Below are positions 1-64,000 of a DNA stretch of 64,000 bases, piece by piece; positions within the stretch are counted from its first letter, which is position 1; every line of letters starts with the position of its first letter. This DNA comes from Leptospiraceae bacterium. GTDB taxonomy: Bacteria > Spirochaetota > Leptospiria > Leptospirales > Leptospiraceae. The notes beneath the pieces are model-generated. The model was not told the origin of the DNA. It did not search any database and worked only from the letters and a program-made list of their open reading frames with translations. The stretch is taken from positions 64,001 through 128,000 of the forward strand of contig JACKPA010000012.1 in the NCBI GenBank assembly GCA_024233865.1, read 5' to 3'. The translations under genes and the position numbers were made by a program.

Positions 1-813
1 CTTGATCCTTTTCTTGTGAAAGCTCCGAAATCCCAAGAAGGAGGTTACTTGATCACATCTCCCGAGTATTCTCTAAAACAAGCTCTCTCTATGGGTTTAG
101 AGAAGGTGTATGAAATTGCTCATGCTTTTCGTTCTGGAGAAAAAGGTGGAATACACACAAAAGAATTTCTTATGCTGGAATTTTACCAAACAGAAATCAA
201 TGAATTGGAATTGATGGACGTGTGTATTGAGTTTTTTTACTTTTTGAATTCCGAATTTAGAGACTTTGGTTTTGACAAAAATAACTGTCAGAAAGTCAAG
301 GTAGAAGATTTGTTTATCACTAACACGGGTAGTTCTTTTTCAAAATCGGAACTACTCCAAACGATTCAAAACAAAATGGATTATGATCCCAAAACCATTA
401 ACAATTTTTATTATGATGACCTTTTTTTTCTAGTCTTTTTGAATTTTATAGAACCACATCTTGACAAAGGACCAATTTTTGTTTATGACTATCCTGAAGA
501 ATTGGCATCTCTTGCTAAGGTAGAAAACAATAGAGCTAAAAGGTTTGAAATTTATTGGAACCGGGTTGAGTTAGGGAATGCTTTTTTTGAGAATATATCC
601 CAAGAAGTCCAAGTAGACAGATTCAAAGAGGAACAAAACAGAAGAAAAGAACTGGGAAAAGAAGTATTTCCTATAAATAGAGATTTTCTTTTAACACTGG
701 AAAGGGGTTTACCCGTTTCTTCCGGAATTTCCATTGGTTTGGACAGACTGCTTATGATCATACTTGGACACAATGACCTGAGACATCTAAGCCCTTATTG
801 GGGAAGGAAATAA
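1..813 (+). CDS. Class II aaRS-like catalytic domain, EpmA (EF-P lysine ligase)/LysRS-like; 5' end cut by window edge
   Basis: ORF open to position 1. Motif 2-like FRSGEKGGIHTKEFLMLEFYQ and motif 3-like GIGLDRLLMII are typical of the LysRS/EpmA family. The 265 aa in the window would fit EpmA (~325 aa) with ~60 aa upstream. Confidence 0.55.
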   Translation, partial: LDPFLVKAPKSQEGGYLITSPEYSLKQALSMGLEKVYEIAHAFRSGEKGGIHTKEFLMLEFYQTEINELELMDVCIEFFYFLNSEFRDFGFDKNNCQKVKVEDLFITNTGSSFSKSELLQTIQNKMDYDPKTINNFYYDDLFFLVFLNFIEPHLDKGPIFVYDYPEELASLAKVENNRAKRFEIYWNRVELGNAFFENISQEVQVDRFKEEQNRRKELGKEVFPINRDFLLTLERGLPVSSGISIGLDRLLMIILGHNDLRHLSPYWGRK

Positions 814-903
814 ACAGAAGTCAATCCCGAATTTACAAAAAAGGTAAAGATGCAAAAGAAGAAGGCTTATGGGTGGTTGCGGATAAGTCTTTGGTGATTC
901 ATA

Positions 904-2028
904 TCAATACCACAATCGAAAACCAAAAGTATACTGCAAGTTCATTCCTCCTGATTTGTAGTTATGACTTCGGACATAATAGATATTAGAGTAAAAGTTT
1001 AAATAAGCACTATCCCCTTTTGTTTGTACTTTGACAGGCTCATAAGGGTGAAACAAAAACAGGTCTGCAATATTCCACAAATAAAAGCCAAGCAGAATGT
1101 TTGAAACTTGATTCAATCTTGTTGTAGCTTGCTCTACTTGAGTATATTTCTGCTCGCTTTCTGCAAAATTTACAATTTGCAAAGGATTACTTCTCGGTAT
1201 CAAAAACGTCGTATTAATGCTTTCGTTATATTCAGCCAGTTTTTGATTATAATCTTTGTTTGTTTGGTAGTAGGCAACCAACAGTGCTATTGCTATAGCC
1301 GGATATACTTTTAATTTCCATTTTTCTTTTGTACCACATTGGTTTGATCTATGGTATTGCCCCCAACCGGGAACTACAGCAGACCTCCAAAGTGGCTCAT
1401 ATAGGGAACATCTTGTAAATTTATCTCTTTCTTTTACAACTATAAATCGCTTTTTTTGATAGGTTTTATTGTGAGGATTTTCCAAAACCAAGTCATACTC
1501 GCCAATGGATGCGTCTTCCACACCTAAAGTAGCTTCCAGTTTATTTTTAGTAATAAATTGAACGTCTTTTACGGGAAGACTTCCTTTGGAAGACAGGATT
1601 TGAACCTTAGTATCTTGAACAAAATTCTCACCTTCCAAAACAATATTTTTGGTTCCAACTTCTTTCTCTATATAAACCGTATCCTCATTTGTTAATCTGG
1701 GGACAGCACTAATTGTAACTTCAAAAGAAACCCAGTCTGTCCACGTTTTGGCTACTCCAAATTTATTCAAAACTCCAATTCTATGCTCATACATCCCCGG
1801 TTCAACATCCTTACCTAATTCATAAGAATTGGTTGTCACTTTTTTATCCAATATTATTTTTTGAGATTCGTTCCTTACTTGAACCTTATAGCCAGAAGCA
1901 TTTTTAATTGCTTCCCACTTGAGTTCTTGCGAGCTCGAATCAAATAAAAAGAGAAATATAACCATGATTAATAAATATTTAAAAAATTGGTAATATAATT
2001 TTTTCATTTCGCATCTTACATTATTCAA
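904..2028 (-). CDS. Secreted/membrane hypothetical protein with FN3-like beta-sandwich
   Basis: N-terminal hydrophobic signal (LLIMVIFLFLF). Motif 'GYKVQVRN' is typical of FN3-like folds. Stop overlaps the start region of the upstream gene, suggesting an operon. Confidence 0.45.
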   Translation of the reverse strand: MNNVRCEMKKLYYQFFKYLLIMVIFLFLFDSSSQELKWEAIKNASGYKVQVRNESQKIILDKKVTTNSYELGKDVEPGMYEHRIGVLNKFGVAKTWTDWVSFEVTISAVPRLTNEDTVYIEKEVGTKNIVLEGENFVQDTKVQILSSKGSLPVKDVQFITKNKLEATLGVEDASIGEYDLVLENPHNKTYQKKRFIVVKERDKFTRCSLYEPLWRSAVVPGWGQYHRSNQCGTKEKWKLKVYPAIAIALLVAYYQTNKDYNQKLAEYNESINTTFLIPRSNPLQIVNFAESEQKYTQVEQATTRLNQVSNILLGFYLWNIADLFLFHPYEPVKVQTKGDSAYLNFYSNIYYVRSHNYKSGGMNLQYTFGFRLWY

Positions 2029-4117
2029 TATAAAGTTTTTTAGGTGTATAGACCTCCGGCACCTTAAATTGTTCTTCTGGCAGTATTAACCTAAAACTAC
2101 TTTTGATCGGTTTCGTTTTAACAATTTCTCCGTCTTGCTTTTTGTAAACCGAAGATAATGTCCATACGTATTCACCACTATGAAGTCCTTCATAGTTTTT
2201 CAATTCCATTTTTGGTTTTTGAGATTGGATTTTGGATAAAAGTTTATTCTGCTTTTCTTTATCATAAAGTTCAATGTCGTAATACAAAACTTGACCTTGT
2301 TCTTTCCAATCAAACACAAGCCTTTGTACTTTTTGCATATTTACTTCTTCACCTTTTGTTGGGTAAATAGGAGAAGGAGATTGTAAAATTTTTGAAATTT
2401 GAAATTTGTTTATAACGCTCTGAGACAACTTTATATTTTCGACAAATTGTGTAGTTCTCCAATGGTATATGCCTGGTTTATCTAGTAAAATATTTGTGGC
2501 AACATTTGCCGTTTTAACCGAATAAATAACGTTTTCAAAATTTTTATCTTGAGATACTTCAACTAGAAAGTAGCCTCTTGTGTTTGTTTTTTTCCACCTA
2601 AGTTGTACACCTTGGTTGGCTTCAGGGTAGAGGCTACTACCATCACTAGGATACTCCAATTGTAATTTTTCAGAAACCTTAATCTGAAAAGAAAAAGCTT
2701 TCGAAAAGACAGTCTCTATACCACCATTGGTTTTTCCCTTCACCCTCCAGTAATAACTTTTTCCTATATCCGTAGCAAATTTTTCTTTAATAAAGTTTTT
2801 ACTAAGTTTACTCTCAAAAATGATATTCTGAAACTGACTGTCTTTAGCAACCTGGAATGTATACTCCTTTAAAAAAGAAGAATCTTCCCAGTTGAAAAGA
2901 AGTTCAGCGTTTACAATCAATTTTTGATCCACTTCCTGGTTGTTGGAGGGATTGAGTAACGCAGGTGGCGGAACCTTCGTTTTTTTGACTATTTGAAAAT
3001 AAATGACTGGTGAACTTTCCGGTTCCATTCCACGAATGTTATAATTCCGGATAACTTTAGCATAGTATTTTCCCTCTTTTAGATTCCTAACTCCTAAAAA
3101 GGTCTCTAGTGTATTGGAATCATAAACCGTTTTCTCAAAACCACTCGTCTGAGAAAGCAAAAGCCTGTAAGACGAATCTAGCTCTCCCCTTTTCCAAGAA
3201 AAGATAATAAAGGGCGGTGAGTCTATATAATAAATTGTATCTTTATCCTTAGGAGAAGTCAATCGCAAAGGACTTGTTTCAACCACAAAAAACTTTCTAA
3301 CTTCACTGTATTCTTCTTTAACAGAGTCCTTTTTAAAAACCCGCCAATAATAACGACCTTTATCCAAATTGATTCCAATACTATTTTGGTTTGTAGCCTT
3401 TCTCACAATAGTACTTCTAAAACTCATGCTTTTGGAGATTTCTATAGTAACATTTCCTTTTGAATTCCACTGAAAAGGAATAACGCTTCCTTTTTTATCT
3501 GACTTGAAATACTGGTTTCTCTCCGGACTTTGCAAAAAAATGGATGACTTTTCATTTTGAGCTTGTACGCTTTCCTTTCCGGCTGCTTTCAATAAGGTAA
3601 CTTTTCCATCTTTTAGCTTTCCGGATTCATTGTTAATTTTCAAATTGGAATCATTAGAAAGCCCCTCCCCTTCTACGGTCATCATACCATACTCAAAATT
3701 CACGTTGATATCTTTATCATTTATATCAATTCGAATCATGCTATTCTCATCCAATTTAATTTCTGCTCCACCGTTCAAGGTTAAAATGGCTTCCGAGTAT
3801 TCCGCAGTACGAATAGTATCTTTGTTGCGTATCGGTGTTGATTCCTTGATTTCTTTCCACACAACGCTTTTATCCGATCTTCTCTGTACAAGCTTATACT
3901 TAGCCTTCAGTTCACCTATCACAGGATTATCACCACCGTCTATTGCCGAACTTAAATTCAGGCATAACAATTTGGAAAAAATAATAATAACAAGAACTAA
4001 AAATAAAATTACATATTTTGTGTTATTTAAGTATCGCATTTTATTTCGTTGTTCTTGTAAATACCCCATCCCAATTCTGAGGTGGAGGACTCTGTCTATA
4101 GGTTTGGCATCTAGCAA
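2021..4117 (-). CDS. Large secreted repeat protein (multiple FN3/Ig-like modules with recurring 'YYWRV' motif)
   Basis: Signal peptide after internal Met (MRYLNNTKYVILFLVLVIII), so the likely true start is ~4039, just after the cyclase stop. 'G(K/R)YYWRV' recurs three times. Confidence 0.45.
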   Translation of the reverse strand: MLDAKPIDRVLHLRIGMGYLQEQRNKMRYLNNTKYVILFLVLVIIIFSKLLCLNLSSAIDGGDNPVIGELKAKYKLVQRRSDKSVVWKEIKESTPIRNKDTIRTAEYSEAILTLNGGAEIKLDENSMIRIDINDKDINVNFEYGMMTVEGEGLSNDSNLKINNESGKLKDGKVTLLKAAGKESVQAQNEKSSIFLQSPERNQYFKSDKKGSVIPFQWNSKGNVTIEISKSMSFRSTIVRKATNQNSIGINLDKGRYYWRVFKKDSVKEEYSEVRKFFVVETSPLRLTSPKDKDTIYYIDSPPFIIFSWKRGELDSSYRLLLSQTSGFEKTVYDSNTLETFLGVRNLKEGKYYAKVIRNYNIRGMEPESSPVIYFQIVKKTKVPPPALLNPSNNQEVDQKLIVNAELLFNWEDSSFLKEYTFQVAKDSQFQNIIFESKLSKNFIKEKFATDIGKSYYWRVKGKTNGGIETVFSKAFSFQIKVSEKLQLEYPSDGSSLYPEANQGVQLRWKKTNTRGYFLVEVSQDKNFENVIYSVKTANVATNILLDKPGIYHWRTTQFVENIKLSQSVINKFQISKILQSPSPIYPTKGEEVNMQKVQRLVFDWKEQGQVLYYDIELYDKEKQNKLLSKIQSQKPKMELKNYEGLHSGEYVWTLSSVYKKQDGEIVKTKPIKSSFRLILPEEQFKVPEVYTPKKLYIE

Positions 4118-6137
4118 TCAGCATCACAGCTGCTTTGTCTACTTTTCCTTTTGTTTTTTGGGATTCCTCAAATTTATCAATGGCTCGATCCCAATTCCTG
4201 CTTAAGTAATAAACCATACCAGCATCGTACAAATCCGTTGCTCTTAAAACACTTTGTGTAACTTCATTTTTGGAACAAATCAGTTCATAAACTTTTACCG
4301 GTTCATTTTTTCCCTTTACACGCACCAAATCCAAAAGCCTGGTAAACATTTCGTTTGATATATTGTATTTTACACTTTCACTAATGAGTATATTTACACC
4401 ATAGTCTTTACCAGCCGCTTCCAAACGAGCCGCCAAATTTACCGTATCACCCATCATTGTATAAGAAGCAAGAGCATCCGTTCCCATAAAACCCACCTTT
4501 GCCAAACCGGTATTGAGTCCAATACGTATATCCATAGATTGAGCCTCTTTAGAATACATGTTTTTAGACTTCCAATATTCTCTCAACTCTTGCAATTTCC
4601 GAATCATTTCTAAAGAAGCGCGAGCAGCTTTTTTGCAATGCTCTTCTACATCCACAGGTGCATTAAAAATTCCTACAATTGCATCACCAATATATTTATC
4701 CAAAACTCCATCGTGTTTTTTGAGTATAATTGTCATAGCAGAGAGATATTCGTTTAGTAGTCCTGCAAGATCAACAGAAGACAACTGTTCGCTTATGGTA
4801 GAGAAACTCGCCACATCAGAAAAAAAAGCAGTTATTTCTTGCTCCTTGCCTCTTTTGAGAACTTGGAGGTCCTTCATAGCTTCTTCCACAACCGTTGGGT
4901 CGATCATACTGCCCAAAATATTTTTGACCTTTTCTCTTTCTTCTAAACCCAATCCCATAGAAACAAAGTGTTTTGTTAGTAGTCCGACTTCGTCTTTTGA
5001 TTGTGGTTTTATATCTACTCGAAAATTTCCTTTTGTGATTTCTAAAGTTGCGGCAAGCAATGCCAAAATAGGAAGTGAAATCGTCTTGGCAAATAGATAC
5101 ACCACTATCAAAGCCACACAAAGAGAGATCACCATGATAAAAATGTTCCTATTTTGGATCATGTAAACGGCTTCAAAAGCTTTGTCTTCTGGAATAGTTG
5201 CCAAAATACCACTATTGGCAAACCCCAATTTTCGATATGAAACCAAATATCTTTTTCCACTTTCCTTTTCGATATAATCAAACTGTCCGTTATTCACTTT
5301 ACTGGTAAACGCACTTTGAACCGTATTGGTGTCCATAAAATTTGAACCGCTTAAGGTGACGGAACTATCCGGATGAGCAATCACAATCCCCTTATGATTT
5401 ACCATAAAAACGGTAGTAATACCTCTTTCCTTAAAAACGCTAATAATTCGTTCTAATTTTACAATTACAACCAATATCGTATTAATCTCTGTTTCTTCGG
5501 AAGAAGGTAAACTAATGGCAAAAATCGGATGAGAAGCACTTTGACTCATGTTGTGTAAAATAGACATTCCATAAAAAGATTCCATAAAAGAAGAACGTTT
5601 GGCTTGAATCAAATCTTCAAAAGATTCCTTTGTCATATTAAACTCATCCATTTCCAATTGATTATAGATCGTTTTTATGGGAACTAACGTTTCATTCTCT
5701 TTTTTATACAGTCCCAAAAACAAGAAATCTCGATCATTGGCAAAAAAATGCTCCATCCACGAGTTTTTGTCCGCGGCTGAAACTTTGGAATCATTTAGCG
5801 TTTTAACTAGTTGTAAAGATTTGTCTAATATAGATTGAACATCCGACTTTATCTTCTCCCCTATGGTATTTACCAGATCAATACTATTTTCTCGAATTCT
5901 TAGATCAATTTCTCGTTTAAAAAAAAATGTTGCAAGAATAATTATGATAGAAAGCGTTACCCCAAAAATAGCAGAAATAACAACCATCAACTTGACCTGA
6001 ATAGACCACTTAGGGGCTTCTGCCTCAATTTTCGGATCGTTTAACTGAGTAAGTAAAAATTTTAGCTTGTAATCAAAAACTTTTTTAAAATTTCTGATCA
6101 TTATGGAATCTAATACCATAAATAGTATTCTAATCAT
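4041..6137 (-). CDS. Class III adenylate/guanylate cyclase with extracellular sensor and HAMP domain; TPR-like C-terminus
   Basis: Two TM segments flank a ~280-aa periplasmic region, followed by a HAMP-like segment. Cyclase core: IRIGLNTG...GDTVNLAARLE...VNILISESV. The C-terminal segment is TPR-like, ending MLIARCQTYRQ. Confidence 0.8.
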   Translation of the reverse strand: MIRILFMVLDSIMIRNFKKVFDYKLKFLLTQLNDPKIEAEAPKWSIQVKLMVVISAIFGVTLSIIIILATFFFKREIDLRIRENSIDLVNTIGEKIKSDVQSILDKSLQLVKTLNDSKVSAADKNSWMEHFFANDRDFLFLGLYKKENETLVPIKTIYNQLEMDEFNMTKESFEDLIQAKRSSFMESFYGMSILHNMSQSASHPIFAISLPSSEETEINTILVVIVKLERIISVFKERGITTVFMVNHKGIVIAHPDSSVTLSGSNFMDTNTVQSAFTSKVNNGQFDYIEKESGKRYLVSYRKLGFANSGILATIPEDKAFEAVYMIQNRNIFIMVISLCVALIVVYLFAKTISLPILALLAATLEITKGNFRVDIKPQSKDEVGLLTKHFVSMGLGLEEREKVKNILGSMIDPTVVEEAMKDLQVLKRGKEQEITAFFSDVASFSTISEQLSSVDLAGLLNEYLSAMTIILKKHDGVLDKYIGDAIVGIFNAPVDVEEHCKKAARASLEMIRKLQELREYWKSKNMYSKEAQSMDIRIGLNTGLAKVGFMGTDALASYTMMGDTVNLAARLEAAGKDYGVNILISESVKYNISNEMFTRLLDLVRVKGKNEPVKVYELICSKNEVTQSVLRATDLYDAGMVYYLSRNWDRAIDKFEESQKTKGKVDKAAVMLIARCQTYRQSPPPQNWDGVFTRTTK

Positions 6138-6302
6138 AAAACAACAAGTTAGGCAACATTTTTTTATTCTCCGAGTTGTTTCTTAGAAGTTTATTTATGG
6201 TTTTTTATGAGACATATTCCTAAGTGTATTTAAATTATTGACGATAAATATAGTCTCATAAACAATTTTAAATTACAGATATCTCTAAAAAGGAATAGCA
6301 CT

Positions 6303-6602
6303 TTGAAAAATTTTTACTTATTTGCATATATTTCTATCATTTTAGTATCAAATTGCTTTCACAATAGAGTAACCTATGATCGAAATGCAACTCCAGGAGA
6401 CAAAAAAGAAATTAAAACTCACTTTTTTTTAGTAGGATTGTATCCTGATAGAAAATTCTCAGTGGAAGAATTATGCGGAAAAGACGGGATTTACCAAGTG
6501 CACGATATGACAAATTTTGAAGACGGGCTTTTAAGCTGCTTGACTTTTGGAATTTATACCCCTAGAACTTTAGAAGTAACTTGTATTAGGCAAAACAAAT
6601 GA
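6303..6602 (+). CDS. Small lipoprotein (hypothetical)
   Basis: Signal plus lipobox-like LVSNC. Confidence 0.35.
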   Translation: MKNFYLFAYISIILVSNCFHNRVTYDRNATPGDKKEIKTHFFLVGLYPDRKFSVEELCGKDGIYQVHDMTNFEDGLLSCLTFGIYTPRTLEVTCIRQNK

Positions 6603-7147
6603 AATTCTTTTTCACAACATCTTTCGCTACAACATTATTGATCATAAGTCTTATTGCTCTTTTTATATCAAACTGTTTCACCACAGAAATTATTGACGAA
6701 AACAAACCACAACAGATTAAAAAATCAGGTGGAGAAGACTGGTACAAATCTTATTTATTAGGTTTTATTGATTCAGAAGAAAAGATGGGCACAATTGCCA
6801 ACTGCCCTACCGGTGTTAGTCGGGTTGTATTAAAAAAAAGTGCTTCTAATACTTTTGCTGAGCTTGGTCTTCAGTGTATAAGCTACATCGTATCTCCTAT
6901 TGCACTAACATTCCGAACAAACGAAATTTACTGCGTTACTCCACAAAAAACCACAAAAGTAAAATCCAAAAAAGAAGAAGAAATGATTCAAAAAGGCTTT
7001 ACGGATACCGTAATTTTAAAAAATGGAACGACGTTTAAAAATGTAAAATCCATTAAAACGGAGGACTCTGTTATTGTCCAATCTCAAATAGGTCAAACTC
7101 TTACCTTTAAACTAGCTGAGGTATTTGATATTCAAAGCTCGGAATAA
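6599..7147 (+). CDS. Lipoprotein (hypothetical)
   Basis: Signal plus lipobox-like LFISNC. Start overlaps the previous stop by 4 bp (ATGA). Confidence 0.4.
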   Translation: MKFFFTTSFATTLLIISLIALFISNCFTTEIIDENKPQQIKKSGGEDWYKSYLLGFIDSEEKMGTIANCPTGVSRVVLKKSASNTFAELGLQCISYIVSPIALTFRTNEIYCVTPQKTTKVKSKKEEEMIQKGFTDTVILKNGTTFKNVKSIKTEDSVIVQSQIGQTLTFKLAEVFDIQSSE

Positions 7148-7186
7148 ATTCCTTTTCTCAATAACCCTTCTTTATATACCTATAAC

Positions 7187-8146
7187 TTAAAGAAAATTCC
7201 TTTGGTAGATTAAAAAGATTGTATAAGATGCGTAGAATACCAAAAATACAATTCCTGCAAATTTATCGAATTTTTCCTGAGTTTTCATCAAACCCACCAA
7301 TAATAGTGTAGATAAAATCAATACCCATGAGTCCCTTTGCAAAAACTCAGGGCTTATTGGGATTGGTTTTACCACTGCTGTTACACCTAAAATGCCTAAA
7401 ATATTAAAAAGATTACTTCCGACAACGTTTCCAAGAGCAATATCTGCTTCTTTCCGGTAAGCGGCAACAGCACTTGTTATCATTTCCGGCATAGAAGTAC
7501 CAACAGCAACAATAGTCAAACCAATAACCGCTTCGGATACTCCGTATATTTTTGCAAGAGCAACTGAACCTTCAACCAGTACATCGGAGCCGTAAGCTAA
7601 TGCCAATATTCCCATAAAAACGAGCAAGACTCCGTGCCACCATTTGTATTTTTCCAAAGATTTTAAGTCAACATCCACGTCTATATCTTCTTCCGGTTGT
7701 TTTCGAACTTTTTTAACCGTATACCAATTGTAAAAAATGATTGACCCAACGAGGAAAAGCCCTTCCAAACGATACAAAAAATCTCCCAAACAAAACAAAA
7801 CTAGTAAAACCGTATACAATAATAGCATAGGAGCATCAAATTTCAGGAGCTTTTTGTTGATATGGATCGGATAGATACAAGCCGTTAGACCAATGATCAA
7901 GAAAATATTACTAATATTACTCCCAATTACATTTCCAATGGCGATGTCAGAATGTCCGGATAACGCTGATTGAATACAAACAACCAACTCCGGAGCAGAA
8001 GTTCCCATAGACACTACGGTTAGTCCGATAACCAATGTAGAAAGCCCGAAGATTCTTGCCAAAATTACGCTCCCTCGAACCAATCCTTCCCCCCCTACCA
8101 ACAAAAGCAAAAGACCTCCAATAATTTTAGAAATAATAAGTATCAT
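7187..8146 (-). CDS. CaCA-family Na+/Ca2+ (cation/Ca2+) antiporter, YrbG-like
   Basis: Two alpha-repeat signatures, GNVIGSNISNIF and GNVVGSNLFNILGILG, in a ~10-TM protein with an acidic central loop (PEEDIDVDVD). Confidence 0.8.
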   Translation of the reverse strand: MILIISKIIGGLLLLLVGGEGLVRGSVILARIFGLSTLVIGLTVVSMGTSAPELVVCIQSALSGHSDIAIGNVIGSNISNIFLIIGLTACIYPIHINKKLLKFDAPMLLLYTVLLVLFCLGDFLYRLEGLFLVGSIIFYNWYTVKKVRKQPEEDIDVDVDLKSLEKYKWWHGVLLVFMGILALAYGSDVLVEGSVALAKIYGVSEAVIGLTIVAVGTSMPEMITSAVAAYRKEADIALGNVVGSNLFNILGILGVTAVVKPIPISPEFLQRDSWVLILSTLLLVGLMKTQEKFDKFAGIVFLVFYASYTIFLIYQRNFL

Positions 8147-8204
8147 AAATTCTCCTTGGGGATTTTAATGCACAAAAGTCATGGTTCCCTTCACCAGGAT
8201 CTGC

Positions 8205-9170
8205 TCACCATGGCACCGTACTCTTAAAGATATTTTCAACTATTTTGCTCTCAATATTTTCATATTGCTCATTAAAGTTTAATAGGTCTATGCTAGATTT
8301 ATAAATAGTTCTTAGTCCGAAATTCCCATATTCGCTTTTGACCCATTTACTTATTTGATATTTGGTCTCTTCTTCTCTATTTTTTTGTATTTTAATACTT
8401 AACATGAAGTCAAACAGTTCTCTGATACCGATTTGATTGATTACGCTTGTTTGAAATATTGGTGGAATTTCATGATTTAGAAACGTATCTTTTAAAAAAT
8501 CAAGGGAAGTTATAAGTGTATGGTAGCTTGCGGCAGCAAGCTCTTTTTCATCACATTTGTTGATAACAAAAGCATCCGGGACTTCCATAATTCCACTTTT
8601 CATAAATTGAATTTGATCACCCGCCAAAGGTTGTAAAATAAGAAAAGAATAATCCGTTAATTTGGACACTTCTATTTCATTTTGACCGATACCGACTGTC
8701 TCCACAATTACATAATCAAAAAAGTATCGCAATAACCGCAACACATGATAAGTAAATGGATTAAGCCCGCCAAGCTCTAGTTGACTGGGTTGAGAGCGAA
8801 AAAAAATGCGATTCTCTCTTGCCGGAATGGTTACTCTTGTTCGATCACCAAGTATGGAACCACCGCTAATATTGCTAGACGGATCAATGGCAAGTATTGC
8901 CAACCTTTTGTTTTGAGTGTGTTTCAAAAACTCTTGGCAAATCTGCCCGATCAAAGACGATTTACCAGCTCCTGGAGTACCTGTAAAACCTATGGTTATA
9001 CACTTTTTATCGGCTTGAGAGAAATTTTCTATTTCCTCAAATATAAATTTCCTAAACTCAAAAGAATCAATTCGTTCTATTTCCGAAATTAATTTTGCAA
9101 GAGGATACTTTTCTCCACTTGCGGTTTGTTTAATAAGATTTATTACTTGTTCTTTATCCACAGTTCCCAT
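8205..9170 (-). CDS. meaB: MeaB/ArgK-like G3E-family GTPase (methylmalonyl-CoA mutase chaperone)
   Basis: P-loop GFTGTPGAGKSSL. The size (321 aa) and overall pattern fit the G3E family. Confidence 0.7.
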   Translation of the reverse strand: MGTVDKEQVINLIKQTASGEKYPLAKLISEIERIDSFEFRKFIFEEIENFSQADKKCITIGFTGTPGAGKSSLIGQICQEFLKHTQNKRLAILAIDPSSNISGGSILGDRTRVTIPARENRIFFRSQPSQLELGGLNPFTYHVLRLLRYFFDYVIVETVGIGQNEIEVSKLTDYSFLILQPLAGDQIQFMKSGIMEVPDAFVINKCDEKELAAASYHTLITSLDFLKDTFLNHEIPPIFQTSVINQIGIRELFDFMLSIKIQKNREEETKYQISKWVKSEYGNFGLRTIYKSSIDLLNFNEQYENIESKIVENIFKSTVPW

Positions 9171-9262
9171 TTATATCATGATTAGAGTGATTTACATGAT
9201 TATTCACTTAACTTTAAAGGATTCTCTTAAAAAAAACTATATAAAGTAAAGCACTAAATGCC

Positions 9263-10639
9263 CTAAAAAACAAAATAGATAAATGGTTTTGTATCTCCAC
9301 TTAGCAATACAGCAACCATGATTACAATTGCAAAAAGCAGTCCGTTGTACCAAGTAAATCTTTTTCCTAAAACCTTTTCTATAGAATCGCCATAGCACCA
9401 ACCCAATAAATGGGCAATAACCATAAAAAAGATCACATAAAAAAGCCTCATACTCAAAAAATAATTACAATCTACTCCCACTCTCCTATCAAACAAGCCA
9501 GAAAAAAGGGAATAGGCTACTTGAAAATTTTCAGCTCGGAAAAATACCCACAAAAGGCAAACCATACACACCACAAATACAGCATACAAAACACGAAACA
9601 ATTTTGACAAAATAAGCAGTATGGTTCGACTCCGCTCACCAACCAAGTTAAGGAAGCAGTTATGGACATTGAGCGTAGTCGAAATGTTCATAAAAGATCG
9701 CTCTATTGTCAAAAACAAGCCATGCATTCCACCCCAAAAAATAAATGTCCAATTTGCTCCATGCCACAAACCACCTAATAACATCGTAAAAAGCAAATTT
9801 CGATAAGTTCTAAATTCTCCTCTGTGGTTTCCACCTAAAGATATATACAAGTATTCACGCAACCAAGAAGACAGAGAAATGTGCCACCTATTCCAAAAAT
9901 CCCTAAAACTAGTAGCCATATAAGGCAAACGAAAATTCTCCGGTAATTGAAACCCTAACAGAAAAGCAACTCCTACAGCAATATCTGAATATCCACTAAA
10001 ATCACAATAAATCTGAATGGAATAGGCAATAACACCTAACAAAACAAAACTCCAAGAGACTATGGTTGAATTTGCAAATACTATATCGGAGATAATCGCA
10101 ATATTATCAGCAATAACCGACTTTTTGATATAGCCCAACAAAATATAATAAAGAGATAATTTCAGGGGTATTTCAGATATTGTTTTGATTGGTTTAATTT
10201 TAAATTGAGGCAGTAATTCCTTTGCTTTTACAATCGGACCCGCAACCAATTGTGGGAAAAAAGATAAAAATAAAGCGTAATTTAAAAAGCTATTTTCCGG
10301 CTTGATTTCACTTCTATAAACATCAATAGTATAGCTCAAAGATTGGAACGTATAAAAAGATATACCTACAGGCAATACGGTATTTACGAGCTGATAAGAA
10401 ATACCCAAACCTATAACATTTGCAAATTGAATAAAACTACCTATGAAAAAGTTATAGTATTTAAAAACACAAAGAATCCCTAAATCAATAGAAATAGAAA
10501 TGGAAAGCAACCATTTTTGGTTAAGAGGTTTCTCGCAATAAATTTTTTTTGCGAGAAAAAAATCTGAAAGGGTAGTAAACAAAATAAGAAAAATAAATCG
10601 AACATCCCAAGCGGCATAAAACAAATAGCTGCAAATCAA
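9263..10639 (-). CDS. MBOAT-family membrane O-acyltransferase (AlgI/DltB-like)
   Basis: Polytopic protein. Conserved WHISLSSWLREYLYISLGG and WHGANW histidine motifs. Confidence 0.8.
   Translation of the reverse strand: MICSYLFYAAWDVRFIFLILFTTLSDFFLAKKIYCEKPLNQKWLLSISISIDLGILCVFKYYNFFIGSFIQFANVIGLGISYQLVNTVLPVGISFYTFQSLSYTIDVYRSEIKPENSFLNYALFLSFFPQLVAGPIVKAKELLPQFKIKPIKTISEIPLKLSLYYILLGYIKKSVIADNIAIISDIVFANSTIVSWSFVLLGVIAYSIQIYCDFSGYSDIAVGVAFLLGFQLPENFRLPYMATSFRDFWNRWHISLSSWLREYLYISLGGNHRGEFRTYRNLLFTMLLGGLWHGANWTFIFWGGMHGLFLTIERSFMNISTTLNVHNCFLNLVGERSRTILLILSKLFRVLYAVFVVCMVCLLWVFFRAENFQVAYSLFSGLFDRRVGVDCNYFLSMRLFYVIFFMVIAHLLGWCYGDSIEKVLGKRFTWYNGLLFAIVIMVAVLLSGDTKPFIYFVF
9621..9685. repeat. 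R1 palindromic element copy (GGTTCGACTcCGCTCACC ... TGAGCGTAGTCGAA) inside the MBOAT CDS
   Basis: Left and right arms match the intergenic copies at 30975-31028 and 41010-41092. Read in-frame as ..ISTTLNVHNCFLNLVGERSRTI.. Confidence 0.5.
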
Positions 10640-11027
10640 TAAAAAAACATTTGTTAGATTAATTTTTGTTTGTATCCAAATGCTCGTTTCTAAATAAGAA
10701 ACAAACCATCTAATAACAAAAACTAAGACAAAAAAAAAAGAAATTCCGGTGAAGAAAAGTTCATATCTAAATAACGATTTTTGGGCAGTTAATACTCACG
10801 TCTATACAAATTTTATTTTTCACCACATATAAAAGTCTGTTATTACAAGTAGTTTCGATATGCTAGCTTCGAAATCGCACTGCTCAACGACCGTTAAATC
10901 AAAAAACCACTTTGTGCTGAGAGTATGCTCTATCTTAAAAACTCTACTTAATGACCGTTCTATGGCATACGACAAAATGATTAAAATCAATCAAATTTTC
11001 AAAGCAACCAAATTGATTAATTTTAAT

Positions 11028-11279
11028 CTAAACAGAAAATTTACATTTAACACCGCAATGAGGGCATATACACATTACTTCTGCTTTTACAGTTCTACCC
11101 TTTGAAGTTTCAACCTTTCCAATGGCAACAAACTCAAAATCAACTCCTTCGGGAACATAATGCCCTTTCCCATATTTAGCACTTCCTTCTATAAACCCCG
11201 AACAAGCGTGGCATTTCACTTTAATTTTTAAAACATCAGCCATAACATCTCTCCTATAAGTGAACCAAAATACTGACAA
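11028..11279 (-). CDS. Small Cys-rich (CxxC...CxxC) zinc-ribbon-like protein
   Basis: CHACSG...CPHCGVKC. Probable start at internal MADVLKIK. Confidence 0.3.
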   Translation of the reverse strand: MSVFWFTYRRDVMADVLKIKVKCHACSGFIEGSAKYGKGHYVPEGVDFEFVAIGKVETSKGRTVKAEVMCICPHCGVKCKFSV

Positions 11280-11431
11280 ATAGTCATGCTTATAATTGTT
11301 TACACATATGACTATTTGTCAGTATTGCACGTCTCTTTTACTAAGCATATTATTTGTAAATTCATAAAATGGATTTGTAAGATAAACACAAATGAGGACT
11401 TTACCCAATTTCTTCATGTAATTACCCTACA

Positions 11432-11818
11432 CTACTTTTCAGATTTTGATTTAATCCCAGAATTTATAACTACCGTTGAAGATTCTATCTTCCTTTTTCT
11501 TTCTCCAGAAGGCTTTTTTATGTTTGCAGGCTCTGGTGAATCAGGAATATATACGTGTTTATTAACGCCTTGCTTTTCGTTTCTCTTAACCATATATATA
11601 AAATGTTTTACATATTGTGTGTACGGTTCCGGAATCTCTTTTGGCTCAAAATCCAAAGGCTTCTCCAATAAACTATTCACAACAAGCATATTAAGATCTT
11701 CTTTGCTCGTTAAAATTAGGCTTTCCAACCTTTTGCATATCTCATGATCATTAACTTCATTGCTCAATCTCTTCATTGCTTCTAATAATTTTTTGAACGC
11801 TGGTTGGTTTGTATTCAT
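11432..11818 (-). CDS. Hypothetical protein
   Basis: ORF co-directional with the regulator cluster. No recognised motif. Confidence 0.3.
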   Translation of the reverse strand: MNTNQPAFKKLLEAMKRLSNEVNDHEICKRLESLILTSKEDLNMLVVNSLLEKPLDFEPKEIPEPYTQYVKHFIYMVKRNEKQGVNKHVYIPDSPEPANIKKPSGERKRKIESSTVVINSGIKSKSEK

Positions 11819-11849
11819 TTTCTACCTCTCTTACAGATTTAAAAATATA

Positions 11850-12881
11850 TTATATTAATCTTCTTGCCCTATACTTCCATTCCCAAAGCATTATCTCATC
11901 TTCTATATTAACGGCTTGCTCCTGATATTTTTCAAGCAAAGCATAAACCATAGAAGCTACCTCTTTAGAAAACCCTTTCTCAAGTTCTTTTTCAAATTGT
12001 TCTTCATCTTGATCTATTATCATGATCGCAAGACGAAAGACTTCATCTAAGCTTTTTAACTTTTCTAATTCAATGGAAGAGCTATTTTTTTGAGCTTCAT
12101 CTTTAATCATCACAGACAAAAAGGTTCTAATAAATATAACATCTTCTGATTTTAAATTAAAGTCAAATAATAGTTGCTTTACTTTATCTAACTCCATCTT
12201 CCTCATATGAATCCTAGCAAGGAAAACCGGATTTTCCGAATACATATTTAGATTAGAATTAGAAGAAACCAATTCAGCCGCCCGAGCTTTTTCAGTATCA
12301 ATAATAGGTCTGGCATTATAATCATCATCATTTCGGTGAGCTTTGGACTCTATAACGGTTGATATTTTCTTTTTTAATATCAATATATTCAAACTAGGAT
12401 ACCTTATTTTTAAAGTAACCATATCGGTTCTTTTCAAGTTTTCATCCGCTACAATATGATGAAATTCAAGTCCTCCTTGTTCAACAGCTCCAATGATTTC
12501 TTTTACATCCTCGTAATGATAAATAACTACAGGCAAAACGTCACTTTCCGACCCGGAATTCAAAAATATAGTTTTGATGTCTCTAGAACCACCGTGCTGA
12601 TATGGAATCACTAATTTTCCCGATTTAACATTCACAAAACTAAGTTCCCCCAATCTAAAATGGGATAAATTAAAATCGTCCCCCAAAAAAACTACTCTAG
12701 GAACTGTCACTATAATCGAATTATTTTTTGCTCCTTTAGGGATTTCAGGACCTTTAGGAGTGAACACAACATAAGTCATTTTATTAAGCCTGACTTTCAC
12801 CAAATAGCCTGCCGGTGTTTTCCTCTCTTCATAAGTAGTTTGCTGTTCTTCATCAATTTCCATATTAAAACTCCAAATCAA
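11850..12881 (-). CDS. Hypothetical protein, co-transcribed with the bEBP-like regulator
   Basis: Overlaps the upstream gene by 17 bp. No recognised motif. Confidence 0.4.
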   Translation of the reverse strand: MIWSFNMEIDEEQQTTYEERKTPAGYLVKVRLNKMTYVVFTPKGPEIPKGAKNNSIIVTVPRVVFLGDDFNLSHFRLGELSFVNVKSGKLVIPYQHGGSRDIKTIFLNSGSESDVLPVVIYHYEDVKEIIGAVEQGGLEFHHIVADENLKRTDMVTLKIRYPSLNILILKKKISTVIESKAHRNDDDYNARPIIDTEKARAAELVSSNSNLNMYSENPVFLARIHMRKMELDKVKQLLFDFNLKSEDVIFIRTFLSVMIKDEAQKNSSSIELEKLKSLDEVFRLAIMIIDQDEEQFEKELEKGFSKEVASMVYALLEKYQEQAVNIEDEIMLWEWKYRARRLI

Positions 12882-14199
12882 ATTGCTTCATCTTATACTG
12901 TAATGATCCTCTTGAGATTCCCAAAGCTTTGGACATTCTCATTTGATTGCCTGCAAAAAGTTTACTGGCAAGAATAATTTTTTGTCTTTCCATATTCTCC
13001 ACACACTTTCTTAAGTTCAAATCCTCATTTGTAAGAGTTATAGGTTGTGGCTCGCAAGTAGAAGCAAGATAGTTTTCATCCAAATCAATTTCACTTCCTT
13101 TAGCTCTTACTATTGAATTTTCCAGCAGTCCCCTAAGCTCTTTTAAATTTTCGGAATAATCATGCTTAGCCAACAAATCCAAAGTCCTATTAGAAAGTTT
13201 CAGACCGGAACGACCATGCAAAAGTTTTAATTCATAAAACATCTTCCGTATTACTTCCAAGAGAACTATTTTATCCAATAAATTTAACTTTGGTAAAAAA
13301 ACAGAATTCTCATTCAAAATATCCCAAAATGGTTGATAGGTATCCACTCTACTTTCATTTCTATCAATAAAAAATAAACTACAAGCTTTTTTTTCTTTCT
13401 GTAAAAATTGATAAAACAAGTTTTGCTGTCCCACGTTAAAGGAATCCACACCGTCAAAAACAATTACTCCATGACGAATCATCTTAGTCCAATTTTCCAA
13501 AGATTTTTCCAACTTTCCAAGCTGTTCCGGTATTGAATTGATAAAAATAAAATCACCGCTATATTCAAATTTTCTGTAAATATATTTAGCCAAAGATTTT
13601 TTGCCGCTGCCATTTCCGCCACCTATCAATAAAACAGGTGGAAAAAAATCGCTATTGATTTTCTCAAAACCACTAGAAAAAGAAACCAATAATTCAATTA
13701 TTCCAAAATCGCTTTTGTCAGAAAACTCAATTGCCTTTTCTCCATCATCATTTTTGTATTTAAGAGAATATATCTGACCGACCCTATTGGCAAACATCCC
13801 TATGAATAAAGACATAATGTCTTTGCATACACCCGTAAACTCAAACAAAACAAACCCTACTACATTGCCTCTTTTAGCAATAATTCTTGAAACCAAAGCA
13901 AAATCCGAATAATTAAAATAAAGCTTAAACTCCTTTGCATAAAATATCAAAGGAAGAATTGAAGCTTCCACTTTCTCCAAATGCCCCCCCCCCCTCGATA
14001 AAAACCCATAATAAAAACCATCTTGCCCATAACCGGAAATGGCACATTCAATAAAATAATCTTTACCAACTGGTGCAAGAGCTATAGTCCCACAATTTGC
14101 TCCTACTGCATTCACAATTTGCTCAAAAACTAAAGACAATTCATTCTCTAAGCTTTCAGGAGTAAGGTTCTCATTGAACAATAAGTTATACAATATCAA
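12865..14199 (-). CDS. Degenerate sigma-54-activator-like (AAA+ central domain) regulator with C-terminal Fis-type HTH
   Basis: Walker-A-like GGGNGSGKKSLA. Central-domain remnants IVFDGVDSF..QQNLFYQFLQ, VFLPKLN.LDKIVLL and ENLKELRGLLENSI. C-terminal HTH MRMSKALGISRGSLQYKMKQF. No GAFTGA seen. The ORF contains a G11 tract. Confidence 0.55.
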   Translation of the reverse strand: MILYNLLFNENLTPESLENELSLVFEQIVNAVGANCGTIALAPVGKDYFIECAISGYGQDGFYYGFLSRGGGHLEKVEASILPLIFYAKEFKLYFNYSDFALVSRIIAKRGNVVGFVLFEFTGVCKDIMSLFIGMFANRVGQIYSLKYKNDDGEKAIEFSDKSDFGIIELLVSFSSGFEKINSDFFPPVLLIGGGNGSGKKSLAKYIYRKFEYSGDFIFINSIPEQLGKLEKSLENWTKMIRHGVIVFDGVDSFNVGQQNLFYQFLQKEKKACSLFFIDRNESRVDTYQPFWDILNENSVFLPKLNLLDKIVLLEVIRKMFYELKLLHGRSGLKLSNRTLDLLAKHDYSENLKELRGLLENSIVRAKGSEIDLDENYLASTCEPQPITLTNEDLNLRKCVENMERQKIILASKLFAGNQMRMSKALGISRGSLQYKMKQFDLEF

Positions 14200-14392
14200 C
14201 CACCAATAAAACTGCTACAACCTAGTTCAGTGTCGGACATCCGACAAAATATTCTTATAGACTAGAATATTCATCCCTTAGTAAGAATCACGCAAAAAAT
14301 ATAAAAATAAATTAAAAGTATTGATTTATTACAAGCTAAATATTTTAAACTCAAAATAGATTATTTTATAAAAAAATAACGAAATCTTTCCT

Positions 14393-15148
14393 ATGATTAT
14401 TGTATCGATAGCCAACCAAAAAGGTGGAGAGGGCAAAACAACCACTTCAATAAATCTAGCTGATGGAATAGCTAGAAGAAATAAGAGAACTTTGTTAATT
14501 GATATGGATCCACAAGCAAATTCGACCGGTATATTTTTAAATTCCGATCAAATAGAAAAATCAATGTACCATGTTTTTAATTCTTTTGCACCTGTAAAAG
14601 AAATTATCCACAAAACCAAAGTCGAAAATCTTGATATCGCTCCTTCTGAGCTAAAATTGGCCGAAATGGAAACAAGGAGTTCTAATACGGTAGAAGCTCC
14701 TTATATACTGAAAGACGCTTTGAGCAACCTAAATAATGAGTATGACATCTGCATAATCGATTGTCCTCCTAGTTTATCCATCTTTACCATCAATGCTTTG
14801 GTTGCTTCCAATTATATAATCATTCCTTTACAGGCAGAAAAGTTTTCGATTGATGGCATAATAGGACTACAAGGCACTGTTGATAATATAAAAAAGAGAA
14901 TCAATCCTCAACTACAGATTCTAGGAGCACTTATTACCCAATTAAAACCCCAGACATTATTAACAAAAACAATCGTACCAGTAATTGTAAAGTTTTTTAG
15001 GTTGTTTGATACAACAATTTCAGACGGTGTATCTGTTGGAGAAAGCAATATGGCAAGAAGTTCTGTTTACACCTATAATAAAAAAAGCAAACAAGCGCAG
15101 GAATATGAAAACTTTACAGAGGAAGTTTTAAATGAGCTCGAAAAGTAA
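14393..15148 (+). CDS. parA: ParA/Soj partition ATPase
   Basis: Deviant Walker A NQKGGEGKTTTS; 251 aa. Overlaps parB by 17 bp. Confidence 0.9.
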   Translation: MIIVSIANQKGGEGKTTTSINLADGIARRNKRTLLIDMDPQANSTGIFLNSDQIEKSMYHVFNSFAPVKEIIHKTKVENLDIAPSELKLAEMETRSSNTVEAPYILKDALSNLNNEYDICIIDCPPSLSIFTINALVASNYIIIPLQAEKFSIDGIIGLQGTVDNIKKRINPQLQILGALITQLKPQTLLTKTIVPVIVKFFRLFDTTISDGVSVGESNMARSSVYTYNKKSKQAQEYENFTEEVLNELEK

Positions 15149-15980
15149 AAGATTAGGGACTCTTGTTGATATATTTCAAGCAGAAACATTAGAAGGCTCT
15201 ATAAAAAAAATTAAAATAGACTCAATACAACCCTCTGATACTCAACCTAGAATAGATAGAAGGAAAGCAGTCGATGAATTAGCAGAAAGTCTAAAACAAA
15301 ATGGACTTCTGCAACCAATTCTAATAACAAAAAGAGATGGTGAAAGTAATTACAGAATTATAGCAGGAGAGAGAAGATATCATGCTGCCAAATCATTAGG
15401 GTGGACAGAATTAGAATGTAAAATATTAAATAAAACAGAAAAAGAAACCTACAAACTAGCCATTATAGAGAACTTACAAAGAGAAAACCTTACTCCCTAT
15501 GAAGAAACAGAAGCCATTGCATTTTTAAAAAGCAACTACCATTATACAGATCTGGAATTAGCAGAAATCTTCGGAAAAAGCCGAAGTTATATGACTGAAA
15601 TATTAAGCATCTCCACACTAAATAAAGATGAGATGCAAATTTGCAAAGAAAACGGTATAGGTACAAAAAACCTTCTTGTTCAGGCTGCACAAGCCTCTAA
15701 AAAAGGAGATTTCACTGAATTCATAGAGCAAATAAAAAATAAAGAAATCAAAACAGTTAAAGACGCAAAAAAATTTAATAAAAAGATAACCATTGAAAGC
15801 GATAACACTTTAAACGATGCTATCCCCCTCAATACCCCCAATGAAAACCACCAAGAAACCAAAAGTAATTATACAATAACAAAAGATTCCAATCAAATAA
15901 TTATACAAGTCAGCAATCATGAGCTTATCAATAAAATCTATGAGTTTATAAGCCAAGAATTAGCAAATCTTCAGCTATAA
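15132..15980 (+). CDS. parB: ParB/Spo0J partition protein
   Basis: ParB box IIAGERRYHAAKSLGW. The N-terminal ParB/Srx fold is followed by a divergent C-terminus. Confidence 0.85.
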   Translation: MSSKSKRLGTLVDIFQAETLEGSIKKIKIDSIQPSDTQPRIDRRKAVDELAESLKQNGLLQPILITKRDGESNYRIIAGERRYHAAKSLGWTELECKILNKTEKETYKLAIIENLQRENLTPYEETEAIAFLKSNYHYTDLELAEIFGKSRSYMTEILSISTLNKDEMQICKENGIGTKNLLVQAAQASKKGDFTEFIEQIKNKEIKTVKDAKKFNKKITIESDNTLNDAIPLNTPNENHQETKSNYTITKDSNQIIIQVSNHELINKIYEFISQELANLQL

Positions 15981-16115
15981 ATATACTATGATTAGATTCA
16001 CTTGATTTTAAAGGATTTTCTGCATTTCATATCTACAAACCAATCCGCGTTGTGTATAGTATCGCTCATTAGTTTATTCCAAATCACCTTAATCAAAATC
16101 GAAGGAATATTCATT

Positions 16116-16192
16116 CCTGTTGATTAAATTTAATCAACAGGAAATCGATCTTAAAGCACGTGTAATATGATTAAATTTAATCATATTACACG
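16116..16192. promoter_or_regulatory. Two perfect palindromes (26 bp and 34 bp) sharing core TGATTAAATTTAATCA; candidate centromere (parS-like) or iteron/operator
   Basis: Palindrome 1 is CCTGTTGATTAAATTTAATCAACAGG at 16116-16141. Palindrome 2 is CGTGTAATATGATTAAATTTAATCATATTACACG at 16159-16192. Both lie in the 660-bp gap between parB and the Rep-like gene. Confidence 0.5.
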
Positions 16193-16500
16193 CTACATTA
16201 TTTGCGAAAATTATTCGCTGTGATCCATACATCTTCTGTGTTATTAGAGAAAAAAATTCGCATATTCTTGACAGAAACTACCATGGCGAAATAATGAGAC
16301 ATAAGTTATGATATGTCTAGTAAACTTTTACTAAGGGGATTTATGAATAATGAGGCTTTTGTTTCCTTTTTATCAAAAAGATGATTCTTTCACTCGAAAC
16401 ATGATTATAGAAAATTTATATACAGAATCAAGATTATGAACAGCAAAACAATTTTTTATTTCAAATGGAACAAAAAAAATTCGCATAAAACAAAAAAAGT

Positions 16501-16522
16501 CTCCTGGGTGAAAACCCAGGAG
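16501..16522 (-). terminator. Intrinsic-terminator-like hairpin, minus-strand orientation
   Basis: CTCCTGGGT-GAAA-ACCCAGGAG: 9-bp GC-rich stem with a GNRA loop. On the minus strand it is followed by AC plus a T7 run. No annotated minus-strand gene lies upstream. Confidence 0.4.
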
Positions 16523-16550
16523 TCGGAATCTCCCGAGGGAATGTTGTTGG

Positions 16551-17609
16551 ATGAGACATAAATTAACTTATAATCGAAGGGTGTCAATAATTTTTGATTA
16601 TATTTTGCTTAATATTAGTTTTTTTTTATCAAAAGGAGAAGGTATGAGCGAGAATTTTCAGTATTTTAAGTTCATGACTGATATTATAGACTCTGGGACT
16701 TGGGCAAAGCTGTCTTCCGCTGCCAAAAGCTTGTATCCTGTGTTGCTAAAATTTAGTGACCAGACTTTCAAGTATGTATGGCCTAGCACGGAAACCTTGA
16801 TGAGGCTGACCGGCTTCAAAACTAAAAAGTCTGTCATCTTGGCAAAAAAAGAACTTATGAACGTAGGACTTATCCGCACAGTCTCAGGTTCTGGGAGAAC
16901 TAATTCCAGATACTATTTTTCTTTTAATTACGAGGGTTCCAAAATTACACCTCTGGGGGATAAAGAAATATACCGATCAGGTGTATTGAAATCAACCGCA
17001 GAGGCATGTCCGGCTACATCTTTAGGGGATAGCTCAGCAAACCCAAACAATATTAATATAACTATAACCAATAATCCAGGTCAAAAAGCAAAAAATTCGA
17101 GTAATAAAACCAAAAATACTGACAACTATTTTAAAAACAATTTTTCTGAAGATGTATTATCTTATGAATCTTTGCTAGATATTTATGGAATTGAAATATT
17201 AAACTACGCTTATTCCATAGCTCAAAAGAGAAATCTGGAAAATGATATTTCTCACATAAAAGATATCTGCAAAGCTCGTGTTAAAGAAATTAGCTCTACA
17301 CTTGTGGGAGCAAAGCAAACACCAAACAATAACCTCGAAATATCGAGTATATGGTCTAATTTTATTAGATGGACAGAGATTCACTTGACTTCAACATCGA
17401 TTGAAATGATAAAAAATGCAAATATTCTCATTGAAGGACGAACAATTATTGTTCAAGGGGAGTTGAATAAATATTTGCAGCAAGTTATTGTGAAATATTT
17501 TTCTGAAAAAGTTACTCCTAAAATATTTATTTCTTTTAGTAATAATGAAAAGATAAATGGTAAAGCTTTAAATGGTATCGAATTTTCAAAAAACGGACAT
17601 TTTGATTGA
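16551..17609 (+). CDS. Winged-HTH replication-initiator-like / regulatory protein
   Basis: Probable true start at 16644 (ATG preceded by AAAGGAGAAGG). The N-terminal wHTH resembles plasmid/phage Rep N-domains (..SAAKSLYPVLLKFSD..WPSTETLMRLTGFKTKKSVILAKKELMNVGLIRT), followed by a low-complexity linker. Confidence 0.45.
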   Translation: MRHKLTYNRRVSIIFDYILLNISFFLSKGEGMSENFQYFKFMTDIIDSGTWAKLSSAAKSLYPVLLKFSDQTFKYVWPSTETLMRLTGFKTKKSVILAKKELMNVGLIRTVSGSGRTNSRYYFSFNYEGSKITPLGDKEIYRSGVLKSTAEACPATSLGDSSANPNNINITITNNPGQKAKNSSNKTKNTDNYFKNNFSEDVLSYESLLDIYGIEILNYAYSIAQKRNLENDISHIKDICKARVKEISSTLVGAKQTPNNNLEISSIWSNFIRWTEIHLTSTSIEMIKNANILIEGRTIIVQGELNKYLQQVIVKYFSEKVTPKIFISFSNNEKINGKALNGIEFSKNGHFD

Positions 17610-17760
17610 TTTTAATCAAAAGTTAAATTCAGATTTTGATATATTATTCAAAAAATAACTTATAAATTTAATTGTAAATTGAATGATAAATCCATTATTG
17701 TAATATTTATAAAGGGTAAAACACAAAAAGATTCAAGAAAATCATTAAAAAGAGAGTACA

Positions 17761-20277
17761 ATGATAAAGAAGAATATTAGAATTAGCCATCCAGCAGATA
17801 TATTAATCAAACAAGTTGAGACAAAAGGAAAATATGATTTAGAAAATGGTAGTCTCAATCATTTTAGTTACGAATCTGCTTCTATCGAGATTTCAGCTAT
17901 TGCATTACAACTACAAGAAGATTCGGCTTTTAATTTAGTTCAATTTGAATTTATTGAAGGCGAAAAAGAGTTTTTACCGGAAATTTTTAGATTTGAGATT
18001 TCAAGAGACGGATTAGTTTGGGAACCTATTATTCAAGAGTATAAATACTCTAGTTTAAACAAAAATTTCTGCAAATGGAACTTTTCGTTGGTTCAAACAA
18101 ATTTTTTTAAATTGGTAATCAAACCAACAAGGAGAACCCAGAAGGGAGATTATAAAGTTTCATTCAAAAACTTCAAATTAAAAATATCCGGTATTGAGAA
18201 AATTATAGCCAGTTCTGAAAATGATAGGTATTGGGTAAAAGAAAACCTTGTTGATGGCAGAAAAGATTATGGTTGGTCTTCTAAAGAAAAGAAACAATCT
18301 AGTGAAGAGTTTGTTTTATTTGATTTGGGTTCTATTAATAAAATTGAGGAATTTCGCCTTTTAACTAAAAACGAATCCGAAACGAATTTTCCTGAAAATT
18401 TCGTTGTTTATTATAGCGAAGATGATTTGTCTTGGTTTCAATTGCTAGATGAACCTCACTTTCTCTCTGAGCCTGCAACTTGGTACTCATGGAAGTTTTT
18501 ACCTATAAATATGAGGTTTATGAAAATTGTATGTTTATGCGAAAATTTAAATTCCCAAGGTTTGTATGTAAGCCAGTTTGTTGAAGTTGAGATATATGCT
18601 TCTACTGATGAAATTAGTTTTTCTGGGAAAATTAATAGTTTGGATCCCCCCCCCTACTCTTCTATAATTAGGTCTGGTTTGGTTCGCCTTGCCGGTAATG
18701 GTGAATCAAGAGAAGGAGTTGTCGTCCAGGGTAATGATAGAAGACTAATGGATGCTACAATTGAGTTTAAAGGAATTGTAGAATTAGCCAGCGATGGCGA
18801 AGATAGAGAAGGAGTTGTCGTCCAGGGTAATGATAGAAGGTTAAAAATTGCTACTGAAAATAATTATGGTTTGGCAAAATTAGCTAAAAATAGAGAATGT
18901 AGAACGGGGATTGTTGTTCAAAGTGATGATGATAGACTAAGAACCGCAACTACGGAATATTCTGGGATTGTGGAATTGGCTGAGGACGGGGAAACTAGAC
19001 CTGGAACTGTTGTTCAAGGTAACGATAGCCGTTTGAAAAAAGCAACTACAAAAGATTACGGGTTAACTGTAATGGCTGAATTAGGTTCTGATTTACCTGG
19101 AAGAGTTATTACCGCTGATGATCCAAGAATTAAAAAAGCTACCACCACAAAAGAAGGAATTTTAAGATTTGCTCACAATGGCGAAAGTGAAGGATTATGT
19201 GCTGTTCAAGGCAGTGATAAAAGGTTAAAAGAAGCAACTACCGAAAGTTTTGGAATTGTGAAACTAGCTCACTCCGGAGAAGGAAATGAAGGAAAGGTCA
19301 TTCAAGGCAATGATAAAAGGTTAAAGGAAGCCACTGAAACTGAACCCGGCATTGTATCATTTGCCAAACATGATTCTAATGTAGCCAACAAAGCAGTACA
19401 AGCAAACGATCCAAGACTATATGATTCTAGAGAAGCGAAACCGCATACGCATGATTATGCTCCAAAAGTTCATGACTATAATTCTCATACCGGACTGATT
19501 CGCCTAAAAGGAGAAGTTCAGTCTCAGTTTAAACATATCGTTGTTCCACCTCAGAATCATGGAGTGATATACGGGAAAAATGAAGCAACATCGGGAGCTG
19601 GAATTGTTGGAGTAGGTGAAGATGAAGGGGTTTTAGGTTATTCTAATGATTATGGAGTTGTTGGCTATTCAGGAAGTTCAAAAGAAGATTCGGCTGGTAT
19701 ATGTGGGTTTGCTAAAAAAGGATTCGGAGGGGAATTTACTTCCCAGTCTTCTTATGCTTTATGCGCTAATGGTAAGGGAGTAAAGAAAAAAGATATATCC
19801 GGTTCCGGAAAAGCTGTATTGGCATTGGGAAACTCTGAATTTCATGGAATGATTAAAATTGAAGATGACAATGCTTCTCATTGTATTGCTGCATGTTTTA
19901 CTTTGCTTCAGAATGAAATTATCTCGGAAGGAGACATTATCGTTATTGGCGAAAAAGATGGTAAAATAGCAAAATCAAAAACAGCGTATTCTACTAGAGT
20001 TATTGGAGTTGCAGTTTCTTCAATGTCGATACAGCTAGGACGGGATAAAACAAAATCGGAAGATGTGTTAGTTGCTCTTTATGGCATGGTAAAAATTAAT
20101 GTAGATGCTTCCGATGGTGCTATTCATTTTGGTGATTTACTTGTTTCTGGTCTAACCAGTGGTCATGCAGTAAAAGCTGATACCAATAAACTAAAGCCAG
20201 GAATGATTGTTGCAAAGGCTTTAGGTGAATGTAAGAAAGATAGATTACTTATTCCAGCTATTCTAACTATTCAATAA
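17761..20277 (+). CDS. Phage-tail-fibre-like repeat protein with two N-terminal discoidin (F5/8 type C)-like domains
   Basis: ~9 tandem ~28-aa repeats (GIVELAxDGExRxGxVVQGNDxRLKxATT) resemble the tail-fibre 'GxVxLAT-xE-xxGTD' repeat. The protein also has a Gly-rich segment and a C-terminal beta-rich domain. A C9 homopolymer in-frame at 18646-18654 encodes PPP. Confidence 0.6.
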   Translation: MIKKNIRISHPADILIKQVETKGKYDLENGSLNHFSYESASIEISAIALQLQEDSAFNLVQFEFIEGEKEFLPEIFRFEISRDGLVWEPIIQEYKYSSLNKNFCKWNFSLVQTNFFKLVIKPTRRTQKGDYKVSFKNFKLKISGIEKIIASSENDRYWVKENLVDGRKDYGWSSKEKKQSSEEFVLFDLGSINKIEEFRLLTKNESETNFPENFVVYYSEDDLSWFQLLDEPHFLSEPATWYSWKFLPINMRFMKIVCLCENLNSQGLYVSQFVEVEIYASTDEISFSGKINSLDPPPYSSIIRSGLVRLAGNGESREGVVVQGNDRRLMDATIEFKGIVELASDGEDREGVVVQGNDRRLKIATENNYGLAKLAKNRECRTGIVVQSDDDRLRTATTEYSGIVELAEDGETRPGTVVQGNDSRLKKATTKDYGLTVMAELGSDLPGRVITADDPRIKKATTTKEGILRFAHNGESEGLCAVQGSDKRLKEATTESFGIVKLAHSGEGNEGKVIQGNDKRLKEATETEPGIVSFAKHDSNVANKAVQANDPRLYDSREAKPHTHDYAPKVHDYNSHTGLIRLKGEVQSQFKHIVVPPQNHGVIYGKNEATSGAGIVGVGEDEGVLGYSNDYGVVGYSGSSKEDSAGICGFAKKGFGGEFTSQSSYALCANGKGVKKKDISGSGKAVLALGNSEFHGMIKIEDDNASHCIAACFTLLQNEIISEGDIIVIGEKDGKIAKSKTAYSTRVIGVAVSSMSIQLGRDKTKSEDVLVALYGMVKINVDASDGAIHFGDLLVSGLTSGHAVKADTNKLKPGMIVAKALGECKKDRLLIPAILTIQ
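18700..19330 (+). repeat. Coding tandem repeats (~84 bp x ~9) of the tail-fibre-like protein
   Basis: Reiterated ..GTTGTTCAAGG(T/C)AATGAT(A/G)GA.G..TAAAA.. blocks encode VVQGNDRRLK units. Confidence 0.6.
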
Positions 20278-20290
20278 GGGGAGTATTTTT

Positions 20291-21160
20291 TTGAGTAAAA
20301 TTATTGATATTTATTTAAAATCCAATAAACCGGTTTTTTCTTTTGAATTTTTTCCTCCTAAAACAGTAGAAGGTGAAGAAAAATTATTTTTAACAATAGA
20401 GAATTTAAGCCAATTAAATCCTTCTTTTGTGTCCGTTACTTATGGTGCCGGAGGGACAACTCGAACTAAAACGGTTGAGATTTCACGAAAAATTCAAGAT
20501 GATTTTAAAATTGAAACTATGTGCCATTTTACTTGTGTAGGTGTGGATAGTAATCAAATCAAAGAAACTTTAGATTCAATCCATAATTTTGGTATTAAGA
20601 ATCTTATGGCTTTGAGAGGTGATCCTCCTAAAGGTGAAGGGAAATTTACTAAAACTAAGGGAGGGTTTGAAAATGCTACGGAGCTGATTTCATTTATTAA
20701 AAGTGAAGGCTATTCTTTTTGCTTGGGTGGAGGCTGTTATCCGGAAAAGCACCCTGATGCTCCAACCCTTGAAATAGATATTCAAAACCTTAAACATAAG
20801 GTAGATGCGGGAGCTGATTTTTTGATTACTCAATTGTTTTTTAAAAATAGTGTATTTTTTGATTTCTTAGAAAATACAAAAAAAACCGGGATCAACAAAC
20901 CTATTATTCCTGGAATTATGCCTATCACAAACTTTAACCAAATAGCAAGGTTTAAAGAAATGGCAGGTTGTGAAATACCAGAATCATTAGTTACTGAATT
21001 GGAAGCCTTAAAAGACGATCCAATCGAATTTCAAAAAAAGAGTTTAGCATATACTACCGGACAGTGTAAAGAATTGTTACAAAATGGAGTTTTCGGTATT
21101 CATTTCTATACGTTAAATCAATCTCGAGCTACTTTTGAAATTATGAAAAAACTAATTTGA
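20291..21160 (+). CDS. metF: 5,10-methylenetetrahydrofolate reductase
   Basis: SVTYGAGGTTR and MALRGDPP motifs; 289 aa. Confidence 0.85.
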   Translation: MSKIIDIYLKSNKPVFSFEFFPPKTVEGEEKLFLTIENLSQLNPSFVSVTYGAGGTTRTKTVEISRKIQDDFKIETMCHFTCVGVDSNQIKETLDSIHNFGIKNLMALRGDPPKGEGKFTKTKGGFENATELISFIKSEGYSFCLGGGCYPEKHPDAPTLEIDIQNLKHKVDAGADFLITQLFFKNSVFFDFLENTKKTGINKPIIPGIMPITNFNQIARFKEMAGCEIPESLVTELEALKDDPIEFQKKSLAYTTGQCKELLQNGVFGIHFYTLNQSRATFEIMKKLI

Positions 21161-21169
21161 GGGTTTGAT

Positions 21170-21790
21170 ATGTTGTATATAAAATTTGTTGTTATGGTTG
21201 TTTTGGCAAGTATGATTTTACTTTGTTCACAAACCAAACCTCAAGTTCAGGATGAACCAATGCCGAAGCATCCTCAACCGGAAATAAAAAAAGAGAACAA
21301 TAAAATAGAGATAAAGCCGGAAACTCCAAATAGAAGTCTAAACAGAACATCTGTCTGGAATTACGAAGGATGGGGAAATAATCCTGAAGATTATTTAAAA
21401 GGAGAGGATATGTTTTCTGTTGAATCGGGAGACTATTACTATAAAAAAGTTATTGGCTCAGCATCTCATAGAGCCATTGAATTAAACTCTCCTTCTTATA
21501 TGCAATCAACTTGTAAAATAAATGCTGGTAAGCAAAACCATAATTCTATTTTAGAATCTATGTACAATTCTGTTCTTGTAGATCGGATAAATGAGAAAAA
21601 AAATGAGAATATTAAGCAATTAGTCGAATTATCAAGTGATATACGAGTGGAACCTTTGTTGTGTAGAGCAATTGGAAAGGGAGCAACCTTTACACAATGT
21701 GAATGTGTAGTTTACATTCAATATAAGGGTGGAAAAGAAGAGGCATACAAAGACATTCAAAGGAGATTGGAAGTTGGTGTAGATGAATGA
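21170..21790 (+). CDS. Secreted/lipoprotein hypothetical; first gene of the helicase cluster
   Basis: Signal peptide (MVVLASMILLCSQ). Stop overlaps the next start by 4 bp (ATGA). Confidence 0.4.
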   Translation: MLYIKFVVMVVLASMILLCSQTKPQVQDEPMPKHPQPEIKKENNKIEIKPETPNRSLNRTSVWNYEGWGNNPEDYLKGEDMFSVESGDYYYKKVIGSASHRAIELNSPSYMQSTCKINAGKQNHNSILESMYNSVLVDRINEKKNENIKQLVELSSDIRVEPLLCRAIGKGATFTQCECVVYIQYKGGKEEAYKDIQRRLEVGVDE

Positions 21791-24237
21791 ATAAGTCAAG
21801 TTTATTGGAAACTTTTATCCAAGAAAAATTCTCAAGGGAATTGCTTTCGCACAAGAAAATTGCTTCTTCTGAAGGAAGTTTTTCCCCCCTACCCTATTCT
21901 TTGAACCCTATTTTACAAAAAACTCTAATAGAATCCGGCTACAGTCAACTGTACTCTCATCAATTGGCTGCTTTTGATTCTATCTCTCAAAAAAAAAATG
22001 TGGTATTAGTAACCAATACGGCAAGTGGAAAGACTCTATCTTTTTTATTGCCTTTGCTTAATGATTATTCCAATGCAAAAACACCATTTACGTCTATTCT
22101 TATGTACCCTACAAAAGCGTTATCAAGAGATCAAGAAAATACCCTAAGAAAATTGGTTGAAAGTGTATGCGAACAAAACAAAATTGGTACTTACGACGGT
22201 GATACTCCCCAAGAAGAAAGGACTAATATATTAAAAAAAGCCGATTTTTTGATTACCAATCCGGATATGTTACATTCCGGAATTTTACCAAACCACAATC
22301 GAAAATGGAAAGGTTTTTTATCTAGATTACGATATGTCGTGGTGGATGAAGTTCATTCATATCGTGGAGCTTTTGGTTCTCATGTTGCCAATGTTTTTAG
22401 ACGATTGTTACGTTTATGTGAATTGCATGGCTCAAAACCGGTTTTGATTGCTTGCTCAGCTACTATCGGAAATCCGAAGGAACATGTAGAGATGTTATTC
22501 CAGAGAGAGTTTTATCTTATAGACAAAGATGGTTCTCCGAAAGCTGGAAGAAATTTATACTTTATGAATCCTCCTATGGTTAAAAATTCAATAGATACAT
22601 TACATCGGAAGGGAGCTAATTCCATAGCCATACCTATCTTAAGATTTGCAACGGAAAAGGGAATAAGGACAATTTGTTTCTGTCGTTCCAGACAAGAAGT
22701 CGAAAGGCTTTATAGAGCGACAATTGACGGACACTGGTATATCGCTGAAAAGATTAAACCGTATCGTGGAGGACTTTTACCTAATGAACGGAGGCAGCTA
22801 GAGAAGGATTTATTTTCTGGTAAAATCAATACTATTATAGCAACAAATGCTCTCGAACTTGGGATTGATATAGGAAATATGGTACTTTGTGTTTTATCCG
22901 GTTATCCAGGAACTGTATCTAGCTTTTGGCAGAGGGTTGGTAGAACTGGACGCAGTGGCGACAAATCCATTGCGGTTTATATAGCTAAAGATTCGCCCAT
23001 TGATCAGTACATAGTGAATCACCCTGAATTTGTTACTCATGCTCCTATAGAGCAAGCATGGTTGAATGCTGATAATCCTTATATTCTATTGCAACATATT
23101 CCTTGTGCTGCCTATGAATATCCGATCGAGGTAAATGATAAAACTTTTTCAAAAGAAGTCCATCGAATTGCCATTGATGTTTTAAACAAAAATAAGACTT
23201 TATCCCAGTACAACAACTATTATAGATACGCTTTAGAAGACTTTCCTTCCAAAGGAGTTAATTTGAGGGGTATGACGGACTATAATATTCAAATTTCTTG
23301 TGAAGGAGAGATTATTGGTGAAATTGACCCTATTGGGGCGATGGATACACTCTATAAAGATGCAATCTATCAGCATTTGGGAACTCGGTATATGTCTTTG
23401 GATTTGGATATGGAAAAGAAGTTATGCCAAGTGAGTAAGGTTTCCATAGACTATTATACGGAATCTGTTTGGGAATCTATGATAAACATGTTGGATTGCT
23501 TGGAATCCAAAGAAATCAATGGAAGTTTTGTTAATCTTGGATATGTACAAGTCAATCGACAGCCCAAATTGTACAAAAAAATAAAAGAAAGAACTTATGA
23601 AAATATTGGTTACGGACCAATTACTCTCAAACCGTTTTTGTATGAAACTATGGGTTTTTGTATATTTCCACCTAAAACTTGGCTGGAAGCTATGGAAAAA
23701 ACGGACATTCGATTTATTGAATCCGGTTTGTTCGGGCTAAGCTATATTCTAAAAAAAACAGCACCTATTGTGTGTATGGGAGATATAGGAGATATTCAAA
23801 CGGATGTTTCTCTAGAGGATTTTACAAAGGTAGGTTGGAAAAGTTCTTTATTTTTGTTTGATTCTCATGAGGGAGGAGTTGGTTATTCAGAGAAGGTTTA
23901 TGAAAAGCTATCGGAAACTTTAGTATTATGTGAGCAAATTATTATAGAGTGTAGTTGCGGTGTCGGATGTCCGTCTTGTGTTCCACCTCTTCTGCCAGGA
24001 ATTGAGAACAAAGAGTTGGAAAGCTTTTTAGTGGAAACAAATGTTGCAGTAGAATCAACAAGAAGTCTGCTCATTATGTTGATTTATGGTAAATTGTATA
24101 CCCCAAAAGTCAAAGTTTTGGAAACAAAGCTGAAGTCTGCTCATACTACAGAAAAAGACTTGGAAAGAGAAAAGATGGAAAAACAACTGAATCGAGCGGC
24201 AGACCTACTTTCCAAAAAAAGGGAAAAAATCCATTGA
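21787..24237 (+). CDS. MrfA/YprA-like DExH-box helicase with C-terminal DUF1998 (Zn-binding 4-Cys) domain
   Basis: Motif I TASGKT, motif II DEVH, motif III SAT, motif VI QRVGRTGR. C-terminal CSCGVGCPSC cluster. 816 aa. Confidence 0.8.
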   Translation: MNKSSLLETFIQEKFSRELLSHKKIASSEGSFSPLPYSLNPILQKTLIESGYSQLYSHQLAAFDSISQKKNVVLVTNTASGKTLSFLLPLLNDYSNAKTPFTSILMYPTKALSRDQENTLRKLVESVCEQNKIGTYDGDTPQEERTNILKKADFLITNPDMLHSGILPNHNRKWKGFLSRLRYVVVDEVHSYRGAFGSHVANVFRRLLRLCELHGSKPVLIACSATIGNPKEHVEMLFQREFYLIDKDGSPKAGRNLYFMNPPMVKNSIDTLHRKGANSIAIPILRFATEKGIRTICFCRSRQEVERLYRATIDGHWYIAEKIKPYRGGLLPNERRQLEKDLFSGKINTIIATNALELGIDIGNMVLCVLSGYPGTVSSFWQRVGRTGRSGDKSIAVYIAKDSPIDQYIVNHPEFVTHAPIEQAWLNADNPYILLQHIPCAAYEYPIEVNDKTFSKEVHRIAIDVLNKNKTLSQYNNYYRYALEDFPSKGVNLRGMTDYNIQISCEGEIIGEIDPIGAMDTLYKDAIYQHLGTRYMSLDLDMEKKLCQVSKVSIDYYTESVWESMINMLDCLESKEINGSFVNLGYVQVNRQPKLYKKIKERTYENIGYGPITLKPFLYETMGFCIFPPKTWLEAMEKTDIRFIESGLFGLSYILKKTAPIVCMGDIGDIQTDVSLEDFTKVGWKSSLFLFDSHEGGVGYSEKVYEKLSETLVLCEQIIIECSCGVGCPSCVPPLLPGIENKELESFLVETNVAVESTRSLLIMLIYGKLYTPKVKVLETKLKSAHTTEKDLEREKMEKQLNRAADLLSKKREKIH

Positions 24238-25004
24238 TAGAAGAAGCGTTCTTGCATTTTAAGAGAGTTGGAAAAAAGACTCTTGAAAGGTTAAAAGGAT
24301 ATGGAATCCAAAATTGGTATGACGTATTAAAACTACAAAATACAAATGTTATTTCCAAGAATTTGGTTAACAGCTTGGTTGAAGAGATTCATTTTTATTT
24401 GGATGTATTAGAAACAGAAAATATATCGTGTTTAGTGAACAATTTTAAAGGAGAGGATAAGTGGAGAATACTGGGACGTTACTTCGATAGATTATCTTAC
24501 TTTGATATAGAAACGGATGGACTTGGATATGATAGCAGGATTACCCTTATTGTTTGTTATCACAAAGGTCGCTTGTACGAATTTGTAAGACATGAGAATT
24601 TGGAAGGTTTTTTGGATTTATTAAATGATATTGAACTCCTTGTTTCCTTTAACGGACAATCTTTTGATGTTCCTTGGGTTCGCCATGCCTTTCATATTCC
24701 AGAATTACCATGTCCTCATATAGATTTGAGGTGGGTATGTAAAAAGATAGGTTTGGAAGGGGGACTCAAGAGTATAGAGTGGGATTTAGGAATACAAAGA
24801 CCCAGTGATTTGATTGGAGTTGGTGGATACGAAGCCGTTTTGCTTTGGGATAGGTGGGAAAGATGGAATGATGTGGAAGCAAAAAGAAAGTTGATTCGCT
24901 ATTGTTCTGCTGACGTTTTGTCTTTGCAGATTGTTACTGCCAAAGTTTTAAAACTACAAGGTCTTGAAGTATATATAACAGAGGATGCTTTTCGCTTGTT
25001 ATGA
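24234..25004 (+). CDS. YprB/MrfB-like RNase-H-fold DEDD 3'-5' exonuclease
   Basis: Exo I YFDIETDGLG, Exo II FNGQSFDVPW, Exo III YCSADV. Start overlaps the helicase stop (ATGA). Confidence 0.65.
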   Translation: MIEEAFLHFKRVGKKTLERLKGYGIQNWYDVLKLQNTNVISKNLVNSLVEEIHFYLDVLETENISCLVNNFKGEDKWRILGRYFDRLSYFDIETDGLGYDSRITLIVCYHKGRLYEFVRHENLEGFLDLLNDIELLVSFNGQSFDVPWVRHAFHIPELPCPHIDLRWVCKKIGLEGGLKSIEWDLGIQRPSDLIGVGGYEAVLLWDRWERWNDVEAKRKLIRYCSADVLSLQIVTAKVLKLQGLEVYITEDAFRLL

Positions 25005-25768
25005 AAACAGTTATACTAACAATTCAAAATATATATGAATATATCGAAAAATTAGGACCCGGTAAGTCCATTCGAATTTTACAAGGTCTTGGTTATGGGA
25101 AAATTGCTCAATTATTGGAGAAAATACCAAAGGATCGATTGCTAAATTTATCCCATAGATTGTCTGATGAGAAAATTATTGAATTGATAAAACAAATTCC
25201 CGAAAAGCATTTGCTTGAATTGATCGAGCAAAATTCGGATGATGATCTGGATTATTTTATACATAATGTTCCCATAGACGATATTAAAAAATTGGCTATA
25301 TCACTCTCCCCTACTGAGCTAAAATATTTCTCTTCGGAATTAGGAAATGAAAAATCCGTATCTATTCTAAAAAGTGTTGGAATTGAGAAGTCTATAGAGT
25401 TAATTCATTATGTGAAAGCAGAAAAAGTTGTTTGGTTGGTAAATTCAATTGAAATAAATAATTTCTTGAAACTATTAGAATACTTAAGTGTGAGTCAATG
25501 CAAAAAATGGATCCGAAAACGCGGGATCGAAGAAATTCCTTATCTGGTTCATTCTTTAACAATCCAAAATATGATACAATTTATAAAAACAATAGGATTT
25601 GAAAAAAGTTTGAAAATCATCGAACTTTTGGGAGCTGATAAACTGATTGATTTGACACAAACGATTTCTTCCATGAAGTTTCCTAAAATGAATTTGGAAT
25701 ATACACCTCCGGTTTCTAAAAAAAAGAGAAGAATCCCCAAAAAGAAGCCGGTTACCAAGAAAAAATAA
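25001..25768 (+). CDS. Triple helix-hairpin-helix (HhH) DNA-binding protein with poly-Lys/Arg tail
   Basis: Three ~45-aa repeats each carry an HhH-like h-x-G-h-G-K-h motif (ILQGLGYGKIAQLL, LKSVGIEKSIELI, IKTIGFEKSLKII). C-terminus is KKKRRIPKKKPVTKKK. Translationally coupled to the exonuclease gene. Confidence 0.45.
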   Translation: MKTVILTIQNIYEYIEKLGPGKSIRILQGLGYGKIAQLLEKIPKDRLLNLSHRLSDEKIIELIKQIPEKHLLELIEQNSDDDLDYFIHNVPIDDIKKLAISLSPTELKYFSSELGNEKSVSILKSVGIEKSIELIHYVKAEKVVWLVNSIEINNFLKLLEYLSVSQCKKWIRKRGIEEIPYLVHSLTIQNMIQFIKTIGFEKSLKIIELLGADKLIDLTQTISSMKFPKMNLEYTPPVSKKKRRIPKKKPVTKKK

Positions 25769-25812
25769 GTGGAATGAAATATTTCTTGTAAATCTTACTT
25801 TTTAAGTAATAA

Positions 25813-27291
25813 TTACAAAATATGTGGTTGATGATACAAACTCAATGCTTTTTCTTTTTGTTTTTCATGCTCCACAATAGGCTTAGGGTACAATTTGTGA
25901 TCCAAGATTGGCTGGTGTAATTTGTTTGATTCCACATCTTTTAATTCCGGTACGTACTTGCGAATGTAGTCACCATTCGGATCAAACTTTTTACTCTGCA
26001 ACCAAGGGTTAAAGATTCGGAAATAGGGTTGCGGATCACATCCAGTAGAAGCTGCCCATTGCCAACCACCATTATTGGGAGCTAAATCTCCATCCAAGAG
26101 TTGTTCCATAAAATATTTCTCTCCCCACCTCCAATCGATCAAAAGGTCTTTGGTTAAAAATGATGCTACAATCATCCTCACTCGATTGTGCATCCATCCA
26201 GTCGTTTTTAACTCTCTCATACCGGCATCTACTATCGGAAAGCCGGTTAATCCATCCTTCCATACCGCAAACCATTTGGGATTGTTTTCCCATTGTATAT
26301 TTTTATATTTTAATAGAAAGCTTTCTGTTTCTACATAAGGATGTCGATATAAAATATGGTAGTAGAATTCTCTCCATATCAATTCGCTAAAGAACTTATC
26401 TCTTGGGCTATCCGGTTTTTTGTAAGGAGTTAAGCCAAAAAAGGCAATAATCTGGGAAACGGTGAGAGAGCCGTTTTTTAAAAACTGGGCAAAATGAGAA
26501 GTTCCATTAAGGAAAGGTATATCTCTACTTTTACTATAATTGCCAATCTTTTTTTGAAATGCCTTCATAAGCTCAAAGGCAACTGTAAATCCACTTTCTG
26601 GAATTGAGACCGTAACTTGTCTTTTGTTTTTTTGAGAATAGATTGCTAGATGATCAGGATAAGTTATAATATTGTGAAATAATTTATCCCAATTAATACA
26701 GAACGATTCTTTATGTTTGTCTATTTTAAAACTTTCTAATGCTTTTTTTTGAACTTCTATGCGTTTTTGAATTTTTTCAGTTTGGAAGATCTCAAGCCAT
26801 TTTTTTGAAAAAGGAGTATATATTTGATAACCATCTTTAGTTTTTTGATCTTTTATAAGTTCGTGTGGCTCAATTAGCAAATGGTCTCTTTCCGAATGAA
26901 TGTTTATTCCGTGTTTTTGAAACACGTTTGCTACTTGTTTATCCCTTTCGACTGCAAAAGGCTCATAATCTTTTCCCCAAGAAATGTATGTAGGAAGTGA
27001 GATTTCATGACTTTTGAGCTTGAAAAACAAATCAGAAAATGCATTTAAAGGGTCTTTGTCCAAAACCAGCAGGTCACTTCCGGCTGATTTTAAGTTTTTT
27101 TTTAGTTCGATTAGAGTCTCAATAAAAAATTGAAATCGGTTGATTGAAAAATCCGAGCGAGATAAAAATTTTTTATCAAAACAAAAAAATCCCAGAACAT
27201 TGCCATTGGTTTGATCCCGATTCCATTCCAAAGCATTATTACCCACTATTCGTAAATCCCTGCGAAACCAATGAATTCCATAATTTTCCAT
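25813..27291 (-). CDS. phr: Deoxyribodipyrimidine photolyase / cryptochrome family
   Basis: FAD-binding region WREFY...DGDLAPNNGGWQWAASTG. N-terminal alpha/beta domain. 492 aa. Confidence 0.85.
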   Translation of the reverse strand: MENYGIHWFRRDLRIVGNNALEWNRDQTNGNVLGFFCFDKKFLSRSDFSINRFQFFIETLIELKKNLKSAGSDLLVLDKDPLNAFSDLFFKLKSHEISLPTYISWGKDYEPFAVERDKQVANVFQKHGINIHSERDHLLIEPHELIKDQKTKDGYQIYTPFSKKWLEIFQTEKIQKRIEVQKKALESFKIDKHKESFCINWDKLFHNIITYPDHLAIYSQKNKRQVTVSIPESGFTVAFELMKAFQKKIGNYSKSRDIPFLNGTSHFAQFLKNGSLTVSQIIAFFGLTPYKKPDSPRDKFFSELIWREFYYHILYRHPYVETESFLLKYKNIQWENNPKWFAVWKDGLTGFPIVDAGMRELKTTGWMHNRVRMIVASFLTKDLLIDWRWGEKYFMEQLLDGDLAPNNGGWQWAASTGCDPQPYFRIFNPWLQSKKFDPNGDYIRKYVPELKDVESNKLHQPILDHKLYPKPIVEHEKQKEKALSLYHQPHIL

Positions 27292-27319
27292 AAAACTGTC
27301 CGTTATTTCTCATTTTCCC

Positions 27320-27817
27320 TTGCATTTATTTCCGTATAAAATAGCATTATTACAAGAAATTTTAATTTTCAAGGAGAAAAAATCAATGAAAATATATATT
27401 CTTATATTATTAGTTATTCTATCCCACCTAACAATTGGCAGCTTAGTTGCTCAAGTCCAACAAAAAGAATCGTTTGAATTACCACAAAGACCCAGAATTC
27501 GTTACAAAACAATTGATAAAAAACCAATTCGGTTGGAAGGGGTAGTTAAAAAAAAGATGTGGTCAAAATCTTTAAAAAGCTACTGTGCACAAGGTAGTGA
27601 TTATATCGTTCTTCAAACCAAAGACAAAGAATACGTTTTAGAGTTTAAAAATGATGAAATGAAAAGTAAATATAGTAATGGCAGAAAAAATGTAAAGCTG
27701 AAAGGGAAGAGAATGGTAAAAATCATTCCTACTTCAAAAAATCCAATGGAGCAACATCCCGTTAGTTATGGTGATAAAGATGAATTTAGCTGTGAAATAT
27801 TTAGGGTTCTTCCATGA
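27320..27817 (+). CDS. Secreted hypothetical protein
   Basis: Probable start at MKIYILILLVILSHL (~27383) with an upstream GGAG. Stop overlaps the next gene. Confidence 0.4.
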   Translation: MHLFPYKIALLQEILIFKEKKSMKIYILILLVILSHLTIGSLVAQVQQKESFELPQRPRIRYKTIDKKPIRLEGVVKKKMWSKSLKSYCAQGSDYIVLQTKDKEYVLEFKNDEMKSKYSNGRKNVKLKGKRMVKIIPTSKNPMEQHPVSYGDKDEFSCEIFRVLP

Positions 27818-29541
27818 AGTTATATATTCTTGTTTTCTTTTTTATTTTTGTTTTGCCCTTTATGTTATTCTCTCAAAACGTAGAAAAGCCTGCGGAAGAA
27901 ATTCCTGTTGATTCGATTCAGTCTCCTAATGATTTTCCGTTGCCTACTCGAATGGGTAGAAAAAAGTATCACAGATATGTCGAACTTCTTTCTGCTGAGC
28001 AGAGTGAAATTTTAATTAATTATTTTGAACCAAAAGATTTGATAGAAAAGGAGTTTATTTTATCTGTTAAACTTACCAATCCCCTACTCTTCCCAAAATA
28101 CTTCAAAAAAAAAGAAGGCATTGGAGTTATTCCGGATTTCGGCATTCGCCTAAATCGGAATATTAGATTGTATTTAGCTCCTTACCAGCATGAAGAAGAA
28201 ATGGGTAAAGCTATACCCAATACGGAAATTTCCAATAAAACCGATGAATACTACTTTTTTGCATCCACTGATTCCAAAATTCCAACAGGTCAAGTAGTTG
28301 ACGTATCTATCTATAAAACGGAAGAAGCAATTGAACCCATTCATTCCATCACCTATCAAATGCCAGACAGACCTCAAAACTATCCTATAATCAATGAAAT
28401 CACTCCTTCTGCAGGAATTGCCGGTGATACAATTACTATCCTCGGAAAATATTTGGGTAGCAGGGCTGAAAACATCACGATTCTACTGACACAAGGAAGC
28501 AAGAGTATAAAAATCCCTACTCTGTATCTATCTCATTCTGATAAGACAGGAATCGATGAGATTAAATTTGACATACCATATAACTTTAGCGCTGAGAGAC
28601 TCAAGCAATACCAGAGTATTAAGTCTATATGGGAGTTGACCTCTTTTAACGTAAAGGTATTTCACAATTACTATCCTTCTGTAAACGATGTGGAAGTTAA
28701 AATACTCCGAGAGAAATGGAGGATGTATATGTTTTTGATCAGTTTAAGCTTTATTGTACTGTTTATCGTTATGGTAGCCTTTATGACCAAAACATGGAAC
28801 TTTCTTCCAGATGTTTTGATTGATAGACGTTCCAATTCATATAGCTTATCTAAGTTTCAGGCTTTTTGTTGGACCATCACTCTGTTTGGAAGTTATCTTT
28901 TTGTGGCAATTTGCAATGGAGTTTTGATTGGGAAAATTCCTGATTTTAACCTGTCTTTGCTTGGTTTATTAGGGATCAGTTATGCTGGACTCATTGGTTC
29001 AAATACAATCGACAAACGGAATCCGAAAAATAAATTGAGAAAAACCAAACCATCACTGGGTGATCTAATTTCTCATAATGGTGAAATCGACATAACCAGA
29101 TTGCAAATGTTTGGATTCACACTCATTACGATTTTTTTATACTTTTTTAATCTTGCTAATTCCAATATTTTAGAAGGTTTACCCAGTATTCCCGATTCGC
29201 TACATACACTTTTGCTAACAAGTCAAGGTGGTTTTTTGGGTGGAAAATTGATGGGTGATAAAATAACCGTTATGCACATTGAACCTTCTGTGATTGATAT
29301 CTCGAATAAAAATGCAAGCATAAGTATTATAGGAAATGGCTTTATGGATGGGATAAAGGTTATGTTAGATGGGTATAAACCAATACGAGCTGATTTTGAT
29401 GACCCTAGTACGATTTCCGTTTCTCTACCTGAGATAAAAAAGGTAGGAGTAAAAAGCATTACCATAATTCCTACGTTTGGAAATACGTTTTTAATCAAAG
29501 ATGCTATTGAGTTTGTGGATGAAAAAATAGAACAAGTGTAG
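27814..29541 (+). CDS. Membrane protein with IPT/TIG-like domains
   Basis: Signal peptide. IPT-like ITPSAGIAGDTITILGKYLG and ISIIGNGFMDG. Central cluster of 3-4 TM segments. Confidence 0.5.
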   Translation: MKLYILVFFFIFVLPFMLFSQNVEKPAEEIPVDSIQSPNDFPLPTRMGRKKYHRYVELLSAEQSEILINYFEPKDLIEKEFILSVKLTNPLLFPKYFKKKEGIGVIPDFGIRLNRNIRLYLAPYQHEEEMGKAIPNTEISNKTDEYYFFASTDSKIPTGQVVDVSIYKTEEAIEPIHSITYQMPDRPQNYPIINEITPSAGIAGDTITILGKYLGSRAENITILLTQGSKSIKIPTLYLSHSDKTGIDEIKFDIPYNFSAERLKQYQSIKSIWELTSFNVKVFHNYYPSVNDVEVKILREKWRMYMFLISLSFIVLFIVMVAFMTKTWNFLPDVLIDRRSNSYSLSKFQAFCWTITLFGSYLFVAICNGVLIGKIPDFNLSLLGLLGISYAGLIGSNTIDKRNPKNKLRKTKPSLGDLISHNGEIDITRLQMFGFTLITIFLYFFNLANSNILEGLPSIPDSLHTLLLTSQGGFLGGKLMGDKITVMHIEPSVIDISNKNASISIIGNGFMDGIKVMLDGYKPIRADFDDPSTISVSLPEIKKVGVKSITIIPTFGNTFLIKDAIEFVDEKIEQV

Positions 29542-29542
29542 C

Positions 29543-29566
29543 ATGGTTCGGCTACGCCCACCATGT
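29543..29566. repeat. R1 element, degenerate left-arm copy (GGTTCGGCTACGCCCACCATG)
   Basis: Lies directly after the stop of the 27814-29541 gene. Confidence 0.4.
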
Positions 29567-29810
29567 TGTAAAAGTGCTGTTTGGATGGTAACCACAGATA
29601 CTGGATATTTTCCGTTCCTGTTTTTCCATACATCAGGTATCCAACCGTCTCACTGGAGCATCCCCAGTGCAACTCCACTGACGTTTTCTGGACGTTCAAT
29701 GCTCCAAAATACGTCACCTTCATTCTGTTAATATCATCCGACTTTTCCAGTGGTCGTTTGTTGCATCCTACAACCAAAATTGCCATGAATAGTATAAATA
29801 GTTTCAATAA

Positions 29811-29840
29811 CCCCCCTCGGTCCCCCCGTGAACGGGGGGA
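29811..29840. repeat. R2 G/C-rich hairpin element (CCCCCC-TCGGT-CCCCCCGTGAACGGGGGG)
   Basis: 6-bp G:C stem with GTGAAC loop, preceded by a second C6 run, in an otherwise ~35% GC region. Confidence 0.55.
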
Positions 29841-29842
29841 AG

Positions 29843-30472
29843 TCAAAAGCTCTTCAAAACAGACAGTTGCAAACCGCCGTTTCCGTAGCCGATGTATTTT
29901 TCTACAATTGCGTTTCCTCTCAGTCCCACTCGGACTACAAACCCTGCAAACTTTAGTCCCTGCCATCCGATTTCTGTCATAAACATTGGATCAGCACCCT
30001 CCGCGTGGTGAGCGGAGTCGAACCATACACCTCTTCTTCTTTTGAAGTTGATGTAAGATACTCCCACTCCAAAATTGCCATAAAAGTCGAGCATGGAACT
30101 TATCTTGTATCTGTATTGCAGGTAGAGTATGTTGTTCACCATTTTGTAGTCTGCGTCGGTCATCGAGCCTGGTCGAGATGTAGAGCGTGTGTATTCCAAG
30201 ATGTATCCCAATCGCATGGAATCCGATATATTCAAGAAATCCGGTTCAAACTGGAATCCTCCTCCAGCAGCAGCACCGTTTACCTTTCCTGCCGGTGTGC
30301 CATTTCCAAAATAGTGAAACTGTAGTCCGATCAAGTTTTCATCTTCTTCCTTTTTCACTGGTTCCGTCTTTTTGGTATCCGGTTTTTTTGCTTTGCTTGG
30401 CGGTGTTTTTTTTCCACTTTGAGCAAGCATCACACTTGGTAATAATAATACGATAAGCAATACTTTATACAT
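29843..30472 (-). CDS. Outer-membrane beta-barrel-like protein with Lys/Pro-rich N-terminal linker
   Basis: Signal peptide. Alternating hydrophobic beta-strand pattern, C-terminal aromatic (..KSF). Confidence 0.4.
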   Translation of the reverse strand: MYKVLLIVLLLPSVMLAQSGKKTPPSKAKKPDTKKTEPVKKEEDENLIGLQFHYFGNGTPAGKVNGAAAGGGFQFEPDFLNISDSMRLGYILEYTRSTSRPGSMTDADYKMVNNILYLQYRYKISSMLDFYGNFGVGVSYINFKRRRGVWFDSAHHAEGADPMFMTEIGWQGLKFAGFVVRVGLRGNAIVEKYIGYGNGGLQLSVLKSF

Positions 30473-30563
30473 ACGTTTTAATATCTACCACCGATACACA
30501 CAGATAAACACCGATAAAAATATCTGTGTACATCCGTGTTTATCTGTGGTGGAAAACCATATC

Positions 30564-30959
30564 TTAATCACAGTAATAATCTTCTTCACAATAGCCATAT
30601 TCGTCAATGTAGCAGACTTTCTCTTTGCTTGGGCAAGACGTTATGATGAGTGTGCTCCTTGTAATGGACGAAAACAATCCCACTACGAGTGTCACTACCA
30701 TGTCAACACCCGTTATCTTCTCTTGGAGTGCGTAAGGCTTATTTTTGTCCAAGCCGGAGAATACGGTTTCTGCGTCATTCTCTCCTAAGTCGGATGTGCC
30801 GTAGAATATCTTCCAGATCGTGACTTCTTTGGCAACTGCTCCACATACGTCAGACTTAGCTACCATTTTGATCCTGCCTTCTTTTGCCAAAGTAGCAGTG
30901 TCAACCGTCTGGCAATCAATCAACGCTAACAAACTAAATGTTAAAATCAAATATTTCAT
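30564..30959 (-). CDS. Small secreted Cys-containing protein
   Basis: Signal peptide; 131 aa. Confidence 0.35.
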   Translation of the reverse strand: MKYLILTFSLLALIDCQTVDTATLAKEGRIKMVAKSDVCGAVAKEVTIWKIFYGTSDLGENDAETVFSGLDKNKPYALQEKITGVDMVVTLVVGLFSSITRSTLIITSCPSKEKVCYIDEYGYCEEDYYCD

Positions 30960-30974
30960 ATAATCTCAATTGTA

Positions 30975-31028
30975 TGGTTCGACTACGCTCACCATGCGAG
31001 TCCGATCCCTGAGCGTAGTCGAAGGGAG
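30975..31028. repeat. R1 palindromic element, full copy, intergenic
   Basis: GGTTCGACTACGCTCACCATG-cgagtccgatc-CCTGAGCGTAGTCGAAGGGA: inverted arms with core TTCGACTACGCTCA. Confidence 0.6.
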
Positions 31029-31032
31029 CATT

Positions 31033-31941
31033 TTACGGCACTCCCAAGTCCCCTATCTGTATTGCACTGACTTCTTCCAGTTTACAAGTAAGTCCTGCTG
31101 CAAAGTATTCATTGAACGGAATATAGGTTGTTCCGCAAAGCGAAGCGGAAAGCAGACTGTTTATATTCACAATACTTGCTATGGGTACTACGGTTTCTAA
31201 TTTATTCAGGCATGCGTCCAAAGAACTTTTGGTATACTTTTTACTTCCTTCGATTTTAGAATACATAAATATTTGTCCGGCTAATGTAAAAGTTGCGTAA
31301 TCGGACATGGTACTGCCACTTGTGCTGGATGAAAAGTTTGAATTTGCACTAGAGCTGGAATCTACGAGTTGAGTCAAGGAAAACTCTATATCATAGGTAT
31401 AATCAGTGCCCCCTTTTTCGCATTTCATAAAAATATAATTAGATGTGGGTATGCTCTCATAATACTGATTTATGTTATTACTGATACTAGTATTGTAAGT
31501 AGAATATAAAGAACTTGAAGAATCATTTGTTAGCTCGTTAGAACTTGTTATATATATATAACAGGCAGCATATCCGCTTTTACCATTATAATAAAGAGTT
31601 CCTGCTGTTGTTACAGGCATATAGAACACATCCACGTCTGAGTCCGAACTGATTGTTCCTTTGATTCGAGTCGTTTTTTCCGATGTAGGATAAGTTGCCT
31701 GGTTTGCGGTTTTAAAGGTGTCGTTGCTTTCCGTATCGTTTGTTACATTATTGGTAGATGAGTCCGTAGGACAACTGTAGGTTGATGATGAAAATAACGT
31801 AGCTAATCCGATTCTGGAGTATTGGCTCACCTTTGCGGTGATCTTTTCTTTTGCTTTTTTCCCGCTTACGATCTCGTAACCTCCTGTATACATGCAACTT
31901 GATAGTATGAGTATGATTGTTAGAATAACTGTTTGTTTCAT
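31033..31941 (-). CDS. Ser/Thr-rich lipoprotein
   Basis: Signal plus lipobox LILSSC. Low-complexity S/T/N-rich sequence. Confidence 0.4.
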   Translation of the reverse strand: MKQTVILTIILILSSCMYTGGYEIVSGKKAKEKITAKVSQYSRIGLATLFSSSTYSCPTDSSTNNVTNDTESNDTFKTANQATYPTSEKTTRIKGTISSDSDVDVFYMPVTTAGTLYYNGKSGYAACYIYITSSNELTNDSSSSLYSTYNTSISNNINQYYESIPTSNYIFMKCEKGGTDYTYDIEFSLTQLVDSSSSANSNFSSSTSGSTMSDYATFTLAGQIFMYSKIEGSKKYTKSSLDACLNKLETVVPIASIVNINSLLSASLCGTTYIPFNEYFAAGLTCKLEEVSAIQIGDLGVP

Positions 31942-32699
31942 TTTATCTCCTTTTTTATTGAAGTGGTTAGTATCTGGTGGTTTGTGACAGGAAACTTTTT
32001 GCCACTCTCGCTTTTATCGTTGTTTTCTCCTTGAATTGCTTTGATGGTGTAATATCCGCCTGCTATTGGTACGAGTGCAGTTTTGATTATGTCGTGAGGG
32101 ATGTATATAACAATTTTAAAACCATTGCTTATAAGGTTGTAAAAGAAGTGTAAGGGTATTAAAAAAGTTAAACCTATAACCGGAGAACACTTTGTTGGTA
32201 AACCATCCTCTGAAATGGTGAGCACGTTTACACTGTACAATAAAAGATAGTCTATAATGCCAGTAACGATGCTAAATTCTGTCGATATTATTAAGATGTT
32301 GTCTTTGCAACATTCAGGGAGATTACAATTAGGTTGTTCATCAGGATGTTTGTAAAAATCACAGTTCTTATATAAATACCTCCCGCACTTAGAGAATACA
32401 GGGTAATTTTTAAAACTATCAGGATTTAATAAGACTTCAGGAGTCCTAAACCAAAGATAGTAAGGGTGTCTTTTTTCCTTATATATACAACGTCCAAAAG
32501 CTGATTTCAGTTTTTCTTTAGATACATTTTTATTAATAGATATGGCATCCCCTATCATCCAATCCCAAAAATTCTGTTTTTCATTAAATTGTATAGTAGA
32601 ACCTATCGTTACACAGTTCATTAAAAAGAGTTGTGTAATAAGGAAAATTATTAAATTTGTTTTGATATTTTTCACCTTTTTCGCTCTCTTTGATTTCAA
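31938..32699 (-). CDS. Hypothetical Cys-rich membrane-anchored protein; candidate immunity protein for the adjacent Rhs toxin tip
   Basis: Sits immediately downstream of the Rhs C-terminal ORF on the same strand. N-terminal TM segment. Stop overlaps the next gene. Confidence 0.35.
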   Translation of the reverse strand: MKSKRAKKVKNIKTNLIIFLITQLFLMNCVTIGSTIQFNEKQNFWDWMIGDAISINKNVSKEKLKSAFGRCIYKEKRHPYYLWFRTPEVLLNPDSFKNYPVFSKCGRYLYKNCDFYKHPDEQPNCNLPECCKDNILIISTEFSIVTGIIDYLLLYSVNVLTISEDGLPTKCSPVIGLTFLIPLHFFYNLISNGFKIVIYIPHDIIKTALVPIAGGYYTIKAIQGENNDKSESGKKFPVTNHQILTTSIKKEIK

Positions 32700-32772
32700 T
32701 TAATTGTCACACTTCTACACTCAGTGTGACAATTTAAGAAAAAATTATATCCTATCTAATTGGTTAAAAACG

Positions 32773-34059
32773 TCAACGGCAACGGCAAGGACAACATGGT
32801 AAAGGCTTCCTCTTTAAAGCATTAGCCCACTCTTTTTCCCATTTATCAAGACCTTCAGCTGGTGTTATTATAGGGCCTCCTCCTCCGCCTAATTCAGGAA
32901 AAGGATTACCAGATACATAATATTTACCCAAACCAGTTTGTTCTCCCATAAAACCTACAAATCCTTCAGACGCGAAACCCAGAGCACCTGCTATTGTGTT
33001 TCCTGTTGCACCTGCATTTTCCCCCAACGCTGCTCCTTCTTTCCCGTCTAAAACTCTTCCTAATTCCCTACCAAAGGTTTTCATAAAAGGTCCTGTAACC
33101 AACATTCCGATCATACTCGTACTTGCTATTGTAATAAGCCCACCCCAAGTAGTAGCACCAAATAAAATTGATGTGTGTAAAAAAACACCAGACAAGAAAT
33201 ATGAAGCTGTAGCTACGACTGCTATTTTGACCAAAGCCAATAATGCCCAACCTATAATAACAGCAGCTACTATCACAGCAATTCCAATTAAGATTTGTTT
33301 CAAACTCAACTTTGATAGTGGTTCAATGATTTGTCTATCTAGCCATACCCCAGCGTCAGAAAGTTGTTGACCACCCCATTTTCCAATACTACTCCGACTT
33401 ATTTGGTGTGATAAGCTATTTTGGTTATGGTGTTTCCCGAATATAAATTGATTAACCGTTTTTGCGGCTCTTTCAAGTCCTTTGGATGCCCACTTCAATC
33501 CTCCCGTTGCACTCTTAACCGCCCATTGTAGTCCACCAGTCATGTTTTTTACGATGTTACTAAACATCAAATCATACCTTGCATGACCGCTTGGGTCTCG
33601 GAAGTTGACGGGGTTTCCATTGGTATACATGTAAGGATTCATTCCCATAGCAGTGTTAGGGTCGGATTGGTTATCCGCTTGGATAAATCGACCGAGCATC
33701 GGATCGTAATATCGGCTTTTGTAGTAGTACAAACCGCTTTCGGAGTCTTCTTCCTGACCGGAATACTTATGTCGGAATATGTCCGGACCGCTTGAGTTTG
33801 TACGGTTGACTTCACCGTATGGTGTATAGGTAACGTAACTCCTTCCCGAATTGATGTCAACACCAGCTACCATCCTTCCGTTTCCATCTGTCAGCATACT
33901 CACACTACCCAAGTGATCGGGATGGATAAAGTGCATCCCCACAGTAGGTGTTCCCGCATAAACCGTTGATGGCGAAGGAGTTCCCAAAGGATCTGCTACG
34001 GAAGGTGTATCGGAAGTAATTCCCCCACCAGCCGCTTCCCAACAATCCGTCCGGTTCAT
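32773..34059 (-). CDS. Orphan Rhs C-terminal fragment: RHS repeat-associated core plus hydrophobic/Gly-rich C-terminal toxin domain
   Basis: DHLGS...YTPYGE...YYYKSRYYDPMLGRFIQADN is the RHS core signature. A DPSGH autoproteolysis-like motif is followed by ~280 aa with predicted TM helices, Gly-rich stretches and a C-terminal CCPCRCR. Confidence 0.65.
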   Translation of the reverse strand: MNRTDCWEAAGGGITSDTPSVADPLGTPSPSTVYAGTPTVGMHFIHPDHLGSVSMLTDGNGRMVAGVDINSGRSYVTYTPYGEVNRTNSSGPDIFRHKYSGQEEDSESGLYYYKSRYYDPMLGRFIQADNQSDPNTAMGMNPYMYTNGNPVNFRDPSGHARYDLMFSNIVKNMTGGLQWAVKSATGGLKWASKGLERAAKTVNQFIFGKHHNQNSLSHQISRSSIGKWGGQQLSDAGVWLDRQIIEPLSKLSLKQILIGIAVIVAAVIIGWALLALVKIAVVATASYFLSGVFLHTSILFGATTWGGLITIASTSMIGMLVTGPFMKTFGRELGRVLDGKEGAALGENAGATGNTIAGALGFASEGFVGFMGEQTGLGKYYVSGNPFPELGGGGGPIITPAEGLDKWEKEWANALKRKPLPCCPCRCR

Positions 34060-34237
34060 CCGAATGATAGACCAAAGAAAGGTTTGGCTGTACGTCTTTT
34101 GTTCCGGGTGGGACTTCTATTGGGTAAGAAGCATTTGCCTTTCCGTTGTCATCCACCACAACCTGTGGCATTGCTTGCGGAATTGTTCCTGTGGAATTCG
34201 TATCCAGATGTACCAATAACAAGCACAGTGCCATCAT
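33905..34237 (-). pseudogene. SpvB-type N-terminal fragment of a decayed Rhs/Tc-toxin gene, frame-shifted relative to the downstream Rhs core ORF
   Basis: ASYPIEVPPGTKDVQPNLSLVYHSDEPDGLLGSGWW matches the SpvB N-domain consensus (PievPpG..G..PsLsLsYsS...G..G.GW). Overlaps the 32773-34059 ORF in a different frame, implying a large internal deletion and frameshift. Confidence 0.45.
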
Positions 34238-34450
34238 AAGTATAGCATTAAGTGCCTTTTTAGTGTTATATATATATATGGTAATTGTGTTAATTTTGTG
34301 AAGAGTTTCATGTGAATCACCTCGTGTGTTATCGTCCTAAAGACAAAGTGATTGGAAACAAAAATTTTTTGCAAGTCTTTTATGAATTATTTTTCCAAGC
34401 GGAAAGAAAAAAATTACGTTTTTCCCCCGAATAGCTAAAATTCACTTTAA

Positions 34451-34486
34451 GCTTCATTTACCCCCGTTCACGGGGGTAAGTGAAGC
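34451..34486. repeat. R2 G/C-rich hairpin element (inverted orientation) embedded in a 16-bp-arm palindrome GCTTCATTTACCCCCG-TTCA-CGGGGGTAAGTGAAGC
   Basis: Core CCCCCGTTCACGGGGG is the reverse complement of the 29822 and 63741 cores. One mismatch in the 16-bp arms. Confidence 0.55.
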
Positions 34487-34682
34487 CAAAACCTGAATTT
34501 AAACCGAATGGGGGGGAATAAATTCGTTAATTATGTCTTTTTATTCAGTAATTTTTTCATTCTTTCCAATTCTTTTTTTAATGAAAGGAAAGAAAAGAGT
34601 TTTTTCAAAAACCTTATTGCCAAAAAATAGGAATATCCGTATACTAAAAAACAAGCATAAATCCCAAAAATCACGGTAAACT

Positions 34683-35516
34683 ATGTTAACTTATAAAGAA
34701 AAAAAGAACTTTAATATAGAAGAAATGGAGATTGAGGACAGTAAACCGGTGGACAACATTTTTTCTGAAAAGCAAATGAGACTACTTACCGAGCCTTTGT
34801 ATACCTCATGGAAACCCAAAGAGCACATAAATTTTTTGGTAACTGCCAATGTTGGAATATTCACCGAAATATTAGAAAACCCAATTGTTCCAGATGTTTT
34901 GCTAAGTCTGGAAGTAGATATACCGGAAAGCAGAAAAAAAAAGGAAGATTTATGTTACTATTTGGACAAAATCGGCAAAGCACCGGAGGTAGTGATAGAA
35001 ATCGTATCCAATAAGGAAGGAAACGAATTGGATAGTAAGCTAAAAGACTATGGGAAAATCGGAGTTTTGTACTATACCGTTTATGATCCCGATTTACACA
35101 TATTGAAAGGAAATCCGGTAAGTAGCTTTAAGTATAAAAAAGGAATGGCATTTAGAATAGAAAAATCTTGGTTTGAGGAAGTGGGTTTGGGACTCAGATT
35201 ATGGGATGGAATTTTTGAGAATCAACATGGAACATGGCTTAGGTGGTGTGACTACTTTGGAGAAGTGATTCCTACCGGAAAAGAGTTGGCAGAACTGGAA
35301 AGACGTAAAACGGCAATAGAGCAAAAACAGAGAATAGAAGCTCAAAAACAAAGAATGGAGGCTCAAAAACAAGCTGAAGTAGAGAAAAATTGCAGAATGG
35401 AAACTCAAAAGCAAGCTGAAATAGAGAAAAATTACAGAATGGAAGCACAAAGACAAGTTGAACATTTGGCTCAAAAGTTACGTGAACTTGGCTTTAATCC
35501 GGAACAAGATTTGTAA
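34683..35516 (+). CDS. Uma2-family (DUF820) putative endonuclease with C-terminal EAQKQ coiled-coil repeats
   Basis: PDVLLSLEVDIP...PEVVIEIVSNKEG..D...K...Y...GVLYYTVYDP is the PD-(D/E)xK Uma2 signature. 39-bp tandem repeats at ~35330-35450. Confidence 0.7.
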   Translation: MLTYKEKKNFNIEEMEIEDSKPVDNIFSEKQMRLLTEPLYTSWKPKEHINFLVTANVGIFTEILENPIVPDVLLSLEVDIPESRKKKEDLCYYLDKIGKAPEVVIEIVSNKEGNELDSKLKDYGKIGVLYYTVYDPDLHILKGNPVSSFKYKKGMAFRIEKSWFEEVGLGLRLWDGIFENQHGTWLRWCDYFGEVIPTGKELAELERRKTAIEQKQRIEAQKQRMEAQKQAEVEKNCRMETQKQAEIEKNYRMEAQRQVEHLAQKLRELGFNPEQDL

Positions 35517-35535
35517 AAATTGGATGGCAACAGAT

Positions 35536-35778
35536 TCAGAAAGAAGGCAAGTATTCTGATTTTTGGTTGCACTTTTTTTCATTTTGAAAGGCTTGCAAAC
35601 ATGTTGCCAGTGCTATAGGAAACAATTCATTGTAAGAACTTGGAGCTAAAATAACAATATCCAGATAACGAATACAAGTTTTTATGTTCTCTTTTTTGGT
35701 ATCATCTTCGCAAGCTGATTTCTGACTTGTACAACTTAATATAAAAATTAAGCTAAAAAGTAATGTCATTTTTTTCAT
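35536..35778 (-). CDS. Small lipoprotein
   Basis: FILSC lipobox; 80 aa. Confidence 0.3.
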   Translation of the reverse strand: MKKMTLLFSLIFILSCTSQKSACEDDTKKENIKTCIRYLDIVILAPSSYNELFPIALATCLQAFQNEKKCNQKSEYLPSF

Positions 35779-35814
35779 AATTACCCTCCGCGATCTCCGC
35801 GACTCCGCGTGAGA

Positions 35815-36444
35815 CTATTTCAACCAAGCTTCCCATTCTATCCGAACTTTATCTTTGATAGAAGTGAAAACAACCGACGGTCTCTCTACCTTAAAATCCG
35901 ATAGTAAAATATCAAAGGTTGCGTTTATTTTCAAACTACCATTTTCTTGCTTGGAGCTTGCCGTAAAACTAACGGGTTTGGTTGTTCCTTTGATCGTTAG
36001 ATCGCCTTGGAATGAATAGGTTCCTTTTTTGGTAAGTTCAAGGTTTTTGACAGAAAAGTTAATTTCTTTCTGGTCTGGATAGCCAAGAATTTCCCACATA
36101 TGAGAATCCCGATTTTCATCTCCGGTGTGCATATTCACAATAGTGCAACTAATTGAAAAAGGAACTTCCGCAGAAACACCATTCACATCCGGAATAACTT
36201 TCAGATTTTCTACCTTTGGTTTTATGCACTCCCCTTTTACCTTTTTGAATACGTGATCTGCAAAAAATTTGATCTTTAGCTCTTTGAAAACTACACCTGA
36301 TTTTTGTTCAATGGGTGCTTTCTTTTCTTGAGCATACAAAGAAAAAACAAAAAAACTAAACAAAAGAGCAATAAAATATTTCATAAAATCCCTCAAAAAT
36401 AAAAAGTAGCAATAGAAACAGATAAAGCCGCAAAGCCCAACCAA
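35815..36444 (-). CDS. YceI-family periplasmic polyisoprenoid-binding-like protein
   Basis: Likely start at MKYFIALLF (~36384). Motifs NRDSHM and GDLTIKGTTKPV. Confidence 0.6.
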   Translation of the reverse strand: MVGLCGFICFYCYFLFLRDFMKYFIALLFSFFVFSLYAQEKKAPIEQKSGVVFKELKIKFFADHVFKKVKGECIKPKVENLKVIPDVNGVSAEVPFSISCTIVNMHTGDENRDSHMWEILGYPDQKEINFSVKNLELTKKGTYSFQGDLTIKGTTKPVSFTASSKQENGSLKINATFDILLSDFKVERPSVVFTSIKDKVRIEWEAWLK

Positions 36445-36992
36445 CCTACATTACGCATATCAGTCAAGCCCTGGGCTGAAGCATTGTGAACCGCCTTTTC
36501 ACCAAGGTAAGGTAAGGCAAGCATACAAGGAAGGTGAATAAAGATCATTGCTTTATGAGTAAAGATAGTACTCCAGCCTTTTTGTGGTGTTACATCCACT
36601 TTTTTGGGAGCCATAAAAGATAGAAAAGCAGTAGCACCATAAAGAGTAAAGGTTAAAAAACCTAACTTACCGTGATTTCCCATTGGCTCTTCATAACCCC
36701 TTTTGGACATAGCATAAAGTAGCAATTTGTCATCAGAAGGTGCCATTAAGTATGACGTTAAAATATAATTGGGAAGTCTTCTGCTTAATTTGTATTTGCT
36801 GTATTCCTCTTTGTAAGAGGCTTCACCGGCAACATTGGTTGCAAGCCAGCTAACCCAGGTAGCCAATCCTAATGCCTGGTGCCATTCCAAATAAGAACGT
36901 CTTTTTTTAAGGTATTTGGATGAGATGGATTTTTCCTCAGCGTATAAGGAGAATGTAAATAAGCAAAGTAGAATTAAGAATCTATTTAACAT
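36393..36992 (-). CDS. Secreted/membrane hypothetical
   Basis: Signal peptide; His-containing hydrophobic segments. Confidence 0.35.
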   Translation of the reverse strand: MLNRFLILLCLFTFSLYAEEKSISSKYLKKRRSYLEWHQALGLATWVSWLATNVAGEASYKEEYSKYKLSRRLPNYILTSYLMAPSDDKLLLYAMSKRGYEEPMGNHGKLGFLTFTLYGATAFLSFMAPKKVDVTPQKGWSTIFTHKAMIFIHLPCMLALPYLGEKAVHNASAQGLTDMRNVGWLGFAALSVSIATFYF

Positions 36993-37053
36993 ATACCAAT
37001 CTTTTAACTGCCATTACAAGAATCTACAAAAATATATTTGACATGTTTGCGAT

Positions 37054-37269
37054 TTGAGGGCATTCTTGAACCGTATGAAAACCATAGGGAATAAAAGGAC
37101 TCGTACACCGGAAGAATGTCTGATTACCCAAAATAAGTTGATCTTTGAATTAGAGCAAATCAGACCCAATAAAAAGAAAAAAGGGATTATATTAAAATTT
37201 AAAACTTGGAAAGAATCGGAAGAGTTTGATTTAAAGAGAGCGGTTGATTACGTTGAACCCAAAGGATGA
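37054..37269 (+). CDS. Small hypothetical, overlaps the next gene
   Basis: 71 aa. 26-bp overlap with the next gene. Confidence 0.25.
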   Translation: MRAFLNRMKTIGNKRTRTPEECLITQNKLIFELEQIRPNKKKKGIILKFKTWKESEEFDLKRAVDYVEPKG

Positions 37270-37717
37270 TTTAACCATTGTTTGCAAGTTGTTTATAGAA
37301 AAGGATGTCAAATTTCTTATTTGTGGCGCCAGGGCATGTGCTCTCCATGGTTATATTCGAGCGACTGAAGACATTGATATACTAGTTCAAAATAATAAAA
37401 AGAATATAGAAAAAGTAATCGAATGTATAAATGAGTTATATCCCCACCTAGAAGAAGTTACCGTAGATGATTTGATTTCCAATATTGTCTTAAAAATTTT
37501 AGATGAACCTGAATTGGATATAATGCTTTCCGCTTGGTCGGTAACCTATGAAGAAGCTCAAAAAGATGTATGCAAAGTTGTTTTTAACAATCTGGAAATA
37601 CCTTTTCTTGGTTTGGAATCGTTGTTAAAAAGCAAGGAGACTGAGAGAGAACAAGACAAGTGGGATTCTAAGATACTAAGAGAGATTTTGAAAAAGAAGC
37701 ATAAAACAAAGGAATAA
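37244..37717 (+). CDS. Nucleotidyltransferase-fold-like small protein
   Basis: LICGARACALHGYIRATEDIDILV resembles the minimal nucleotidyltransferase GG/GS...D.D motif. Confidence 0.3.
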   Translation: MITLNPKDDLTIVCKLFIEKDVKFLICGARACALHGYIRATEDIDILVQNNKKNIEKVIECINELYPHLEEVTVDDLISNIVLKILDEPELDIMLSAWSVTYEEAQKDVCKVVFNNLEIPFLGLESLLKSKETEREQDKWDSKILREILKKKHKTKE

Positions 37718-37719
37718 AT

Positions 37720-39039
37720 ATGAAAAATATAGTAATATTACTTTTTATTGTAATTTTAAGCCTTGGTTGTGCCGGAAATCAAAAACCGGAAAAAAAAACC
37801 GAGATAAAATTATATGAACTGGATAGCTCCAATATTCGAACCGAAAGATTTAAAAATACTGGGAATTTGAAAGGCAAAGGACCGGTTCTTGTGAATACTC
37901 CTGCTAGCCAACTATCGGAGGATCAAATCAAGAACTTACCAAAACACGGAATTTGGGAAGAATACGCTGAAAAAGAGAACGTATCTACTAACGTGAAATA
38001 TAGTGTTTTGGAATCCAAGGGAGAATATAAAAACGGTAATCGAGAAGGTTTGTGGAAATATTTTTATGAAGACAAAAAGCTCTTTAAAGAAGTGAACTAT
38101 TCCAATGGTAAAAAAAACGGATTAGAAAAGAAATTTACCGGGAACGGTGATCTTATCAAGCAAGCAAGCTATATTGATGATCTGTTGCAAGGCGAATATT
38201 GGGAAAAATCGCAGAAAGGGATTTTGGAAAACGAAGGAGAATATACCGCCGGACAAAAAGCCGGAACCTGGAAAGAATACTACCCGGAAACGGGAAATCT
38301 TAAAAGTATAGCCAACTATTCCAATGATAAAAAAAATGGGAATTTTGTTCACTACTATGAGGATGGAAAAACCCAAATGGCTGTTGGAAAATACAGCAAT
38401 GATTTGGAAACCGGTCATTGGCAGTATTTTTATAAAAATGGAAACGTGCAAAGCGAAGGCGACTATAAACCAAGGAATTCCGATTTTCAAGACGAGCAAA
38501 AAGATACGCCGATGGCAAAAATTTCTCCCAAAGCGATCAAAGTGGGAACATGGAAACAGTACTACCAGTCCGGAGATTTATTTTCTACTGGTTTACGGGA
38601 AGGAAAACCCATGGGTGAATGGAAGTTTTATTACAAAGGAAACAAACTGGCTGCTAAAGGAATTATGACAAATGATATTATGATGAAGACAGGAGAAACG
38701 TTTACCAAAGACGGACTTATGGATAAAAAGGGCAATTTTATCCACTCCATTATCAAAATCGACCAAGAAAAAGATGAATTTTCCATGGATTATAAACCAT
38801 CAGCTCCTTTTATCTACTTTCGAGATGGGAAAAAGCATTTGGAAATCACAACTCGGAAAATTGGTGGGAAAAATGTTGCTTACGAATACGATGAAAATGA
38901 AAGCAAAATCGGAGAAGGTCCTTATGAGGCAATGATTGGAAAGAAAAACGGTTGCTGGACTTCCAAAGGTGAAAAGGTTTACTACGTTTTGGGAAAGGTG
39001 AGAAAAGGGGTCATGGCAAAAGCAGCCAATTGTGAGTGA
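37720..39039 (+). CDS. MORN-repeat (MORN_2/YwqK-like) lipoprotein
   Basis: Lipobox LSLGC. Many repeats of G.YKNG..EG.WKYFYE.G.L. Confidence 0.65.
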   Translation: MKNIVILLFIVILSLGCAGNQKPEKKTEIKLYELDSSNIRTERFKNTGNLKGKGPVLVNTPASQLSEDQIKNLPKHGIWEEYAEKENVSTNVKYSVLESKGEYKNGNREGLWKYFYEDKKLFKEVNYSNGKKNGLEKKFTGNGDLIKQASYIDDLLQGEYWEKSQKGILENEGEYTAGQKAGTWKEYYPETGNLKSIANYSNDKKNGNFVHYYEDGKTQMAVGKYSNDLETGHWQYFYKNGNVQSEGDYKPRNSDFQDEQKDTPMAKISPKAIKVGTWKQYYQSGDLFSTGLREGKPMGEWKFYYKGNKLAAKGIMTNDIMMKTGETFTKDGLMDKKGNFIHSIIKIDQEKDEFSMDYKPSAPFIYFRDGKKHLEITTRKIGGKNVAYEYDENESKIGEGPYEAMIGKKNGCWTSKGEKVYYVLGKVRKGVMAKAANCE

Positions 39040-39173
39040 AGTAAAATACCTGCATCGCCAAATTTCTTCACGGTGAAATTCATGCTTCGAGACAGAATTT
39101 TTATCTATTTCAAGATATTCTCACTCAGTTGTGATTTTGTCGCCGTATTTTCCATTTGCCACCCTTAAACCTT

Positions 39174-39737
39174 TTACAAAAGCATAGCTTTGATTCTTTC
39201 CAAAGTATTAGTTCTACCTTCGGATAAGGGTTCCAGTTCTTTCAACTTGTATAAATCAACATCCCTGGCAAGGTCAAAAATTTTATCATCTTCTACGTGG
39301 AGTAGAATGTCTAGAAGTTTGTTTGGCTTATTTTCCAATAGTAAATTGAATACTTTTGTAGAAAGCCTTTTGTTCAAGCGAAACAGGATCATGGCGGCTT
39401 TTTCTGCGTTTAGATAAACAATAGATTCATAGATGTATTGAGGCTCTAATCCGGCTACGATGTTCAAAAAAAGGGATGGTTCCAAACTTTCGGCTATCAT
39501 AGCACCAACGGGAGGGTCAATATAAGATCGAATTACATAATGGATAATAAAGTTCGGGATGTATTTTATTATAACGGTGTTGGCTTGGATAGACTTTCGG
39601 ACGGCTTCCATCTTGACGTTGTAAAAGCCTTCGATAAACAATCGAACTTCATGAATTGTTTCAGGTGGTAAGTCTGCGATGGAATGAGGTATATCTCCAC
39701 CAACTAATTCTTCCAAAAAAACTAAATCTTCTTCCAT
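39174..39737 (-). CDS. Hypothetical protein
   Basis: ORF only. Confidence 0.3.
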   Translation of the reverse strand: MEEDLVFLEELVGGDIPHSIADLPPETIHEVRLFIEGFYNVKMEAVRKSIQANTVIIKYIPNFIIHYVIRSYIDPPVGAMIAESLEPSLFLNIVAGLEPQYIYESIVYLNAEKAAMILFRLNKRLSTKVFNLLLENKPNKLLDILLHVEDDKIFDLARDVDLYKLKELEPLSEGRTNTLERIKAMLL

Positions 39738-39777
39738 GGTATTCAGCCATATTGCTTAAACCTTAGATAATTTTCAA

Positions 39778-40998
39778 TTAATTAAAAAAAAATTCCATTT
39801 CTTTTTTGAGCCAAAGGATACGAACGATAAGCATAGCCAAAAGCACAATGCCAAACCACAAAATTCCAAAATCATTGTAAGATTTTTTAGAATTTTTGTA
39901 CAAAATGATCATAGGGATGCTGAGAGTAAACATTCTCATTATGTTATCGTAAGTTAGCCAATAACCTTGTTCGGCAATCCCGGCAGTAAAAAGGATGAAT
40001 AAAATTGGAAGAAACCAAACAAAATCTTGAACCGTTTTAATATTTCTTAAATTCAAAAGCAGTAGCAGATAAAAAATAAAGATCGGATATTTTGCCAGTT
40101 CTCGAACAAAAGGTGATAGATTCATTGGAGTCGAAAACGAAATGCTTTTAAAAAAGCCAAAAAACGGATAATCGATCAAATCAAGAAATGTTAGTGGATA
40201 TGTTCCGGGATTGGCATCTAAAAAAAATCGAAGGTAGAAGACAAAGGCAAAATAAAAAATTATAGACCCCCCGACTAGTCCAAGCAAACTTTTAGTCTCA
40301 TTACTCCCCCCTGTTGGGGGGAGTATTTGGACTGAACTAGAACTAAAGCTATTTGGGGGGTAGCTTCTTTTCAGCCATAACAATAACAATAACATCCCCA
40401 TTATGCTGAGAGCTGATTCTTTGATCAAAACGAAAAAGCAGCCAAGCAGTAGCAAAACAGATATCTTTGCCGGTTTGTGGCAATCTTTTTGATTCAAAAA
40501 GTAGAATATAAAAATCGTCCAAGAGCATACCAAAGAATCGGATAGTAGTAATAGGTTTGAGTTGATTACAAAAGGCGAAAACAGATGGAAATTCGCCAAA
40601 TAGCGGATTTCTTTTTTGCAGAGTTTTTTGAGCATAACAAAGGACATAATGTGAGATAGGTGTAGTATTGCTAAAGTGATAACCGGATAGGCTTTTGTGC
40701 CAAATATTTTTGAAAAAATTGAGGTTAGCAAGGGAAGCCCGATTCGAGTAAATCGAACACTAAATGAGTCCAAAATCGGAAGTTGCGAAGAAACACCACT
40801 CAAATACTGATTGATCAAATAAAAAAATTGCCCATCATATCCACCACTTTTATATACCACAAAACCTTTATCAACAAAATCGGGATTCAGGTTCAAAAAT
40901 CCTTCCCAGATCCCAATCATCGAAGAAAGGTTGTAATCATAAGGTTTTATGCGATAATAAATTAAAATTACGTTTAAAATAATGTATAAAAATATCAT
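39778..40998 (-). CDS. Polytopic integral membrane protein (GT-C-like/unknown) carrying an in-frame G/C-rich hairpin insertion
   Basis: ≥9 predicted TM helices. Hairpin CTCCCCCCTGTTGGGGGGAG at 40304-40323 encodes ..LPPTGGS.. in-frame. Confidence 0.5.
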   Translation of the reverse strand: MIFLYIILNVILIYYRIKPYDYNLSSMIGIWEGFLNLNPDFVDKGFVVYKSGGYDGQFFYLINQYLSGVSSQLPILDSFSVRFTRIGLPLLTSIFSKIFGTKAYPVITLAILHLSHIMSFVMLKKLCKKEIRYLANFHLFSPFVINSNLLLLSDSLVCSWTIFIFYFLNQKDCHKPAKISVLLLLGCFFVLIKESALSIMGMLLLLLWLKRSYPPNSFSSSSVQILPPTGGSNETKSLLGLVGGSIIFYFAFVFYLRFFLDANPGTYPLTFLDLIDYPFFGFFKSISFSTPMNLSPFVRELAKYPIFIFYLLLLLNLRNIKTVQDFVWFLPILFILFTAGIAEQGYWLTYDNIMRMFTLSIPMIILYKNSKKSYNDFGILWFGIVLLAMLIVRILWLKKEMEFFFN

Positions 40999-41003
40999 TT
41001 TTT

Positions 41004-42152
41004 CTATGGGACATTTCGACTACGCTCAATGTCCGAATTATGCTTTCTCTTATCGTAGTCGTGCGTTCCCTGAGCGTAGTCGAAGGGAACAGCCATCACT
41101 AATTTCGCCAAAGTTTCTATAAACATCGGATAAATTCCCGATGCAGGAACTCGATAATATTCGATGATTCCATTTTTGTGGGCGATTTCTTTCAATTCTT
41201 CGCCAATTTCAAACAATGTTTCCAGATGATCACTCACAAAACTAATGGGAATAATAGCTACTCGTTTAACACCTTCGTTTCCCAGTTGTTTTAGCATGTC
41301 AATTGTATTAGGTTCTGTCCATTTTCCTTTACCTACCCTACTCTGAAATGATAAATAATCTCTCCCCATAAAGCCAGCTTTTCGCAAATTTGTCGTAATT
41401 TTAGCCCTACAATCCTCTAATTCTTGAACGTAAGTATCTCCTTTTTTGATCAACCTCATTGGTATTCCATGGGCAGAGTAAACCAAAGTGAGATTTTGCC
41501 AATCTTCAATCGGTTCTTTTCGATTCAATTGAATAAAGTTTTTTACCAATTTCCCATAAAAATAATCCAATATCAATTGAGTTGCTGCCTGTAAATAAGA
41601 TGGTTCTTTATAAAATGGTCCGATCCAACCTGGCTCTTTTCTTGGATCAGTCCCGATAATTTGTTCTATTATATTTACAACACTTAAAACGGTTGATCGA
41701 GAAAAATGAGGAAACAAAGGTAGTAAAATATTATCTTGGGAAGGAATTAACCTGGATTTTTCCATATCTCGCAAATTAGGATAACCGGCTGTCATTGCAA
41801 TATCAACAGACCAATCTTCACCTGTTTTGCTTTTTAGCAAAGTTTCGAGAGTTTTAGCTTGTTTTTCCGTTTCGGGAACAAGAGGAGAACCACCGCCAAA
41901 GCCCATTTTTAAATAACTTTTGGCAACTTCCGGAGTTCGTCTTTTGGTTATAAACTTTGCCAGCTTTAAACGAAAAAATTCCGGTAGAGGAACATCAAAA
42001 ACAAAAGGATCACTCAAAACATCCCAAAGAAACTTTTCTATTTCCGCAGGATTTCTTGGACCACCAAAGTTAATTAATAATACTCTTTTTTTCAAACTAT
42101 TATTCCGTTTTTTTTGGTTCCAGATAAAACTTTTTGATATATGCGACTTCAA
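41004..42152 (-). CDS. hemH: Ferrochelatase
   Basis: VLLINFGGP..FL.DVLSDP, GGGSPL, and C-terminal SDHLETLFEIGEEL. Confidence 0.8.
   Translation of the reverse strand: MKSHISKSFIWNQKKRNNSLKKRVLLINFGGPRNPAEIEKFLWDVLSDPFVFDVPLPEFFRLKLAKFITKRRTPEVAKSYLKMGFGGGSPLVPETEKQAKTLETLLKSKTGEDWSVDIAMTAGYPNLRDMEKSRLIPSQDNILLPLFPHFSRSTVLSVVNIIEQIIGTDPRKEPGWIGPFYKEPSYLQAATQLILDYFYGKLVKNFIQLNRKEPIEDWQNLTLVYSAHGIPMRLIKKGDTYVQELEDCRAKITTNLRKAGFMGRDYLSFQSRVGKGKWTEPNTIDMLKQLGNEGVKRVAIIPISFVSDHLETLFEIGEELKEIAHKNGIIEYYRVPASGIYPMFIETLAKLVMAVPFDYAQGTHDYDKRKHNSDIERSRNVP
41010..41092. repeat. R1 palindromic element, extended copy downstream of hemH
   Basis: TTTCGACTACGCTCAATG ... ATCGTAGTCG ... CCCTGAGCGTAGTCGAAGGGAAC. 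Confidence 0.6.
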
Positions 42153-43137
42153 TTCCGGCTTCTTTTGTATCTATATAATCTCTAAATGCACCTTGGTAAT
42201 TGGACAACATATCATTTAGAGTTAGCCCACCTTTGGTTGTGAACCCACCTCTTGTAAATTGTCTGTGAGCATAATAACCTATTCGAAATAAACTGTCATA
42301 TTGGGGTAGTTTATAAAAGAATTCAAAATTAACAAGAAAACCTAAACCGGAATTGCTGGATAAAAAATTTAAAGCTCTTTGGTAATGAAAATCTCTAGCT
42401 TTATTATAAGCATACAATATGTGCACAGAAGGTTCAATAGAGATATTTTTAAAAGAGAACAAATACCCTAAACCTAAAGGGAATTCAACCATTGTATGGG
42501 AATAAGATAAACCTAATCCGATAGGTCCATAATAAACCGGTTTGGAATCAATAAACTGAATCACGTCATACAGGTAATATTTAAAAAATTTATATCGAAC
42601 TCCTAAAGACGCAAAAAAACCGCTATTTATACTAAATGGGTCTGGCGTCGCTTTTCCAAAATAATACCTCATAAAGGCATCGCCTCCATATTCTTTCATG
42701 GAGGATCTTGTGTGACCGTCAGCAAAATTAACAGTTCCCGTATAAGTATGGGCTGTGTCGTACAAGGTAAAACGCTCTGGGGCAAATTTAGTCCCTTTTT
42801 CAGTTGAAATGCTTCCCATTACAAAATCTTCGTCTCTTGAATCTCCAGGGTTAATGTACCAACCTGTTGTTGTATATTTCATGGTGACCAAGAATTTGTT
42901 ATGATAAAATCCTAACTGAAATCCACCATAGTTAAAGTTTCTGGCATAGGTTATTCTAGAGCCTCCTTTGATTCCTGATAGATTCGGGTACTTATTTCCG
43001 GATTCAAAAATGTGATCTCCCTGGTTTCTTGCTCCAATTATAGAGACATATCCATCAGCAAATAATGGATGAAAAATGGAGATTAATAGAACTGAAAAAA
43101 TTTGTAATTTTGTCTTGAATTTAAAGCTGTAAAACAT
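42100..43137 (-). CDS. Outer-membrane beta-barrel-like hypothetical
   Basis: ORF runs to 43308 but the signal peptide starts at the internal Met (MFYSFKFKTKLQIFSVLLISIF), so the start is ~43137. C-terminal aromatic-rich beta pattern. Confidence 0.4.
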   Translation of the reverse strand: MFYSFKFKTKLQIFSVLLISIFHPLFADGYVSIIGARNQGDHIFESGNKYPNLSGIKGGSRITYARNFNYGGFQLGFYHNKFLVTMKYTTTGWYINPGDSRDEDFVMGSISTEKGTKFAPERFTLYDTAHTYTGTVNFADGHTRSSMKEYGGDAFMRYYFGKATPDPFSINSGFFASLGVRYKFFKYYLYDVIQFIDSKPVYYGPIGLGLSYSHTMVEFPLGLGYLFSFKNISIEPSVHILYAYNKARDFHYQRALNFLSSNSGLGFLVNFEFFYKLPQYDSLFRIGYYAHRQFTRGGFTTKGGLTLNDMLSNYQGAFRDYIDTKEAGIEVAYIKKFYLEPKKTE

Positions 43138-43217
43138 TATATAACAAAGGATAGAAAATGGTATCTTATGTCGATTTAATATTTCAAAAAACATCAAAAC
43201 TGTTTGTATTAATAATA

Positions 43218-43238
43218 GGGGTGAAATGATTTCACCCC
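43218..43238. promoter_or_regulatory. Perfect palindrome GGGGTGAAAT-G-ATTTCACCCC 17 bp upstream of second parA start; candidate ParA/ParB operator or centromere
   Basis: 10-bp arms. Contains GTGAAA/TTTCAC half-sites reminiscent of canonical parS (TGTTTCAC-GTGAAACA) but in inverted arrangement. Confidence 0.45.
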
Positions 43239-43254
43239 TACCAAAAGGATTTAC

Positions 43255-44031
43255 ATGAAAGAAGAAAAAAGCTCTAAAGAAGCAAATATAATTGCTGTAT
43301 CCAACCAAAAGGGAGGTGAAGGAAAAACTACTATTTCGCTTTTTTTATCAGAAGCGCTTTCGGAACATTTTAAAGTTTTACTTATTGATTGGGACGCACA
43401 AGCCAATGCAACAAGATTGTTTGTGAATAATCCGGAAAAGTCTATTTTTCACTGTTTAAAATATAGAAATAATTCACCAATTTCAATGAATGTGATAACT
43501 AAGCATATCACTGAGAATTTTCATTTGATTCCATCTTCTATTTCATTGGCTAACCTAACAACTCCTTTCGATATAGAAGATTTTGAATTATTAAAGGATG
43601 CTATCGAACCATTAAAACCTCTATATGATTATATTATTATAGATTGTCCTCCTTCTCTGGGATTGGTTTTGGAAAATGCTCTAATCGCAGCCGATTATGT
43701 AATTATACCAGTTCAAACCAGAGCTTTTAGTGTTCAGGGTTTACAAGATTTGTACAACTCTATTGAAAAAATTAAAAAAAGAGCAAATCCAAATCTTAAA
43801 TTATTGGGTGCAATCTTGAATCAATATGAAGAGAGTAGGGCATTGTCGGGTTTATCAAAAAATATTCGTAAATACTTTCCTGTATTCAAAACGATTATAT
43901 ATAGAAAAGAAAATATTCCGCAAGCTCAAGCCAAAAGAAAATTGTTGAAAGGATGTGATCCAAAAACAAGGAAGAATTTTTATGAACTTGCAAATGAAAT
44001 TCAGGAGCATATAAATGTCGAAAAAAAATGA
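43255..44031 (+). CDS. parA: ParA/Soj partition ATPase (second copy)
   Basis: Deviant Walker A NQKGGEGKTTIS. Overlaps parB by 17 bp. Confidence 0.85.
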   Translation: MKEEKSSKEANIIAVSNQKGGEGKTTISLFLSEALSEHFKVLLIDWDAQANATRLFVNNPEKSIFHCLKYRNNSPISMNVITKHITENFHLIPSSISLANLTTPFDIEDFELLKDAIEPLKPLYDYIIIDCPPSLGLVLENALIAADYVIIPVQTRAFSVQGLQDLYNSIEKIKKRANPNLKLLGAILNQYEESRALSGLSKNIRKYFPVFKTIIYRKENIPQAQAKRKLLKGCDPKTRKNFYELANEIQEHINVEKK

Positions 44032-44713
44032 ATTTGGAGCATTGGATTTAATTTCCGTATATGATGAAAAAAAGGAAAATCCTGATAAAATTCCAATTTC
44101 TGAAATTATATCAAATCCCAACCAACCAAGGGTATTTGGTAAAGATAATGTAGATGATTTGCTTGATTCTATAGAAAGGCTCGGTTTGATAGAGCCGATT
44201 GTTGTAAGAAAGGACTTAGATGGGTATGTCCTTGTTGCGGGAGAAAGAAGACTAAATGCTGCCACAAAATTAGGCTGGAGTGAAATTCCAGCCATTGTAA
44301 CGGATGCCAATCCTGATGTTTGTTATGAGATGGCATTGGCAGAAAATGAAAAAAGAAAGAGCCTTAATCCTTGGGAAGTGGGAAGAGCTATTGATTATTT
44401 AAGGAAGGAAAAAAATAAAACCGCTGATGAGGTTGGTAAGATACTCGGCTACACACCTAGATATATTAAACAGTTAAACGCTATTGCTAGAATTGAGCAA
44501 GATGTTGTGAATGAATTTATACAAAAAGGAAATGAGCCATCTATAAAAAATTTAGAAAGACTGCTTAAAATGCAAAGCGGAGAAGAACAACCAAAATATA
44601 AATATGTTCCAAAAAACAATAGGATAGTTATTGATTTAAAAAGAATTCCTGAGCAAGCCAGAGTTGATTTTATGGAAGAGCTTCAGAATTTAAAAATTAA
44701 GTATGGGATATGA
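44015..44713 (+). CDS. parB: ParB-like partition protein (second copy, short)
   Basis: ParB box LVAGERRLNAATKLGW; 232 aa. Confidence 0.8.
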   Translation: MSKKNEFGALDLISVYDEKKENPDKIPISEIISNPNQPRVFGKDNVDDLLDSIERLGLIEPIVVRKDLDGYVLVAGERRLNAATKLGWSEIPAIVTDANPDVCYEMALAENEKRKSLNPWEVGRAIDYLRKEKNKTADEVGKILGYTPRYIKQLNAIARIEQDVVNEFIQKGNEPSIKNLERLLKMQSGEEQPKYKYVPKNNRIVIDLKRIPEQARVDFMEELQNLKIKYGI

Positions 44714-44843
44714 AATAATCAAAAAAATTTTTTATTGAAAAAAAAATCTTTTTGATTATAGTATACACTAAAATTAGTGTAAATTTTGTATACTTTAAGA
44801 ATATGCTGATTTAAAATTTAAACGAAATATAAAAGGACTAAGT

Positions 44844-45764
44844 ATGAACCGTAATTTAAGGTTTAGTAATCTAGAAGACGTAGAAAAAGAACTAAAGAAA
44901 TTAGAAAACTCAAAAGTAGAGGCTAGTAGCTTTCTGAATTATTATCAAATTTTAAACCATTGTGCAGATCATATATACTTCTCTATGATGGGTTTTCCTG
45001 GAAGAAACTGGCCCTTTTTTATACGAAAAACTTATGGCAAGTATAAATTATCTCAAATCATGGAAGAAGGTTATATCCAACCGGATTCTCCTTTGCCTTA
45101 TGCTCCTAAAGAGAACGAAGATGGGAACGAAGATATTGCCATGGATAAACTAAAAAAAGCTATTGTAGATTTTAGAGATTATGAAGGTTCTTTGTCTGCT
45201 CATCCCTTTTATGATTTGTTAACCAAAGAATTATGGGAAAAATTTCATTCTATGTATATTGCAAATTTGTTAGGGTTTGTAAATGTAGTTGAGAAAGTTG
45301 AAGCAAAAGTTCCTAATACTAAAATGGTCGAGCCATCCAAACCAGTTATAGAAGAATCAAAACCTAAAAAAGCTGTTGTTAAAGAGCCAGAAAAAGTTCC
45401 TCAAAACAAAACTAAAATAGAGCAAATAACAACAACATCCTCACCTTCAAAAAAGAAACCGGTAAGTAAAAAAACTATTCCTGCTCCCGTTTCTAAAAAA
45501 TCTCTTATAAATACTTCTAAGAAAAAAGCTATAAAAGAAGTGGATAAACCTGCTGCAAAAAAGAAGCCTCAACAAAAATTGAAGCCGGATATTATTGCTA
45601 AAAAGAAACCGGTAAGTAAAAAAACTATTCCTGCTCCTGTTTCTACAAAATCTCCTATAAATACTTCTAAGAAAAAAGCTATAAAAGAAGTGGATAAACC
45701 TGCTGCAAAGAAAAAGCCTGCTTCTAAGCAGAAAATTAAGGAAACTGTAAAAAAGAAACGTTAA
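44844..45764 (+). CDS. Hypothetical protein with Lys-rich histone-H1-like C-terminal tail containing a ~130-bp tandem duplication
   Basis: Globular N-terminal domain. C-terminal KKKPVSKKTIPAPVSKKS.INTSKKKAIKEVDKPAAKKKP is repeated twice (DNA 45450-45579 and 45600-45719). Confidence 0.45.
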   Translation: MNRNLRFSNLEDVEKELKKLENSKVEASSFLNYYQILNHCADHIYFSMMGFPGRNWPFFIRKTYGKYKLSQIMEEGYIQPDSPLPYAPKENEDGNEDIAMDKLKKAIVDFRDYEGSLSAHPFYDLLTKELWEKFHSMYIANLLGFVNVVEKVEAKVPNTKMVEPSKPVIEESKPKKAVVKEPEKVPQNKTKIEQITTTSSPSKKKPVSKKTIPAPVSKKSLINTSKKKAIKEVDKPAAKKKPQQKLKPDIIAKKKPVSKKTIPAPVSTKSPINTSKKKAIKEVDKPAAKKKPASKQKIKETVKKKR

Positions 45765-46918
45765 CTTTGATTGTTTTGAATGGGAATTTTAAGCTTATAA
45801 AAAGGATAAAAAGCTGATTTCCAGAGTAGCAATGGAATAAATATGTTTATTAATAGTGTAAGTATCCATGCCCATAAGGGACCATACATTGTATAGGGAT
45901 CAAATTGGTGCATAAGGTGCATAATGATGGGATGCAAAAGGAATATTACCAAACTATTTTTTCCTATATAGATACAAGTGTGGTATATATAATTTAGAGA
46001 TGAATTGGTTGAGTTTTCAAGGTAATGACCCAAATAGATTAGGGTGATAAATGCAACAAAAGGATAAAATACGAATCGGCTTGAGTTTTCAAAAAAATTA
46101 AAAAACGTAAAATAAGCAATAAAGCTGTTATATATAATTATAGCTAAGACTAATAAATATAAATTTCTATTGCTGTGAAATAGTTCCATAAACTCATTTT
46201 TAAATAGAAGTTTTCTTTTCATAACCAAGCCTATTACAAAGAAAAAGAAGTAGTTTGTGCATGACAGAACTTGCCATCTATTAATTTCTTCGGAATGTTC
46301 TAAGGCAAAATATTGGTTTGAGAATATATTAATCAATAGAGAAAACAGAATCAAGATAGTTAAATTTTTGTTTTTTAGTTTTTCAATAACTTTATGAAAA
46401 ATAAAATAAAGAAAGTAGAACTGAAAAATCATGGGAATGAAGTAATAAGGCTCATATACTTTACCGAGTAATATTTGAATTATAAAATTCCATACTCCTA
46501 CCTTTTGAATATCATTGTATTTGATAAAAAATCCTAAAATTGCTATCAAAAAATAAGGTAAAAATAATTTATTGATTCTTGGCTTCCAGTAAGAAGATCT
46601 GGTTTTATAGTTTAAGAAGACAGCCGAGGAAAAAATAAAAATCGGAACGCAAAACCTATAATAATTAGAAAAGAGTCTTGTAATTTTTAGTTCAACGTTG
46701 TTTGGATGAAAATAGGTAAAATAGGAATCTATGTGAATGATAATAGTTCCTAAAGTGGCTACTCCGCGAATAAAATCAATTACTTCATTTCTTTTATAAT
46801 TTTCAACACTGGTGATGTTTTCATTATTTTGAAATAATGTTCTATAAGAGGGTGCAAACTTTAGCAAAAAAATACCTAGCAAAACACCTAAAATTTCAAT
46901 AAAAATATATGGATTCAT
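45761..46918 (-). CDS. Acyltransferase-3 family membrane protein
   Basis: ~10 TM helices. N-terminal DFIRGVATLGTIIIHI motif. Confidence 0.65.
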   Translation of the reverse strand: MNPYIFIEILGVLLGIFLLKFAPSYRTLFQNNENITSVENYKRNEVIDFIRGVATLGTIIIHIDSYFTYFHPNNVELKITRLFSNYYRFCVPIFIFSSAVFLNYKTRSSYWKPRINKLFLPYFLIAILGFFIKYNDIQKVGVWNFIIQILLGKVYEPYYFIPMIFQFYFLYFIFHKVIEKLKNKNLTILILFSLLINIFSNQYFALEHSEEINRWQVLSCTNYFFFFVIGLVMKRKLLFKNEFMELFHSNRNLYLLVLAIIIYNSFIAYFTFFNFFENSSRFVFYPFVAFITLIYLGHYLENSTNSSLNYIYHTCIYIGKNSLVIFLLHPIIMHLMHQFDPYTMYGPLWAWILTLLINIFIPLLLWKSAFYPFYKLKIPIQNNQS

Positions 46919-47037
46919 AATGAGAGTTCAATCATGTTAATCACGAAAATCATTCTAGTCATACTATAAAACGAGGTAAATTAATCATGTAAATCCTGAA
47001 AATCAGTTTGATCCTAATATAAAAATGTTGCTATTTT

Positions 47038-47496
47038 GTGAATCAAAATAAAATCTTACCCTATAATTCTATAGAAAGAAAACTAAATATGTCGATGTCT
47101 GCGTCTATAATAACTCAAAAAACAGGAAGATTGATTTTCAAGGAAGGTGACAAAGGAGACTCCATGTATATTATACTGGAAGGGACCGTTGATATTTATG
47201 TAATGGCAGATGGGCAAGAGATGCAGCTGGCAACTTTACATCCGGGAGATTTTTTTGGTGAAATGTCTTTGTTTCGTGATAAACCAAGAAGCGCAAGTGC
47301 CAGAGTTATCAAAGATGTTCGTTTGGCAGTAATACAAAGCAGACAACAATTAGAAAGATTCTTGGTGGATAATCCGTTGTTTGCTGCAAAAATGGTGACA
47401 ATTATGGCTGGTAGGCTTTCTAAAACTAATGAATTGTTGATCCAAAAGGTAAACGAACTGGCAGCCATTAAACTTGAATACCAAACTTCTCATTAA
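47038..47496 (+). CDS. Cyclic-nucleotide-binding domain protein
   Basis: GDFFGEMSLF...RSASARV is the cNMP-binding signature. Start probably at internal MSMSAS (~47089). Confidence 0.65.
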   Translation: MNQNKILPYNSIERKLNMSMSASIITQKTGRLIFKEGDKGDSMYIILEGTVDIYVMADGQEMQLATLHPGDFFGEMSLFRDKPRSASARVIKDVRLAVIQSRQQLERFLVDNPLFAAKMVTIMAGRLSKTNELLIQKVNELAAIKLEYQTSH

Positions 47497-47525
47497 AACT
47501 AATTGGATGTAGTAGGGTAGGGGAC

Positions 47526-47909
47526 TTATATTGGCTTTATTTCTATTACATTAAAAGGCAACTCATAGTCTTCTTGGTATTCATCACCCGTTTCTTTCCC
47601 AAAATCATTTTCCGGATCATAATGCCAATTAATGGTAATTTTTTTACCTGATTGGTAATAGGATTCAAGGATATCAAAAATATTCATGAATATTTTTGTG
47701 CTACTGGTGTTCAAATAGTCTATATTTATATCAAAAACGACGGGTTTATCCGATATTTTTACAAATTCATCTACCCAATAAATAATAGGTTCATAAAAAG
47801 CAGCAGGATTTTCCATATAGGATTTACCCTCTATTTTTAAGATACTGGTGTTTGCGTCAAATTCTATTTTTGGAGAAGACTTGCTTGCTTCTTTTTTTAG
47901 AGATTCCAT
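47526..47909 (-). CDS. DUF1987/SiaC-like partner-switch protein
   Basis: 127 aa. YEPIIYWVDEF...INIDYLNTSSTKIF...WHYDPENDF matches the SiaC-family 'YFNTSS' pattern. Confidence 0.55.
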   Translation of the reverse strand: MESLKKEASKSSPKIEFDANTSILKIEGKSYMENPAAFYEPIIYWVDEFVKISDKPVVFDINIDYLNTSSTKIFMNIFDILESYYQSGKKITINWHYDPENDFGKETGDEYQEDYELPFNVIEIKPI

Positions 47910-47923
47910 TTTATAAACCTTAT

Positions 47924-48481
47924 TTATAGCACTACTTTGATGGAAAAAAAGGAATGGTTTTCATTCAATTTCTTTATATGGTATTCGATAGGCTCAGTTG
48001 CTTGTCTCGCCATTTCAATTAAGCCTAAACCTGCACCCTTGGAACCGGATTCCGGCTCCTTTCTTCTCTGTTCTTTGAAGTAGGTTTTTAGTTCGTTTTT
48101 ATCCATTGATAAAATCTTTGTGAGTTTTACCTTAATGCTTTCAATTTCATCATTCAAAATAGAGTTTCCAGCGACACAGTATATCTTATCATTTTTTTCT
48201 CCAATGACAAATATGCCAGAAGGAACTTCACCGATTTTGGAGTTTGTTTTTATATCTTTCCCATATCTCATAATGTTTTGTACCTGCTCAACAAATACGG
48301 AAAAAACCCTTTCACTTTTACTTGCTTTATTATCTTGTAATTCTATATTTTTTCGGATAGATTCACCAATCTCTTCTAAAAGTCCCTGAGTAACAGGACC
48401 GGAATAACAGATAATTATTCCGTCCTGTTCTAGGATATTTTTAAAATTATGAACATTTTTGACATCCATACAAACCCTCAC
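47924..48481 (-). CDS. SiaB-like / anti-sigma-type small Ser/Thr kinase (HATPase-like fold)
   Basis: 185 aa. C-terminal G-box-like KGAGLGLIEMAR. Positioned between the STAS and DUF1987 genes. Confidence 0.45.
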   Translation of the reverse strand: MRVCMDVKNVHNFKNILEQDGIIICYSGPVTQGLLEEIGESIRKNIELQDNKASKSERVFSVFVEQVQNIMRYGKDIKTNSKIGEVPSGIFVIGEKNDKIYCVAGNSILNDEIESIKVKLTKILSMDKNELKTYFKEQRRKEPESGSKGAGLGLIEMARQATEPIEYHIKKLNENHSFFSIKVVL

Positions 48482-48485
48482 TCAT

Positions 48486-48520
48486 AGGTTGCTCCCTTCG
48501 GCTACGCTCAGAGGGAGCGG
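48486..48520. repeat. R1 element, single-arm copy (GCTCCCTTCGGCTACGCTCAGAGGGAGC)
   Basis: Matches the reverse complement of the R1 right arm with one substitution. Forms its own GCTCCCT/AGGGAGC hairpin between the kinase and STAS genes. Confidence 0.45.
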
Positions 48521-48531
48521 TGTTTCCTACC

Positions 48532-48909
48532 TCAGTTTCTGTATTCGCCTCTATGGAAAAATCGAAATGCTTCAATTTTTCCCGTAAGTTTTAGAGCTTT
48601 GAATTGAGTATTGTTGATGTTATTGATGTAGACGTTTTTTCCGTCCGCAACTACTTTATCGCCAAATTCTGACAACGCTCTTAAACCGGATGACTCCACT
48701 CTTTGACACTTATCAAAAAGGAGAATCACTTTATCATCTATTTCCGGTTTTGCTTCTTCATAAGCTTTTGTAACTGTTTCCATTGTTTCAATAGACAAAA
48801 TGGGTGGAACCAATATCTCTTCTTTTTTGGGTTTGGGTTCTGCTGCGATTGTATCACTTTGTCTGTCTAATTCACTAAATTCCGGTCCATCTAAAGTTAT
48901 GTCTAACAT
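48532..48909 (-). CDS. STAS-domain anti-sigma-factor-antagonist-like protein
   Basis: VILLFDKCQRVESSGLRALSEF...NVYINNINNTQFKALKLTG fits the STAS pattern. Carries a ~40-aa N-terminal extension. Confidence 0.5.
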   Translation of the reverse strand: MLDITLDGPEFSELDRQSDTIAAEPKPKKEEILVPPILSIETMETVTKAYEEAKPEIDDKVILLFDKCQRVESSGLRALSEFGDKVVADGKNVYINNINNTQFKALKLTGKIEAFRFFHRGEYRN

Positions 48910-48918
48910 ATTTCCTCT

Positions 48919-51630
48919 TTACCTTCTTATTTTATCCTTCTGAACTTTCCTACCATAATAAGCTTCTAAAAGCAAATCTTCCATTTCTGCTATCATAGGC
49001 ATACGAGGATTGCTTCTGCCGGAAGGGTCCAACATGGCGATACGAACCATCTCCGGTAATCTTTCCAAGTATACTTTTTCTTCGATACCATACTCAGCAA
49101 ATGTATGCTCGACGTGACACTTTTTAAGAAGGTCTTTAATGGCAGAGATGAGCAAATCAATTTTTCCTTCCACTGTGTTGGAGTGTCCTAAACCAGCCAT
49201 GTCTGCTATATAGGCATACTTTTTATGTGCTTTGTATGTTTTTACGTTTGGGCTTGGAGTGAATTTGGAAGGTATACTTGCATTGTAGCGTATCACGTAA
49301 GGCAAGAATATAGCGTTTGCTCTACCATGTGTTACACCGAAAGTCGCTCCCACCGCATGAGCCAAAGAGTGATTTACACCCACAAAGGCATTGGAAATTG
49401 CCATTCCCGCCATCGTAGAAGCATTGTGCAATCTCTGTCTCAACTCTACGTTATTTCCATTTTTGTAAACTTCTTCCAGATGATTAAATACAGTAATAAC
49501 CGTTTGCAACGCCAAACCGTCTGTAAAATCATTGCTCAGGCTCGATACCATGGCTTCAATAGCGTGAGTCAAAGCATCAAAACCCGTATCAGCCGTAACA
49601 ACCGGTGGAACGGAAATAGTCAAGTTTGGATCAATGATAGCTACGTCCGGAACAAGGCTATAGTCTGCCATTGTCAATTTTATATGAGCTTGATCATCTG
49701 TAATAACAGCCATTGGAGTCACTTCCGATCCTGTACCCGATGTAGTAGGGATGGCAACCAGTTTGATCTTCCTTTCGCCCGGATATTCCACAACCCTCTT
49801 TCGTGGGTCCAAAAATGCAATCTTTAGATCGTTGTAATCAAAGTTCGGATTCTCGTAGAAAAATCGAATGGCTTTGGCTATGTCTATAACCGAGCCTCCA
49901 CCCAACGCAATGATGGTGTCAGGATTGTACCTTGACATCATCTCAACCCCTTTCATCACCTGGCTAAAAGGAGGTTCCGGTGAAACATTGGAGAATACTT
50001 GTACTACCGGTATATGAGTTAATTGGCTCTTTATCATTTCCACATGACCGATTTTTACATTGATCGGTGTTGTGATGATGATGGTCGTGTTCGACTTGAT
50101 TTGTCTTAGGTGTTCAATACTGTGTTGATTAAAATAGATTTCATTTGGCACTCTAAACCACATACTTGCACTGGTCCTTTTGGCAACTCTTTTGACGTTT
50201 AAATAATGCTTGACATTGATGTTGTCCATCGTAATGTTTCCGCCACCCGTTCCACACCCAAAAGAAAATGTGGGAATTAGGTCATTGTAAACACCACCCA
50301 AAGCTCCAATGGATGAAGGAGAGTTGACAATAATCCTTCCCGCGTTGATTTTATCCGAAAATTCATCGATTACCTTTTGGTTTTCCGAAAAGATAGAAGC
50401 TGTATGACCTGTTCCCCCATAATAATTAATATCAATGCAGATGTTAATCGCTTCTTTGCTATTTTTTGCTTTGTACAAACCTAAAAGCGGAAACAATTTC
50501 TCACCGGAAAGAGGATGTTCTTTACCTATTCCCTTCAAAGGAGCAAGCAAAACTTTTGTTCCAACAGGTATATCAAATCCGGCTTTTTCTGCAAGGTAAG
50601 CAGCCGGCTTTCCAATCATGGAGGGCTTAACCATTCCTCTGTGGAATACCTTATTGGTCAGCTTTTTAACTTCTTCTTCATTACAAAGATAGGCACCATA
50701 GTGCTTGAATTTTTCGAGAACATCGTTGTAAATGAATTCATCAATTACAACCGTTTGCTCCGAAGCACAAATTGTTCCGTTGTCAAAGTATTTTGAGGTT
50801 AAAATGTCTATCACAGCCATTTCAATATCACCGCTGTTCTCAATATATACAGGTGTGTTCCCGGCACCGACTCCTAAAGCCGGTTTACCGGAGCTATAGG
50901 CTGCTTTCACCATTCCCGTTCCACCGGTAGCGTCCACCAAAGCAATATCGGGATGGTGAAACAGGTGATCCGTATCTTCAAAAGACGCATTGGTTATCAT
51001 CTGTATAACGCCTTCCGGTGCTCCGGCTTTTATTGCCGCTTGGTACATTAATTCAGCGGCTCTGGCTGAACACTGGGCTGCTCTTTGATGAGGTGAAAAA
51101 ATAATTGCGTTTCTCGTTTTTAGTGCCAATAAACACTTGAACAATACCGTAGAAGTTGGGTTTGTAACCGGAGTCAATCCGAAAATAACTCCATGAGGTT
51201 CAGCTACTTCTACAAGGTTCTTTTTAGGATATTCTTCAATAACTCCTACCGTTTTGACGTGTTTGATATGATCCCATACAAATTCTGTGGCAACCATATT
51301 CTTGATAACTTTATCTTCAATAATCCCCATTTCGGATTCTCTTACAGCCATTTCTGCCAATTCATACGAATTTGCAATCCCTACTACCACCATTGCTTTT
51401 ACAATTTTATCTACTTCTTCTTGTGTGTATTGTAAAAATAAGCCGGCTGCAACTTTTGCCTTTTCTACCATACCATCTAGATATGCTTTTCTGTCATCTA
51501 GCGCCTTTTCTTTGTCAGTTTTATGCCCATTGGTTGAGTTTGTTATATGTTCATTCGATTCTGTAGTGCTGCTTATTGCACTTTCTTGTGTTTCTTTCAC
51601 AGCTTCCATTCTGTTTCCCTTTTTTCCCAT
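48919..51630 (-). CDS. adhE: Bifunctional acetaldehyde-CoA / alcohol dehydrogenase
   Basis: 903 aa. N-terminal ALDH domain. C-terminal Fe-ADH domain with GGGSVIDIAKAI and a His cluster. Confidence 0.9.
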   Translation of the reverse strand: MGKKGNRMEAVKETQESAISSTTESNEHITNSTNGHKTDKEKALDDRKAYLDGMVEKAKVAAGLFLQYTQEEVDKIVKAMVVVGIANSYELAEMAVRESEMGIIEDKVIKNMVATEFVWDHIKHVKTVGVIEEYPKKNLVEVAEPHGVIFGLTPVTNPTSTVLFKCLLALKTRNAIIFSPHQRAAQCSARAAELMYQAAIKAGAPEGVIQMITNASFEDTDHLFHHPDIALVDATGGTGMVKAAYSSGKPALGVGAGNTPVYIENSGDIEMAVIDILTSKYFDNGTICASEQTVVIDEFIYNDVLEKFKHYGAYLCNEEEVKKLTNKVFHRGMVKPSMIGKPAAYLAEKAGFDIPVGTKVLLAPLKGIGKEHPLSGEKLFPLLGLYKAKNSKEAINICIDINYYGGTGHTASIFSENQKVIDEFSDKINAGRIIVNSPSSIGALGGVYNDLIPTFSFGCGTGGGNITMDNINVKHYLNVKRVAKRTSASMWFRVPNEIYFNQHSIEHLRQIKSNTTIIITTPINVKIGHVEMIKSQLTHIPVVQVFSNVSPEPPFSQVMKGVEMMSRYNPDTIIALGGGSVIDIAKAIRFFYENPNFDYNDLKIAFLDPRKRVVEYPGERKIKLVAIPTTSGTGSEVTPMAVITDDQAHIKLTMADYSLVPDVAIIDPNLTISVPPVVTADTGFDALTHAIEAMVSSLSNDFTDGLALQTVITVFNHLEEVYKNGNNVELRQRLHNASTMAGMAISNAFVGVNHSLAHAVGATFGVTHGRANAIFLPYVIRYNASIPSKFTPSPNVKTYKAHKKYAYIADMAGLGHSNTVEGKIDLLISAIKDLLKKCHVEHTFAEYGIEEKVYLERLPEMVRIAMLDPSGRSNPRMPMIAEMEDLLLEAYYGRKVQKDKIRR

Positions 51631-51853
51631 AATGTGCGTCCTATAATTATTATATAATTTCTTGCTATGATTCTATTTGTGTCACTTACTTTTTTAAAAA
51701 ATTTGTGATTTACAAAAGCAAAAATTAAATTTGATATTTAAAATTTCCTTTTTCCGAATTAAAGTCAATTTCAAAAAAAAATCTTCCATGGTATAAGTCT
51801 CTTTCATTTTTTTCTTGACGTAGATAAACTTTTTAGATTAGAATTTCTATGAA

Positions 51854-52687
51854 ATGAGAACTGGGCTTATAATTGTTTTTATTTGCTGTATTTTTACTCA
51901 AGTTCTTTTCTCCGAAGAAAGAATTAAAGTAATTGATCCAAAGAATTATCCGGAGTACTTAAAAGAAAGAGATTCTATTGGAAATAAGTGGCAAATTGCA
52001 GTTATTTCTCCATTTCCCGATTCTCCATTATCATATTCTTTAAATGTGAATTATCGAGCATTTTCAAAAATCAGCTTTGGTGTTTCGGCAATGAGGGATA
52101 TATACAAAAAGTCTACTGATGGGATTAACTCTGGTTCTTATCCAGGCTATGTTCAATTTGAGAATGGTTTTGCCCTTAATATCCCATTATCAGCAACTAC
52201 GATAACTGACGAAACAAGACCACAAGGTATCATTTTTGGACGCTACTATTTTAACGATTTTGATAAAATAGGTGAGTCTATATTGGTTAGTACTTATTTT
52301 AATTTAGGTTTGGGTCGTAATTTTGGAGGCTGGACTATAAAAGAACAGACGACTTCCGTATACAAAACAGGAACAAATGGGGGATTTCGATTAAGTCCGC
52401 TAACTGTAACCTATGATGTTTCTCCGTTAAATTTTATAGCGATGGCAATGGGAGTTCAATTATTTTTTACGAAACCAAAAGGTTTGTTTTTGACATTTGA
52501 ATTAGGGATTTCCCTTTATAATTCAAAGAGAACAATTTATGCATATAGTGATCCTGCACGGTTTTATGCTGAACCCATTTCGGTCGCAGAAGTTTTATTA
52601 GCTCAACTAATTGCAAAGCAGGAAGACCCTTATTTTTCACATTCTCTTTTTTTTATTCCTTGGATAGGTTATTCATTTAATTTTTGA
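51854..52687 (+). CDS. Secreted hypothetical, beta-rich
   Basis: Signal peptide. Confidence 0.35.
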   Translation: MRTGLIIVFICCIFTQVLFSEERIKVIDPKNYPEYLKERDSIGNKWQIAVISPFPDSPLSYSLNVNYRAFSKISFGVSAMRDIYKKSTDGINSGSYPGYVQFENGFALNIPLSATTITDETRPQGIIFGRYYFNDFDKIGESILVSTYFNLGLGRNFGGWTIKEQTTSVYKTGTNGGFRLSPLTVTYDVSPLNFIAMAMGVQLFFTKPKGLFLTFELGISLYNSKRTIYAYSDPARFYAEPISVAEVLLAQLIAKQEDPYFSHSLFFIPWIGYSFNF

Positions 52688-52690
52688 ATT

Positions 52691-53419
52691 ATGAAAAATT
52701 GTATTTGGTTTATTCTATTATTGTTTATACATTGCTCTGCTAAAACTATAAATATAGGGCATAACCAAAAAAAGTTTGGTTTACGTTACAGCTATAGAGT
52801 GGGAGTGTTACCATACAAAGACAGCCGAACAAATGAGATGCCAAAGTTGGTAGAATATCAAAATGTCCTTCAAGATTTTAAAAAAGTATTAAACGATCAA
52901 CCAATTAAAGTCAATTACTCTTGCAATACCAATAGCAATCGCTTTTTTTCAGTAGAGTATTTGGCTCAAGATTTAAAACAAGCTGAAGTGTTTCAGGATA
53001 TTATTGAACTTTCCGGTTTTCCTGAGTTAGATACTTCGGAACTTATTCAACGTTATCAACTAGACTTATTGATTCAACCTGAGCTAAAAGATATTTATTT
53101 GGAAAAAAGTTTTTCAATAGCAAATTTATTTGGCTATATGCTTCCACCAGCAGTTTTAATGGGATTAATCGGAATTCCTTTCCCATTACTTGTCGAATAT
53201 AATTTTGTTATTTATCTAGATATTAATTTTTATAAAAAAAATAATAGTAAAATGATTAAAAAAAATTATATACATAAAGGGATTAGATTCGCAGATATTG
53301 GAACTTCTTATTATGAATTTGACACTGAAAATAAAAAACATAATTTGGGATTGCTTATCAAGAATCTATATGAAAATTTAGAATATGAGATTAGTGAAGA
53401 AATGTTTACTGAATTATAA
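52691..53419 (+). CDS. Hypothetical lipoprotein-like
   Basis: Signal/lipobox-like LFIHCS. Confidence 0.35.
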   Translation: MKNCIWFILLLFIHCSAKTINIGHNQKKFGLRYSYRVGVLPYKDSRTNEMPKLVEYQNVLQDFKKVLNDQPIKVNYSCNTNSNRFFSVEYLAQDLKQAEVFQDIIELSGFPELDTSELIQRYQLDLLIQPELKDIYLEKSFSIANLFGYMLPPAVLMGLIGIPFPLLVEYNFVIYLDINFYKKNNSKMIKKNYIHKGIRFADIGTSYYEFDTENKKHNLGLLIKNLYENLEYEISEEMFTEL

Positions 53420-53786
53420 ATTTATACTTCTATTTTTCATCGTGAATTGTGCCACCTTATTTACAAAAGAAAGATTTGCAATTTCATTAGAATCGAATAT
53501 AGAAGGTGTTTTTTGTACCATTCGTTCTGACTTTGAAGTAGTTCCTGTGAGGGTTCAAATCCCTAGCGTTATTGAATTAAAATTTGATAAACACTATGAA
53601 TTACTATGTGAAAAAAAAGGATACCAAAGAAAACTTATTCCAATCGAAAACAATATAAAACCAATAACAGCTTGTAACGCATATCCATGTATGGGAATTC
53701 CATTTTATATTGATTGGTACGAATACTCATTTTATGAACCTAAATCAAATAGAATTCAAATTCAATTGGAAAAAATAAACCCCTGA
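53385..53786 (+). CDS. Small secreted hypothetical
   Basis: Signal peptide with FIVNC. Confidence 0.3.
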   Translation: MRLVKKCLLNYKFILLFFIVNCATLFTKERFAISLESNIEGVFCTIRSDFEVVPVRVQIPSVIELKFDKHYELLCEKKGYQRKLIPIENNIKPITACNAYPCMGIPFYIDWYEYSFYEPKSNRIQIQLEKINP

Positions 53787-53802
53787 CAATCATTACTAAT
53801 TA

Positions 53803-55206
53803 CTAAAAAGCAAAGTACAAAAAGTTTTGGCTTTCCGTTACTCCAAATATCAAAACAATAAACATACTCGCAATGTTTGCATAGATTAATTTGTTTCCTT
53901 GACCTGCCATATACTCGATGTTCTTTTTGGAAAAGATATAACTTGCAGTGTAACAAATCACAAGAAGAATTCCGTATTGGTAATTTGCGTAAGAGGTTAG
54001 GCTAGAAATTCCTTTGTCTATAAAAAGCATGGTTTTGAATATATCTATGGATTGGGACAGGTCTTGTACTCTAAACATAACAAACCCAAAACCCAAAGCA
54101 AACATCGTAAAAAACCTAGACCATAAATCATAAACCCAGCCCCCCCTTTCATTTAGCAGCTGCCTTAGATTTGTTTTGGCATATTCTCGATGGATAGAAA
54201 TCATAATGGCTTGCCATAAACCCCAGGCTACAAAATGATAAGCAGCTCCATGCCATACGCCTCCGAATAGCCAAGTTATAAAAATGTTTCTGTAAGTCGC
54301 AAAGGTTGAGCTACGAGAACCACCCAGGGGAATAAATATATAGTCTCGAATCCAGGTTGTAAAAGAAATATGCCACTTTGTCCAGTGATCAGAAATATTA
54401 GCTGTCGCCATGGGAAAGTTAAAATTCGGATCAAATTTGAACCCAAAAAGCCGTGCTACTCCGATGGCAATATCAGTATAACCGGCAAAATCGAAATAGA
54501 CCTGCCATCCGAAAGCGATTACACCCGTCCAAATTTCTATAGGGTTGAGCATGGCATAATTTTTAAAGGTAAAGTCTACAACTATACCCAGATTGTCTGC
54601 AAAAACGATTTTCCGCATAAAACCCATCAAAATTCGATTGATGGCGATTTGAATGTCTTCATTTAGAACGGGCAAACGATTGTCCAAGTCTCTAAAAAAA
54701 GTTGAAGCTCTGACAATAGGACCAGCTACCAATTGAGGAAAAAAAGCAACATACAAGGCAAAGTCTATAAAGTTTTTCCTTGGTTCTATTTGTCTCCTGT
54801 ATACGTCTATGGTATAGCTCATGGATTGAAACGTATAAAACGAGATCCCAACGGGTAAAATGATATTGTATACCGGAAAATTGGTAATACTAAGGTCGTT
54901 TGTTATACCCAAAAGAAAGTTTGTATATTTAAAATAACAGAGAAGCCCTAAATTTCCTATGAGAGATACCACAAGAAAAAATTTACGTTTTCGATTACTA
55001 TCATCTTCTTTGTGCATTTGCAAGGCAGCAAAGTAATCAATGAGAGTTGAAATCAAAATCAAGGTAATAAAGTAGGCATTCCATACCATATAAAAGTAAT
55101 AGCTTGCTAATAGGAGAAATATCTTTTGTTTCCTATTTTTGAGTAGGTGAGCGATTACGATTGTAATCGCAAAAAATATTAAAAAATGAATCGAATTAAA
55201 TAGCAT
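53803..55206 (-). CDS. MBOAT-family membrane O-acyltransferase (second paralog)
   Basis: WHISFTTWIRDYIFIPLGGS and WHGAAYHF motifs. Confidence 0.8.
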   Translation of the reverse strand: MLFNSIHFLIFFAITIVIAHLLKNRKQKIFLLLASYYFYMVWNAYFITLILISTLIDYFAALQMHKEDDSNRKRKFFLVVSLIGNLGLLCYFKYTNFLLGITNDLSITNFPVYNIILPVGISFYTFQSMSYTIDVYRRQIEPRKNFIDFALYVAFFPQLVAGPIVRASTFFRDLDNRLPVLNEDIQIAINRILMGFMRKIVFADNLGIVVDFTFKNYAMLNPIEIWTGVIAFGWQVYFDFAGYTDIAIGVARLFGFKFDPNFNFPMATANISDHWTKWHISFTTWIRDYIFIPLGGSRSSTFATYRNIFITWLFGGVWHGAAYHFVAWGLWQAIMISIHREYAKTNLRQLLNERGGWVYDLWSRFFTMFALGFGFVMFRVQDLSQSIDIFKTMLFIDKGISSLTSYANYQYGILLVICYTASYIFSKKNIEYMAGQGNKLIYANIASMFIVLIFGVTESQNFLYFAF

Positions 55207-55261
55207 AAATCAAAGACACTTTGCTTTTTGAGTATACATTTTATCTACAATTATTTCAGGT

Positions 55262-56317
55262 CTATTCTTTTTGAATTGAACCGGGGATTTTATCAATAAA
55301 ATCATTTCCTAATACCAAAGAAGGAGTCTGGAAACCGGACATATAATTGCCCTTTAAAACTTCCAAAACGGCAAGTATCGAAGAATCGACCGTAAATTGA
55401 TAACCTTCTTCCGTTTCATAGCGTATTTCTAGCTTGTCTCCGGCTTCGTTTTGGACTTCACCCCACAAATAACATTTGTCAGTCTGTCTTGCCAGCTCGG
55501 AAGGTCCTGTTACAAATTGATCTACCAAAAATTGAGAAAAATGGAGTAGGGGAGGGACCTTAAATAATCCTACCGTTGATCCTAAAAATTGGAGGGCATT
55601 GGTAAAGAGTCCTGGAAAAAAGGAATAGACTTCAATGTTGGGAATTTTTGTAGAATGATAAGCTGTAAAAACATCTCCCCATGGAATGGCGTGAAACTTT
55701 AGCTGTTTCCCTTTGTATTCTATCATTTTTGATTTGGAAAATTGTGGAATAGAGATAATTTCACCATTTTTTCTCATCTTTGAACCATCCGGAGCTTGGG
55801 CAAGCATACTTTTTAGAGTTCCTCGGCTAACACCAGCCAAGCCCATAAATGCCAAAGATAAAAACTTGGCATCTAACATCTTTTTGCTAAGTTTTGCTGC
55901 AATACAATCCGTAGGCACAATGTCAAAACCAACTCCTGGCAATAACATTACGTCTGCTGATTTGGCTTCGTTGTGTAAATCATAGAGTAGGGAGTAAACC
56001 GGAATTTCGCCGGTTATATCCAAATAATGGGTATGCGATTTGAGACACGCTCTTGCCATAACCTCGGAAGTTTCGGTAAAAGGTCCCGCACAGTGAAGAA
56101 CACAATTCATACCTTTAAGCCGGGAGGCTATCTTGTTCACGTCCTTGAGTGGGAAAACGTCAAATGGTAATTTTAATTCCGATGCAAGTTGAACTATTTT
56201 TTCCCTATTTCTACCGGCTATTGTAGGTTGTAAACCCAATTCACAGGCTTTTCGAGCAATAAGTTCACCCGTATAACCATTTGCTCCATAAATCATCCAA
56301 TGTTTTTCTTTTTGCAT
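55262..56317 (-). CDS. Saccharopine-dehydrogenase-like NAD(P)-binding protein
   Basis: N-terminal Rossmann motif IYGANGYTGELIARKA. Confidence 0.65.
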   Translation of the reverse strand: MQKEKHWMIYGANGYTGELIARKACELGLQPTIAGRNREKIVQLASELKLPFDVFPLKDVNKIASRLKGMNCVLHCAGPFTETSEVMARACLKSHTHYLDITGEIPVYSLLYDLHNEAKSADVMLLPGVGFDIVPTDCIAAKLSKKMLDAKFLSLAFMGLAGVSRGTLKSMLAQAPDGSKMRKNGEIISIPQFSKSKMIEYKGKQLKFHAIPWGDVFTAYHSTKIPNIEVYSFFPGLFTNALQFLGSTVGLFKVPPLLHFSQFLVDQFVTGPSELARQTDKCYLWGEVQNEAGDKLEIRYETEEGYQFTVDSSILAVLEVLKGNYMSGFQTPSLVLGNDFIDKIPGSIQKE

Positions 56318-56590
56318 AATTTCTTGCTAAATTTTTATGGGATTATATTTTATGATAACAGGATAAAATTTGATCTAATATCTGCAACAAAAATATACAA
56401 TGTTGAAAAACTCTTTCCACTCCTTTCATAACCAATTACATTGCCTATTATGCTGATTGCCAATCCTATTTATGACGTAGTTTTTAGATACTTGATGATT
56501 GCTAAGTGTGTTCGGGGAGATTTTTTTCTTTTCTTATCTGATAAATTTACTTGCATATTTACTATCTTTTTGCATAGCTAATTATACTAT

Positions 56591-57007
56591 TTGATTTTTA
56601 ATAAGGAATACATGAAAAGAATATCCAATCTATTAATTGCCTTCGTAGCAATCGAGCATATACTGTTTTTGATTATGGAAATGTTTTTGTGGCAAACACC
56701 TTTTGTAATTCAAAGGTTCAATATGACAGAACAAATTGCAAAAGACTCGGCTTTGCTTGCCATGAATCAAGGTCTTTACAACGGATTCTTGGCAGCGGGG
56801 CTTATATGGAGCTTGCTGATTCGATCTTATGTCGAGCAAGCATTTAAAATAAAGCTGTTTTTTCTCTCCTGTGTAGTTATCGCCGGAATTTTTGGTGCGT
56901 TAACGGTCAAAATTTCCATTTTAGTTATTCAAGCTCTGCCCGCACTTATAGGTTTGGTTGTAGTATACTTAAGCAAACCGCAAGAGAATTATGACGTGGT
57001 GATTTAG
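56591..57007 (+). CDS. Small 4-TM membrane protein (DUF1304-like)
   Basis: IEHILFLIMEMFLW pattern. Probable start at 56612. Confidence 0.4.
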   Translation: MIFNKEYMKRISNLLIAFVAIEHILFLIMEMFLWQTPFVIQRFNMTEQIAKDSALLAMNQGLYNGFLAAGLIWSLLIRSYVEQAFKIKLFFLSCVVIAGIFGALTVKISILVIQALPALIGLVVVYLSKPQENYDVVI

Positions 57008-60000
57008 TGCAAACAATGGGTAATTCTCAAAAAGGTATCGACTACTGCTCCGCAACGAATTTGAAAGACTTAGCGGATAATTTTATTCAAAAATCGCTTT
57101 CCTCCAAAAAAAAGGTGGAAGAAATCCTAAAACCCCACTTTGTTATTGTCCAAAATCGAAACATTCGCAAATGGCTTTATCTGGAAATTGGAAAAAAGCA
57201 GGGAATTGCAACTAATTTTGACTTTCATTATTTTGAACCTGGTTTATTCCAAATTTTATCCGACTTCACCCCTCAAAACCAATATGAGTATTTGGATACT
57301 ACACACTTCAAGCTATTTGTTATTTCCGCATTGCAAAACATTTCCAAACAAAAAGGTACAAATTTCAAGCGTTTTTTTTCCTATCTGCATTTGTCGGACA
57401 CTACCAAACGACCGGATTTTGCTCCCAGAATTTATCAGCTCTCATCCATGTTGTCCCGGTACTACAGAGAATACGAACTCCATTACCATTTAACAACCGA
57501 AACTTCCTTAACAAAAGTCAATCAGTTGAATTCTAATAGCAAGCTTTATGAAGAAGAGATGTTGATCTACAACGCCATTTTTCAAAAGGATGGACTCAGA
57601 GACAAATTTGGTAAATTTTATGGGAAAAAATTACTTACTCTACCTCAACTCAAAAATGAAGTTTTTTCCAATCCCTCTTTGGAATCTAACTCCAGATACA
57701 ATACAATTACGATTTTTGCTCTTCCTCAGGTGTCGAGTTTCCACTATGACTTGATTCAAAAACTCTCCAATTTCTATCAAATCAACGTATACCAAATCAA
57801 CCCTATTTATGCCTTTGAGATTCCCAAAGATGCCACAGCACAGAACATTCAAGAAAACAAGAGTTTGTTATATTTATGGGGAAAACCTTATTCGGACGGA
57901 GTTGAGATTTTAAGGAACTATCCAAATATTATTCCTCAGATAAAAACACAATCCGAAGTAAAACTACCCAAGCAGGAAAAACTCCTATCGTATTTGCAAT
58001 TTGCCATTCAAACCAAACAATATGATTACGAGATAAGTGTGCCACAAGACGATAGCTTACAAATTTTGTCTTGTCCTGGAATTTACCGGGAAGTAGAAAC
58101 TGTATACCAAAGTATTCTCACCAATATGAACCAGGACAAAGGATTAAAACTGACGGATATCGCCATACTTACAACGGATATGCAAAAATACAGCTCTACC
58201 TTACTGAGTGTTTTTCAAGGCAAAGTAGAATCAAACATAACTTTTAACATAAACGACTCCAATGCAAAAAAGGATAGTGTTTATGGAAACGCTGTTTTGT
58301 CCATTCTCAAACTTTCTCAAGGAGAATTTACCAGAAAAGAAGTTTTTGAATTAATCAAGAATCCGTGTTTTATTGCGTCGGCTGGAATTGATAGGGAGGA
58401 TACGGATGTATGGTTATCCTTGGTAAACCAGTTAAACGTTTTCCATAGCTTTGATTCTAAAGATCGCTCTAATAAAGGTTATCCGAGTGGTGACATATAT
58501 AGCTGGAACCAGGCTTTTCAAAGGCTACGTTTGGGAAAAATGATAGATACGGATTTTATCAGACAAGACAACTATTTTTCTGACTTTGAAGGAATTGTTT
58601 CCTACCAGAACTTTAACAGTTTGGGAAACGGGCAATTGGGAAAGTTTTTTGTGATTGTCGAAGATTTGTTCAAAAGGATAGAAAGGTTAAAAAAAGAATC
58701 AGGCAATTGGGACTCCAAAAATTGGAAACTCGAACTTGAATCACTTCTGGGCTCTTTTTTAAAAGTTCCGAATGACTACCAAGATGAGGCTATCATCTGT
58801 CAGACTCTTTATGATAGTTTGAACTATTTGGATATTTTTGATACAAAGGGGAATATTGACATCTCTTTTGTAATAGAATTTTTACAAGACTGCTTGGAAT
58901 CCATACCAACAAGCTCCGGAAACTATCTCACGGGAGGTATCACCATTGCTTCTTTGCTTCCTTTAAGACCTATTCCTTTTAAAATCATTTATATTCTGGG
59001 ATTGGGAGAAGGTCTTTTTCCTGGATCGGAAGACAATTCTCTTTTAAACTTGAAACCAGCTTTTCGTGCGTTAGGGGATATATCCAATCCCGAAAGAAAT
59101 ACTTATCTCTTCTTGGAAACCTTGCTATGTGCGGAAGAAAAACTTTATCTTCTGTACAATGCTTGGGATATTCAAAAAGATGAAGAAAAATACCCCTGTT
59201 CTGTTTTAAATCAACTCATAAGTTTTTTGGAAGAAAACATGTTAAAATGTGATTTTCAAAAAGTAAAAATTCCTTTAAAACCAAACGATCCCCTTTATTT
59301 TGACGTGTCAGCAACAGGGGAAATGAACCATACTGATGTTTTTCATGTTAGCTCCTTCCAAGAGAAACTCCTTTATCTTATAGAGAAAGCACCTAAAAAT
59401 TTTGATTGGAAAGATGTAGAAAATAAATACAGCCTAATCATTACACAAAATAAATGGAAACAAAACTTTGTTCCTCCTGTACCACATAACAATCTTAGTG
59501 AAAAAACGAGTGTTGGTCTCTATGAACTAAGAAAGTTTTTAGAAAATCCCATTGAAAGTAAGATGAATAGATACCTTGGAATTCGCAGCGGAGAAGAAGA
59601 AGACGTGTCTTTGGCAGAATCCGAGTCCTTTTTCTCTGATAATTTAACAAAATACCAAATTGCAATGGATTGTATCAACTATTACATACAGAGTGTAGAC
59701 TCCAAGAATAGAAACAATCCAAGTACAATGGAATTGTACATCGAATCTTTTTACAAACATCTAACTTTACAGAGCAAAACTCCGGAATCAAGCTTTGCGG
59801 AATTAGAAAAAAGCAATCTCAAAAAAGAACTATTACAAAGGATTTTCGAAAAGGAACTATCAGAACTTTTAAAAAAACTTGAAAGTGATTCCACCTTTTA
59901 TGCCAATATTAGCTTAGGAAATCCCCAAGGAAAAAGGAAGAAGTTTCTAATGTTCCAAGCAATCCAACTGCCACAATGGAATTTGGAAGTTCATGGAAGT

Positions 60001-60522
60001 GTTTCCAATTGTTTTGTAAACAAAGACCACATAGATATGCTGGTTGTTACAAACAGAAAAAGTTGGGATAACGGTATGTTAAAATTTATATTTGAGCCTT
60101 TTTTGTTTTATCTTTTTTGTTTATCCGGTTTTTCAAAAGAACTAACGTCCTTATTTGGCAAAGAAAACATCCATTTTTATATCTCTCATAAAGACGGCAT
60201 CCAAGAATTGTACTACCAATTCAGTAAAAAAGAAGCAAATGACTATCTATCCGAGCTACTAAATGACTTTACTCAACAGGATTCTTTTGATACAATCCCT
60301 TTTTCTGTCTTTGCACAAGAAAAAGGCTTAAACCCAAATTCGGAATTAGACGAGTCTACATATCGTAATCAATTGATAGAGAAAATCGAAACCGAGTCGG
60401 AAAATTCTTATAGCTTTACAGGTTTTCCGGAGTATATGGATTTGCTTCCGATTAATGTTCCAGTCAATGTCAAATCAATAATTCAAAAAAGGTTTGGAAA
60501 GATGTTTTCTTACGGTTCATGA
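57007..60522 (+). CDS. recC: Exodeoxyribonuclease V gamma subunit RecC-like
   Basis: The N-terminal stretch PHFVIVQNRNIRKWLYLEIGKKQGIATNFDFHYFEPGLF resembles E. coli RecC (ILVQS.GMAQWLQM..GIAANIDFPLPASF). A later motif, GGITIASLLPLRPIPFKIIYILGLGEGLFP, also matches RecC (MRSIPFKVVCLLGMNDGVYP). 1171 aa. Confidence 0.75.
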   Translation: MQTMGNSQKGIDYCSATNLKDLADNFIQKSLSSKKKVEEILKPHFVIVQNRNIRKWLYLEIGKKQGIATNFDFHYFEPGLFQILSDFTPQNQYEYLDTTHFKLFVISALQNISKQKGTNFKRFFSYLHLSDTTKRPDFAPRIYQLSSMLSRYYREYELHYHLTTETSLTKVNQLNSNSKLYEEEMLIYNAIFQKDGLRDKFGKFYGKKLLTLPQLKNEVFSNPSLESNSRYNTITIFALPQVSSFHYDLIQKLSNFYQINVYQINPIYAFEIPKDATAQNIQENKSLLYLWGKPYSDGVEILRNYPNIIPQIKTQSEVKLPKQEKLLSYLQFAIQTKQYDYEISVPQDDSLQILSCPGIYREVETVYQSILTNMNQDKGLKLTDIAILTTDMQKYSSTLLSVFQGKVESNITFNINDSNAKKDSVYGNAVLSILKLSQGEFTRKEVFELIKNPCFIASAGIDREDTDVWLSLVNQLNVFHSFDSKDRSNKGYPSGDIYSWNQAFQRLRLGKMIDTDFIRQDNYFSDFEGIVSYQNFNSLGNGQLGKFFVIVEDLFKRIERLKKESGNWDSKNWKLELESLLGSFLKVPNDYQDEAIICQTLYDSLNYLDIFDTKGNIDISFVIEFLQDCLESIPTSSGNYLTGGITIASLLPLRPIPFKIIYILGLGEGLFPGSEDNSLLNLKPAFRALGDISNPERNTYLFLETLLCAEEKLYLLYNAWDIQKDEEKYPCSVLNQLISFLEENMLKCDFQKVKIPLKPNDPLYFDVSATGEMNHTDVFHVSSFQEKLLYLIEKAPKNFDWKDVENKYSLIITQNKWKQNFVPPVPHNNLSEKTSVGLYELRKFLENPIESKMNRYLGIRSGEEEDVSLAESESFFSDNLTKYQIAMDCINYYIQSVDSKNRNNPSTMELYIESFYKHLTLQSKTPESSFAELEKSNLKKELLQRIFEKELSELLKKLESDSTFYANISLGNPQGKRKKFLMFQAIQLPQWNLEVHGSVSNCFVNKDHIDMLVVTNRKSWDNGMLKFIFEPFLFYLFCLSGFSKELTSLFGKENIHFYISHKDGIQELYYQFSKKEANDYLSELLNDFTQQDSFDTIPFSVFAQEKGLNPNSELDESTYRNQLIEKIETESENSYSFTGFPEYMDLLPINVPVNVKSIIQKRFGKMFSYGS

Positions 60523-60542
60523 TTGAACTCACCTTATATTAT

Positions 60543-61817
60543 TCAAAATTTAAACGAATAACTTATATTCAAACATCGTTCTCCAAGATTTGCTTTTCCA
60601 TACGATCTATAATCAAGTCCTATTGTCCAATGCTTTGTAGGATAATCGTTCGTTGATATCCTACCGTTGTTTTCATTTAAAGTTGTTAAACCGTCATAAA
60701 CATTAAAAAGATAAATAAGGGAAAAAAGTCCAATCGACAAATTCCTTTCTCCAGATTCTACTTTGGAAACATTGTTTTCAGCGTTCGTTCTATAGTTTAG
60801 TAGGTATAAGTTTCCCGGATCGTTTGTCTGAGGAGAATTGAAATTATAGAGCCCGAAAGCTTGATTGGCATTTTCATACTTTGTATAGGTTCTATTGTAA
60901 GGGGAAGTAGGGTAGTATCTATTGTAAACTTGGTAGTATCCGATTGCCAAAAACGAAGCGGTTGTAATTGCACTCGCTTTAAGTTTTTCACCTTTTTCCC
61001 ATTGAACATAGCCAGGCACAAGTGCTTTGTACCACTGAATGGAAGGTGGTTTTGGGTAGGCAAATGTCCGAAATTCCGTTAAATCTATACTGCCTTTCCC
61101 TTTGATATAACTGAGTGGAATTTGCTCGTATTTTAATTTATCAAAAATGTATTTGGATATTTCGCTATTTGTAACTTTGTTGTCCGTATCATAATCAGCT
61201 TCACCATTCAAGCCTTCAACAAGGTGTTTGGCAAACTTGCCCATGCTGCTTGAGTGGTCTTCACAGCTACATTTGCTAGGAGGTGTAGCGTAGAGCAAAG
61301 TTCTTGTTTTGTTTGCTTGTTCGGAGTTTAAACTGGGCCATTTGGATATTTCTTGATCTACACCTTTCCGAAAAGTATCAATTAGCAGTGTATAACCTTT
61401 AATTTTGGATTTGTCCAGATGGTTTATGATTTGTTTTAGGAGAATGTGTGTATCGGTCAAAGCCAAAGAGCCATTTTTCCCGTGGCCGGAAAAAAATATT
61501 AGAATCGAATCGTTTTCACTTGCCGTTTCTAAAATGCTTTCGAGCAAAGCTAAAACATTATCTTTGCGTGGATAATAGGCAGAATCGGTATTCATAATAT
61601 CTGTCATTTTGTAGGTTATTGTTGTTGGTTTCCCATATTTACTAAGAGTTGCAGTAAGATTATTGGCTTCATTTTGAGGGTAGTGCAAGGGGATATTTTT
61701 ATATTCGCCATAATGATACCTACCGATACCAATAATAATCGCATGGTTGATTCCGCTTTCTGCTAGTAAGGAAAATGAAAATAGCAATAAGGCAGAATAA
61801 AAGACTATTTTTCTCAT
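60543..61817 (-). CDS. Caspase-like (peptidase C14 fold) lipoprotein, probably catalytically inactive, with C-terminal beta-rich domain
   Basis: Signal peptide. HG motif FFSGHG is retained. The position of the catalytic Cys (D-A-C-R-G) reads LIDTFRKG, i.e. Cys replaced by Phe, in my manual alignment. Confidence 0.5.
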   Translation of the reverse strand: MRKIVFYSALLLFSFSLLAESGINHAIIIGIGRYHYGEYKNIPLHYPQNEANNLTATLSKYGKPTTITYKMTDIMNTDSAYYPRKDNVLALLESILETASENDSILIFFSGHGKNGSLALTDTHILLKQIINHLDKSKIKGYTLLIDTFRKGVDQEISKWPSLNSEQANKTRTLLYATPPSKCSCEDHSSSMGKFAKHLVEGLNGEADYDTDNKVTNSEISKYIFDKLKYEQIPLSYIKGKGSIDLTEFRTFAYPKPPSIQWYKALVPGYVQWEKGEKLKASAITTASFLAIGYYQVYNRYYPTSPYNRTYTKYENANQAFGLYNFNSPQTNDPGNLYLLNYRTNAENNVSKVESGERNLSIGLFSLIYLFNVYDGLTTLNENNGRISTNDYPTKHWTIGLDYRSYGKANLGERCLNISYSFKF

Positions 61818-62010
61818 TTGTATTTCGCTTTTTAGTAATGATAATTTTTCTTTTGTATTTAGCTATGATTTTTTTATTTAGGTGTAAAAAATATACCATG
61901 GGTAAAAAGACTTACAATTCGTTTATCGAGCTTAGCTGAAATAAACCTTATTTTATTGCTCATTTCGACAAGCTCAGGTGAGAGGTATCCTTAATTCATC
62001 AACATGCTTA

Positions 62011-62286
62011 TTATGTGGCACTAAAATTAAGTAACCAGCAAACAGTTCCCAAATCTTGATTTACTTTTACCTGTTTAAAATAATTCCAATCCTTTAGAGG
62101 TTCAAAAACACCTTCATAAACAATTAGTTTTTCTAAATTGATAACTCCCGAAATGCCATTTTCAAACTTTAAATAAGTAAGGATTTTCTTCTTAGTTTTA
62201 CATATATAATATCTACTAACATGTTTATACCAACCTTCTTCAATTTCTTGAGTTAGATTTATGGTTAGTGTTTTTTGTCTGCTCAT
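62011..62286 (-). CDS. Small hypothetical protein immediately downstream of the MTase
   Basis: 91 aa. Abuts the MTase stop with no gap. Confidence 0.3.
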   Translation of the reverse strand: MSRQKTLTINLTQEIEEGWYKHVSRYYICKTKKKILTYLKFENGISGVINLEKLIVYEGVFEPLKDWNYFKQVKVNQDLGTVCWLLNFSAT

Positions 62287-64000
62287 TTACCCTACTTTAA
62301 AAGTTTTGTTTTGTATGCCTCGATAATAATTATGGATTGTCGTTTTTTCTACGATGCTCATTTTCGGAAAACTGTCCAAGACTGTTAGCATCTCTTCTTC
62401 TGTAAGTCCATACAGATGGAACACCATTGCGTCGATCTGTGCTTCCCACTTGGAGGCCTCACCCCCGTCCCCTCTCCAATCTGGAGAGGGGAGTTGCTTT
62501 GCGGCAAGTATCTTGTCTACGAGGGTGATGAATGGCTTTTGCAAGTCTGAATTGTCGATTGGTGCTTTTGGGATTGGGAGTTGTTCAACATATTGAGTAA
62601 AAAATCTATATACATGGCTACCTAGTGAATTTGCTATTTTTTGGTAATAAAAATTTAACAAATTACTATTTAATATACCTAAAATATACTTTGAATTACT
62701 ATCTATGATATAAGATGTGTTATTAAAATAATAATTTTTTTCAACCATTGAGTACGAAACATTTTTAGATATATCCGGATATACAATTTTTGACTTTTCA
62801 AAAATAAAATAATAGTCACAATCCCTTAACTCCCACCAATAACTGCCTTGATCTAATCTTTCGTAAAGACCTTTTCCTTTTCCAATTCCAGAATCTCCAA
62901 GTTTTTTTAAATGATTGTAAATTTCAGGATAGGATTTTTTAAAAAACTGTTCCGGATTTTCATTTCTTCTATTTATGTTTGTCCACCCTGATGGTATTAA
63001 AATTAACCATAAATTATTCCATTCATAAGTATATCTGTGAATATCTCTCCCTCTTAAAATGGGTTTAATAATTTCATTGTTCTTTTTATCTTTTTTGCAA
63101 AGCAATTCTTTTGTTTCTGTATTAATGATAAATGCTTCATTAAAACCCGTTATAAGTCCCCTATAAATTTTTATACCTAAATCTTTTAATTTTACTCCTC
63201 CTTGTTCTATCTTCTTCTTTATATTTTGTTCCTTAAAATCTCCTAGAGAAAACGATGTATCCTCTAAATCATTTTGATTAATCAGATGACCTTCGATGTT
63301 AACATATTCTGGTATATTGAACTTATCGTAATCGGGTGAATCAATTGTTACAACACGTAATCCATTCGTAGGGACAGGTCTCAGACCTGTCCCTACATTC
63401 TCACGTTGAAATATCGTTACATTCGTATCCACCGTTGCAGATTCAAATACTTTTTGCCCTCCAAAATCTATAATTTGTAATAGCTTAGTTTTTGTCTTAA
63501 AAAATTTTCGTAAATTCTCTCCATAACGAGCTCGCATCCATTTATTACTTGTGATGAATGTTAAAACACCTTTATCTTTTAATAAATTAAATCCACTTTC
63601 ATAAAAATAAGTGTATAAATCGGAAATAGAATTAAAAACAGTATAATATTTTTGTAAAATAGGCTTAATTTCCTTAATAGATTCTTGTCTTACATACGGC
63701 GGATTTCCAATCACAACATCAAAGCCACCTTCCCCCCCAGCCCCCCGTGAACGGGGGGAGTTACTTGCGTTAGTTACTCCCCAGCTCGCGGGGGGCGGGG
63801 GGGAAATCCCAAACATGTGTTCAGGGTCGAACCAATCCGCAGATTTGAGTCTGTCGTAAGGATTCCATTCCGCAATCTTGCTAGCTGAATCTTTAGAAAA
63901 CTGATTTTTTAGAAGAAATTCAGAAATTTCTTTGCGTTTCTCTTTATCTTTCTCTCGCAGTTCTTTTTTCTCTTTATAAGTCCTTGCATCAAAGTGTTGT
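62287..64000 (-). CDS. Type IIG/PglX/MmeI-like N6-adenine DNA methyltransferase (N-terminus beyond window) carrying four in-frame palindromic insertions
   Basis: The reading frame stays open upstream of the listed Met to the window edge (..AEWNPYDRLKSADWFDPEHMFG..). Motif IV is FDVVIGNPPY. The C-terminus ends IDAMVFHLYGLTEEEMLTVLD, typical of Eco57I/MmeI/PglX-family enzymes. Palindromes at 62469-62491, 63368-63396 and 63741-63758, plus a G-run segment at 63781-63803, are all read in-frame. Confidence 0.65.
   Translation of the reverse strand, partial: QHFDARTYKEKKELREKDKEKRKEISEFLLKNQFSKDSASKIAEWNPYDRLKSADWFDPEHMFGISPPPPASWGVTNASNSPRSRGAGGEGGFDVVIGNPPYVRQESIKEIKPILQKYYTVFNSISDLYTYFYESGFNLLKDKGVLTFITSNKWMRARYGENLRKFFKTKTKLLQIIDFGGQKVFESATVDTNVTIFQRENVGTGLRPVPTNGLRVVTIDSPDYDKFNIPEYVNIEGHLINQNDLEDTSFSLGDFKEQNIKKKIEQGGVKLKDLGIKIYRGLITGFNEAFIINTETKELLCKKDKKNNEIIKPILRGRDIHRYTYEWNNLWLILIPSGWTNINRRNENPEQFFKKSYPEIYNHLKKLGDSGIGKGKGLYERLDQGSYWWELRDCDYYFIFEKSKIVYPDISKNVSYSMVEKNYYFNNTSYIIDSNSKYILGILNSNLLNFYYQKIANSLGSHVYRFFTQYVEQLPIPKAPIDNSDLQKPFITLVDKILAAKQLPSPDWRGDGGEASKWEAQIDAMVFHLYGLTEEEMLTVLDSFPKMSIVEKTTIHNYYRGIQNKTFKVG

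Follow-up and report, generated by a model that had tools for sequence, protein, structure and literature searches.

A second ParAB cassette with its own conserved palindrome on chromosome CII of Leptospira and related Leptospiraceae

Identical cis sites bracket the operon in the par2 system of pB171, and the upstream one doubles as an operator. Ebersbach and Gerdes reportedly described par2, of type Ib, in 2001, with parAB placed between two centromere regions (parC1 upstream, parC2 downstream), and Lin and Grossman are said to have found in 1998 that a B. subtilis parS lies inside the 3' part of spo0J. The cassette analyzed here, parA2-parB2 (locus 2), resembles the pB171 arrangement in that most of its lineages have an operon bracketed by identical cis sites, of which the upstream one would also serve as operator. 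Whereas the ParB of pB171 is small, not of the HTH-ParB type and matched to iterated direct repeats, locus 2 combines an HTH-ParB with single palindromes. The window, by which we mean the whole 64-kb stretch of DNA analyzed, itself has the upstream site only.

[quoted passage not shown] 2008, PMC2229662). This module, represented in the window by locus 1, shares its replicon and protein families with locus 2. In contrast, locus 2, which is not discussed in that paper, has no adjacent rep, lies 23-28 kb from the skew origin, encodes a ParB that is 34% identical, and carries an unrelated and far more conserved palindrome.

[quoted passage not shown] Like the locus pair described here, SCP1 (2026, PMC13245405) has two complete same-type parAB operons on one replicon of ~350 kb, with divergent ParBs, distinct palindromic sites and less canonical CTP-pocket motifs. 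The same study counted 1111 PLSDB accessions with two same-type ParABS systems in combination; Leptospira records are not listed in the text of its supplement. In contrast to SCP1, the Leptospira replicon is an essential secondary chromosome, the pair and its synteny are, by sequence, conserved over the sampled Leptospiraceae, and one copy of the site is embedded in the parB coding sequence.

Two further systems invite comparison. The chromosomal Soj/Spo0J-parS of Bacillus and Thermus (6sdk, 1vz0, 6iub) gave the best sequence and fold matches for both ParA2 and ParB2 and has CTP-binding motifs in common with locus 2. Locus 2 differs in having a site other than the canonical TGTTTCACGTGAAACA, a shorter ParB and no more than one or two sites. 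ParAB2/parS2 of V. cholerae chromosome II (PMC3141006, PMC3688505) is, like locus 2, a secondary-chromosome ParABS with a non-canonical parS and regulatory side-functions. However, it has a single par operon with a ParA of type Ia, and its parS2 sites are multiple and dispersed, whereas Leptospira CII has two operons, with the locus-2 sites at the operon only. In the literature searched, on par systems of Leptospira as well as by locus tag and by the sequence of the site, the parA2/parB2 pair is mentioned at annotation level only. One gene annotated as parB on CII, L. biflexa LEPBI_II0026, is transcribed (PMC4863578), and its gene number suggests that it is the ParB2 orthologue.

Two ParAB loci on one replicon

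The window contains two complete ParA/ParB pairs, ~28 kb apart with locus 1 upstream (Table 1), as the first-pass annotation had proposed. Neither pair is a pseudogene, a concern raised at that stage; all reading frames are intact and encode the family-invariant residues. Locus 1 (parA1-parB1-rep) is a separate plasmid-like, origin-proximal origin/partition module. It coincides with the GC-skew minimum of the window (14-16 kb), and its rep-like gene has an orthologue at 295198-296145 of L. interrogans CII.

Table 1. Features of the two loci and their surroundings in the window
Feature	Position	Strand	Description
parA1	14393-15148	+	Locus 1; family matches
parB1	15132-15980	+	Locus 1; 282 aa; family matches
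Locus-1 palindromes, perfect	16114-16143, 16159-16192		Common core TGATTAAATTTAATCA; candidate parS1 or origin sites
Rep-like HTH_36 protein gene	16551-17609	+	Downstream of parB1; Pfam HTH_36 E=4.5e-9
Porin_6 outer-membrane protein gene	42100-43137	-	Pfam Porin_6 E=4e-82; gene call from same organism
Candidate ParB2 site (parS2/operator)	43216-43240		TAGGGGTGAAAT-G-ATTTCACCCCTA; perfect 12-nt arms 43216-43227 and 43229-43240
21-bp core of candidate ParB2 site	43218-43238		GGGGTGAAAT-G-ATTTCACCCC
parA2	43255-44031	+	258 aa; deviant Walker A KGGEGKT, residues 19-25; Pfam AAA_31 E=5.8e-50
parB2	44015-44713	+	232 aa; Pfam ParB_N E=6.4e-21; TIGR00180 106.7 bits
parB2 linker-coding stretch	44579-44617	+	Residues 189-201, GEEQPKYKYVPKN; place of the intragenic copy, lost in the window
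Promoter-like match for DUF1569 gene	44735-44762		TTGAAA-16-TATAGT
Imperfect palindrome	44761-44793		TACACTAA-AA-TTAGTGTA between two GTATAC; arms 44764-44771 (TACACTAA) and 44774-44781 (TTAGTGTA)

The two loci differ as much as had been suggested. ParA1 and ParA2 are 37% identical. ParB1 and ParB2 are 34% identical over 159 aa and differ in length (282 and 232 aa), and with a ParB2 profile the representative of ParB1 reached 119.6 bits, a score that unrelated ParBs also attain; ParB1 is no nearer to ParB2 than generic ParBs are. The ParB2 family formed a single isolated cluster, and the locus-1 palindromes are unrelated to that of locus 2. Two complete type-I HTH-ParB parAB operons with distinct candidate parS sites are thus present on one molecule, both in the window and in the finished L. 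interrogans CII.

On the latter, locus 1 lies at 293.2-294.8 kb, at the cumulative GC-skew minimum, and locus 2 at 317.0-318.7 kb, 23 kb away. Order and orientation are the same as in the window, and two syntenic blocks also follow the order seen there. In many Leptospira species, ParB2 orthologues (232-236 aa, 53-60% identity) share a contig of 270-490 kb with ParB1 orthologues. Synteny of the block hemH-porin | parA2-parB2 | DUF1569 | acyltransferase extends over Leptospira of the pathogenic, intermediate and saprophytic groups and over Leptospiraceae MAGs. The neighborhood porin | parA parB | DUF1569 / FMN reductase | acyltransferase is conserved, with the porin gene as the invariant left neighbor of the cassette.

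These comparisons effectively refute the idea that the arrangement in this metagenome-assembled contig arose by faulty assembly or by the recent insertion of a plasmid or prophage. The window does come from a MAG, and the gene content of the 25 kb between the loci is unlike that of L. interrogans. However, the finished L. interrogans CII has the two loci in the same order and orientation, as do single contigs of CII size from many isolates, and independent assemblies of the same organism reproduced locus 2. The conserved loci and neighborhood on L. interrogans CII rule out both mis-assembly and recent insertion. No tRNA genes were found in the 64-kb window, and searches of phage, viral-contig and Leptospira-plasmid protein collections gave no phage-like relatives of ParB2, the closest ParBs being 31-36% identical. 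GC content is unremarkable. By sequence comparison, locus 2 is an old inherited feature of CII across the sampled Leptospiraceae and not a recent plasmid or phage insertion.

The first-pass annotation had offered three explanations: an integrated plasmid or prophage, a co-integrate, and a chromosome with two systems. Only the last survived, although it leaves room for a very old co-integration, in which two plasmid-like replicons fused as the ancestor of CII and the second cassette persisted without its rep. We regard this origin as rather unlikely. The distance between ParB2 and ParB1 (34% identity, no nearer to each other than to unrelated ParBs) is consistent with it, as are the layout of locus 1, which shares its parA-parB-rep order with Leptospira plasmids and phage LE1, the lack of a rep at locus 2, and the frequency of dual type-I systems on large plasmids (PMC13245405). 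Against it, ParB2 has no relative above ~36% identity on Leptospira plasmids, phages or viral contigs, and its family is one isolated cluster. The event would also predate the common ancestor of the sampled Leptospiraceae, and no mark of foreign DNA is seen today, GC content included. Co-integration concerns the origin of the cassette and is compatible with either functional reading, partition or local regulation.

The locus-2 palindrome and its intragenic copy

A perfect palindrome lies in the common control region of parA2 and the divergently transcribed porin gene. Its end is 16 nt from the parA2 ATG, and the distance between the site and the porin start is 81 nt; the first-pass annotation had identified the 21-bp palindrome correctly but gave the spacing to parA2 as 17 nt. 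It had also recognized that the GTGAAA and TTTCAC hexamers stand in swapped order relative to canonical parS. These hexamers are 9 bp apart, centre to centre. Canonical parS (TGTTTCACGTGAAACA) had no match at up to 2 mismatches in the window, which suggests that ParB2 does not use it here.

Across the family, the palindrome follows the consensus GGGGTGAAA-[T/C][G/C][A/G]-TTTCACCCC and is identical or near-identical at every orthologous locus. We scanned 185,579 species genomes and obtained 48 stretches with a match, 32 from Leptospiraceae and 16 from other organisms. Adjoining parA2/parB2 genes were present in all but one of the Leptospiraceae stretches (31 of 32), while par genes were carried by none of the others (0 of 16). 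Exact sites numbered at most two per genome and were 1.4-1.6 kb apart. The 350-kb L. interrogans CII has two sites at up to 3 arm mismatches, against 0.04 expected, and both flank parAB2. Within the window the palindrome is unique, with no second copy when 3 mismatches were allowed and none in 100 shuffles. The motif GGGGTGAAA-N3-TTTCACCCC is tied to the parA2/parB2 cassette alone. Dispersed sites of the Noc/KorB type were considered and rejected, with two sites on L. interrogans CII, both at the operon, and one in the 64-kb window.

The position of the upstream site relative to parA varies. In L. interrogans, L. fainei and the lineage L009, only 16-37 nt separate it from the start codon of the porin gene, and parA is farther away. 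A gene insertion in L009 and L017 puts it ~0.85-1.0 kb from parA, and the site is kept. It is likewise kept whether ParA has an N-terminal domain (as in L061) or lacks one (the window and L027), which points to ParB2 as the binder.

In all other lineages, a second copy of the palindrome lies inside parB2 (at +568/+571 in the orthologues), and every complete orthologous locus has one site upstream of parA and one inside parB. The intragenic copy encodes G-G-E-M/I-I-S-P in the relatives. Third-codon-position entropy is 0.13-0.14 bits within the site and 1.25-1.42 bits elsewhere in the gene, which makes the site the lowest-entropy 7-codon window of parB2 (rank 1 of 236 windows). Low entropy also held in a 13-locus subset that was not selected via the intragenic site. 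This codon usage indicates that the intragenic copy is under DNA-level selection, with its synonymous positions frozen. The lineage of the window has lost this copy and kept the upstream site alone; no substitute was found near the locus (spacers of 1-5 nt, up to 5 arm mismatches). That this lineage has done without one of the sites, and without the N-terminal domain of ParA, indicates that those parts are dispensable.

We consider it very improbable that the palindrome serves something other than ParB2, whether as a hairpin at the RNA level (in a 5'-UTR or attenuator), as an operator for some different regulator (e.g. of porin or heme genes), or as a site for the ParA2 N-terminal domain. In favor of such a role, a hairpin of 11 bp can form in the RNA (-16 kcal/mol, z = -2.7), and the site adjoins the RBS here and the porin start in other species. 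However, the arm sequence, not merely its pairing, is conserved across proteins that are 52-60% identical, single-arm changes in L. interrogans are uncompensated, and no family reached threshold in an Rfam scan. A second copy within the parB coding sequence also speaks against such a role, as does the lack of copies near other CII genes. The small folded domain of most ParA2 orthologues could bind DNA, yet the site is kept where ParA lacks it (the window and L027). The palindrome was not followed by a terminator-like T-run. A ylbH-leader match inside parB2 (25 bits, cut-off 50) was dismissed as chance.

An imperfect palindrome after parB2 had also been proposed as part of the locus. It is present but not conserved in L061, the closest relative (79% ParB identity), and it sits at or just past the -10-like hexamer of the promoter-like match for the DUF1569 gene. 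On these two grounds it was rejected as a second centromere and is probably not part of the partition system.

Features of ParA2 and ParB2

The parA2 and parB2 reading frames overlap by 17 nt. ParA2 belongs to the deviant Walker-A class of ParA/Soj, with KGGxGK[ST], the signature lysine and a Soj/MinD fold. Its KGGEGKT motif is invariant across 38 orthologues, and among solved structures it comes closest to Soj of H. pylori (6iub; 115 bits, residues 8-208). By these sequence features ParA2 is a Soj-like ATPase. A type Ia ParA, similar to P1 ParA or F SopA, was rejected because ParA2 lacks the ~100-aa N-terminal winged-HTH extension.

Most ParA2 orthologues have 300-314 aa, while that of the window is naturally shortened at its N-terminus to 258 aa and starts 10 residues ahead of the first ATPase-core strand. 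The nearest relative, L061, has a ParA2 of 314 aa with the same palindrome-to-ATG spacing as the window. The window and L027 both lack the N-terminal domain. In the orthologues this domain spans 47-56 aa and is predicted to be small and, in most, confidently folded. The extension had no Pfam match even at E=10. Its sequence pattern and predicted fold give the impression of a resemblance to excisionase-type HTH domains.

ParB2 begins with a conserved N-terminal peptide (MSKKxxFxxLDLI) and an N domain of the CTP-binding type; an HTH domain follows, and a disordered linker connects it to a short helix near the C-terminus. An alignment of 38 sequences showed QPR, GERR and ENEKRK to be invariant, and ParB2 aligns to the Spo0J-CDP structure 6sdk, including the CTP-pocket motifs. 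The third Arg of GERRxRA is Asn in the window and varies over the family (R/Q/H/K/N), such that the CTP chemistry of ParB2 could differ. TIGR00180 covers residues 21-189, while the Pfam HTH_ParB model had no match in ParB2. The AF2 model reached a pLDDT of 81.5, with helices 119-188 at ~90, and its top Foldseek matches were ParB-CDP, KorB, Noc and Spo0J (ParB, Noc and KorB at probability 1.0). Assignment to noc itself falls short, as TIGR04285 scored 104 bits against a cut-off of 315. After the linker, the C-terminus comprises ~30 residues with a confident helix (213-230) and a conserved LKKKYG tail, and it had no Pfam or family match. ParB2 thus has the N domain with CTP-pocket motifs and the central HTH of ParB/Spo0J CTPase-type proteins. 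Alignment and model agree that it keeps the CTP-binding motifs and fold of ParB.

A proposed second partition system

Our favored explanation, which we hold to be reasonably probable, is that locus 2 constitutes a second ParABS system, complete in itself, whose centromere is distinct and autoregulatory. As part of the same explanation, and on balance likely, the ancestor that the sampled Leptospira share with related Leptospiraceae would already have had the cassette, which would since have kept its place 23-28 kb beside the CII origin. We infer partition activity of the following kind. ParB2 dimers would recognize GGGGTGAAA-N3-TTTCACCCC, bind CTP through the retained QPR/GERR/ENxxR pocket and, in a CTP-dependent manner, close into clamps that accumulate over the operon region of ~1.5 kb. 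The conserved lysine-containing N-terminal peptide of ParB2 would stimulate the Soj-like ATPase ParA2, which in turn would move or position the origin-proximal part of CII on the nucleoid. Since the upstream site lies in the porin/parA2 control region, in the window 16 nt before the ATG, ParB2 binding there probably also autoregulates the operon. Several observations weigh against this explanation: the variable third Arg of GERRxRA, the very short putative dimerization region at the C-terminus of ParB2, the nearness of the upstream copy to the porin gene in L. interrogans, L. fainei and L009, and the dispensable parts lost in the lineage of the window.

A purely autoregulatory operator would account just as well for one or two sites that do not extend beyond the operon. 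We weighed the corresponding alternative, in which ParB2 is chiefly a local regulator, either as a KorB-like sliding-clamp repressor of the porin and parAB2 promoters or as a redundant backup resembling SCP1 parABS2 in the laboratory, and judged it unlikely. In its favor, there are only one or two sites, both at the operon, and in several species the upstream one, within the control region common to both promoters, stands 16-37 nt away from the porin start. KorB is also among the top structural matches of ParB2. A backup role is suggested by SCP1, whose maintenance needs only one of its two systems (PMC13245405), and by locus 1, which is already an origin-linked partition operon. On the other side, a full ParA partner whose ATPase is intact has everywhere been conserved alongside ParB2, and the invariant lysine-containing N-terminal peptide of ParB2 is kept. 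The intragenic site is under apparent DNA-level selection though distant from the promoters, L009 and L017 retain the upstream site ~0.85-1.0 kb from parA after gene insertion, and no further operator-like copies occur on CII. We therefore retain partition as the preferred reading.

A bolder version of the partition reading, which we consider improbable, is that ParB2 loads as a CTP clamp on a permuted centromere, with the swapped GTGAAA and TTTCAC hexamers one helical turn apart. If so, and if the HTHs read the hexamers canonically, the two monomers would be placed back to back along the DNA, and clamp closure or function would be unlike that of every ParB studied so far. ParB2 could then, for example, keep the CII origin region in a constant relation to chromosome I or the division cycle.

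Leptospira, whose CII is essential, counts a major zoonotic pathogen among its members. The lineage of the window offers a natural deletion series, with one site in place of two and, in the window, a ParA without its N-terminal domain. The palindrome cassette may also provide a new stabilizing cassette for Leptospira vectors. All the sampled clades of Leptospira and relatives within the Leptospiraceae have on CII two ParAB modules that are old and independent in their specificity. The second of these now has an exact candidate cis site: a 21-bp palindrome, usually in two copies, one of them fixed inside parB. Locus 2 would thereby add a long-conserved chromid example to the recently recognized replicons with two ParABS systems of the same type.

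Two partition pairs in the window

The window contains a second ParAB pair with its own palindrome, as the first-pass annotation had described; ORFs, family matches and palindrome coordinates bear this out (table below). The parA2 and parB2 ORFs overlap on the plus strand, and ParA2 matched H. pylori Soj (6iub) with 115 bits. The palindrome lies upstream of parA2 as proposed, with 16 nt rather than 17 between its end and the ATG. Its half-sites were also borne out: they are the GTGAAA and TTTCAC hexamers of canonical parS in swapped order. On a less likely reading, ParB2 would recognise them as canonical ParB does, but with its dimer arranged differently on the DNA. With up to 3 mismatches allowed, no second copy was present in the 64-kb window (0 in 100 shuffles).

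Features of the two partition loci and the syntenic blocks that hold them
Feature	Window coordinates	Strand	Details
parA1	14393-15148		locus 1
parB1	15132-15980		locus 1
Two perfect locus-1 palindromes	16114-16143 and 16159-16192		3' of parB1; common core TGATTAAATTTAATCA
HTH_36 Rep-like gene	16551-17609		after the locus-1 palindromes
Locus-2 palindrome	43218-43238		GGGGTGAAAT-G-ATTTCACCCC; perfect arms reach 12 nt (43216-43240)
parA2	43255-44031	+	258 aa; deviant Walker A KGGEGKT; Pfam AAA_31 E=5.8e-50
parB2	44015-44713	+	232 aa; ParB_N E=6.4e-21; TIGR00180 106.7 bits
Block A	11850-21160		L. interrogans CII 290.6-299.6 kb
Block B	41004-47496		L. interrogans CII 314.7-321.6 kb

ParB2 aligned with Spo0J-CDP (6sdk), T. 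thermophilus Spo0J (1vz0), M. xanthus ParB (7bnk) and Noc (7nfu). Across a 38-sequence alignment, QPR, G-E-R-R and E-N-x-K-R-K, the three ParB CTP-pocket motifs, were invariant, while the third Arg of GERRxR varied (Asn in the window). An N-terminal peptide, M-S/A-K-K/R-x-x-F-x-x-L/M-D-L-I/L, was also kept, with Lys3 invariant. In the AlphaFold model (pLDDT 81.5), residues 4-21 (N-peptide) and 191-201 (linker) are disordered and residues 213-230 form a short C-terminal helix; the top fold matches of the model were ParB-CDP, KorB, Noc and Spo0J. When 1.84 billion cluster representatives were searched with a profile, the ParB2 family formed one 50%-identity cluster (378 bits). The next full-length matches reached at most 138 bits, with the ParB1 representative amid generic ParBs at 119.6 bits. 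ParB2 therefore stands alone as a clade of the Leptospiraceae and did not arise by recent copying of ParB1. On Leptospira plasmids the nearest ParBs had 31% identity, and on phages and viral contigs at most 36%.

An imperfect palindrome 3' of parB2 (44761-44793), also reported in the first-pass annotation, is probably not part of the system: it adjoins the promoter-like TTGAAA-16-TATAGT of the DUF1569 gene and is not conserved in L061, the window's nearest relative. This DUF1569 gene (44844-45764) carries a 150-bp tandem repeat (45448-45719; 1.8 copies, 95% identity) coding a Lys/Pro-rich tail. Its protein has 306 aa here versus 256 aa in other assemblies of the same organism, exactly one repeat unit fewer, suggesting copy-number variation or assembly collapse. 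Within parB2, a short palindrome (44273-44293; GGCTGGA-GTGAAAT-TCCAGCC) places a GTGAAA hexamer in codons of the conserved LGWxEIPA segment; it scored as terminator-like on the minus strand and is probably incidental.

ParA1 and ParA2 share 37% identity, and ParB1 and ParB2 34%. The GC-skew minimum of the window coincides with the par genes, palindromes and Rep-like gene of locus 1. All five matches to TGATTAAATTTAATCA with at most 2 mismatches (10978, 11014, 16121, 16168 and 17603; span 10978-17618) fall within 7 kb around this minimum, as expected for candidate parS1 or origin sites. The motif was not found adjoining L. interrogans locus 1, where different inverted repeats occur; locus-1 sites have therefore diverged, whereas the locus-2 palindrome is almost invariant. 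Another palindrome, CTCCTGGGTGAAAACCCAGGAG (16501-16522), lies directly upstream of the Rep-like gene. L. interrogans carries a comparable GC-rich hairpin, CCCCTGGCCTGAACCAGGGG, at the equivalent place, and ATGTTGTTGGATGAGACATAA comes after it there as in the window.

Conservation on chromosome II

A Leptospiraceae MAG encodes a protein with 100% identity to the window ParB2. Pathogenic, intermediate and saprophytic Leptospira have full-length orthologues (53-60% identity, 232-236 aa), and the contigs that carry them, at ~270-490 kb, match chromosome II (CII) in size. ParB1 orthologues share these contigs, for example in L. perolatii (361,494 bp), L. langatensis (290,626 bp), L. ryugenii (277,983 bp) and L. 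fletcheri (345,251 bp). Gene order around locus 2 was kept in L. interrogans, L. levettii, L. fainei, other MAGs and independent assemblies of the window organism: (hemH)-porin(-), parA parB(+), DUF1569 and/or FMN reductase, acyltransferase(-) and a cNMP-binding gene.

The finished L. interrogans CII, filed as a plasmid in PLSDB, was analysed over 350,000 of its 350,181 bp. Locus 1 occupies 293.2-294.8 kb and an HTH/Rep gene follows at 295.3 kb; the cumulative GC-skew minimum falls exactly at locus 1, with the maximum opposite at ~119 kb. Locus 2 follows at 317.0-318.7 kb, after a heme cluster, hemH and the porin. Window ORFs matched this replicon in two syntenic blocks, A and B, of unchanged order and orientation. 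These blocks exclude both a mis-assembly joining two replicons and the recent insertion of a plasmid or prophage. The second pair is real, and its earlier interpretation, which had also offered a co-integrate or a chromosome using two systems, was partly right. Judged from these comparisons, the sampled Leptospira and related Leptospiraceae inherited the two-pair layout from their common ancestor.

The inter-locus interval has been remodelled (window 21170-40998 versus L. interrogans CII 299.6-314.6 kb). In L. interrogans it contains the heme-biosynthesis cluster; most window ORFs there have no match on that CII, and only hemH keeps its place beside the porin.

The CII origin was described as a partition operon with a downstream rep gene (Picardeau et al. 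2008; PMC2229662). This is locus 1; a second par pair is absent from the discussion in that paper. In L. biflexa, the CII gene LEPBI_II0026 carries the annotation parB and is mentioned solely for its differential expression (PMC4863578); its gene number makes it a probable ParB2 orthologue. In one Leptospiraceae MAG, ParB2-, ParB1- and ParA2-type proteins (P0046, P0127 and P0408) all have a longest contig of 1,410,425 bp, and a 3.29-Mb contig is given for one ParA2 cluster of L. levettii; replicon fusion or faulty scaffolding could account for such lengths. PLSDB files two L. interrogans chromosome II sequences, NZ_CP020413.2 and NZ_CP043881.1, as 'plasmid unnamed1', and plasmid-wide surveys of partition systems therefore take in this chromid.

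The locus-2 palindrome across relatives

Loci selected by protein (L. interrogans, L. levettii, L. fainei and one MAG) each carried the palindrome twice, once in the porin/parA intergenic region and once within parB, ~570 nt from its start. Scanning 185,579 species genomes with GGGTGAAATNATTTCACCC gave 48 matching stretches, 32 of them from Leptospiraceae. The same stretch held parA2/parB2 in 31 of these 32, the lone exception lying 476 bp from a contig end, while the 16 stretches from other phyla held no par genes. No genome in the scan had more than 2 exact sites, and paired sites were 1.4-1.6 kb apart. Both sites occurred in every complete orthologous locus, except that the window and L061 lack the intragenic copy. 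The consensus was GGGGTGAAA-[T/C][G/C][A/G]-TTTCACCCC, with variation mostly in the three central bases. No printed mention of the 15-nt core was found in the literature searched.

In the linker that joins the HTH and C-terminal regions, the intragenic copy codes for G-G-E-M/I-I-S-P. Entropy at third codon positions was 0.13 bits within this copy, less than in any other 7-codon window of parB, versus 1.42 elsewhere. For 13 loci not picked via the intragenic site, the values were 0.14 and 1.25 (rank 1 of 236). This pattern is selection on DNA rather than peptide. The palindrome could also act as an RNA hairpin (-16 kcal/mol), yet this fits poorly with arms conserved at the sequence level and one copy in a coding region.

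L061, with 79% ParB identity, shares the loss of the intragenic copy. The window linker reads GEEQPKYKYVPKN at this position, and no substitute site was found nearby. In L061, ParA has 314 aa and its ATG lies 16 nt after the palindrome; spacing in the window is identical, with ParA2 beginning directly at the ATPase core after clean loss of ~56 N-terminal residues. Most ParA2 orthologues have 300-314 aa, including a conserved 47-56 aa N-terminal domain (e.g. L061:2826-3770) that is missing at window 43255; a few MAG lineages have short forms of 252-267 aa. The domain follows LSxxEAxxxxGLSxxEFxxKxxxLKIPGxKxGKYKxxVLxKYF and matched no Pfam family. Its predicted strand-helix-helix-strand-helix fold (pLDDT ~90) suggests a possible small HTH. 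The palindrome persists whether or not ParA2 carries this domain, which makes ParB2 the likelier binder.

A putative ParABS cassette and its relation to known systems

Locus 2 is best supported as a self-contained ParABS cassette. The comparisons establish the identity of its genes, their orthology and synteny, the exclusivity of the palindrome and the constraint on it at the DNA level. By analogy with established ParABS biology, ParB2 would bind and load at the palindrome(s) in a CTP-dependent manner, ParA2 would act as its motor in segregation, and the promoter-proximal palindrome would also serve as an operator for autoregulation. The main rival is a mainly regulatory or redundant role, favored by a total of just one or two sites, each located at the operon, and by an upstream copy that lies 16-37 nt from the divergent porin start codon in L. 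interrogans (L001:8884-8941), L. fainei (L008:2900-2940) and one MAG (L009:8217-8254). A global role like that of Noc or KorB is unlikely because there are no further sites: with at most 3 arm mismatches, L. interrogans CII has only those at 316,871 and 318,522, both at the operon (shuffles 0.04). In L009 and another orthologous stretch (L017), a DUF1564 gene is inserted between palindrome and parA. Gene order suggests that the divergent porin is LIC20019, a locus tag that occurs in the literature searched only in leptospirosis vaccine-candidate papers.

Two type-I HTH-ParB systems on one replicon are common (1111 PLSDB accessions; McPhillips et al. 2026, PMC13245405). On SCP1, each of the two ParBs binds its own distinct parS sites, and maintenance requires just one of the systems (PMC13245405). 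Leptospira CII likewise carries two par systems of the same type. New relative to such cases are a pair and synteny conserved across all sampled Leptospiraceae on an essential chromid, a candidate cis site for the second pair, and one copy of that site embedded in parB under synonymous-site constraint.

Follow-up and report, generated by a model that had tools for sequence, protein, structure and literature searches.

Gene content and order of the locus

The locus derives from a Leptospiraceae MAG and is located in a stretch of 64,000 nucleotides, which was analysed over its whole length and is called the window in the following. Three co-directional open reading frames on the minus strand (48532-48909, 47924-48481 and 47526-47909) and one on the plus strand (47038-47496), all four present as located in a preliminary description of this DNA, are embedded in the following arrangement:

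48919..51630, minus strand: adhE, bifunctional acetaldehyde-CoA/alcohol dehydrogenase, 903 aa (NF010378; Aldedh, Fe-ADH and ADH_Fe_C domains)
48532..48909, minus strand: divergent STAS-domain protein of a small adhE-linked family, 125 aa (family profile, AF2/Foldseek)
47924..48469, minus strand: predicted siaB-family serine/threonine protein kinase of GHKL/Bergerat-type fold, 181 aa (NF038262, PF19788, 6kko_A)
47526..47909, minus strand: siaC-family (DUF1987) regulatory phosphoprotein, 127 aa (PF09345, 6kko_C/6k4f)
47038..47496, plus strand: stand-alone cNMP-binding domain protein, 152 aa from GTG (PF00027)
45761-46918, divergent neighbour of the cNMP gene: acyltransferase gene

While the STAS gene had been considered the start of the cluster, the first gene of the co-directional minus-strand run is in fact adhE, whose stop codon is located 9 bp before the STAS start. 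Along adhE–STAS–siaB–siaC the gaps amount to 9, 62 and 14 bp, with the gap between STAS and siaB reduced to 50 bp if the GTG at 48481 (185 aa) is used as the kinase start instead of the ATG at 48469 (181 aa) preferred by the gene callers. As neither a minus-strand terminator-like site between adhE and siaC nor a promoter-like site in the gap between STAS and siaB (48482-48531) was found, siaB–siaC is probably co-transcribed with adhE–STAS. A GC-rich hairpin in the same gap (48492-48519) was considered as a terminator or repeat element and rejected; it is present in a single copy in the window, lacks a U-tract and does not exceed shuffled sequence in stability (z -0.72). The cNMP gene, on the other hand, had been described as divergent, but is convergent with siaC, with the two stop codons 29 bp apart, and has its true divergent neighbour in the acyltransferase gene. 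It is a separate transcription unit with only a thematic link to the switch.

The SiaB-family kinase and the SiaC-family phosphoprotein

The product of the second gene of the trio had been recognized as HATPase-type kinase-like, which is borne out by profile and structure-based comparison. NF038262 (NCBIfam SiaB_fam_kinase) matches residues 12-184 with 189 bits against a cut-off of 85, PF19788 (Pfam DUF6272) matches with 143 bits against a cut-off of 26.6, and the protein aligns over its full length with Pseudomonas aeruginosa SiaB (PDB 6kko_A; E 9e-27). An ATP-binding fold is equally supported by the family-invariant N-box (EQVQN) and the GSKGAGLGL lid with its GxGxG pattern, with the ATP-binding residues E61, N65, G145, G147 and G149 present and invariant or nearly so among 38 homologs.

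Identification of the adjacent gene product as a DUF1987 protein with a YLNTSS motif is likewise upheld, with PF09345 (SiaC/DUF1987) scoring 141 bits against a cut-off of 24.5 and a gapless alignment to 6kko_C/6k4f (E 1.7e-23) in which YLNTSS is identical. The codon for Thr68 (47706-47708) is part of this motif, and Thr68 aligns with the YLNTSS threonine of 6kko_C/6k4f; in P. aeruginosa SiaC, the target of SiaB is T68 (PMC8457831). In the gapless alignment to P. aeruginosa SiaC, read with the contacts reported in eLife 2021 (PMC8457831), 8 of the 11 residues at the interface with SiaD are kept (Y65, N67, T68, S69, M75, D79, E110 and D114), while three SiaD-contacting positions are changed (I71T, R103F and L107T). 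Both proteins score below the respective NCBIfam equivalog cut-offs (129.6 versus 225 for SiaB, NF038264; 117.3 versus 150 for SiaC, NF038265) and are thus to be considered family members rather than orthologs.

SiaB–SiaC loci in other genomes

The gene neighbourhood was compared with 80 other SiaB loci (82 if two copies of the window locus are included). SiaC is present in 78/80 of these loci (80/82 with both copies of the window locus), and the gene immediately upstream of siaB encodes a PP2C (SpoIIE) domain in 32 of the 58 loci scored. No copy of the window STAS protein was found in the 80 other loci (phmmer, E<=1e-3); within the trio, co-conservation is confined to SiaB and SiaC. In 68/80 loci, a protein encoded nearby carries an N-terminal module that these neighbours have in common. 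The best PDB match of this module, referred to as the stalk in the following, is SiaD (7e6g_A), across its two SiaC-binding motifs RIARISDGFQ and KVARISDRYQ. As counted by Pfam domains, since a phmmer search with a full cyclase also matches the shared stalk, the outputs of the stalk-module proteins are GGDEF (30), HATPase_c of histidine kinases (28) and Guanylate_cyc of class III cyclases (8). Among the 55 loci with full flanks, 43 possess both the PP2C phosphatase and the stalk effector and three possess neither.

The closest SiaB homolog (L091; 70% identity) is an orphan with no SiaC behind it, and the lineage therefore sheds parts of the system and may be decaying. At 52-55% identity to the window SiaB, the loci L092-L095 display a dCache-HAMP-PP2C protein, SiaB, SiaC and subsequently a stalk with class III cyclase (321-327 aa); these are unlabelled metagenome contigs, for which the similarity suggests a Leptospira-like origin. 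Equally, in the Leptospiraceae MAG GCA_027485405.1, SiaB and SiaC come after a 7TMR-DISM-GAF-PP2C protein (L010), and on L107 a stalk-cyclase is located behind the C-terminus of a SiaC. Beyond these relatives, the output type is not reflected in SiaC similarity, as the next best SiaC matches are linked to GGDEF. In the literature searched, nothing relevant was found that connects DUF1987/SiaC with adenylate cyclase or Leptospira.

The absence of a PP2C phosphatase or GGDEF partner from the cluster, as pointed out before, extends to the entire window: neither a PP2C domain, with a profile built from 67 locus matches, nor a GGDEF domain was found at E<=10. A stalk-module HMM matched no window open reading frame of >=40 aa at E<=10, and stalk motif patterns, which recover 42-48 of 68 true effectors, matched nothing in any frame of the window. 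With the STAS gene instead of a PP2C phosphatase gene upstream of siaB, the locus lacks both the adjoining phosphatase and the stalk effector of a complete SiaABCD-type module. When the L093 cyclase was used as the query for a stalk-cyclase in the same MAG, catalytic-domain paralogs dominated among the 120 matches listed, and the only stalk carriers among those listed were P0132-P0136, P0140 and P0141, the latter from a different MAG.

A small STAS family linked to adhE

Taken alone, the 125-aa protein scores 18 bits on Pfam STAS (PF01740), under the cut-off of 22.6, and a single-sequence search of an index of 5.8 billion proteins retrieved three proteins only, while an exhaustive profile search recovered a family of nine representative clusters. 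The original STAS assignment holds at this family level. All members analysed (11/11) match STAS or STAS_2, STAS at E<0.1 (best 2e-6) and STAS_2 in six of them, and the family profile searched against the PDB matches prestin STAS, MlaB and TM1442, with MlaB and SLC26 STAS among the best. An AF2 model with a core pLDDT of ~80 from 11 sequences, as compared to 38 from a 3-sequence alignment, has the topology strand-strand-helix-strand-helix-strand-helix-strand. With this model, of moderate confidence, Foldseek retrieved SpoIIAA (1thn_B), RsbV and TM1442 as top matches at a TM of ~0.6 (for 1thn_B, TM 0.59-0.64 and rmsd 2.2 Å over 88 residues), and essentially all of the top 50 PDB matches are STAS domains. 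As judged by profiles and model, the protein is a divergent but real STAS domain. Ser73 (48691-48693) in its ESSGL motif, which aligns to DSAGL of TM1442, occupies the position of the phospho-serine of anti-sigma-antagonists. The equivalent residue varies in the family (Ala in P0130, Gly in P0131); KCxR and FRFxHRGEY are the family motifs.

The upstream adhE product is recognized by NF010378 with 1136 bits against a cut-off of 951. For 7/7 family members whose genomic context is available, the STAS gene is likewise located directly 3' of adhE, in one case behind a second adhE copy of the same MAG. The member with 78% identity to the window protein (P0003) is encoded 9 bp behind adhE, with LysR-AhpCF coming next; P0124 (43% identity) is encoded behind the second adhE of the same MAG (GCA_020440835.1) without an adjacent kinase; P0126, P0125 and P0131 are each encoded behind adhE; and on L100 the fragment upstream of the STAS gene is the AdhE C-terminus. 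Neither SiaB or SiaC nor any kinase or PP2C was seen near the STAS-family genes in the seven contexts, with profile searches of L083 and L084 equally negative for SiaB and SiaC, and profile searches of five adhE–STAS contexts (L083, L084, L097, L101 and L104) detected neither PP2C nor the stalk module. The co-conservation of the STAS gene with kinase and phosphatase that characterizes a module of the RsbV/RsbW/RsbU type is thus not observed. Going by gene neighbourhoods, adhE and a dedicated small STAS protein are a gene pair conserved in its lineage. A literature search on AdhE and the STAS family found no described member, although this negative is weak as 'adhe' also matches 'adhesion'. While the SiaB–SiaC pair is an unremarkable representative of a known family, if rarely arranged in this way, the linkage of adhE with STAS, a by-product of the analysis, is more novel.

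The cNMP-binding protein and the class III cyclase of the window

The 152 aa of the cNMP-binding protein are counted from a GTG; gene callers start at M18 or M20, which results in 133-135 aa. PF00027 scores 86.9 bits against a cut-off of 27.5, and the phosphate-binding cassette FGEMSLF..KPRSASA, as read from the translation, keeps the Glu and the Arg-Ser-Ala. As the CRP equivalog (59.8 bits, cut-off 266) covers only profile positions 16-142 of 214, the protein is devoid of the C-terminal HTH that characterizes a CRP/FNR transcription factor, in agreement with its earlier classification as a stand-alone cNMP-binding domain. A cNMP-domain open reading frame is located within ~6 kb of SiaBC in 5/80 other loci, adjacent in none, and an association of cNMP-binding proteins with SiaBC is judged to be indistinguishable from background.

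The proposal of a cAMP/cGMP-related output of the switch gains indirect support, since a class III cyclase comes immediately after siaC in the closest relatives. The specific candidate, located at 4041-6137 of the window, is a dCache-HAMP-class III cyclase with HAMP and coiled-coil before the catalytic domain, in which neither the stalk HMM (E<=10) nor the motif patterns detected a SiaC-binding stalk module.

Origin and function of the arrangement

Taken together, the locus is probably composed of two independent units that have become juxtaposed, adhE–STAS and an orphan siaB–siaC pair, with the latter probably acting in trans on a stalk effector, likeliest a cyclase. Judging from homology with Pseudomonas SiaABCD, the predicted GHKL-type kinase SiaB would phosphorylate SiaC on Thr68. 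Unphosphorylated SiaC would clamp the R-L-V-K-[IM]-S-D-x-x-Q motif in the coiled-coil stalk of the dimeric effector enzyme and thereby turn the effector on, while phospho-SiaC would be unable to bind the stalk. A PP2C phosphatase would reset SiaC, and phosphatase and stalk effector flank the pair in almost all other genomes. As neither occurs in the 64-kb window, the partners would have to be trans-acting, unless the pair is idle. The likeliest output would be synthesis of cAMP/cGMP by a stalk-bearing cyclase encoded elsewhere, because the nearest SiaB/SiaC relatives, from Leptospira-like lineages, use a class III adenylate/guanylate cyclase; these relatives share only 52-55% identity with the window SiaB.

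The tight spacing within adhE–STAS–siaB–siaC leaves room for a lineage-specific functional link between the two units, though. A second reading is possible, if rather doubtful. The 125-aa protein might be the founding member of a family, so far undescribed, of STAS proteins dedicated to AdhE, which they would bind and regulate, with the orphan SiaB–SiaC pair captured into the same operon, co-expressed and possibly cross-wired by phosphorylation of STAS Ser73 by SiaB. Such regulation could act on AdhE filament assembly, or on the redox state via a conserved Cys.

That siaB–siaC is a non-signalling remnant of a PP2C–SiaB–SiaC–cyclase operon, with phosphatase and effector lost, is unlikely. Orphan pairs are indeed rare, the closest homolog has already lost SiaC, and the partner genes are absent within 64 kb. 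Against decay, however, both open reading frames are intact, the family-invariant catalytic and lid residues, T68 and most SiaD-contact residues of SiaC are retained, and identical proteins are found in several independent assemblies. Moreover, PP2C phosphatases and cyclases are numerous in Leptospiraceae and could serve the pair in trans.

Very improbable is the interpretation advanced in the preliminary description, a single partner-switching module in which SiaB has two substrates, STAS (Ser73) and SiaC (Thr68). Co-directional genes with short gaps and no predicted terminator, a Ser at the canonical phospho-site of the STAS protein and the STAS-related fold of SiaC itself (PMC7647112, PMC8457831) can be put forward in its favour. 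The interpretation fails, however, on co-conservation, with the STAS family consistently linked to adhE, never seen with SiaB or SiaC in the seven contexts and not found in the 80 other SiaB loci; furthermore, the paralogous adhE–STAS pair of this genome is without a neighbouring kinase, and the putative phospho-Ser is not invariant. Hardly credible, finally, is an action of SiaC on a protein encoded in the window, be it the 4041-6137 cyclase, the cNMP-binding protein or AdhE. In its favour, the SiaC-linked effectors of relatives do include class III cyclases, the catalytic domain of the window cyclase is preceded by a HAMP and coiled-coil region, and the cNMP-binding gene abuts siaC. However, the stalk module (E<=10) and its motif patterns match nothing in the window, the cyclase is located 41 kb from siaC, and cNMP-binding genes only sporadically occur near SiaBC and never adjacent to it.

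With two juxtaposed units as the probable explanation, the annotation of an atypical dual-target partner switch is corrected without invoking a new system. Beyond this locus, switches of the SiaC type are not restricted to diguanylate cyclases. The stalk to which SiaC binds was first observed in SiaD and is a portable N-terminal module shared by GGDEF enzymes, histidine kinases and class III cyclases. Pfam has no model of this module; an HMM of it can therefore predict SiaC targets genome-wide, including those of orphan pairs. In Leptospira-like bacteria, a Sia-type switch appears to gate cAMP/cGMP synthesis and might provide an entry into cyclic-nucleotide signalling in these organisms. The strict linkage of a small STAS family with adhE suggests an as yet undescribed post-translational control of a central fermentative enzyme. 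Should the AdhE-dedicated reading of the STAS protein be true, the control of fermentation would be expressed together with a Ser/Thr phospho-switch, and the two might be cross-wired.

Comparison with known systems

Among known systems, a close counterpart of the pair is the SiaABCD system of P. aeruginosa (PA0172-PA0169; 6KKO, 6KKP, 6K4F and 7E6G). Homology extends along the entire kinase and the entire phosphoprotein, and the identical YLNTSS, the order of siaB followed by siaC with a short gap and most of the SiaD-contacting residues of SiaC are shared. In contrast to P. aeruginosa, neither a SiaA (HAMP-PP2C) upstream nor a SiaD (stalk-GGDEF) downstream, or anywhere in the 64 kb, accompanies the window pair, and in its nearest relatives the place of the diguanylate cyclase is taken by a class III cyclase. 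Closest to the window SiaB (52-55%) and SiaC (130-150 bits) are the uncharacterised Leptospira-like PP2C–SiaB–SiaC–class III cyclase operons (L092-L095, and L010 with L107); these are complete, with the sensor phosphatase preceding and the stalk-bearing cyclase following the pair, whereas the window copy has neither and is placed behind adhE–STAS.

According to the model, the 125-aa protein has the STAS fold of SpoIIAA/RsbV in common with the RsbU/RsbV/RsbW and SpoIIE/SpoIIAA/SpoIIAB systems, with a Ser in the phospho-site position, and the window SiaB shares the GHKL ATP-binding fold of RsbW and SpoIIAB. Unlike in these systems, no sigma factor, RsbW-type HATPase_c kinase or PP2C is found near the window STAS gene, which belongs to a small family of its own and is linked to the metabolic gene adhE rather than to a kinase. 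Equally, HsbA–HsbD, BgrV–BgrR, MlaB and the STAS domains of SLC26/SulP provide precedent for STAS proteins as binding regulators of targets other than sigma factors, but none of these is known to be associated with AdhE.

Organization of the locus

The window is AT-rich (GC about 30-40%) and matches contig JAGRNI010000039 of the Leptospiraceae metagenome-assembled genome (MAG) GCA_020440835.1, with identical contigs in Logan and ENA. Four head-to-tail ORFs on the minus strand and the further genes considered here are as follows:

48919-51630, minus strand, adhE, first of the four ORFs in tandem
48532-48909, minus strand, STAS ORF (125 aa), starting 9 bp past the adhE stop
47924-48469 or 47924-48481, minus strand, SiaB-family ORF (181 or 185 aa), 62 or 50 bp from the STAS ORF
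47526-47909, minus strand, SiaC-family ORF (127 aa), 14 bp from the SiaB ORF
47038-47496, plus strand, cNMP-binding ORF (133-152 aa)
45761-46918, acyltransferase_3 gene, divergent neighbour of the plus-strand cNMP gene
4041-6137, minus strand, dCache(weak)-HAMP-class III cyclase (698 aa), the sole related signalling gene in the window

As no minus-strand terminator-like site and no intergenic promoter-like site separates adhE, the STAS gene, siaB and siaC, co-transcription of siaB-siaC with adhE is plausible from sequence. The cNMP-binding gene, in the preliminary description a divergent neighbour, is convergent with siaC, since the two stop codons lie 29 bp apart; it is an independent unit, whose divergent partner is the acyltransferase_3 gene. 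A hairpin at 48492-48519 was considered and found not significant.

Upstream of adhE and divergent to it, three successive plus-strand ORFs (51854-53786; 277, 242 and 133 aa) match no Pfam family, and the MAG copies conserve them. Two separate parA-parB pairs 28 kb apart (14393-15980, 16551-17609, 43255-44713), the first adjoined by an HTH_36 (Rep-like) protein, and a switch of the GC skew, at about 14-18 kb, from markedly negative to positive values may mark the origin of replication of a secondary replicon or of an integrated plasmid-like element. A DUF1569 protein (44844-45764, plus strand; shorter, at 256 aa, in the version of the gene callers) carries a long Lys/Pro-rich C-terminal tail with a near-exact duplication of ~45 aa (KKKPVSKKTIPAPVS.KS.INTSKKKAIKEVDKPAAKKKP).

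SiaB and SiaC family members

The assignment of a SiaB-like kinase and a DUF1987 protein was borne out. The 181-aa ORF scores 189 bits against NCBIfam SiaB_fam_kinase (cut-off 85) and 143 bits against Pfam DUF6272, aligns over its entire length with SiaB of P. aeruginosa (structure 6kko_A, E 9e-27) and retains the ATP-site residues invariant in 38 homologs, namely the N-box residues E61 and N65 and the lid GSKGAGLGL. The 127-aa ORF scores 141 bits against Pfam SiaC/DUF1987 and aligns without gaps to the SiaC structures 6kko_C/6k4f, with an identical YLNTSS motif. Since family cut-offs are passed while the SiaB (129.6 bits, cut-off 225) and SiaC (117 bits, cut-off 150) equivalog models are not, both are, as judged from their sequences, family members and not equivalogs. 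Thr68 of the window SiaC (47706-47708) is the counterpart of the SiaB-phosphorylated residue, which inserts between the SiaD stalk helices (PMC8457831; PMC7647112). Among the SiaD-contacting residues listed in PMC8457831, Y65, N67, T68, S69, M75, D79, E110 and D114 are kept, and I71, R103 and L107 are changed to T, F and T, respectively.

A portable SiaC-binding stalk

Scanning the SiaB alignment against GTDB species representatives yielded 80 further loci, 78 of which encode SiaC (80/82 if L001 and L002, both copies of the window locus, are included). A gene with a SpoIIE/PP2C domain, often combined with HAMP or Cache sensors, lies upstream of siaB in 32 of 58 scored loci, and GGDEF enzymes, histidine kinases or class III cyclases follow siaC. 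Irrespective of their catalytic domain, these effectors share an N-terminal helical module of ~95 aa (loci L004-L082, alignments A6/A7; consensus ..LF..EE..I..AE.LL......Y..LL..YkKL.RQtrRLVk[IM]SD..Q..LN.), which is present at 68/80 loci and covered by no Pfam family. The best PDB match to the profile of 66 module segments (A6) is P. aeruginosa SiaD (7e6g_A, E 5.8e-5), which is matched twice, at RIARISDGFQ and KVARISDRYQ; both segments are the structurally defined SiaC-binding stalk motifs, S50/Q54 and S82/Q86 (PMC8457831). The 68 stalk-bearing proteins include 30 with GGDEF, 28 with histidine-kinase HATPase_c and eight with Guanylate_cyc domains, and the module could serve to predict SiaC targets. 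Among 55 loci with full flanks, 43 possess both PP2C and stalk effector, six the effector only, three PP2C only and three neither.

Partners absent from the window and present in relatives

The window belongs to the last type. Its stop-to-stop ORFs of at least 40 aa contain, at E<=10, no match to profiles of PP2C (constructed from 67 hits at the loci), GGDEF (33 such hits recovered) or the stalk module, which extends the earlier remark on missing PP2C and GGDEF partners from the cluster to the whole 64 kb. Stalk motif patterns able to retrieve 42-48 of the 68 true stalks equally match nothing in the window. Most of the rest of the window, annotated with Pfam, holds no sigma factor, anti-sigma factor or further STAS gene.

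Homologs with 52-55% identity (L092-L095) reside in four-gene operons encoding dCache-HAMP-PP2C (733 aa), SiaB, SiaC and a 321-327-aa protein composed of stalk module and class III cyclase domain (PF00211, 163-167 bits), as at L092:1312-5422. The Leptospiraceae MAG GCA_027485405.1 has, at the end of one contig (L010), a 7TMR-DISM-GAF-GAF-PP2C protein upstream of SiaB and SiaC; a second contig (L107:1-1254) opens with the C-terminal part of a SiaC (56% identity to that of the window) and, 4 bp on, a 354-aa stalk-cyclase. In an uncultured Leptospira (L003), HAMP-PP2C lies upstream. Such complete Leptospira-like operons would be a Sia-type switch with cAMP/cGMP and not c-di-GMP output. The sole closer SiaB homolog (70% identity; L091:705-1247, GCA_009612975.1) follows a ChaN-like haem-binding gene, and the 250 bp after it contain no SiaC ORF, which suggests that the SiaBC module is breaking apart in this clade.

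The STAS gene is linked to adhE

By itself, the 125-aa protein scores 18 bits against Pfam STAS, under the 22.6 cut-off, and only three relatives were found in a word-indexed database. When 1.84 billion representatives were searched exhaustively with a profile, a small family of nine clusters (at 50% identity) emerged. In the alignment of 11 sequences (A5), all match STAS with E<0.1 (2e-6 at best), six of them also STAS_2, and the family profile finds in the PDB at E<0.1 solely STAS proteins (prestin and SLC26 STAS, MlaB, TM1442, SulP STAS). An AF2 model from three sequences had a pLDDT of 38; the model from 11 sequences reached about 80 in the core with canonical strand/helix order, and its best Foldseek PDB matches are SpoIIAA, anti-sigma antagonists, RsbV and TM1442 (TM about 0.6; rmsd 2.2 A over 88 residues). 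On these family matches and the predicted fold, the STAS assignment holds. The ESSGL motif places Ser73 at the phosphorylation position of anti-sigma antagonists, a position occupied by Ala or Gly in two family members.

The STAS gene lies directly 3' of adhE in 7/7 retrievable contexts, with otherwise unrelated flanks and gaps of 9-142 bp:

Gaps between adhE and the STAS gene
Window: 9 bp
L083/L084 (P0003, 78% identity): 9 bp; then LysR-AhpC-AhpF-Dps
L097 (P0124, 43% identity): 53 bp; after a second adhE paralog in the MAG of the window locus
L101-L103 (P0126): 12 bp
L104/L105 (P0125): 126-142 bp
L109 (P0131, the most divergent member): 24 bp
L100 (P0127): 21 bp; upstream ORF truncated, corresponding to the C-terminal part of AdhE (70% identity)

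Direct searches found neither SiaB nor SiaC at L083/L084, and no PP2C or stalk module at L083/L084, L097, L101 and L104; none of the four occurs among the called genes of the remaining contexts. As, in addition, no homolog of the window STAS protein occurs in the 80 other SiaB loci, the STAS gene is not co-conserved with siaB-siaC, and the three-gene module with STAS and SiaC as dual targets, as initially proposed, finds no support. Family members share the motifs KCxR-ESSGL and FRFxHRGEY, and most end in a C-terminal Cys, a tail that the window copy lacks. This adhE-linked family, of which no description was found in the literature searched, may represent a new AdhE partner or regulator.

Cyclic nucleotide proteins in the vicinity

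The plus-strand ORF matches cNMP_binding (86.9 bits), has no HTH in profile searches and, on direct reading, possesses an intact phosphate-binding cassette (FGEMSLF..KPRSASA). A cNMP gene lies within about 6 kb of SiaBC in five of the 80 other loci and adjacent in none; closeness to SiaBC, as in the window, accords with a cyclic-nucleotide theme but is not a conserved trait. Leptospiraceae also encode fusions of cNMP-binding and class III cyclase domains (P0137, P0138, P0155, P0161, P0166 and others), and the cNMP domain of P0138, together with the helix after it, shares 29% identity with the window protein.

The cyclase at 4041-6137, tentatively connected with the switch in the preliminary description, lacks the stalk module in profile and motif searches and is therefore not a predicted SiaC target by this criterion. 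Its gene is followed by that of a 698-aa FecR-domain protein (2021-4117, minus strand), whose listed TTG start, overlapping the cyclase gene by 77 bp, is probably over-extended.

Interpretation and relation to known systems

The observation first described is largely real, apart from the cNMP gene orientation; the tripartite module is not supported. The simplest account is the juxtaposition of two units, the conserved adhE-STAS pair and an orphan siaB-siaC pair, which would descend from PP2C-SiaB-SiaC-cyclase operons like those of the nearest relatives and now stand apart from phosphatase and effector. The orphan pair is possibly a relic; its catalytic and interface residues are intact, which speaks for a functional pair whose partners are encoded in trans, the likeliest of which would be a stalk-bearing class III cyclase. 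By homology with the Pseudomonas system, SiaB would phosphorylate T68 of SiaC, and unphosphorylated SiaC alone would bind the stalk motif and activate the dimeric effector.

In the literature searched, SiaABCD is described in P. aeruginosa only, with a diguanylate cyclase as output (PMC8457831), and DUF1987 proteins are considered widespread and may regulate adjacent proteins; no account was found of class III cyclases or histidine kinases being under Sia-type control, nor of a portable stalk module. By-products of this analysis are the association of STAS with adhE, the SiaC-binding stalk as a portable module and, in the Leptospira-like relatives, the variant with cyclase output. Compared with the P. 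aeruginosa SiaABCD module, the set of genes in the window is incomplete, as neighbouring PP2C and stalk effector are absent; the STAS protein has a SpoIIAA fold but, not being co-conserved with a kinase or phosphatase gene, stands outside an RsbV/RsbW/RsbU-type module. The locus represents a known family as an unexceptional member; its orphan arrangement is uncommon (about 5% of loci).

Follow-up and report, generated by a model that had tools for sequence, protein, structure and literature searches.

Rickettsia palindromic elements (RPEs) were reportedly introduced by Ogata and colleagues in 2000 and treated in later work, and Nunvar and colleagues are said to have dealt with REPINs/REPtrons and RAYT transposases in 2010. 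G+C-rich mobile palindromes, sometimes in frame, are also represented by the G+C clusters of yeast mitochondrial DNA and by the coding palindromic repeats of Methanocaldococcus and Wolbachia; to our knowledge, none of these has been linked to DUF559. In-frame palindromic repeats are already documented in Rickettsia (PMC1779305) and, as GTAG- or CGTC-tagged REPs, in several phyla (PMC3733652). RPEs are 100–150 bp long, share the A+T richness of their host and are confined to Rickettsiales (PMC1779305). The intragenic GTAG-/CGTC-tagged REPs were described by Di Nocera, De Gregorio and Rocco in 2013 (PMC3733652), including two Xanthomonas species with different REPs at the same recB site, and restriction-modification methylases are not among the REP targets listed there. 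REPINs/REPtrons depend on RAYT transposases for their mobility (Bertels and Rainey 2011, PMC3116915), while Vsr-like (EDxHD) homing endonucleases, e.g. I-Bth0305I, belong to introns and inteins (PMC2677866, PMC3239194).

Here, we analyzed a window of 64,000 nucleotides, i.e. the whole stretch of DNA presented, from an uncultured Leptospiraceae bacterium. An earlier note had singled out four G+C-rich palindromes lying in frame within one methyltransferase gene; all four are present in a single ORF on the minus strand that remains open to the window edge, and shuffling produced 0 matches in 100 shuffles for each of them. They were assigned to three families (F1, F2, and F3) and are given below together with the related units of the window.

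29805–29841, plus strand: solo F3 unit, intergenic, [C6 head]-TCGGT-[CCCCCC GTGAAC GGGGGG]
34446–34520, no strand: F3-like unit, located in a divergent intergenic region and made of hairpin ACCCCCGTTCACGGGGGT and, 33 nt downstream of it, a run of G7
40268–40362, minus strand: F3-like hairpin unit, in frame, C6 ... ACTCCCCCC-TGTT-GGGGGGAGT ... G6
62287–64000, minus strand: 3' part, 571 codons, of the gene for a Type IIG-like gamma-class N6-adenine DNA methyltransferase (ORF, translation)
62457–62491, minus strand: element 1, family F1, hairpin at 62469–62491 plus a conserved 10-nt tail
63368–63396, minus strand: element 2, family F2, 29-nt perfect palindrome resembling GTAG REPs in form, GTAGGGACAGGTCT-S-AGACCTGTCCCTAC
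63730–63806, minus strand: elements 3 and 4 as one F3 composite of 77 nt, an inverted repeat with 28-nt arms that are 82% complementary
63741–63758, no strand: element 3 hairpin CCCCCCGTGAACGGGGGG, one arm of the F3 composite
63790–63803, no strand: element 4, GGGGGGCGGGGGGG, poly-C/G head of the other arm of the composite, encoding PPPP

The positions first given for elements 2 and 3 stand, those of element 4 had to be moved (63790–63803, not 63787–63800), and element 1 is longer than described (62457–62491). Elements 3 and 4, previously regarded as separate, are the two arms of one 77-nt unit.

The methylase ORF has its stop codon at 62287–62289 and its translation runs through to the window edge; the full gene is found on the syntenic contig L001 (8627–12437), which belongs to the same strain-level lineage and keeps every element. 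Pfam searches recovered an Eco57I methylase domain (PF07669, 2.7e-35) and a TaqI_C target-recognition domain (PF12950, 3.1e-20), PADLOC returned REase_MTase_IIG (E = 1.2e-117), and motif I (DPACGSGAF) as well as motif IV (NPPY) were identified. The Type IIG combination of a gamma-class N6-adenine methyltransferase domain containing NPPY with a TaqI-like target-recognition domain is present, and the modelled protein has the fold of a complete CamA/TaqI-like methyltransferase, matching CamA at TM 0.74–0.78 and also M.BseCI, PglX, and MmeI. A search of the N-terminal 425 aa for a fused endonuclease gave no nuclease domain and only a weak Type IIG match, and the nuclease candidate of the locus is a separate HKD-SNF2 gene upstream of the methylase. 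The protein is referred to as a Type IIG-like methylase and not as a proven Type IIG enzyme. The original designation, Type IIG/PglX-like, can be kept in its first half, while PglX models score far under Type IIG models in PADLOC. Identity with the PglX of a BREX system was rejected, as its neighbouring genes (HKD-SNF2, an NTase/HEPN pair, a caspase-like gene) are not those of a brxA-brxB-brxC-pglX-pglZ-brxL cluster.

The description of G+C-rich islands in an A+T-rich gene proved accurate: the methylase part in the window has 33.9% G+C, or 31.0% when the elements are excluded, vs. 59–69% for the elements alone. No tRNA or tmRNA was detected in the window, and a tRNA/tmRNA origin of the islands was rejected. 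That the gene is not a pseudogene is borne out by the 3.8-kb ORF being unbroken in two independent assemblies, 99.83% identical to each other. Between the two strains, eight synonymous and six non-synonymous codon differences were counted in the methylase, with two of the six amino acid changes falling within the 24-residue insert encoded by the composite, which suggests that the rest of the protein is more constrained. All five or six elements of the gene preserve the frame, as would be expected under selection for an intact product. The methylase most likely stays functional.

Family F1 consists of a CCCCTCTCC hairpin with a C-rich head or a G-rich tail. Element 1 reads CCTCACCCCC-GT-CCCCTCTCC-AATCT-GGAGAGGGG on the forward strand (62457–62491) and, on the gene strand, as the hairpin CCCCTCTCC-AGATT-GGAGAGGGG followed by AC and the tail GGGGGTGAGG; the encoded peptide, PSPDWRGDGGE, lies in the loop that separates the TaqI_C domain from the C-terminal helices. 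The methylase gene contains two more elements beyond the window edge, where a second F1 copy is located (L001 8676–8725). The occurrence of copies elsewhere is evident for F1, whose signature of 28 fixed bases was found in at least 120 metagenome stretches (31–72% G+C), in many unrelated genes as well as at intergenic sites, and in frame within MetH, LeuRS, QueG, an RsmE-like protein, an M16 peptidase, and others; it is evident also for the F3 type, which is repeated in the window with one more copy in frame. F1 as a methylase-specific repeat was rejected, with 0 of 15 long F1-carrying ORFs homologous to the methylase. F1-like units are possibly among the small dispersed repeats of cyanobacteria that Elhai and colleagues reportedly described in 2008.

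Family F2, a GTAG...CTAC palindrome of REP-like type, is represented by element 2 alone, in one copy in 75 kb of host DNA (window and L001). Its fold (-14.5 kcal/mol, z = -8.6) pairs the GTAG with the terminal CTAC, leaving no free tag, and it encodes VGTGLRPVPT in the loop following the conserved ATVDTN strand. Free-GTAG REPs of typical form are found in the same loop of L002 and L123, and in P0002, P0095, P0104, P0111, P0102, and others this loop holds GTAG-type REPs or a DUF559 insert. A query for RAYT (PF01797) in the 75 kb of window and L001 gave nothing; a RAYT gene adjoins the homologous methylase in L123, and another is embedded in P0047.

F3 units are made of a poly-C head and a C6 hairpin, arranged in the methylase gene as a MITE-like inverted pair around a 20-nt spacer. 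On the gene strand, the first arm of the composite reads C7 head - G - hairpin CCCCCC GCGAGC (T)GGGG, followed by the spacer AGTAACTAACGCAAGTAACT and by the second arm, hairpin CCCCCC GTTCAC GGGGGG - CT - G7 tail. It folds into one long hairpin (-31.7 kcal/mol, z = -5.3) and encodes SPPPPASWGVTNASNSPRSRGAGG directly ahead of motif IV. Of the two intergenic recurrences initially reported for element 3, one is an exact copy of its core (29822–29839), just 3' of the stop of an outer-membrane-protein-like ORF (29843–30472, minus strand), and the other, at 34460–34477, has 2 mismatches. A terminator role for the intergenic copies is unlikely, the hairpin at 29822 being followed by no T-run. The in-frame unit at 40268–40362 lies in a gene for a 406-aa glycopolymer-formation / GT-like membrane protein (39781–40998, minus strand), and its peptide, PTGGSNETKSLLGLVGG, is missing in 17 of 17 aligned homologues, one of them 65% identical. 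Among the matches listed in a scan of a genome collection, F3 units of the same head-plus-hairpin form were present in unrelated low-G+C genomes; for the query CCCCCCGYGARCGGGGG, the matches listed were mostly from high-G+C genomes, with few low-G+C ones.

The insertions were evaluated against protein homologues and a structure model. The site of the composite, between ..MFG and GFDVVIGNPPY, comprises 3 residues in 84 of 100 homologues vs. 27 in the window, which bears out the predicted indel as a clean net insertion of 24 codons (72 nt, 63733–63804) relative to distant relatives, the best homologue being of the same species (99%) and the next 52% identical in a search of 5.8 billion proteins. 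The same search returned no close orthologue without the elements, and for both the methylase and the GT-like gene empty sites were seen solely in relatives with no more than 65% identity; in L123, the empty composite site is visible at the DNA level. For elements 1 and 2 the expected indels are less sharply defined, as both lie in loops of variable length across homologues: the element 2 loop has 20 aa vs. a median of 14, i.e. about 6 residues more, and the element 1 loop of the window falls within the longer of two common length classes (100 homologues). No direct repeat or target-site duplication could be delimited at any of the elements. The anticipated placement in surface loops agrees with an AlphaFold2 model of P0001, a 99%-identical full-length-domain protein (pLDDT 85.4, pTM 0.81), in which the only internal segments with pLDDT < 50 are residues 42–45, 313–330, 444–451, and 745–752, all of them element-encoded peptides (745–752 from element 1, 444–451 from element 2, 313–330 from the composite). 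Distant homologues bear other hairpin repeats at the same loops.

Perfect G+C-rich hairpins (stem ≥ 7, ≥ 70% G+C) number 6 in the window vs. 0.26 expected. With a looser threshold of 60% G+C, which admits element 2, four of nine hairpins are in the methylase gene, which makes up 5.1% of the 74.7 kb (binomial P = 7e-4), and none was found in the adjacent 3.3-kb nuclease/helicase gene. Random insertion combined with tolerance does not fully explain this enrichment.

DUF559 domains were present at six loci in 862 kb of F1 loci, every one at most 90 nt from an F1 copy. DUF559 is bracketed by F1 in L136, L207, L173, and L244, inverted F1 copies bracket the domain in MetH, LeuRS, and L173, and in Fischerella PCC 9605 (L244) F1 clusters are located on both of its flanks; F3 units bracket DUF559 in L108. 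The units are in frame in MetH, LeuRS, and the homologous methylases L002 and P0102, the latter at the same loops. With its 28-nt inverted arms and 20-nt core, the F3 composite has the inverted-repeat form of a MITE, and DUF559 genes are bracketed by the same kind of head-plus-hairpin unit. Taken together with this physical association, the sequences suggest that F1 and F3 are terminal repeats of small units encoding a DUF559 (Vsr-like PD-(D/E)XK) endonuclease. A DUF559 profile search of the window and L001 (75 kb of host sequence) gave nothing. The idea that DUF559 relatives are mostly embedded domains was discarded, as close relatives are mainly free-standing ORFs of 115–130 aa; one relative is a fusion to chorismate synthase. 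As a separate observation, in L057 a DUF559 adjoins F3 repeats apparently within an ORF resembling Hint/intein.

Compared with RPEs, the present elements are likewise dispersed palindromes that occur intergenically (F3 at 29805 and 34446) as well as within intact genes, where they keep the frame (F3 at 63730 and 40268, F1 in many genes), add peptides that homologues lack, and coexist as several families in one genome. The RPE-like behaviour put forward in the earlier note is in this respect supported, through insertion, disordered loops and dispersal. They differ from RPEs in being 29–77 nt long and strongly G+C-rich in a 35% G+C genome, in their Leptospiraceae host, in their unrelated sequences, and in that two of the families are spread over many phyla; they behave like RPEs without being members of RPE-1 to RPE-8. 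The elements also resemble intragenic REPs, both being 20–40-bp in-frame hairpin repeats that occur as singles or dimers encoding 20–30 aa, sometimes twice per gene, with a preference for DNA-transaction enzymes. Element 2 even starts with GTAG, but this is base-paired and not a free tag, and F1 and F3 have C-rich heads or G-rich tails in place of GTAG or CGTC.

With REPINs/REPtrons the elements share inverted head-plus-hairpin pairs, which are also found on either side of a small nuclease or transposase gene, and nuclease-less copies that far outnumber full units; unlike in those systems, the partner gene of F1/F3 is DUF559 (Vsr-like PD-(D/E)XK) and not a Y1 transposase, and many copies are inside ORFs. 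Vsr-like homing endonucleases belong to the same nuclease superfamily as DUF559 (PMC3424549) and also invade conserved genes, whereas the present nuclease ORF is neither in a self-splicing intron nor, for MetH and LeuRS, in an intein, but forms a read-through segment of the host protein with hairpin repeats on both sides. The yeast mitochondrial clusters and the Methanocaldococcus/Wolbachia repeats are, like the present elements, G+C-rich palindromes within an A+T-rich genome, with another host range and other sequences. The suggestion that such insertions are undescribed does not hold for in-frame palindromic repeats as such, which are documented (PMC1779305, PMC3733652); literature searches for DUF559 with mobile or in-frame elements gave nothing relevant, and the DUF559 link is possibly the new part of the finding.

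We consider it likely that the methylase gene has been colonised by short, non-autonomous, G+C-rich hairpin repeats that are tolerated as in-frame passengers and are nuclease-less derivatives of DUF559 units. The locus would be a two-gene defence locus in an uncultured Leptospiraceae host, one gene encoding an HKD-SNF2 nuclease/helicase and the other a Type IIG-like N6-adenine methyltransferase; the latter gene would have taken up at least five hairpin-forming repeats from at least three families (F1, F2, and F3). The surviving copies would be those whose insertion left the frame intact and fell within surface loops that separate conserved motifs. Having no stop codon in the frame used, the elements would be transcribed and translated as disordered loops rich in Gly, Pro, Arg, and Ser. 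We infer that they are neutral, tolerated passengers, and that the copies in the window presumably spread in trans by means of a DUF559 nuclease encoded elsewhere in the genome.

As a more tentative extension, which as a whole we hold to be possible but doubtful, the observations could reflect an undescribed class of mobile unit, in which a DUF559 ORF of about 110 residues is placed between "C-rich head plus hairpin" repeats. Such a unit would enter conserved genes (MetH, LeuRS, restriction-modification methylases) in frame, without an intron or intein, so that the host protein would include the nuclease as one of its domains, and it would decay into, or spawn, abundant nuclease-less hairpin repeats across many phyla. 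In the same extension, the five elements of the methylase gene would be such derivatives, the recurrent occupation of its loops would be homing, and the composite, inside which strain divergence falls about 100-fold, would act as a recombination joint.

Homing can also be proposed in its own right, the elements or their DUF559-encoding parents recognising conserved methylase-family sequence and inserting at defined positions beside catalytic motifs, so that shared sites would reflect targeting beyond tolerance, as with intron- and intein-borne homing endonucleases. Vsr-like nucleases are indeed a known homing-endonuclease family (PMC2677866, PMC3239194), every site borders the most conserved motifs, and occupation is recurrent: the codon-level site ahead of GFDVVIGNPPY is filled in three distant lineages (window, L002, and L122), the loop past ATVDTN in about 10 homologues, once by a whole DUF559 domain, and the DUF559 unit of L002 sits at the site of the fifth element of the window lineage. 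The hairpin enrichment in the methylase gene, with none in the co-transferred helicase gene, points in the same direction. However, a single loop hosts unrelated families (GTAG REPs, C6 hairpins, ACCACCCC-type palindromes, and DUF559) that should differ in their targets, the occupied sites are length-variable loops of the methylase family, F1 is found in many unrelated genes and intergenically, and a conserved flanking target sequence was not seen at the compared sites, which makes targeted insertion unlikely. The same palindromes have an even smaller claim to being ancestral linkers of this methylase lineage that are repeat-like by chance. The length variation of the element 1 and 2 loops among homologues would suit such linkers, but the 3-residue composite site of most homologues, the fit of element 1 to the 28-base signature of at least 120 unrelated contigs, and the exact second copy of the element 3 core in the window already contradict this reading for elements 1, 3, and 4, and it is hardly credible overall.

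Two further explanations concern the fate of the gene. The homopolymer tracts (C7, C6, G6, G7) and hairpins might be kept to control methylase expression, by slippage phase variation or by transcription pausing/attenuation as in phase-variable restriction-modification genes. The tracts are inside the ORF of a restriction-modification methylase, the homologous genes in L002 and L122 are frame-broken exactly at such elements, and the change of strain divergence within the composite (63730–63806) is sharp, with the divergent segment beginning at 63768–63783; yet the tracts are short (≤ 7 bases) and, in the two independent assemblies compared, equal in length, i.e. they show none of the variation of a phase-variable locus, and the same families are found intergenically as well as in housekeeping genes, for which switching would be pointless, leaving a regulatory role improbable. 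Alternatively, the locus may be out of selection, with the elements as a first stage of erosion and the open frame as a temporary accident. In L002, L122, and L123, the related methylase genes have been split or carry frameshifts, and the ratio of 8 synonymous to 6 non-synonymous differences gives no clear sign of purifying selection. Nevertheless, it would be very improbable for a decaying gene to combine five or six exclusively frame-keeping insertions with a 3.8-kb ORF intact in two assemblies, a full set of catalytic motifs, a confident structure model, and amino acid changes of which two in six fall in the 24-residue insert, suggesting constraint on the remainder.

Colonisation by tolerated hairpin repeats, as the likely explanation, would provide, beyond the obligate intracellular bacteria, a clear example of how selfish hairpin DNA makes new surface loops in an intact gene. 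With three repeat families in one gene, the locus can be regarded as a compact natural experiment on where in a DNA methyltransferase insertions are tolerated. When metagenomes are annotated, such repeats give rise to Gly/Pro/Arg-rich "insertions" and to split-gene calls, and their recognition avoids misreading. If true, the DUF559 link would assign a role to a domain that is very common but functionally uncharacterised, and would reveal a route, free of splicing elements, by which a nuclease gene may enter coding sequence.

The segment 62287–64000 (minus strand) is the 3' part of a single ORF, with the stop codon at 62287–62289, that stays open up to the window edge. Its product carries Eco57I-type methylase and TaqI-like target-recognition domains, and its top defence-system match was to Type IIG enzyme models (E = 1.2e−117). 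A 99% identical protein from a Leptospiraceae MAG (P0001) gave access to a syntenic contig (L001), which matches the window at 99.83% across 11.7 kb, retains all window elements and holds the complete gene (8627–12437); the "partial" label of the gene is due to a scaffold gap and not to a frameshift. Further genes of the operon encode an HKD-SNF2 nuclease/helicase and an NTase/HEPN pair. At 62011–62289 the methylase stop TAA is immediately succeeded by the ATG of a 91-aa ORF that matches no family, a junction that, as read from the DNA, suggests translational coupling. The strain comparison (window vs. L001) gave 8 synonymous and 6 non-synonymous codon differences, a number too small to show selection; the methylase is presumably active and the elements presumably neutral.

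The four palindromes named in the earlier note were all found in the window, with zero occurrences in shuffled sequence, and they are indeed G+C-rich islands (59–69% G+C vs. 31% for the gene without them). Their delimitation had to be revised: element 4 lies at 63790–63803, elements 3 and 4 are not separate but form the two arms of one unit, and element 1, although present, had been drawn too short, as it continues into a conserved 10-nt extension. Together with L001, at least five units were recognized within one 3.8-kb gene, including the following:

62457–62491, element 1 with its 10-nt extension, repeat family F1
63730–63806, minus strand, composite of elements 3 and 4, 77-nt inverted-repeat unit
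L001 8676–8725, upstream of the window edge, second F1 copy, SPLSFGEGLGVRF
L001 10104–10143, upstream of the window edge, two-tier palindrome, CCTCACCCCCTGCCCCTCTGGGGAGGGTTTGGGTGGGG, peptide PCPSGEGLGGV

As a whole, the composite folds into a single long hairpin (−31.7 kcal/mol, z = −5.3). Of the three F1 frames, one contains a TGA; the two F1 copies of the methylase gene are read in the remaining ones (RGDGGE and GEGLGVR).

Insertion was judged by aligning 121 homologues, a check that the earlier note had proposed. At site A (..MFG to GFDVVIGNPPY) 84 of 100 sequences have 3 residues and the window 27, i.e., a clean 24-codon insertion (63733–63804), and an uninterrupted site A is visible in the DNA of another homologous locus (L123). 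Elements 1 and 2 occupy a length-variable linker and loop: the element 1 linker is bimodal (17 or 24 residues), while the element 2 loop has a median of 14 residues among the aligned homologues and 20 in the window. The databases searched contained no close orthologue in which the site is empty. In the AlphaFold2 model of P0001 (pLDDT 85.4, pTM 0.81), pLDDT falls below 50 internally only at residues 42–45, 313–330, 444–451, and 745–752, which are exactly the peptides of the fifth element (upstream of the window edge), the composite, element 2, and element 1. Since these segments coincide with the element-encoded peptides and the fold matches CamA, M.BseCI, PglX, and MmeI, the elements contribute disordered loops to a methyltransferase fold that is complete in all other respects.

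The repeats are dispersed well beyond this gene. The window contains 6 perfect G+C-rich hairpins where 0.26 would be expected, and the reported recurrence of element 3 holds, with F3-type copies at:

29805–29841, intergenic, directly after a stop codon
34446–34520, intergenic
40268–40362, in frame in the gene 39781–40998 (minus strand), glycopolymer-formation/GT-like membrane protein

The 17-residue peptide PTGGSNETKSLLGLVGG of the last copy is missing in 17/17 aligned homologues, one of them 65% identical. The architecture of F3, the family of element 3 (poly-C head, 2–5 nt, C6 hairpin with a GYGARC loop), was found in unrelated low-G+C genomes as well. The F1 signature, CCCCTCTCC-N3-5-GGAGAGGGG-NN-GGGGGTGAGG (28 fixed bases), occurs in at least 120 metagenome stretches of 31–72% G+C, in low-G+C loci often in frame within real genes (MetH, LeuRS, QueG, an RsmE-like methylase, and an M16 peptidase). 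Element 2, which has the shape of a GTAG-type REP, was seen once in 75 kb of host DNA.

Other tracts were noted in the window. A run of 11 C at 13978–13988 (G11 on the coding strand, ..SRGGGH..) in a 449-aa ORF (12868–14214, minus strand) is a candidate slippage tract or small insertion. Two overlapping perfect A+T-rich palindromes at 16114–16192, with a common 16-nt core (TGATTAAATTTAATCA) repeated 47 nt apart, may be operator sites. Just upstream of an outer-membrane-protein-like gene, 30489–30548 contains interleaved inverted repeats, the pair CACAGATAAACACCGAT/ATCCGTGTTTATCTGTG and another one.

F1 and F3 units are associated with DUF559, a Vsr-like PD-(D/E)XK endonuclease domain. In 3 of 10 F1-bearing ORFs the domain lies within the host protein, directly beside an F1 copy. 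Enzymes from metagenomes in which it is read through in frame are:

L136 3424–7683 (minus strand), MetH
L207 1–3204 (plus strand), LeuRS
L127 3–1517 (plus strand), another tRNA ligase

In the MetH and LeuRS DNA the nuclease ORF sits between inverted F1 units and is read through in frame, while the L127 contig begins inside the domain, with only the downstream F1-type repeat visible. A DUF559 profile search of the F1 loci listed (862 kb) returned six loci, all with the domain ≤ 90 nt from an F1 copy; among the F3 pattern matches listed (828 kb) there were only two DUF559 genes, at distances of 72 nt and ~250 nt from it; of these, the one in L108 lies between two F3 units. In a cultured cyanobacterium, Fischerella sp. 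PCC 9605 (KI912149.1 335023–338595), a free-standing DUF559 gene has F1 clusters on either side and stands between two defence genes (DUF1156 methylase-like and DUF499) in a defence island. Among methylase homologues, the L002 gene carries an in-frame DUF559 with flanking hairpin-plus-tail units at the exact site of the fifth element, and P0102 has the domain in the loop of element 2. A further DUF559 domain, apparently within an ORF (L057 100–1000, minus strand) directly downstream of two F3-type repeats, looks Hint/intein-like from the DNA. The idea that DUF559 relatives are mainly embedded domains was discarded, as close relatives are mostly free-standing small ORFs. The 75 kb of available host DNA contained neither a DUF559 nor a RAYT (PF01797 transposase) gene.

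The same sites are used repeatedly. In distant homologues site A holds other hairpin repeats (an in-frame C6 hairpin in L122), and about 10 homologues have inserts in the element 2 loop, including typical GTAG REPs in L123, where a RAYT gene (699–1235) lies between the helicase and the methylase genes. PF01797 is also among the Pfam domains of an Ignavibacteria homologue (P0047), whose N-terminal stretch appears RAYT-like by eye. Three homologous methylase genes are split: L002 (7305–11575) by a frame-breaking 50-nt palindrome where the window has its composite, L122 (1413–4575) by a TAA-containing palindrome, and L123 (1458–5316) by an additional A in a poly-A run, possibly an assembly error. 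Hairpins are also enriched: in L001 the methylase gene has 5/5 perfect hairpins and the adjacent 3.3-kb helicase gene none, and over 74.7 kb 4/9 fall within the methylase gene, 5.1% of the sequence (P = 7e−4). Because unrelated families use the same sites and these are variable loops, we favour selection for tolerated positions as the chief cause of the recurrence and give true homing a smaller chance.

Between the window and L001, 13 of 20 differences fall into a 221-nt stretch upstream of the composite and within it (63768–63988; 5.9% divergence) and the other 7 in 11.5 kb (52287–63767; 0.06%). As the switch falls inside the 77-nt composite, it looks, on sequence comparison, like a recombination breakpoint at the hairpin.

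The earlier note was not aware of a description for these elements, yet in-frame palindromic repeats are established in Rickettsia (PMC1779305) and, in the form of GTAG/CGTC REPs, in several phyla, where genes may carry two inserts, DNA-repair genes are preferred and recB has inserts at the same site (PMC3733652). The phenomenon is therefore already known; the host group, the class of target gene and the repeat families are new. We found no literature on DUF559 genes between hairpin repeats or read through in host genes, though Elhai et al. 2008 may cover F1-like cyanobacterial repeats; the nearest known systems are Vsr-like homing endonucleases of introns and inteins (PMC2677866, PMC3239194). 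Insertion, position in loops, dispersal and the association with the nuclease are demonstrated here. We propose that hairpin repeats, themselves non-autonomous, move about the genome and are presumably mobilised in trans, with the DUF559 nuclease as the putative enzyme for F1 and F3 and RAYT for the GTAG type. Copies in coding sequences would survive only if in frame, stop-free and located in surface loops, and would then be translated into flexible loops.
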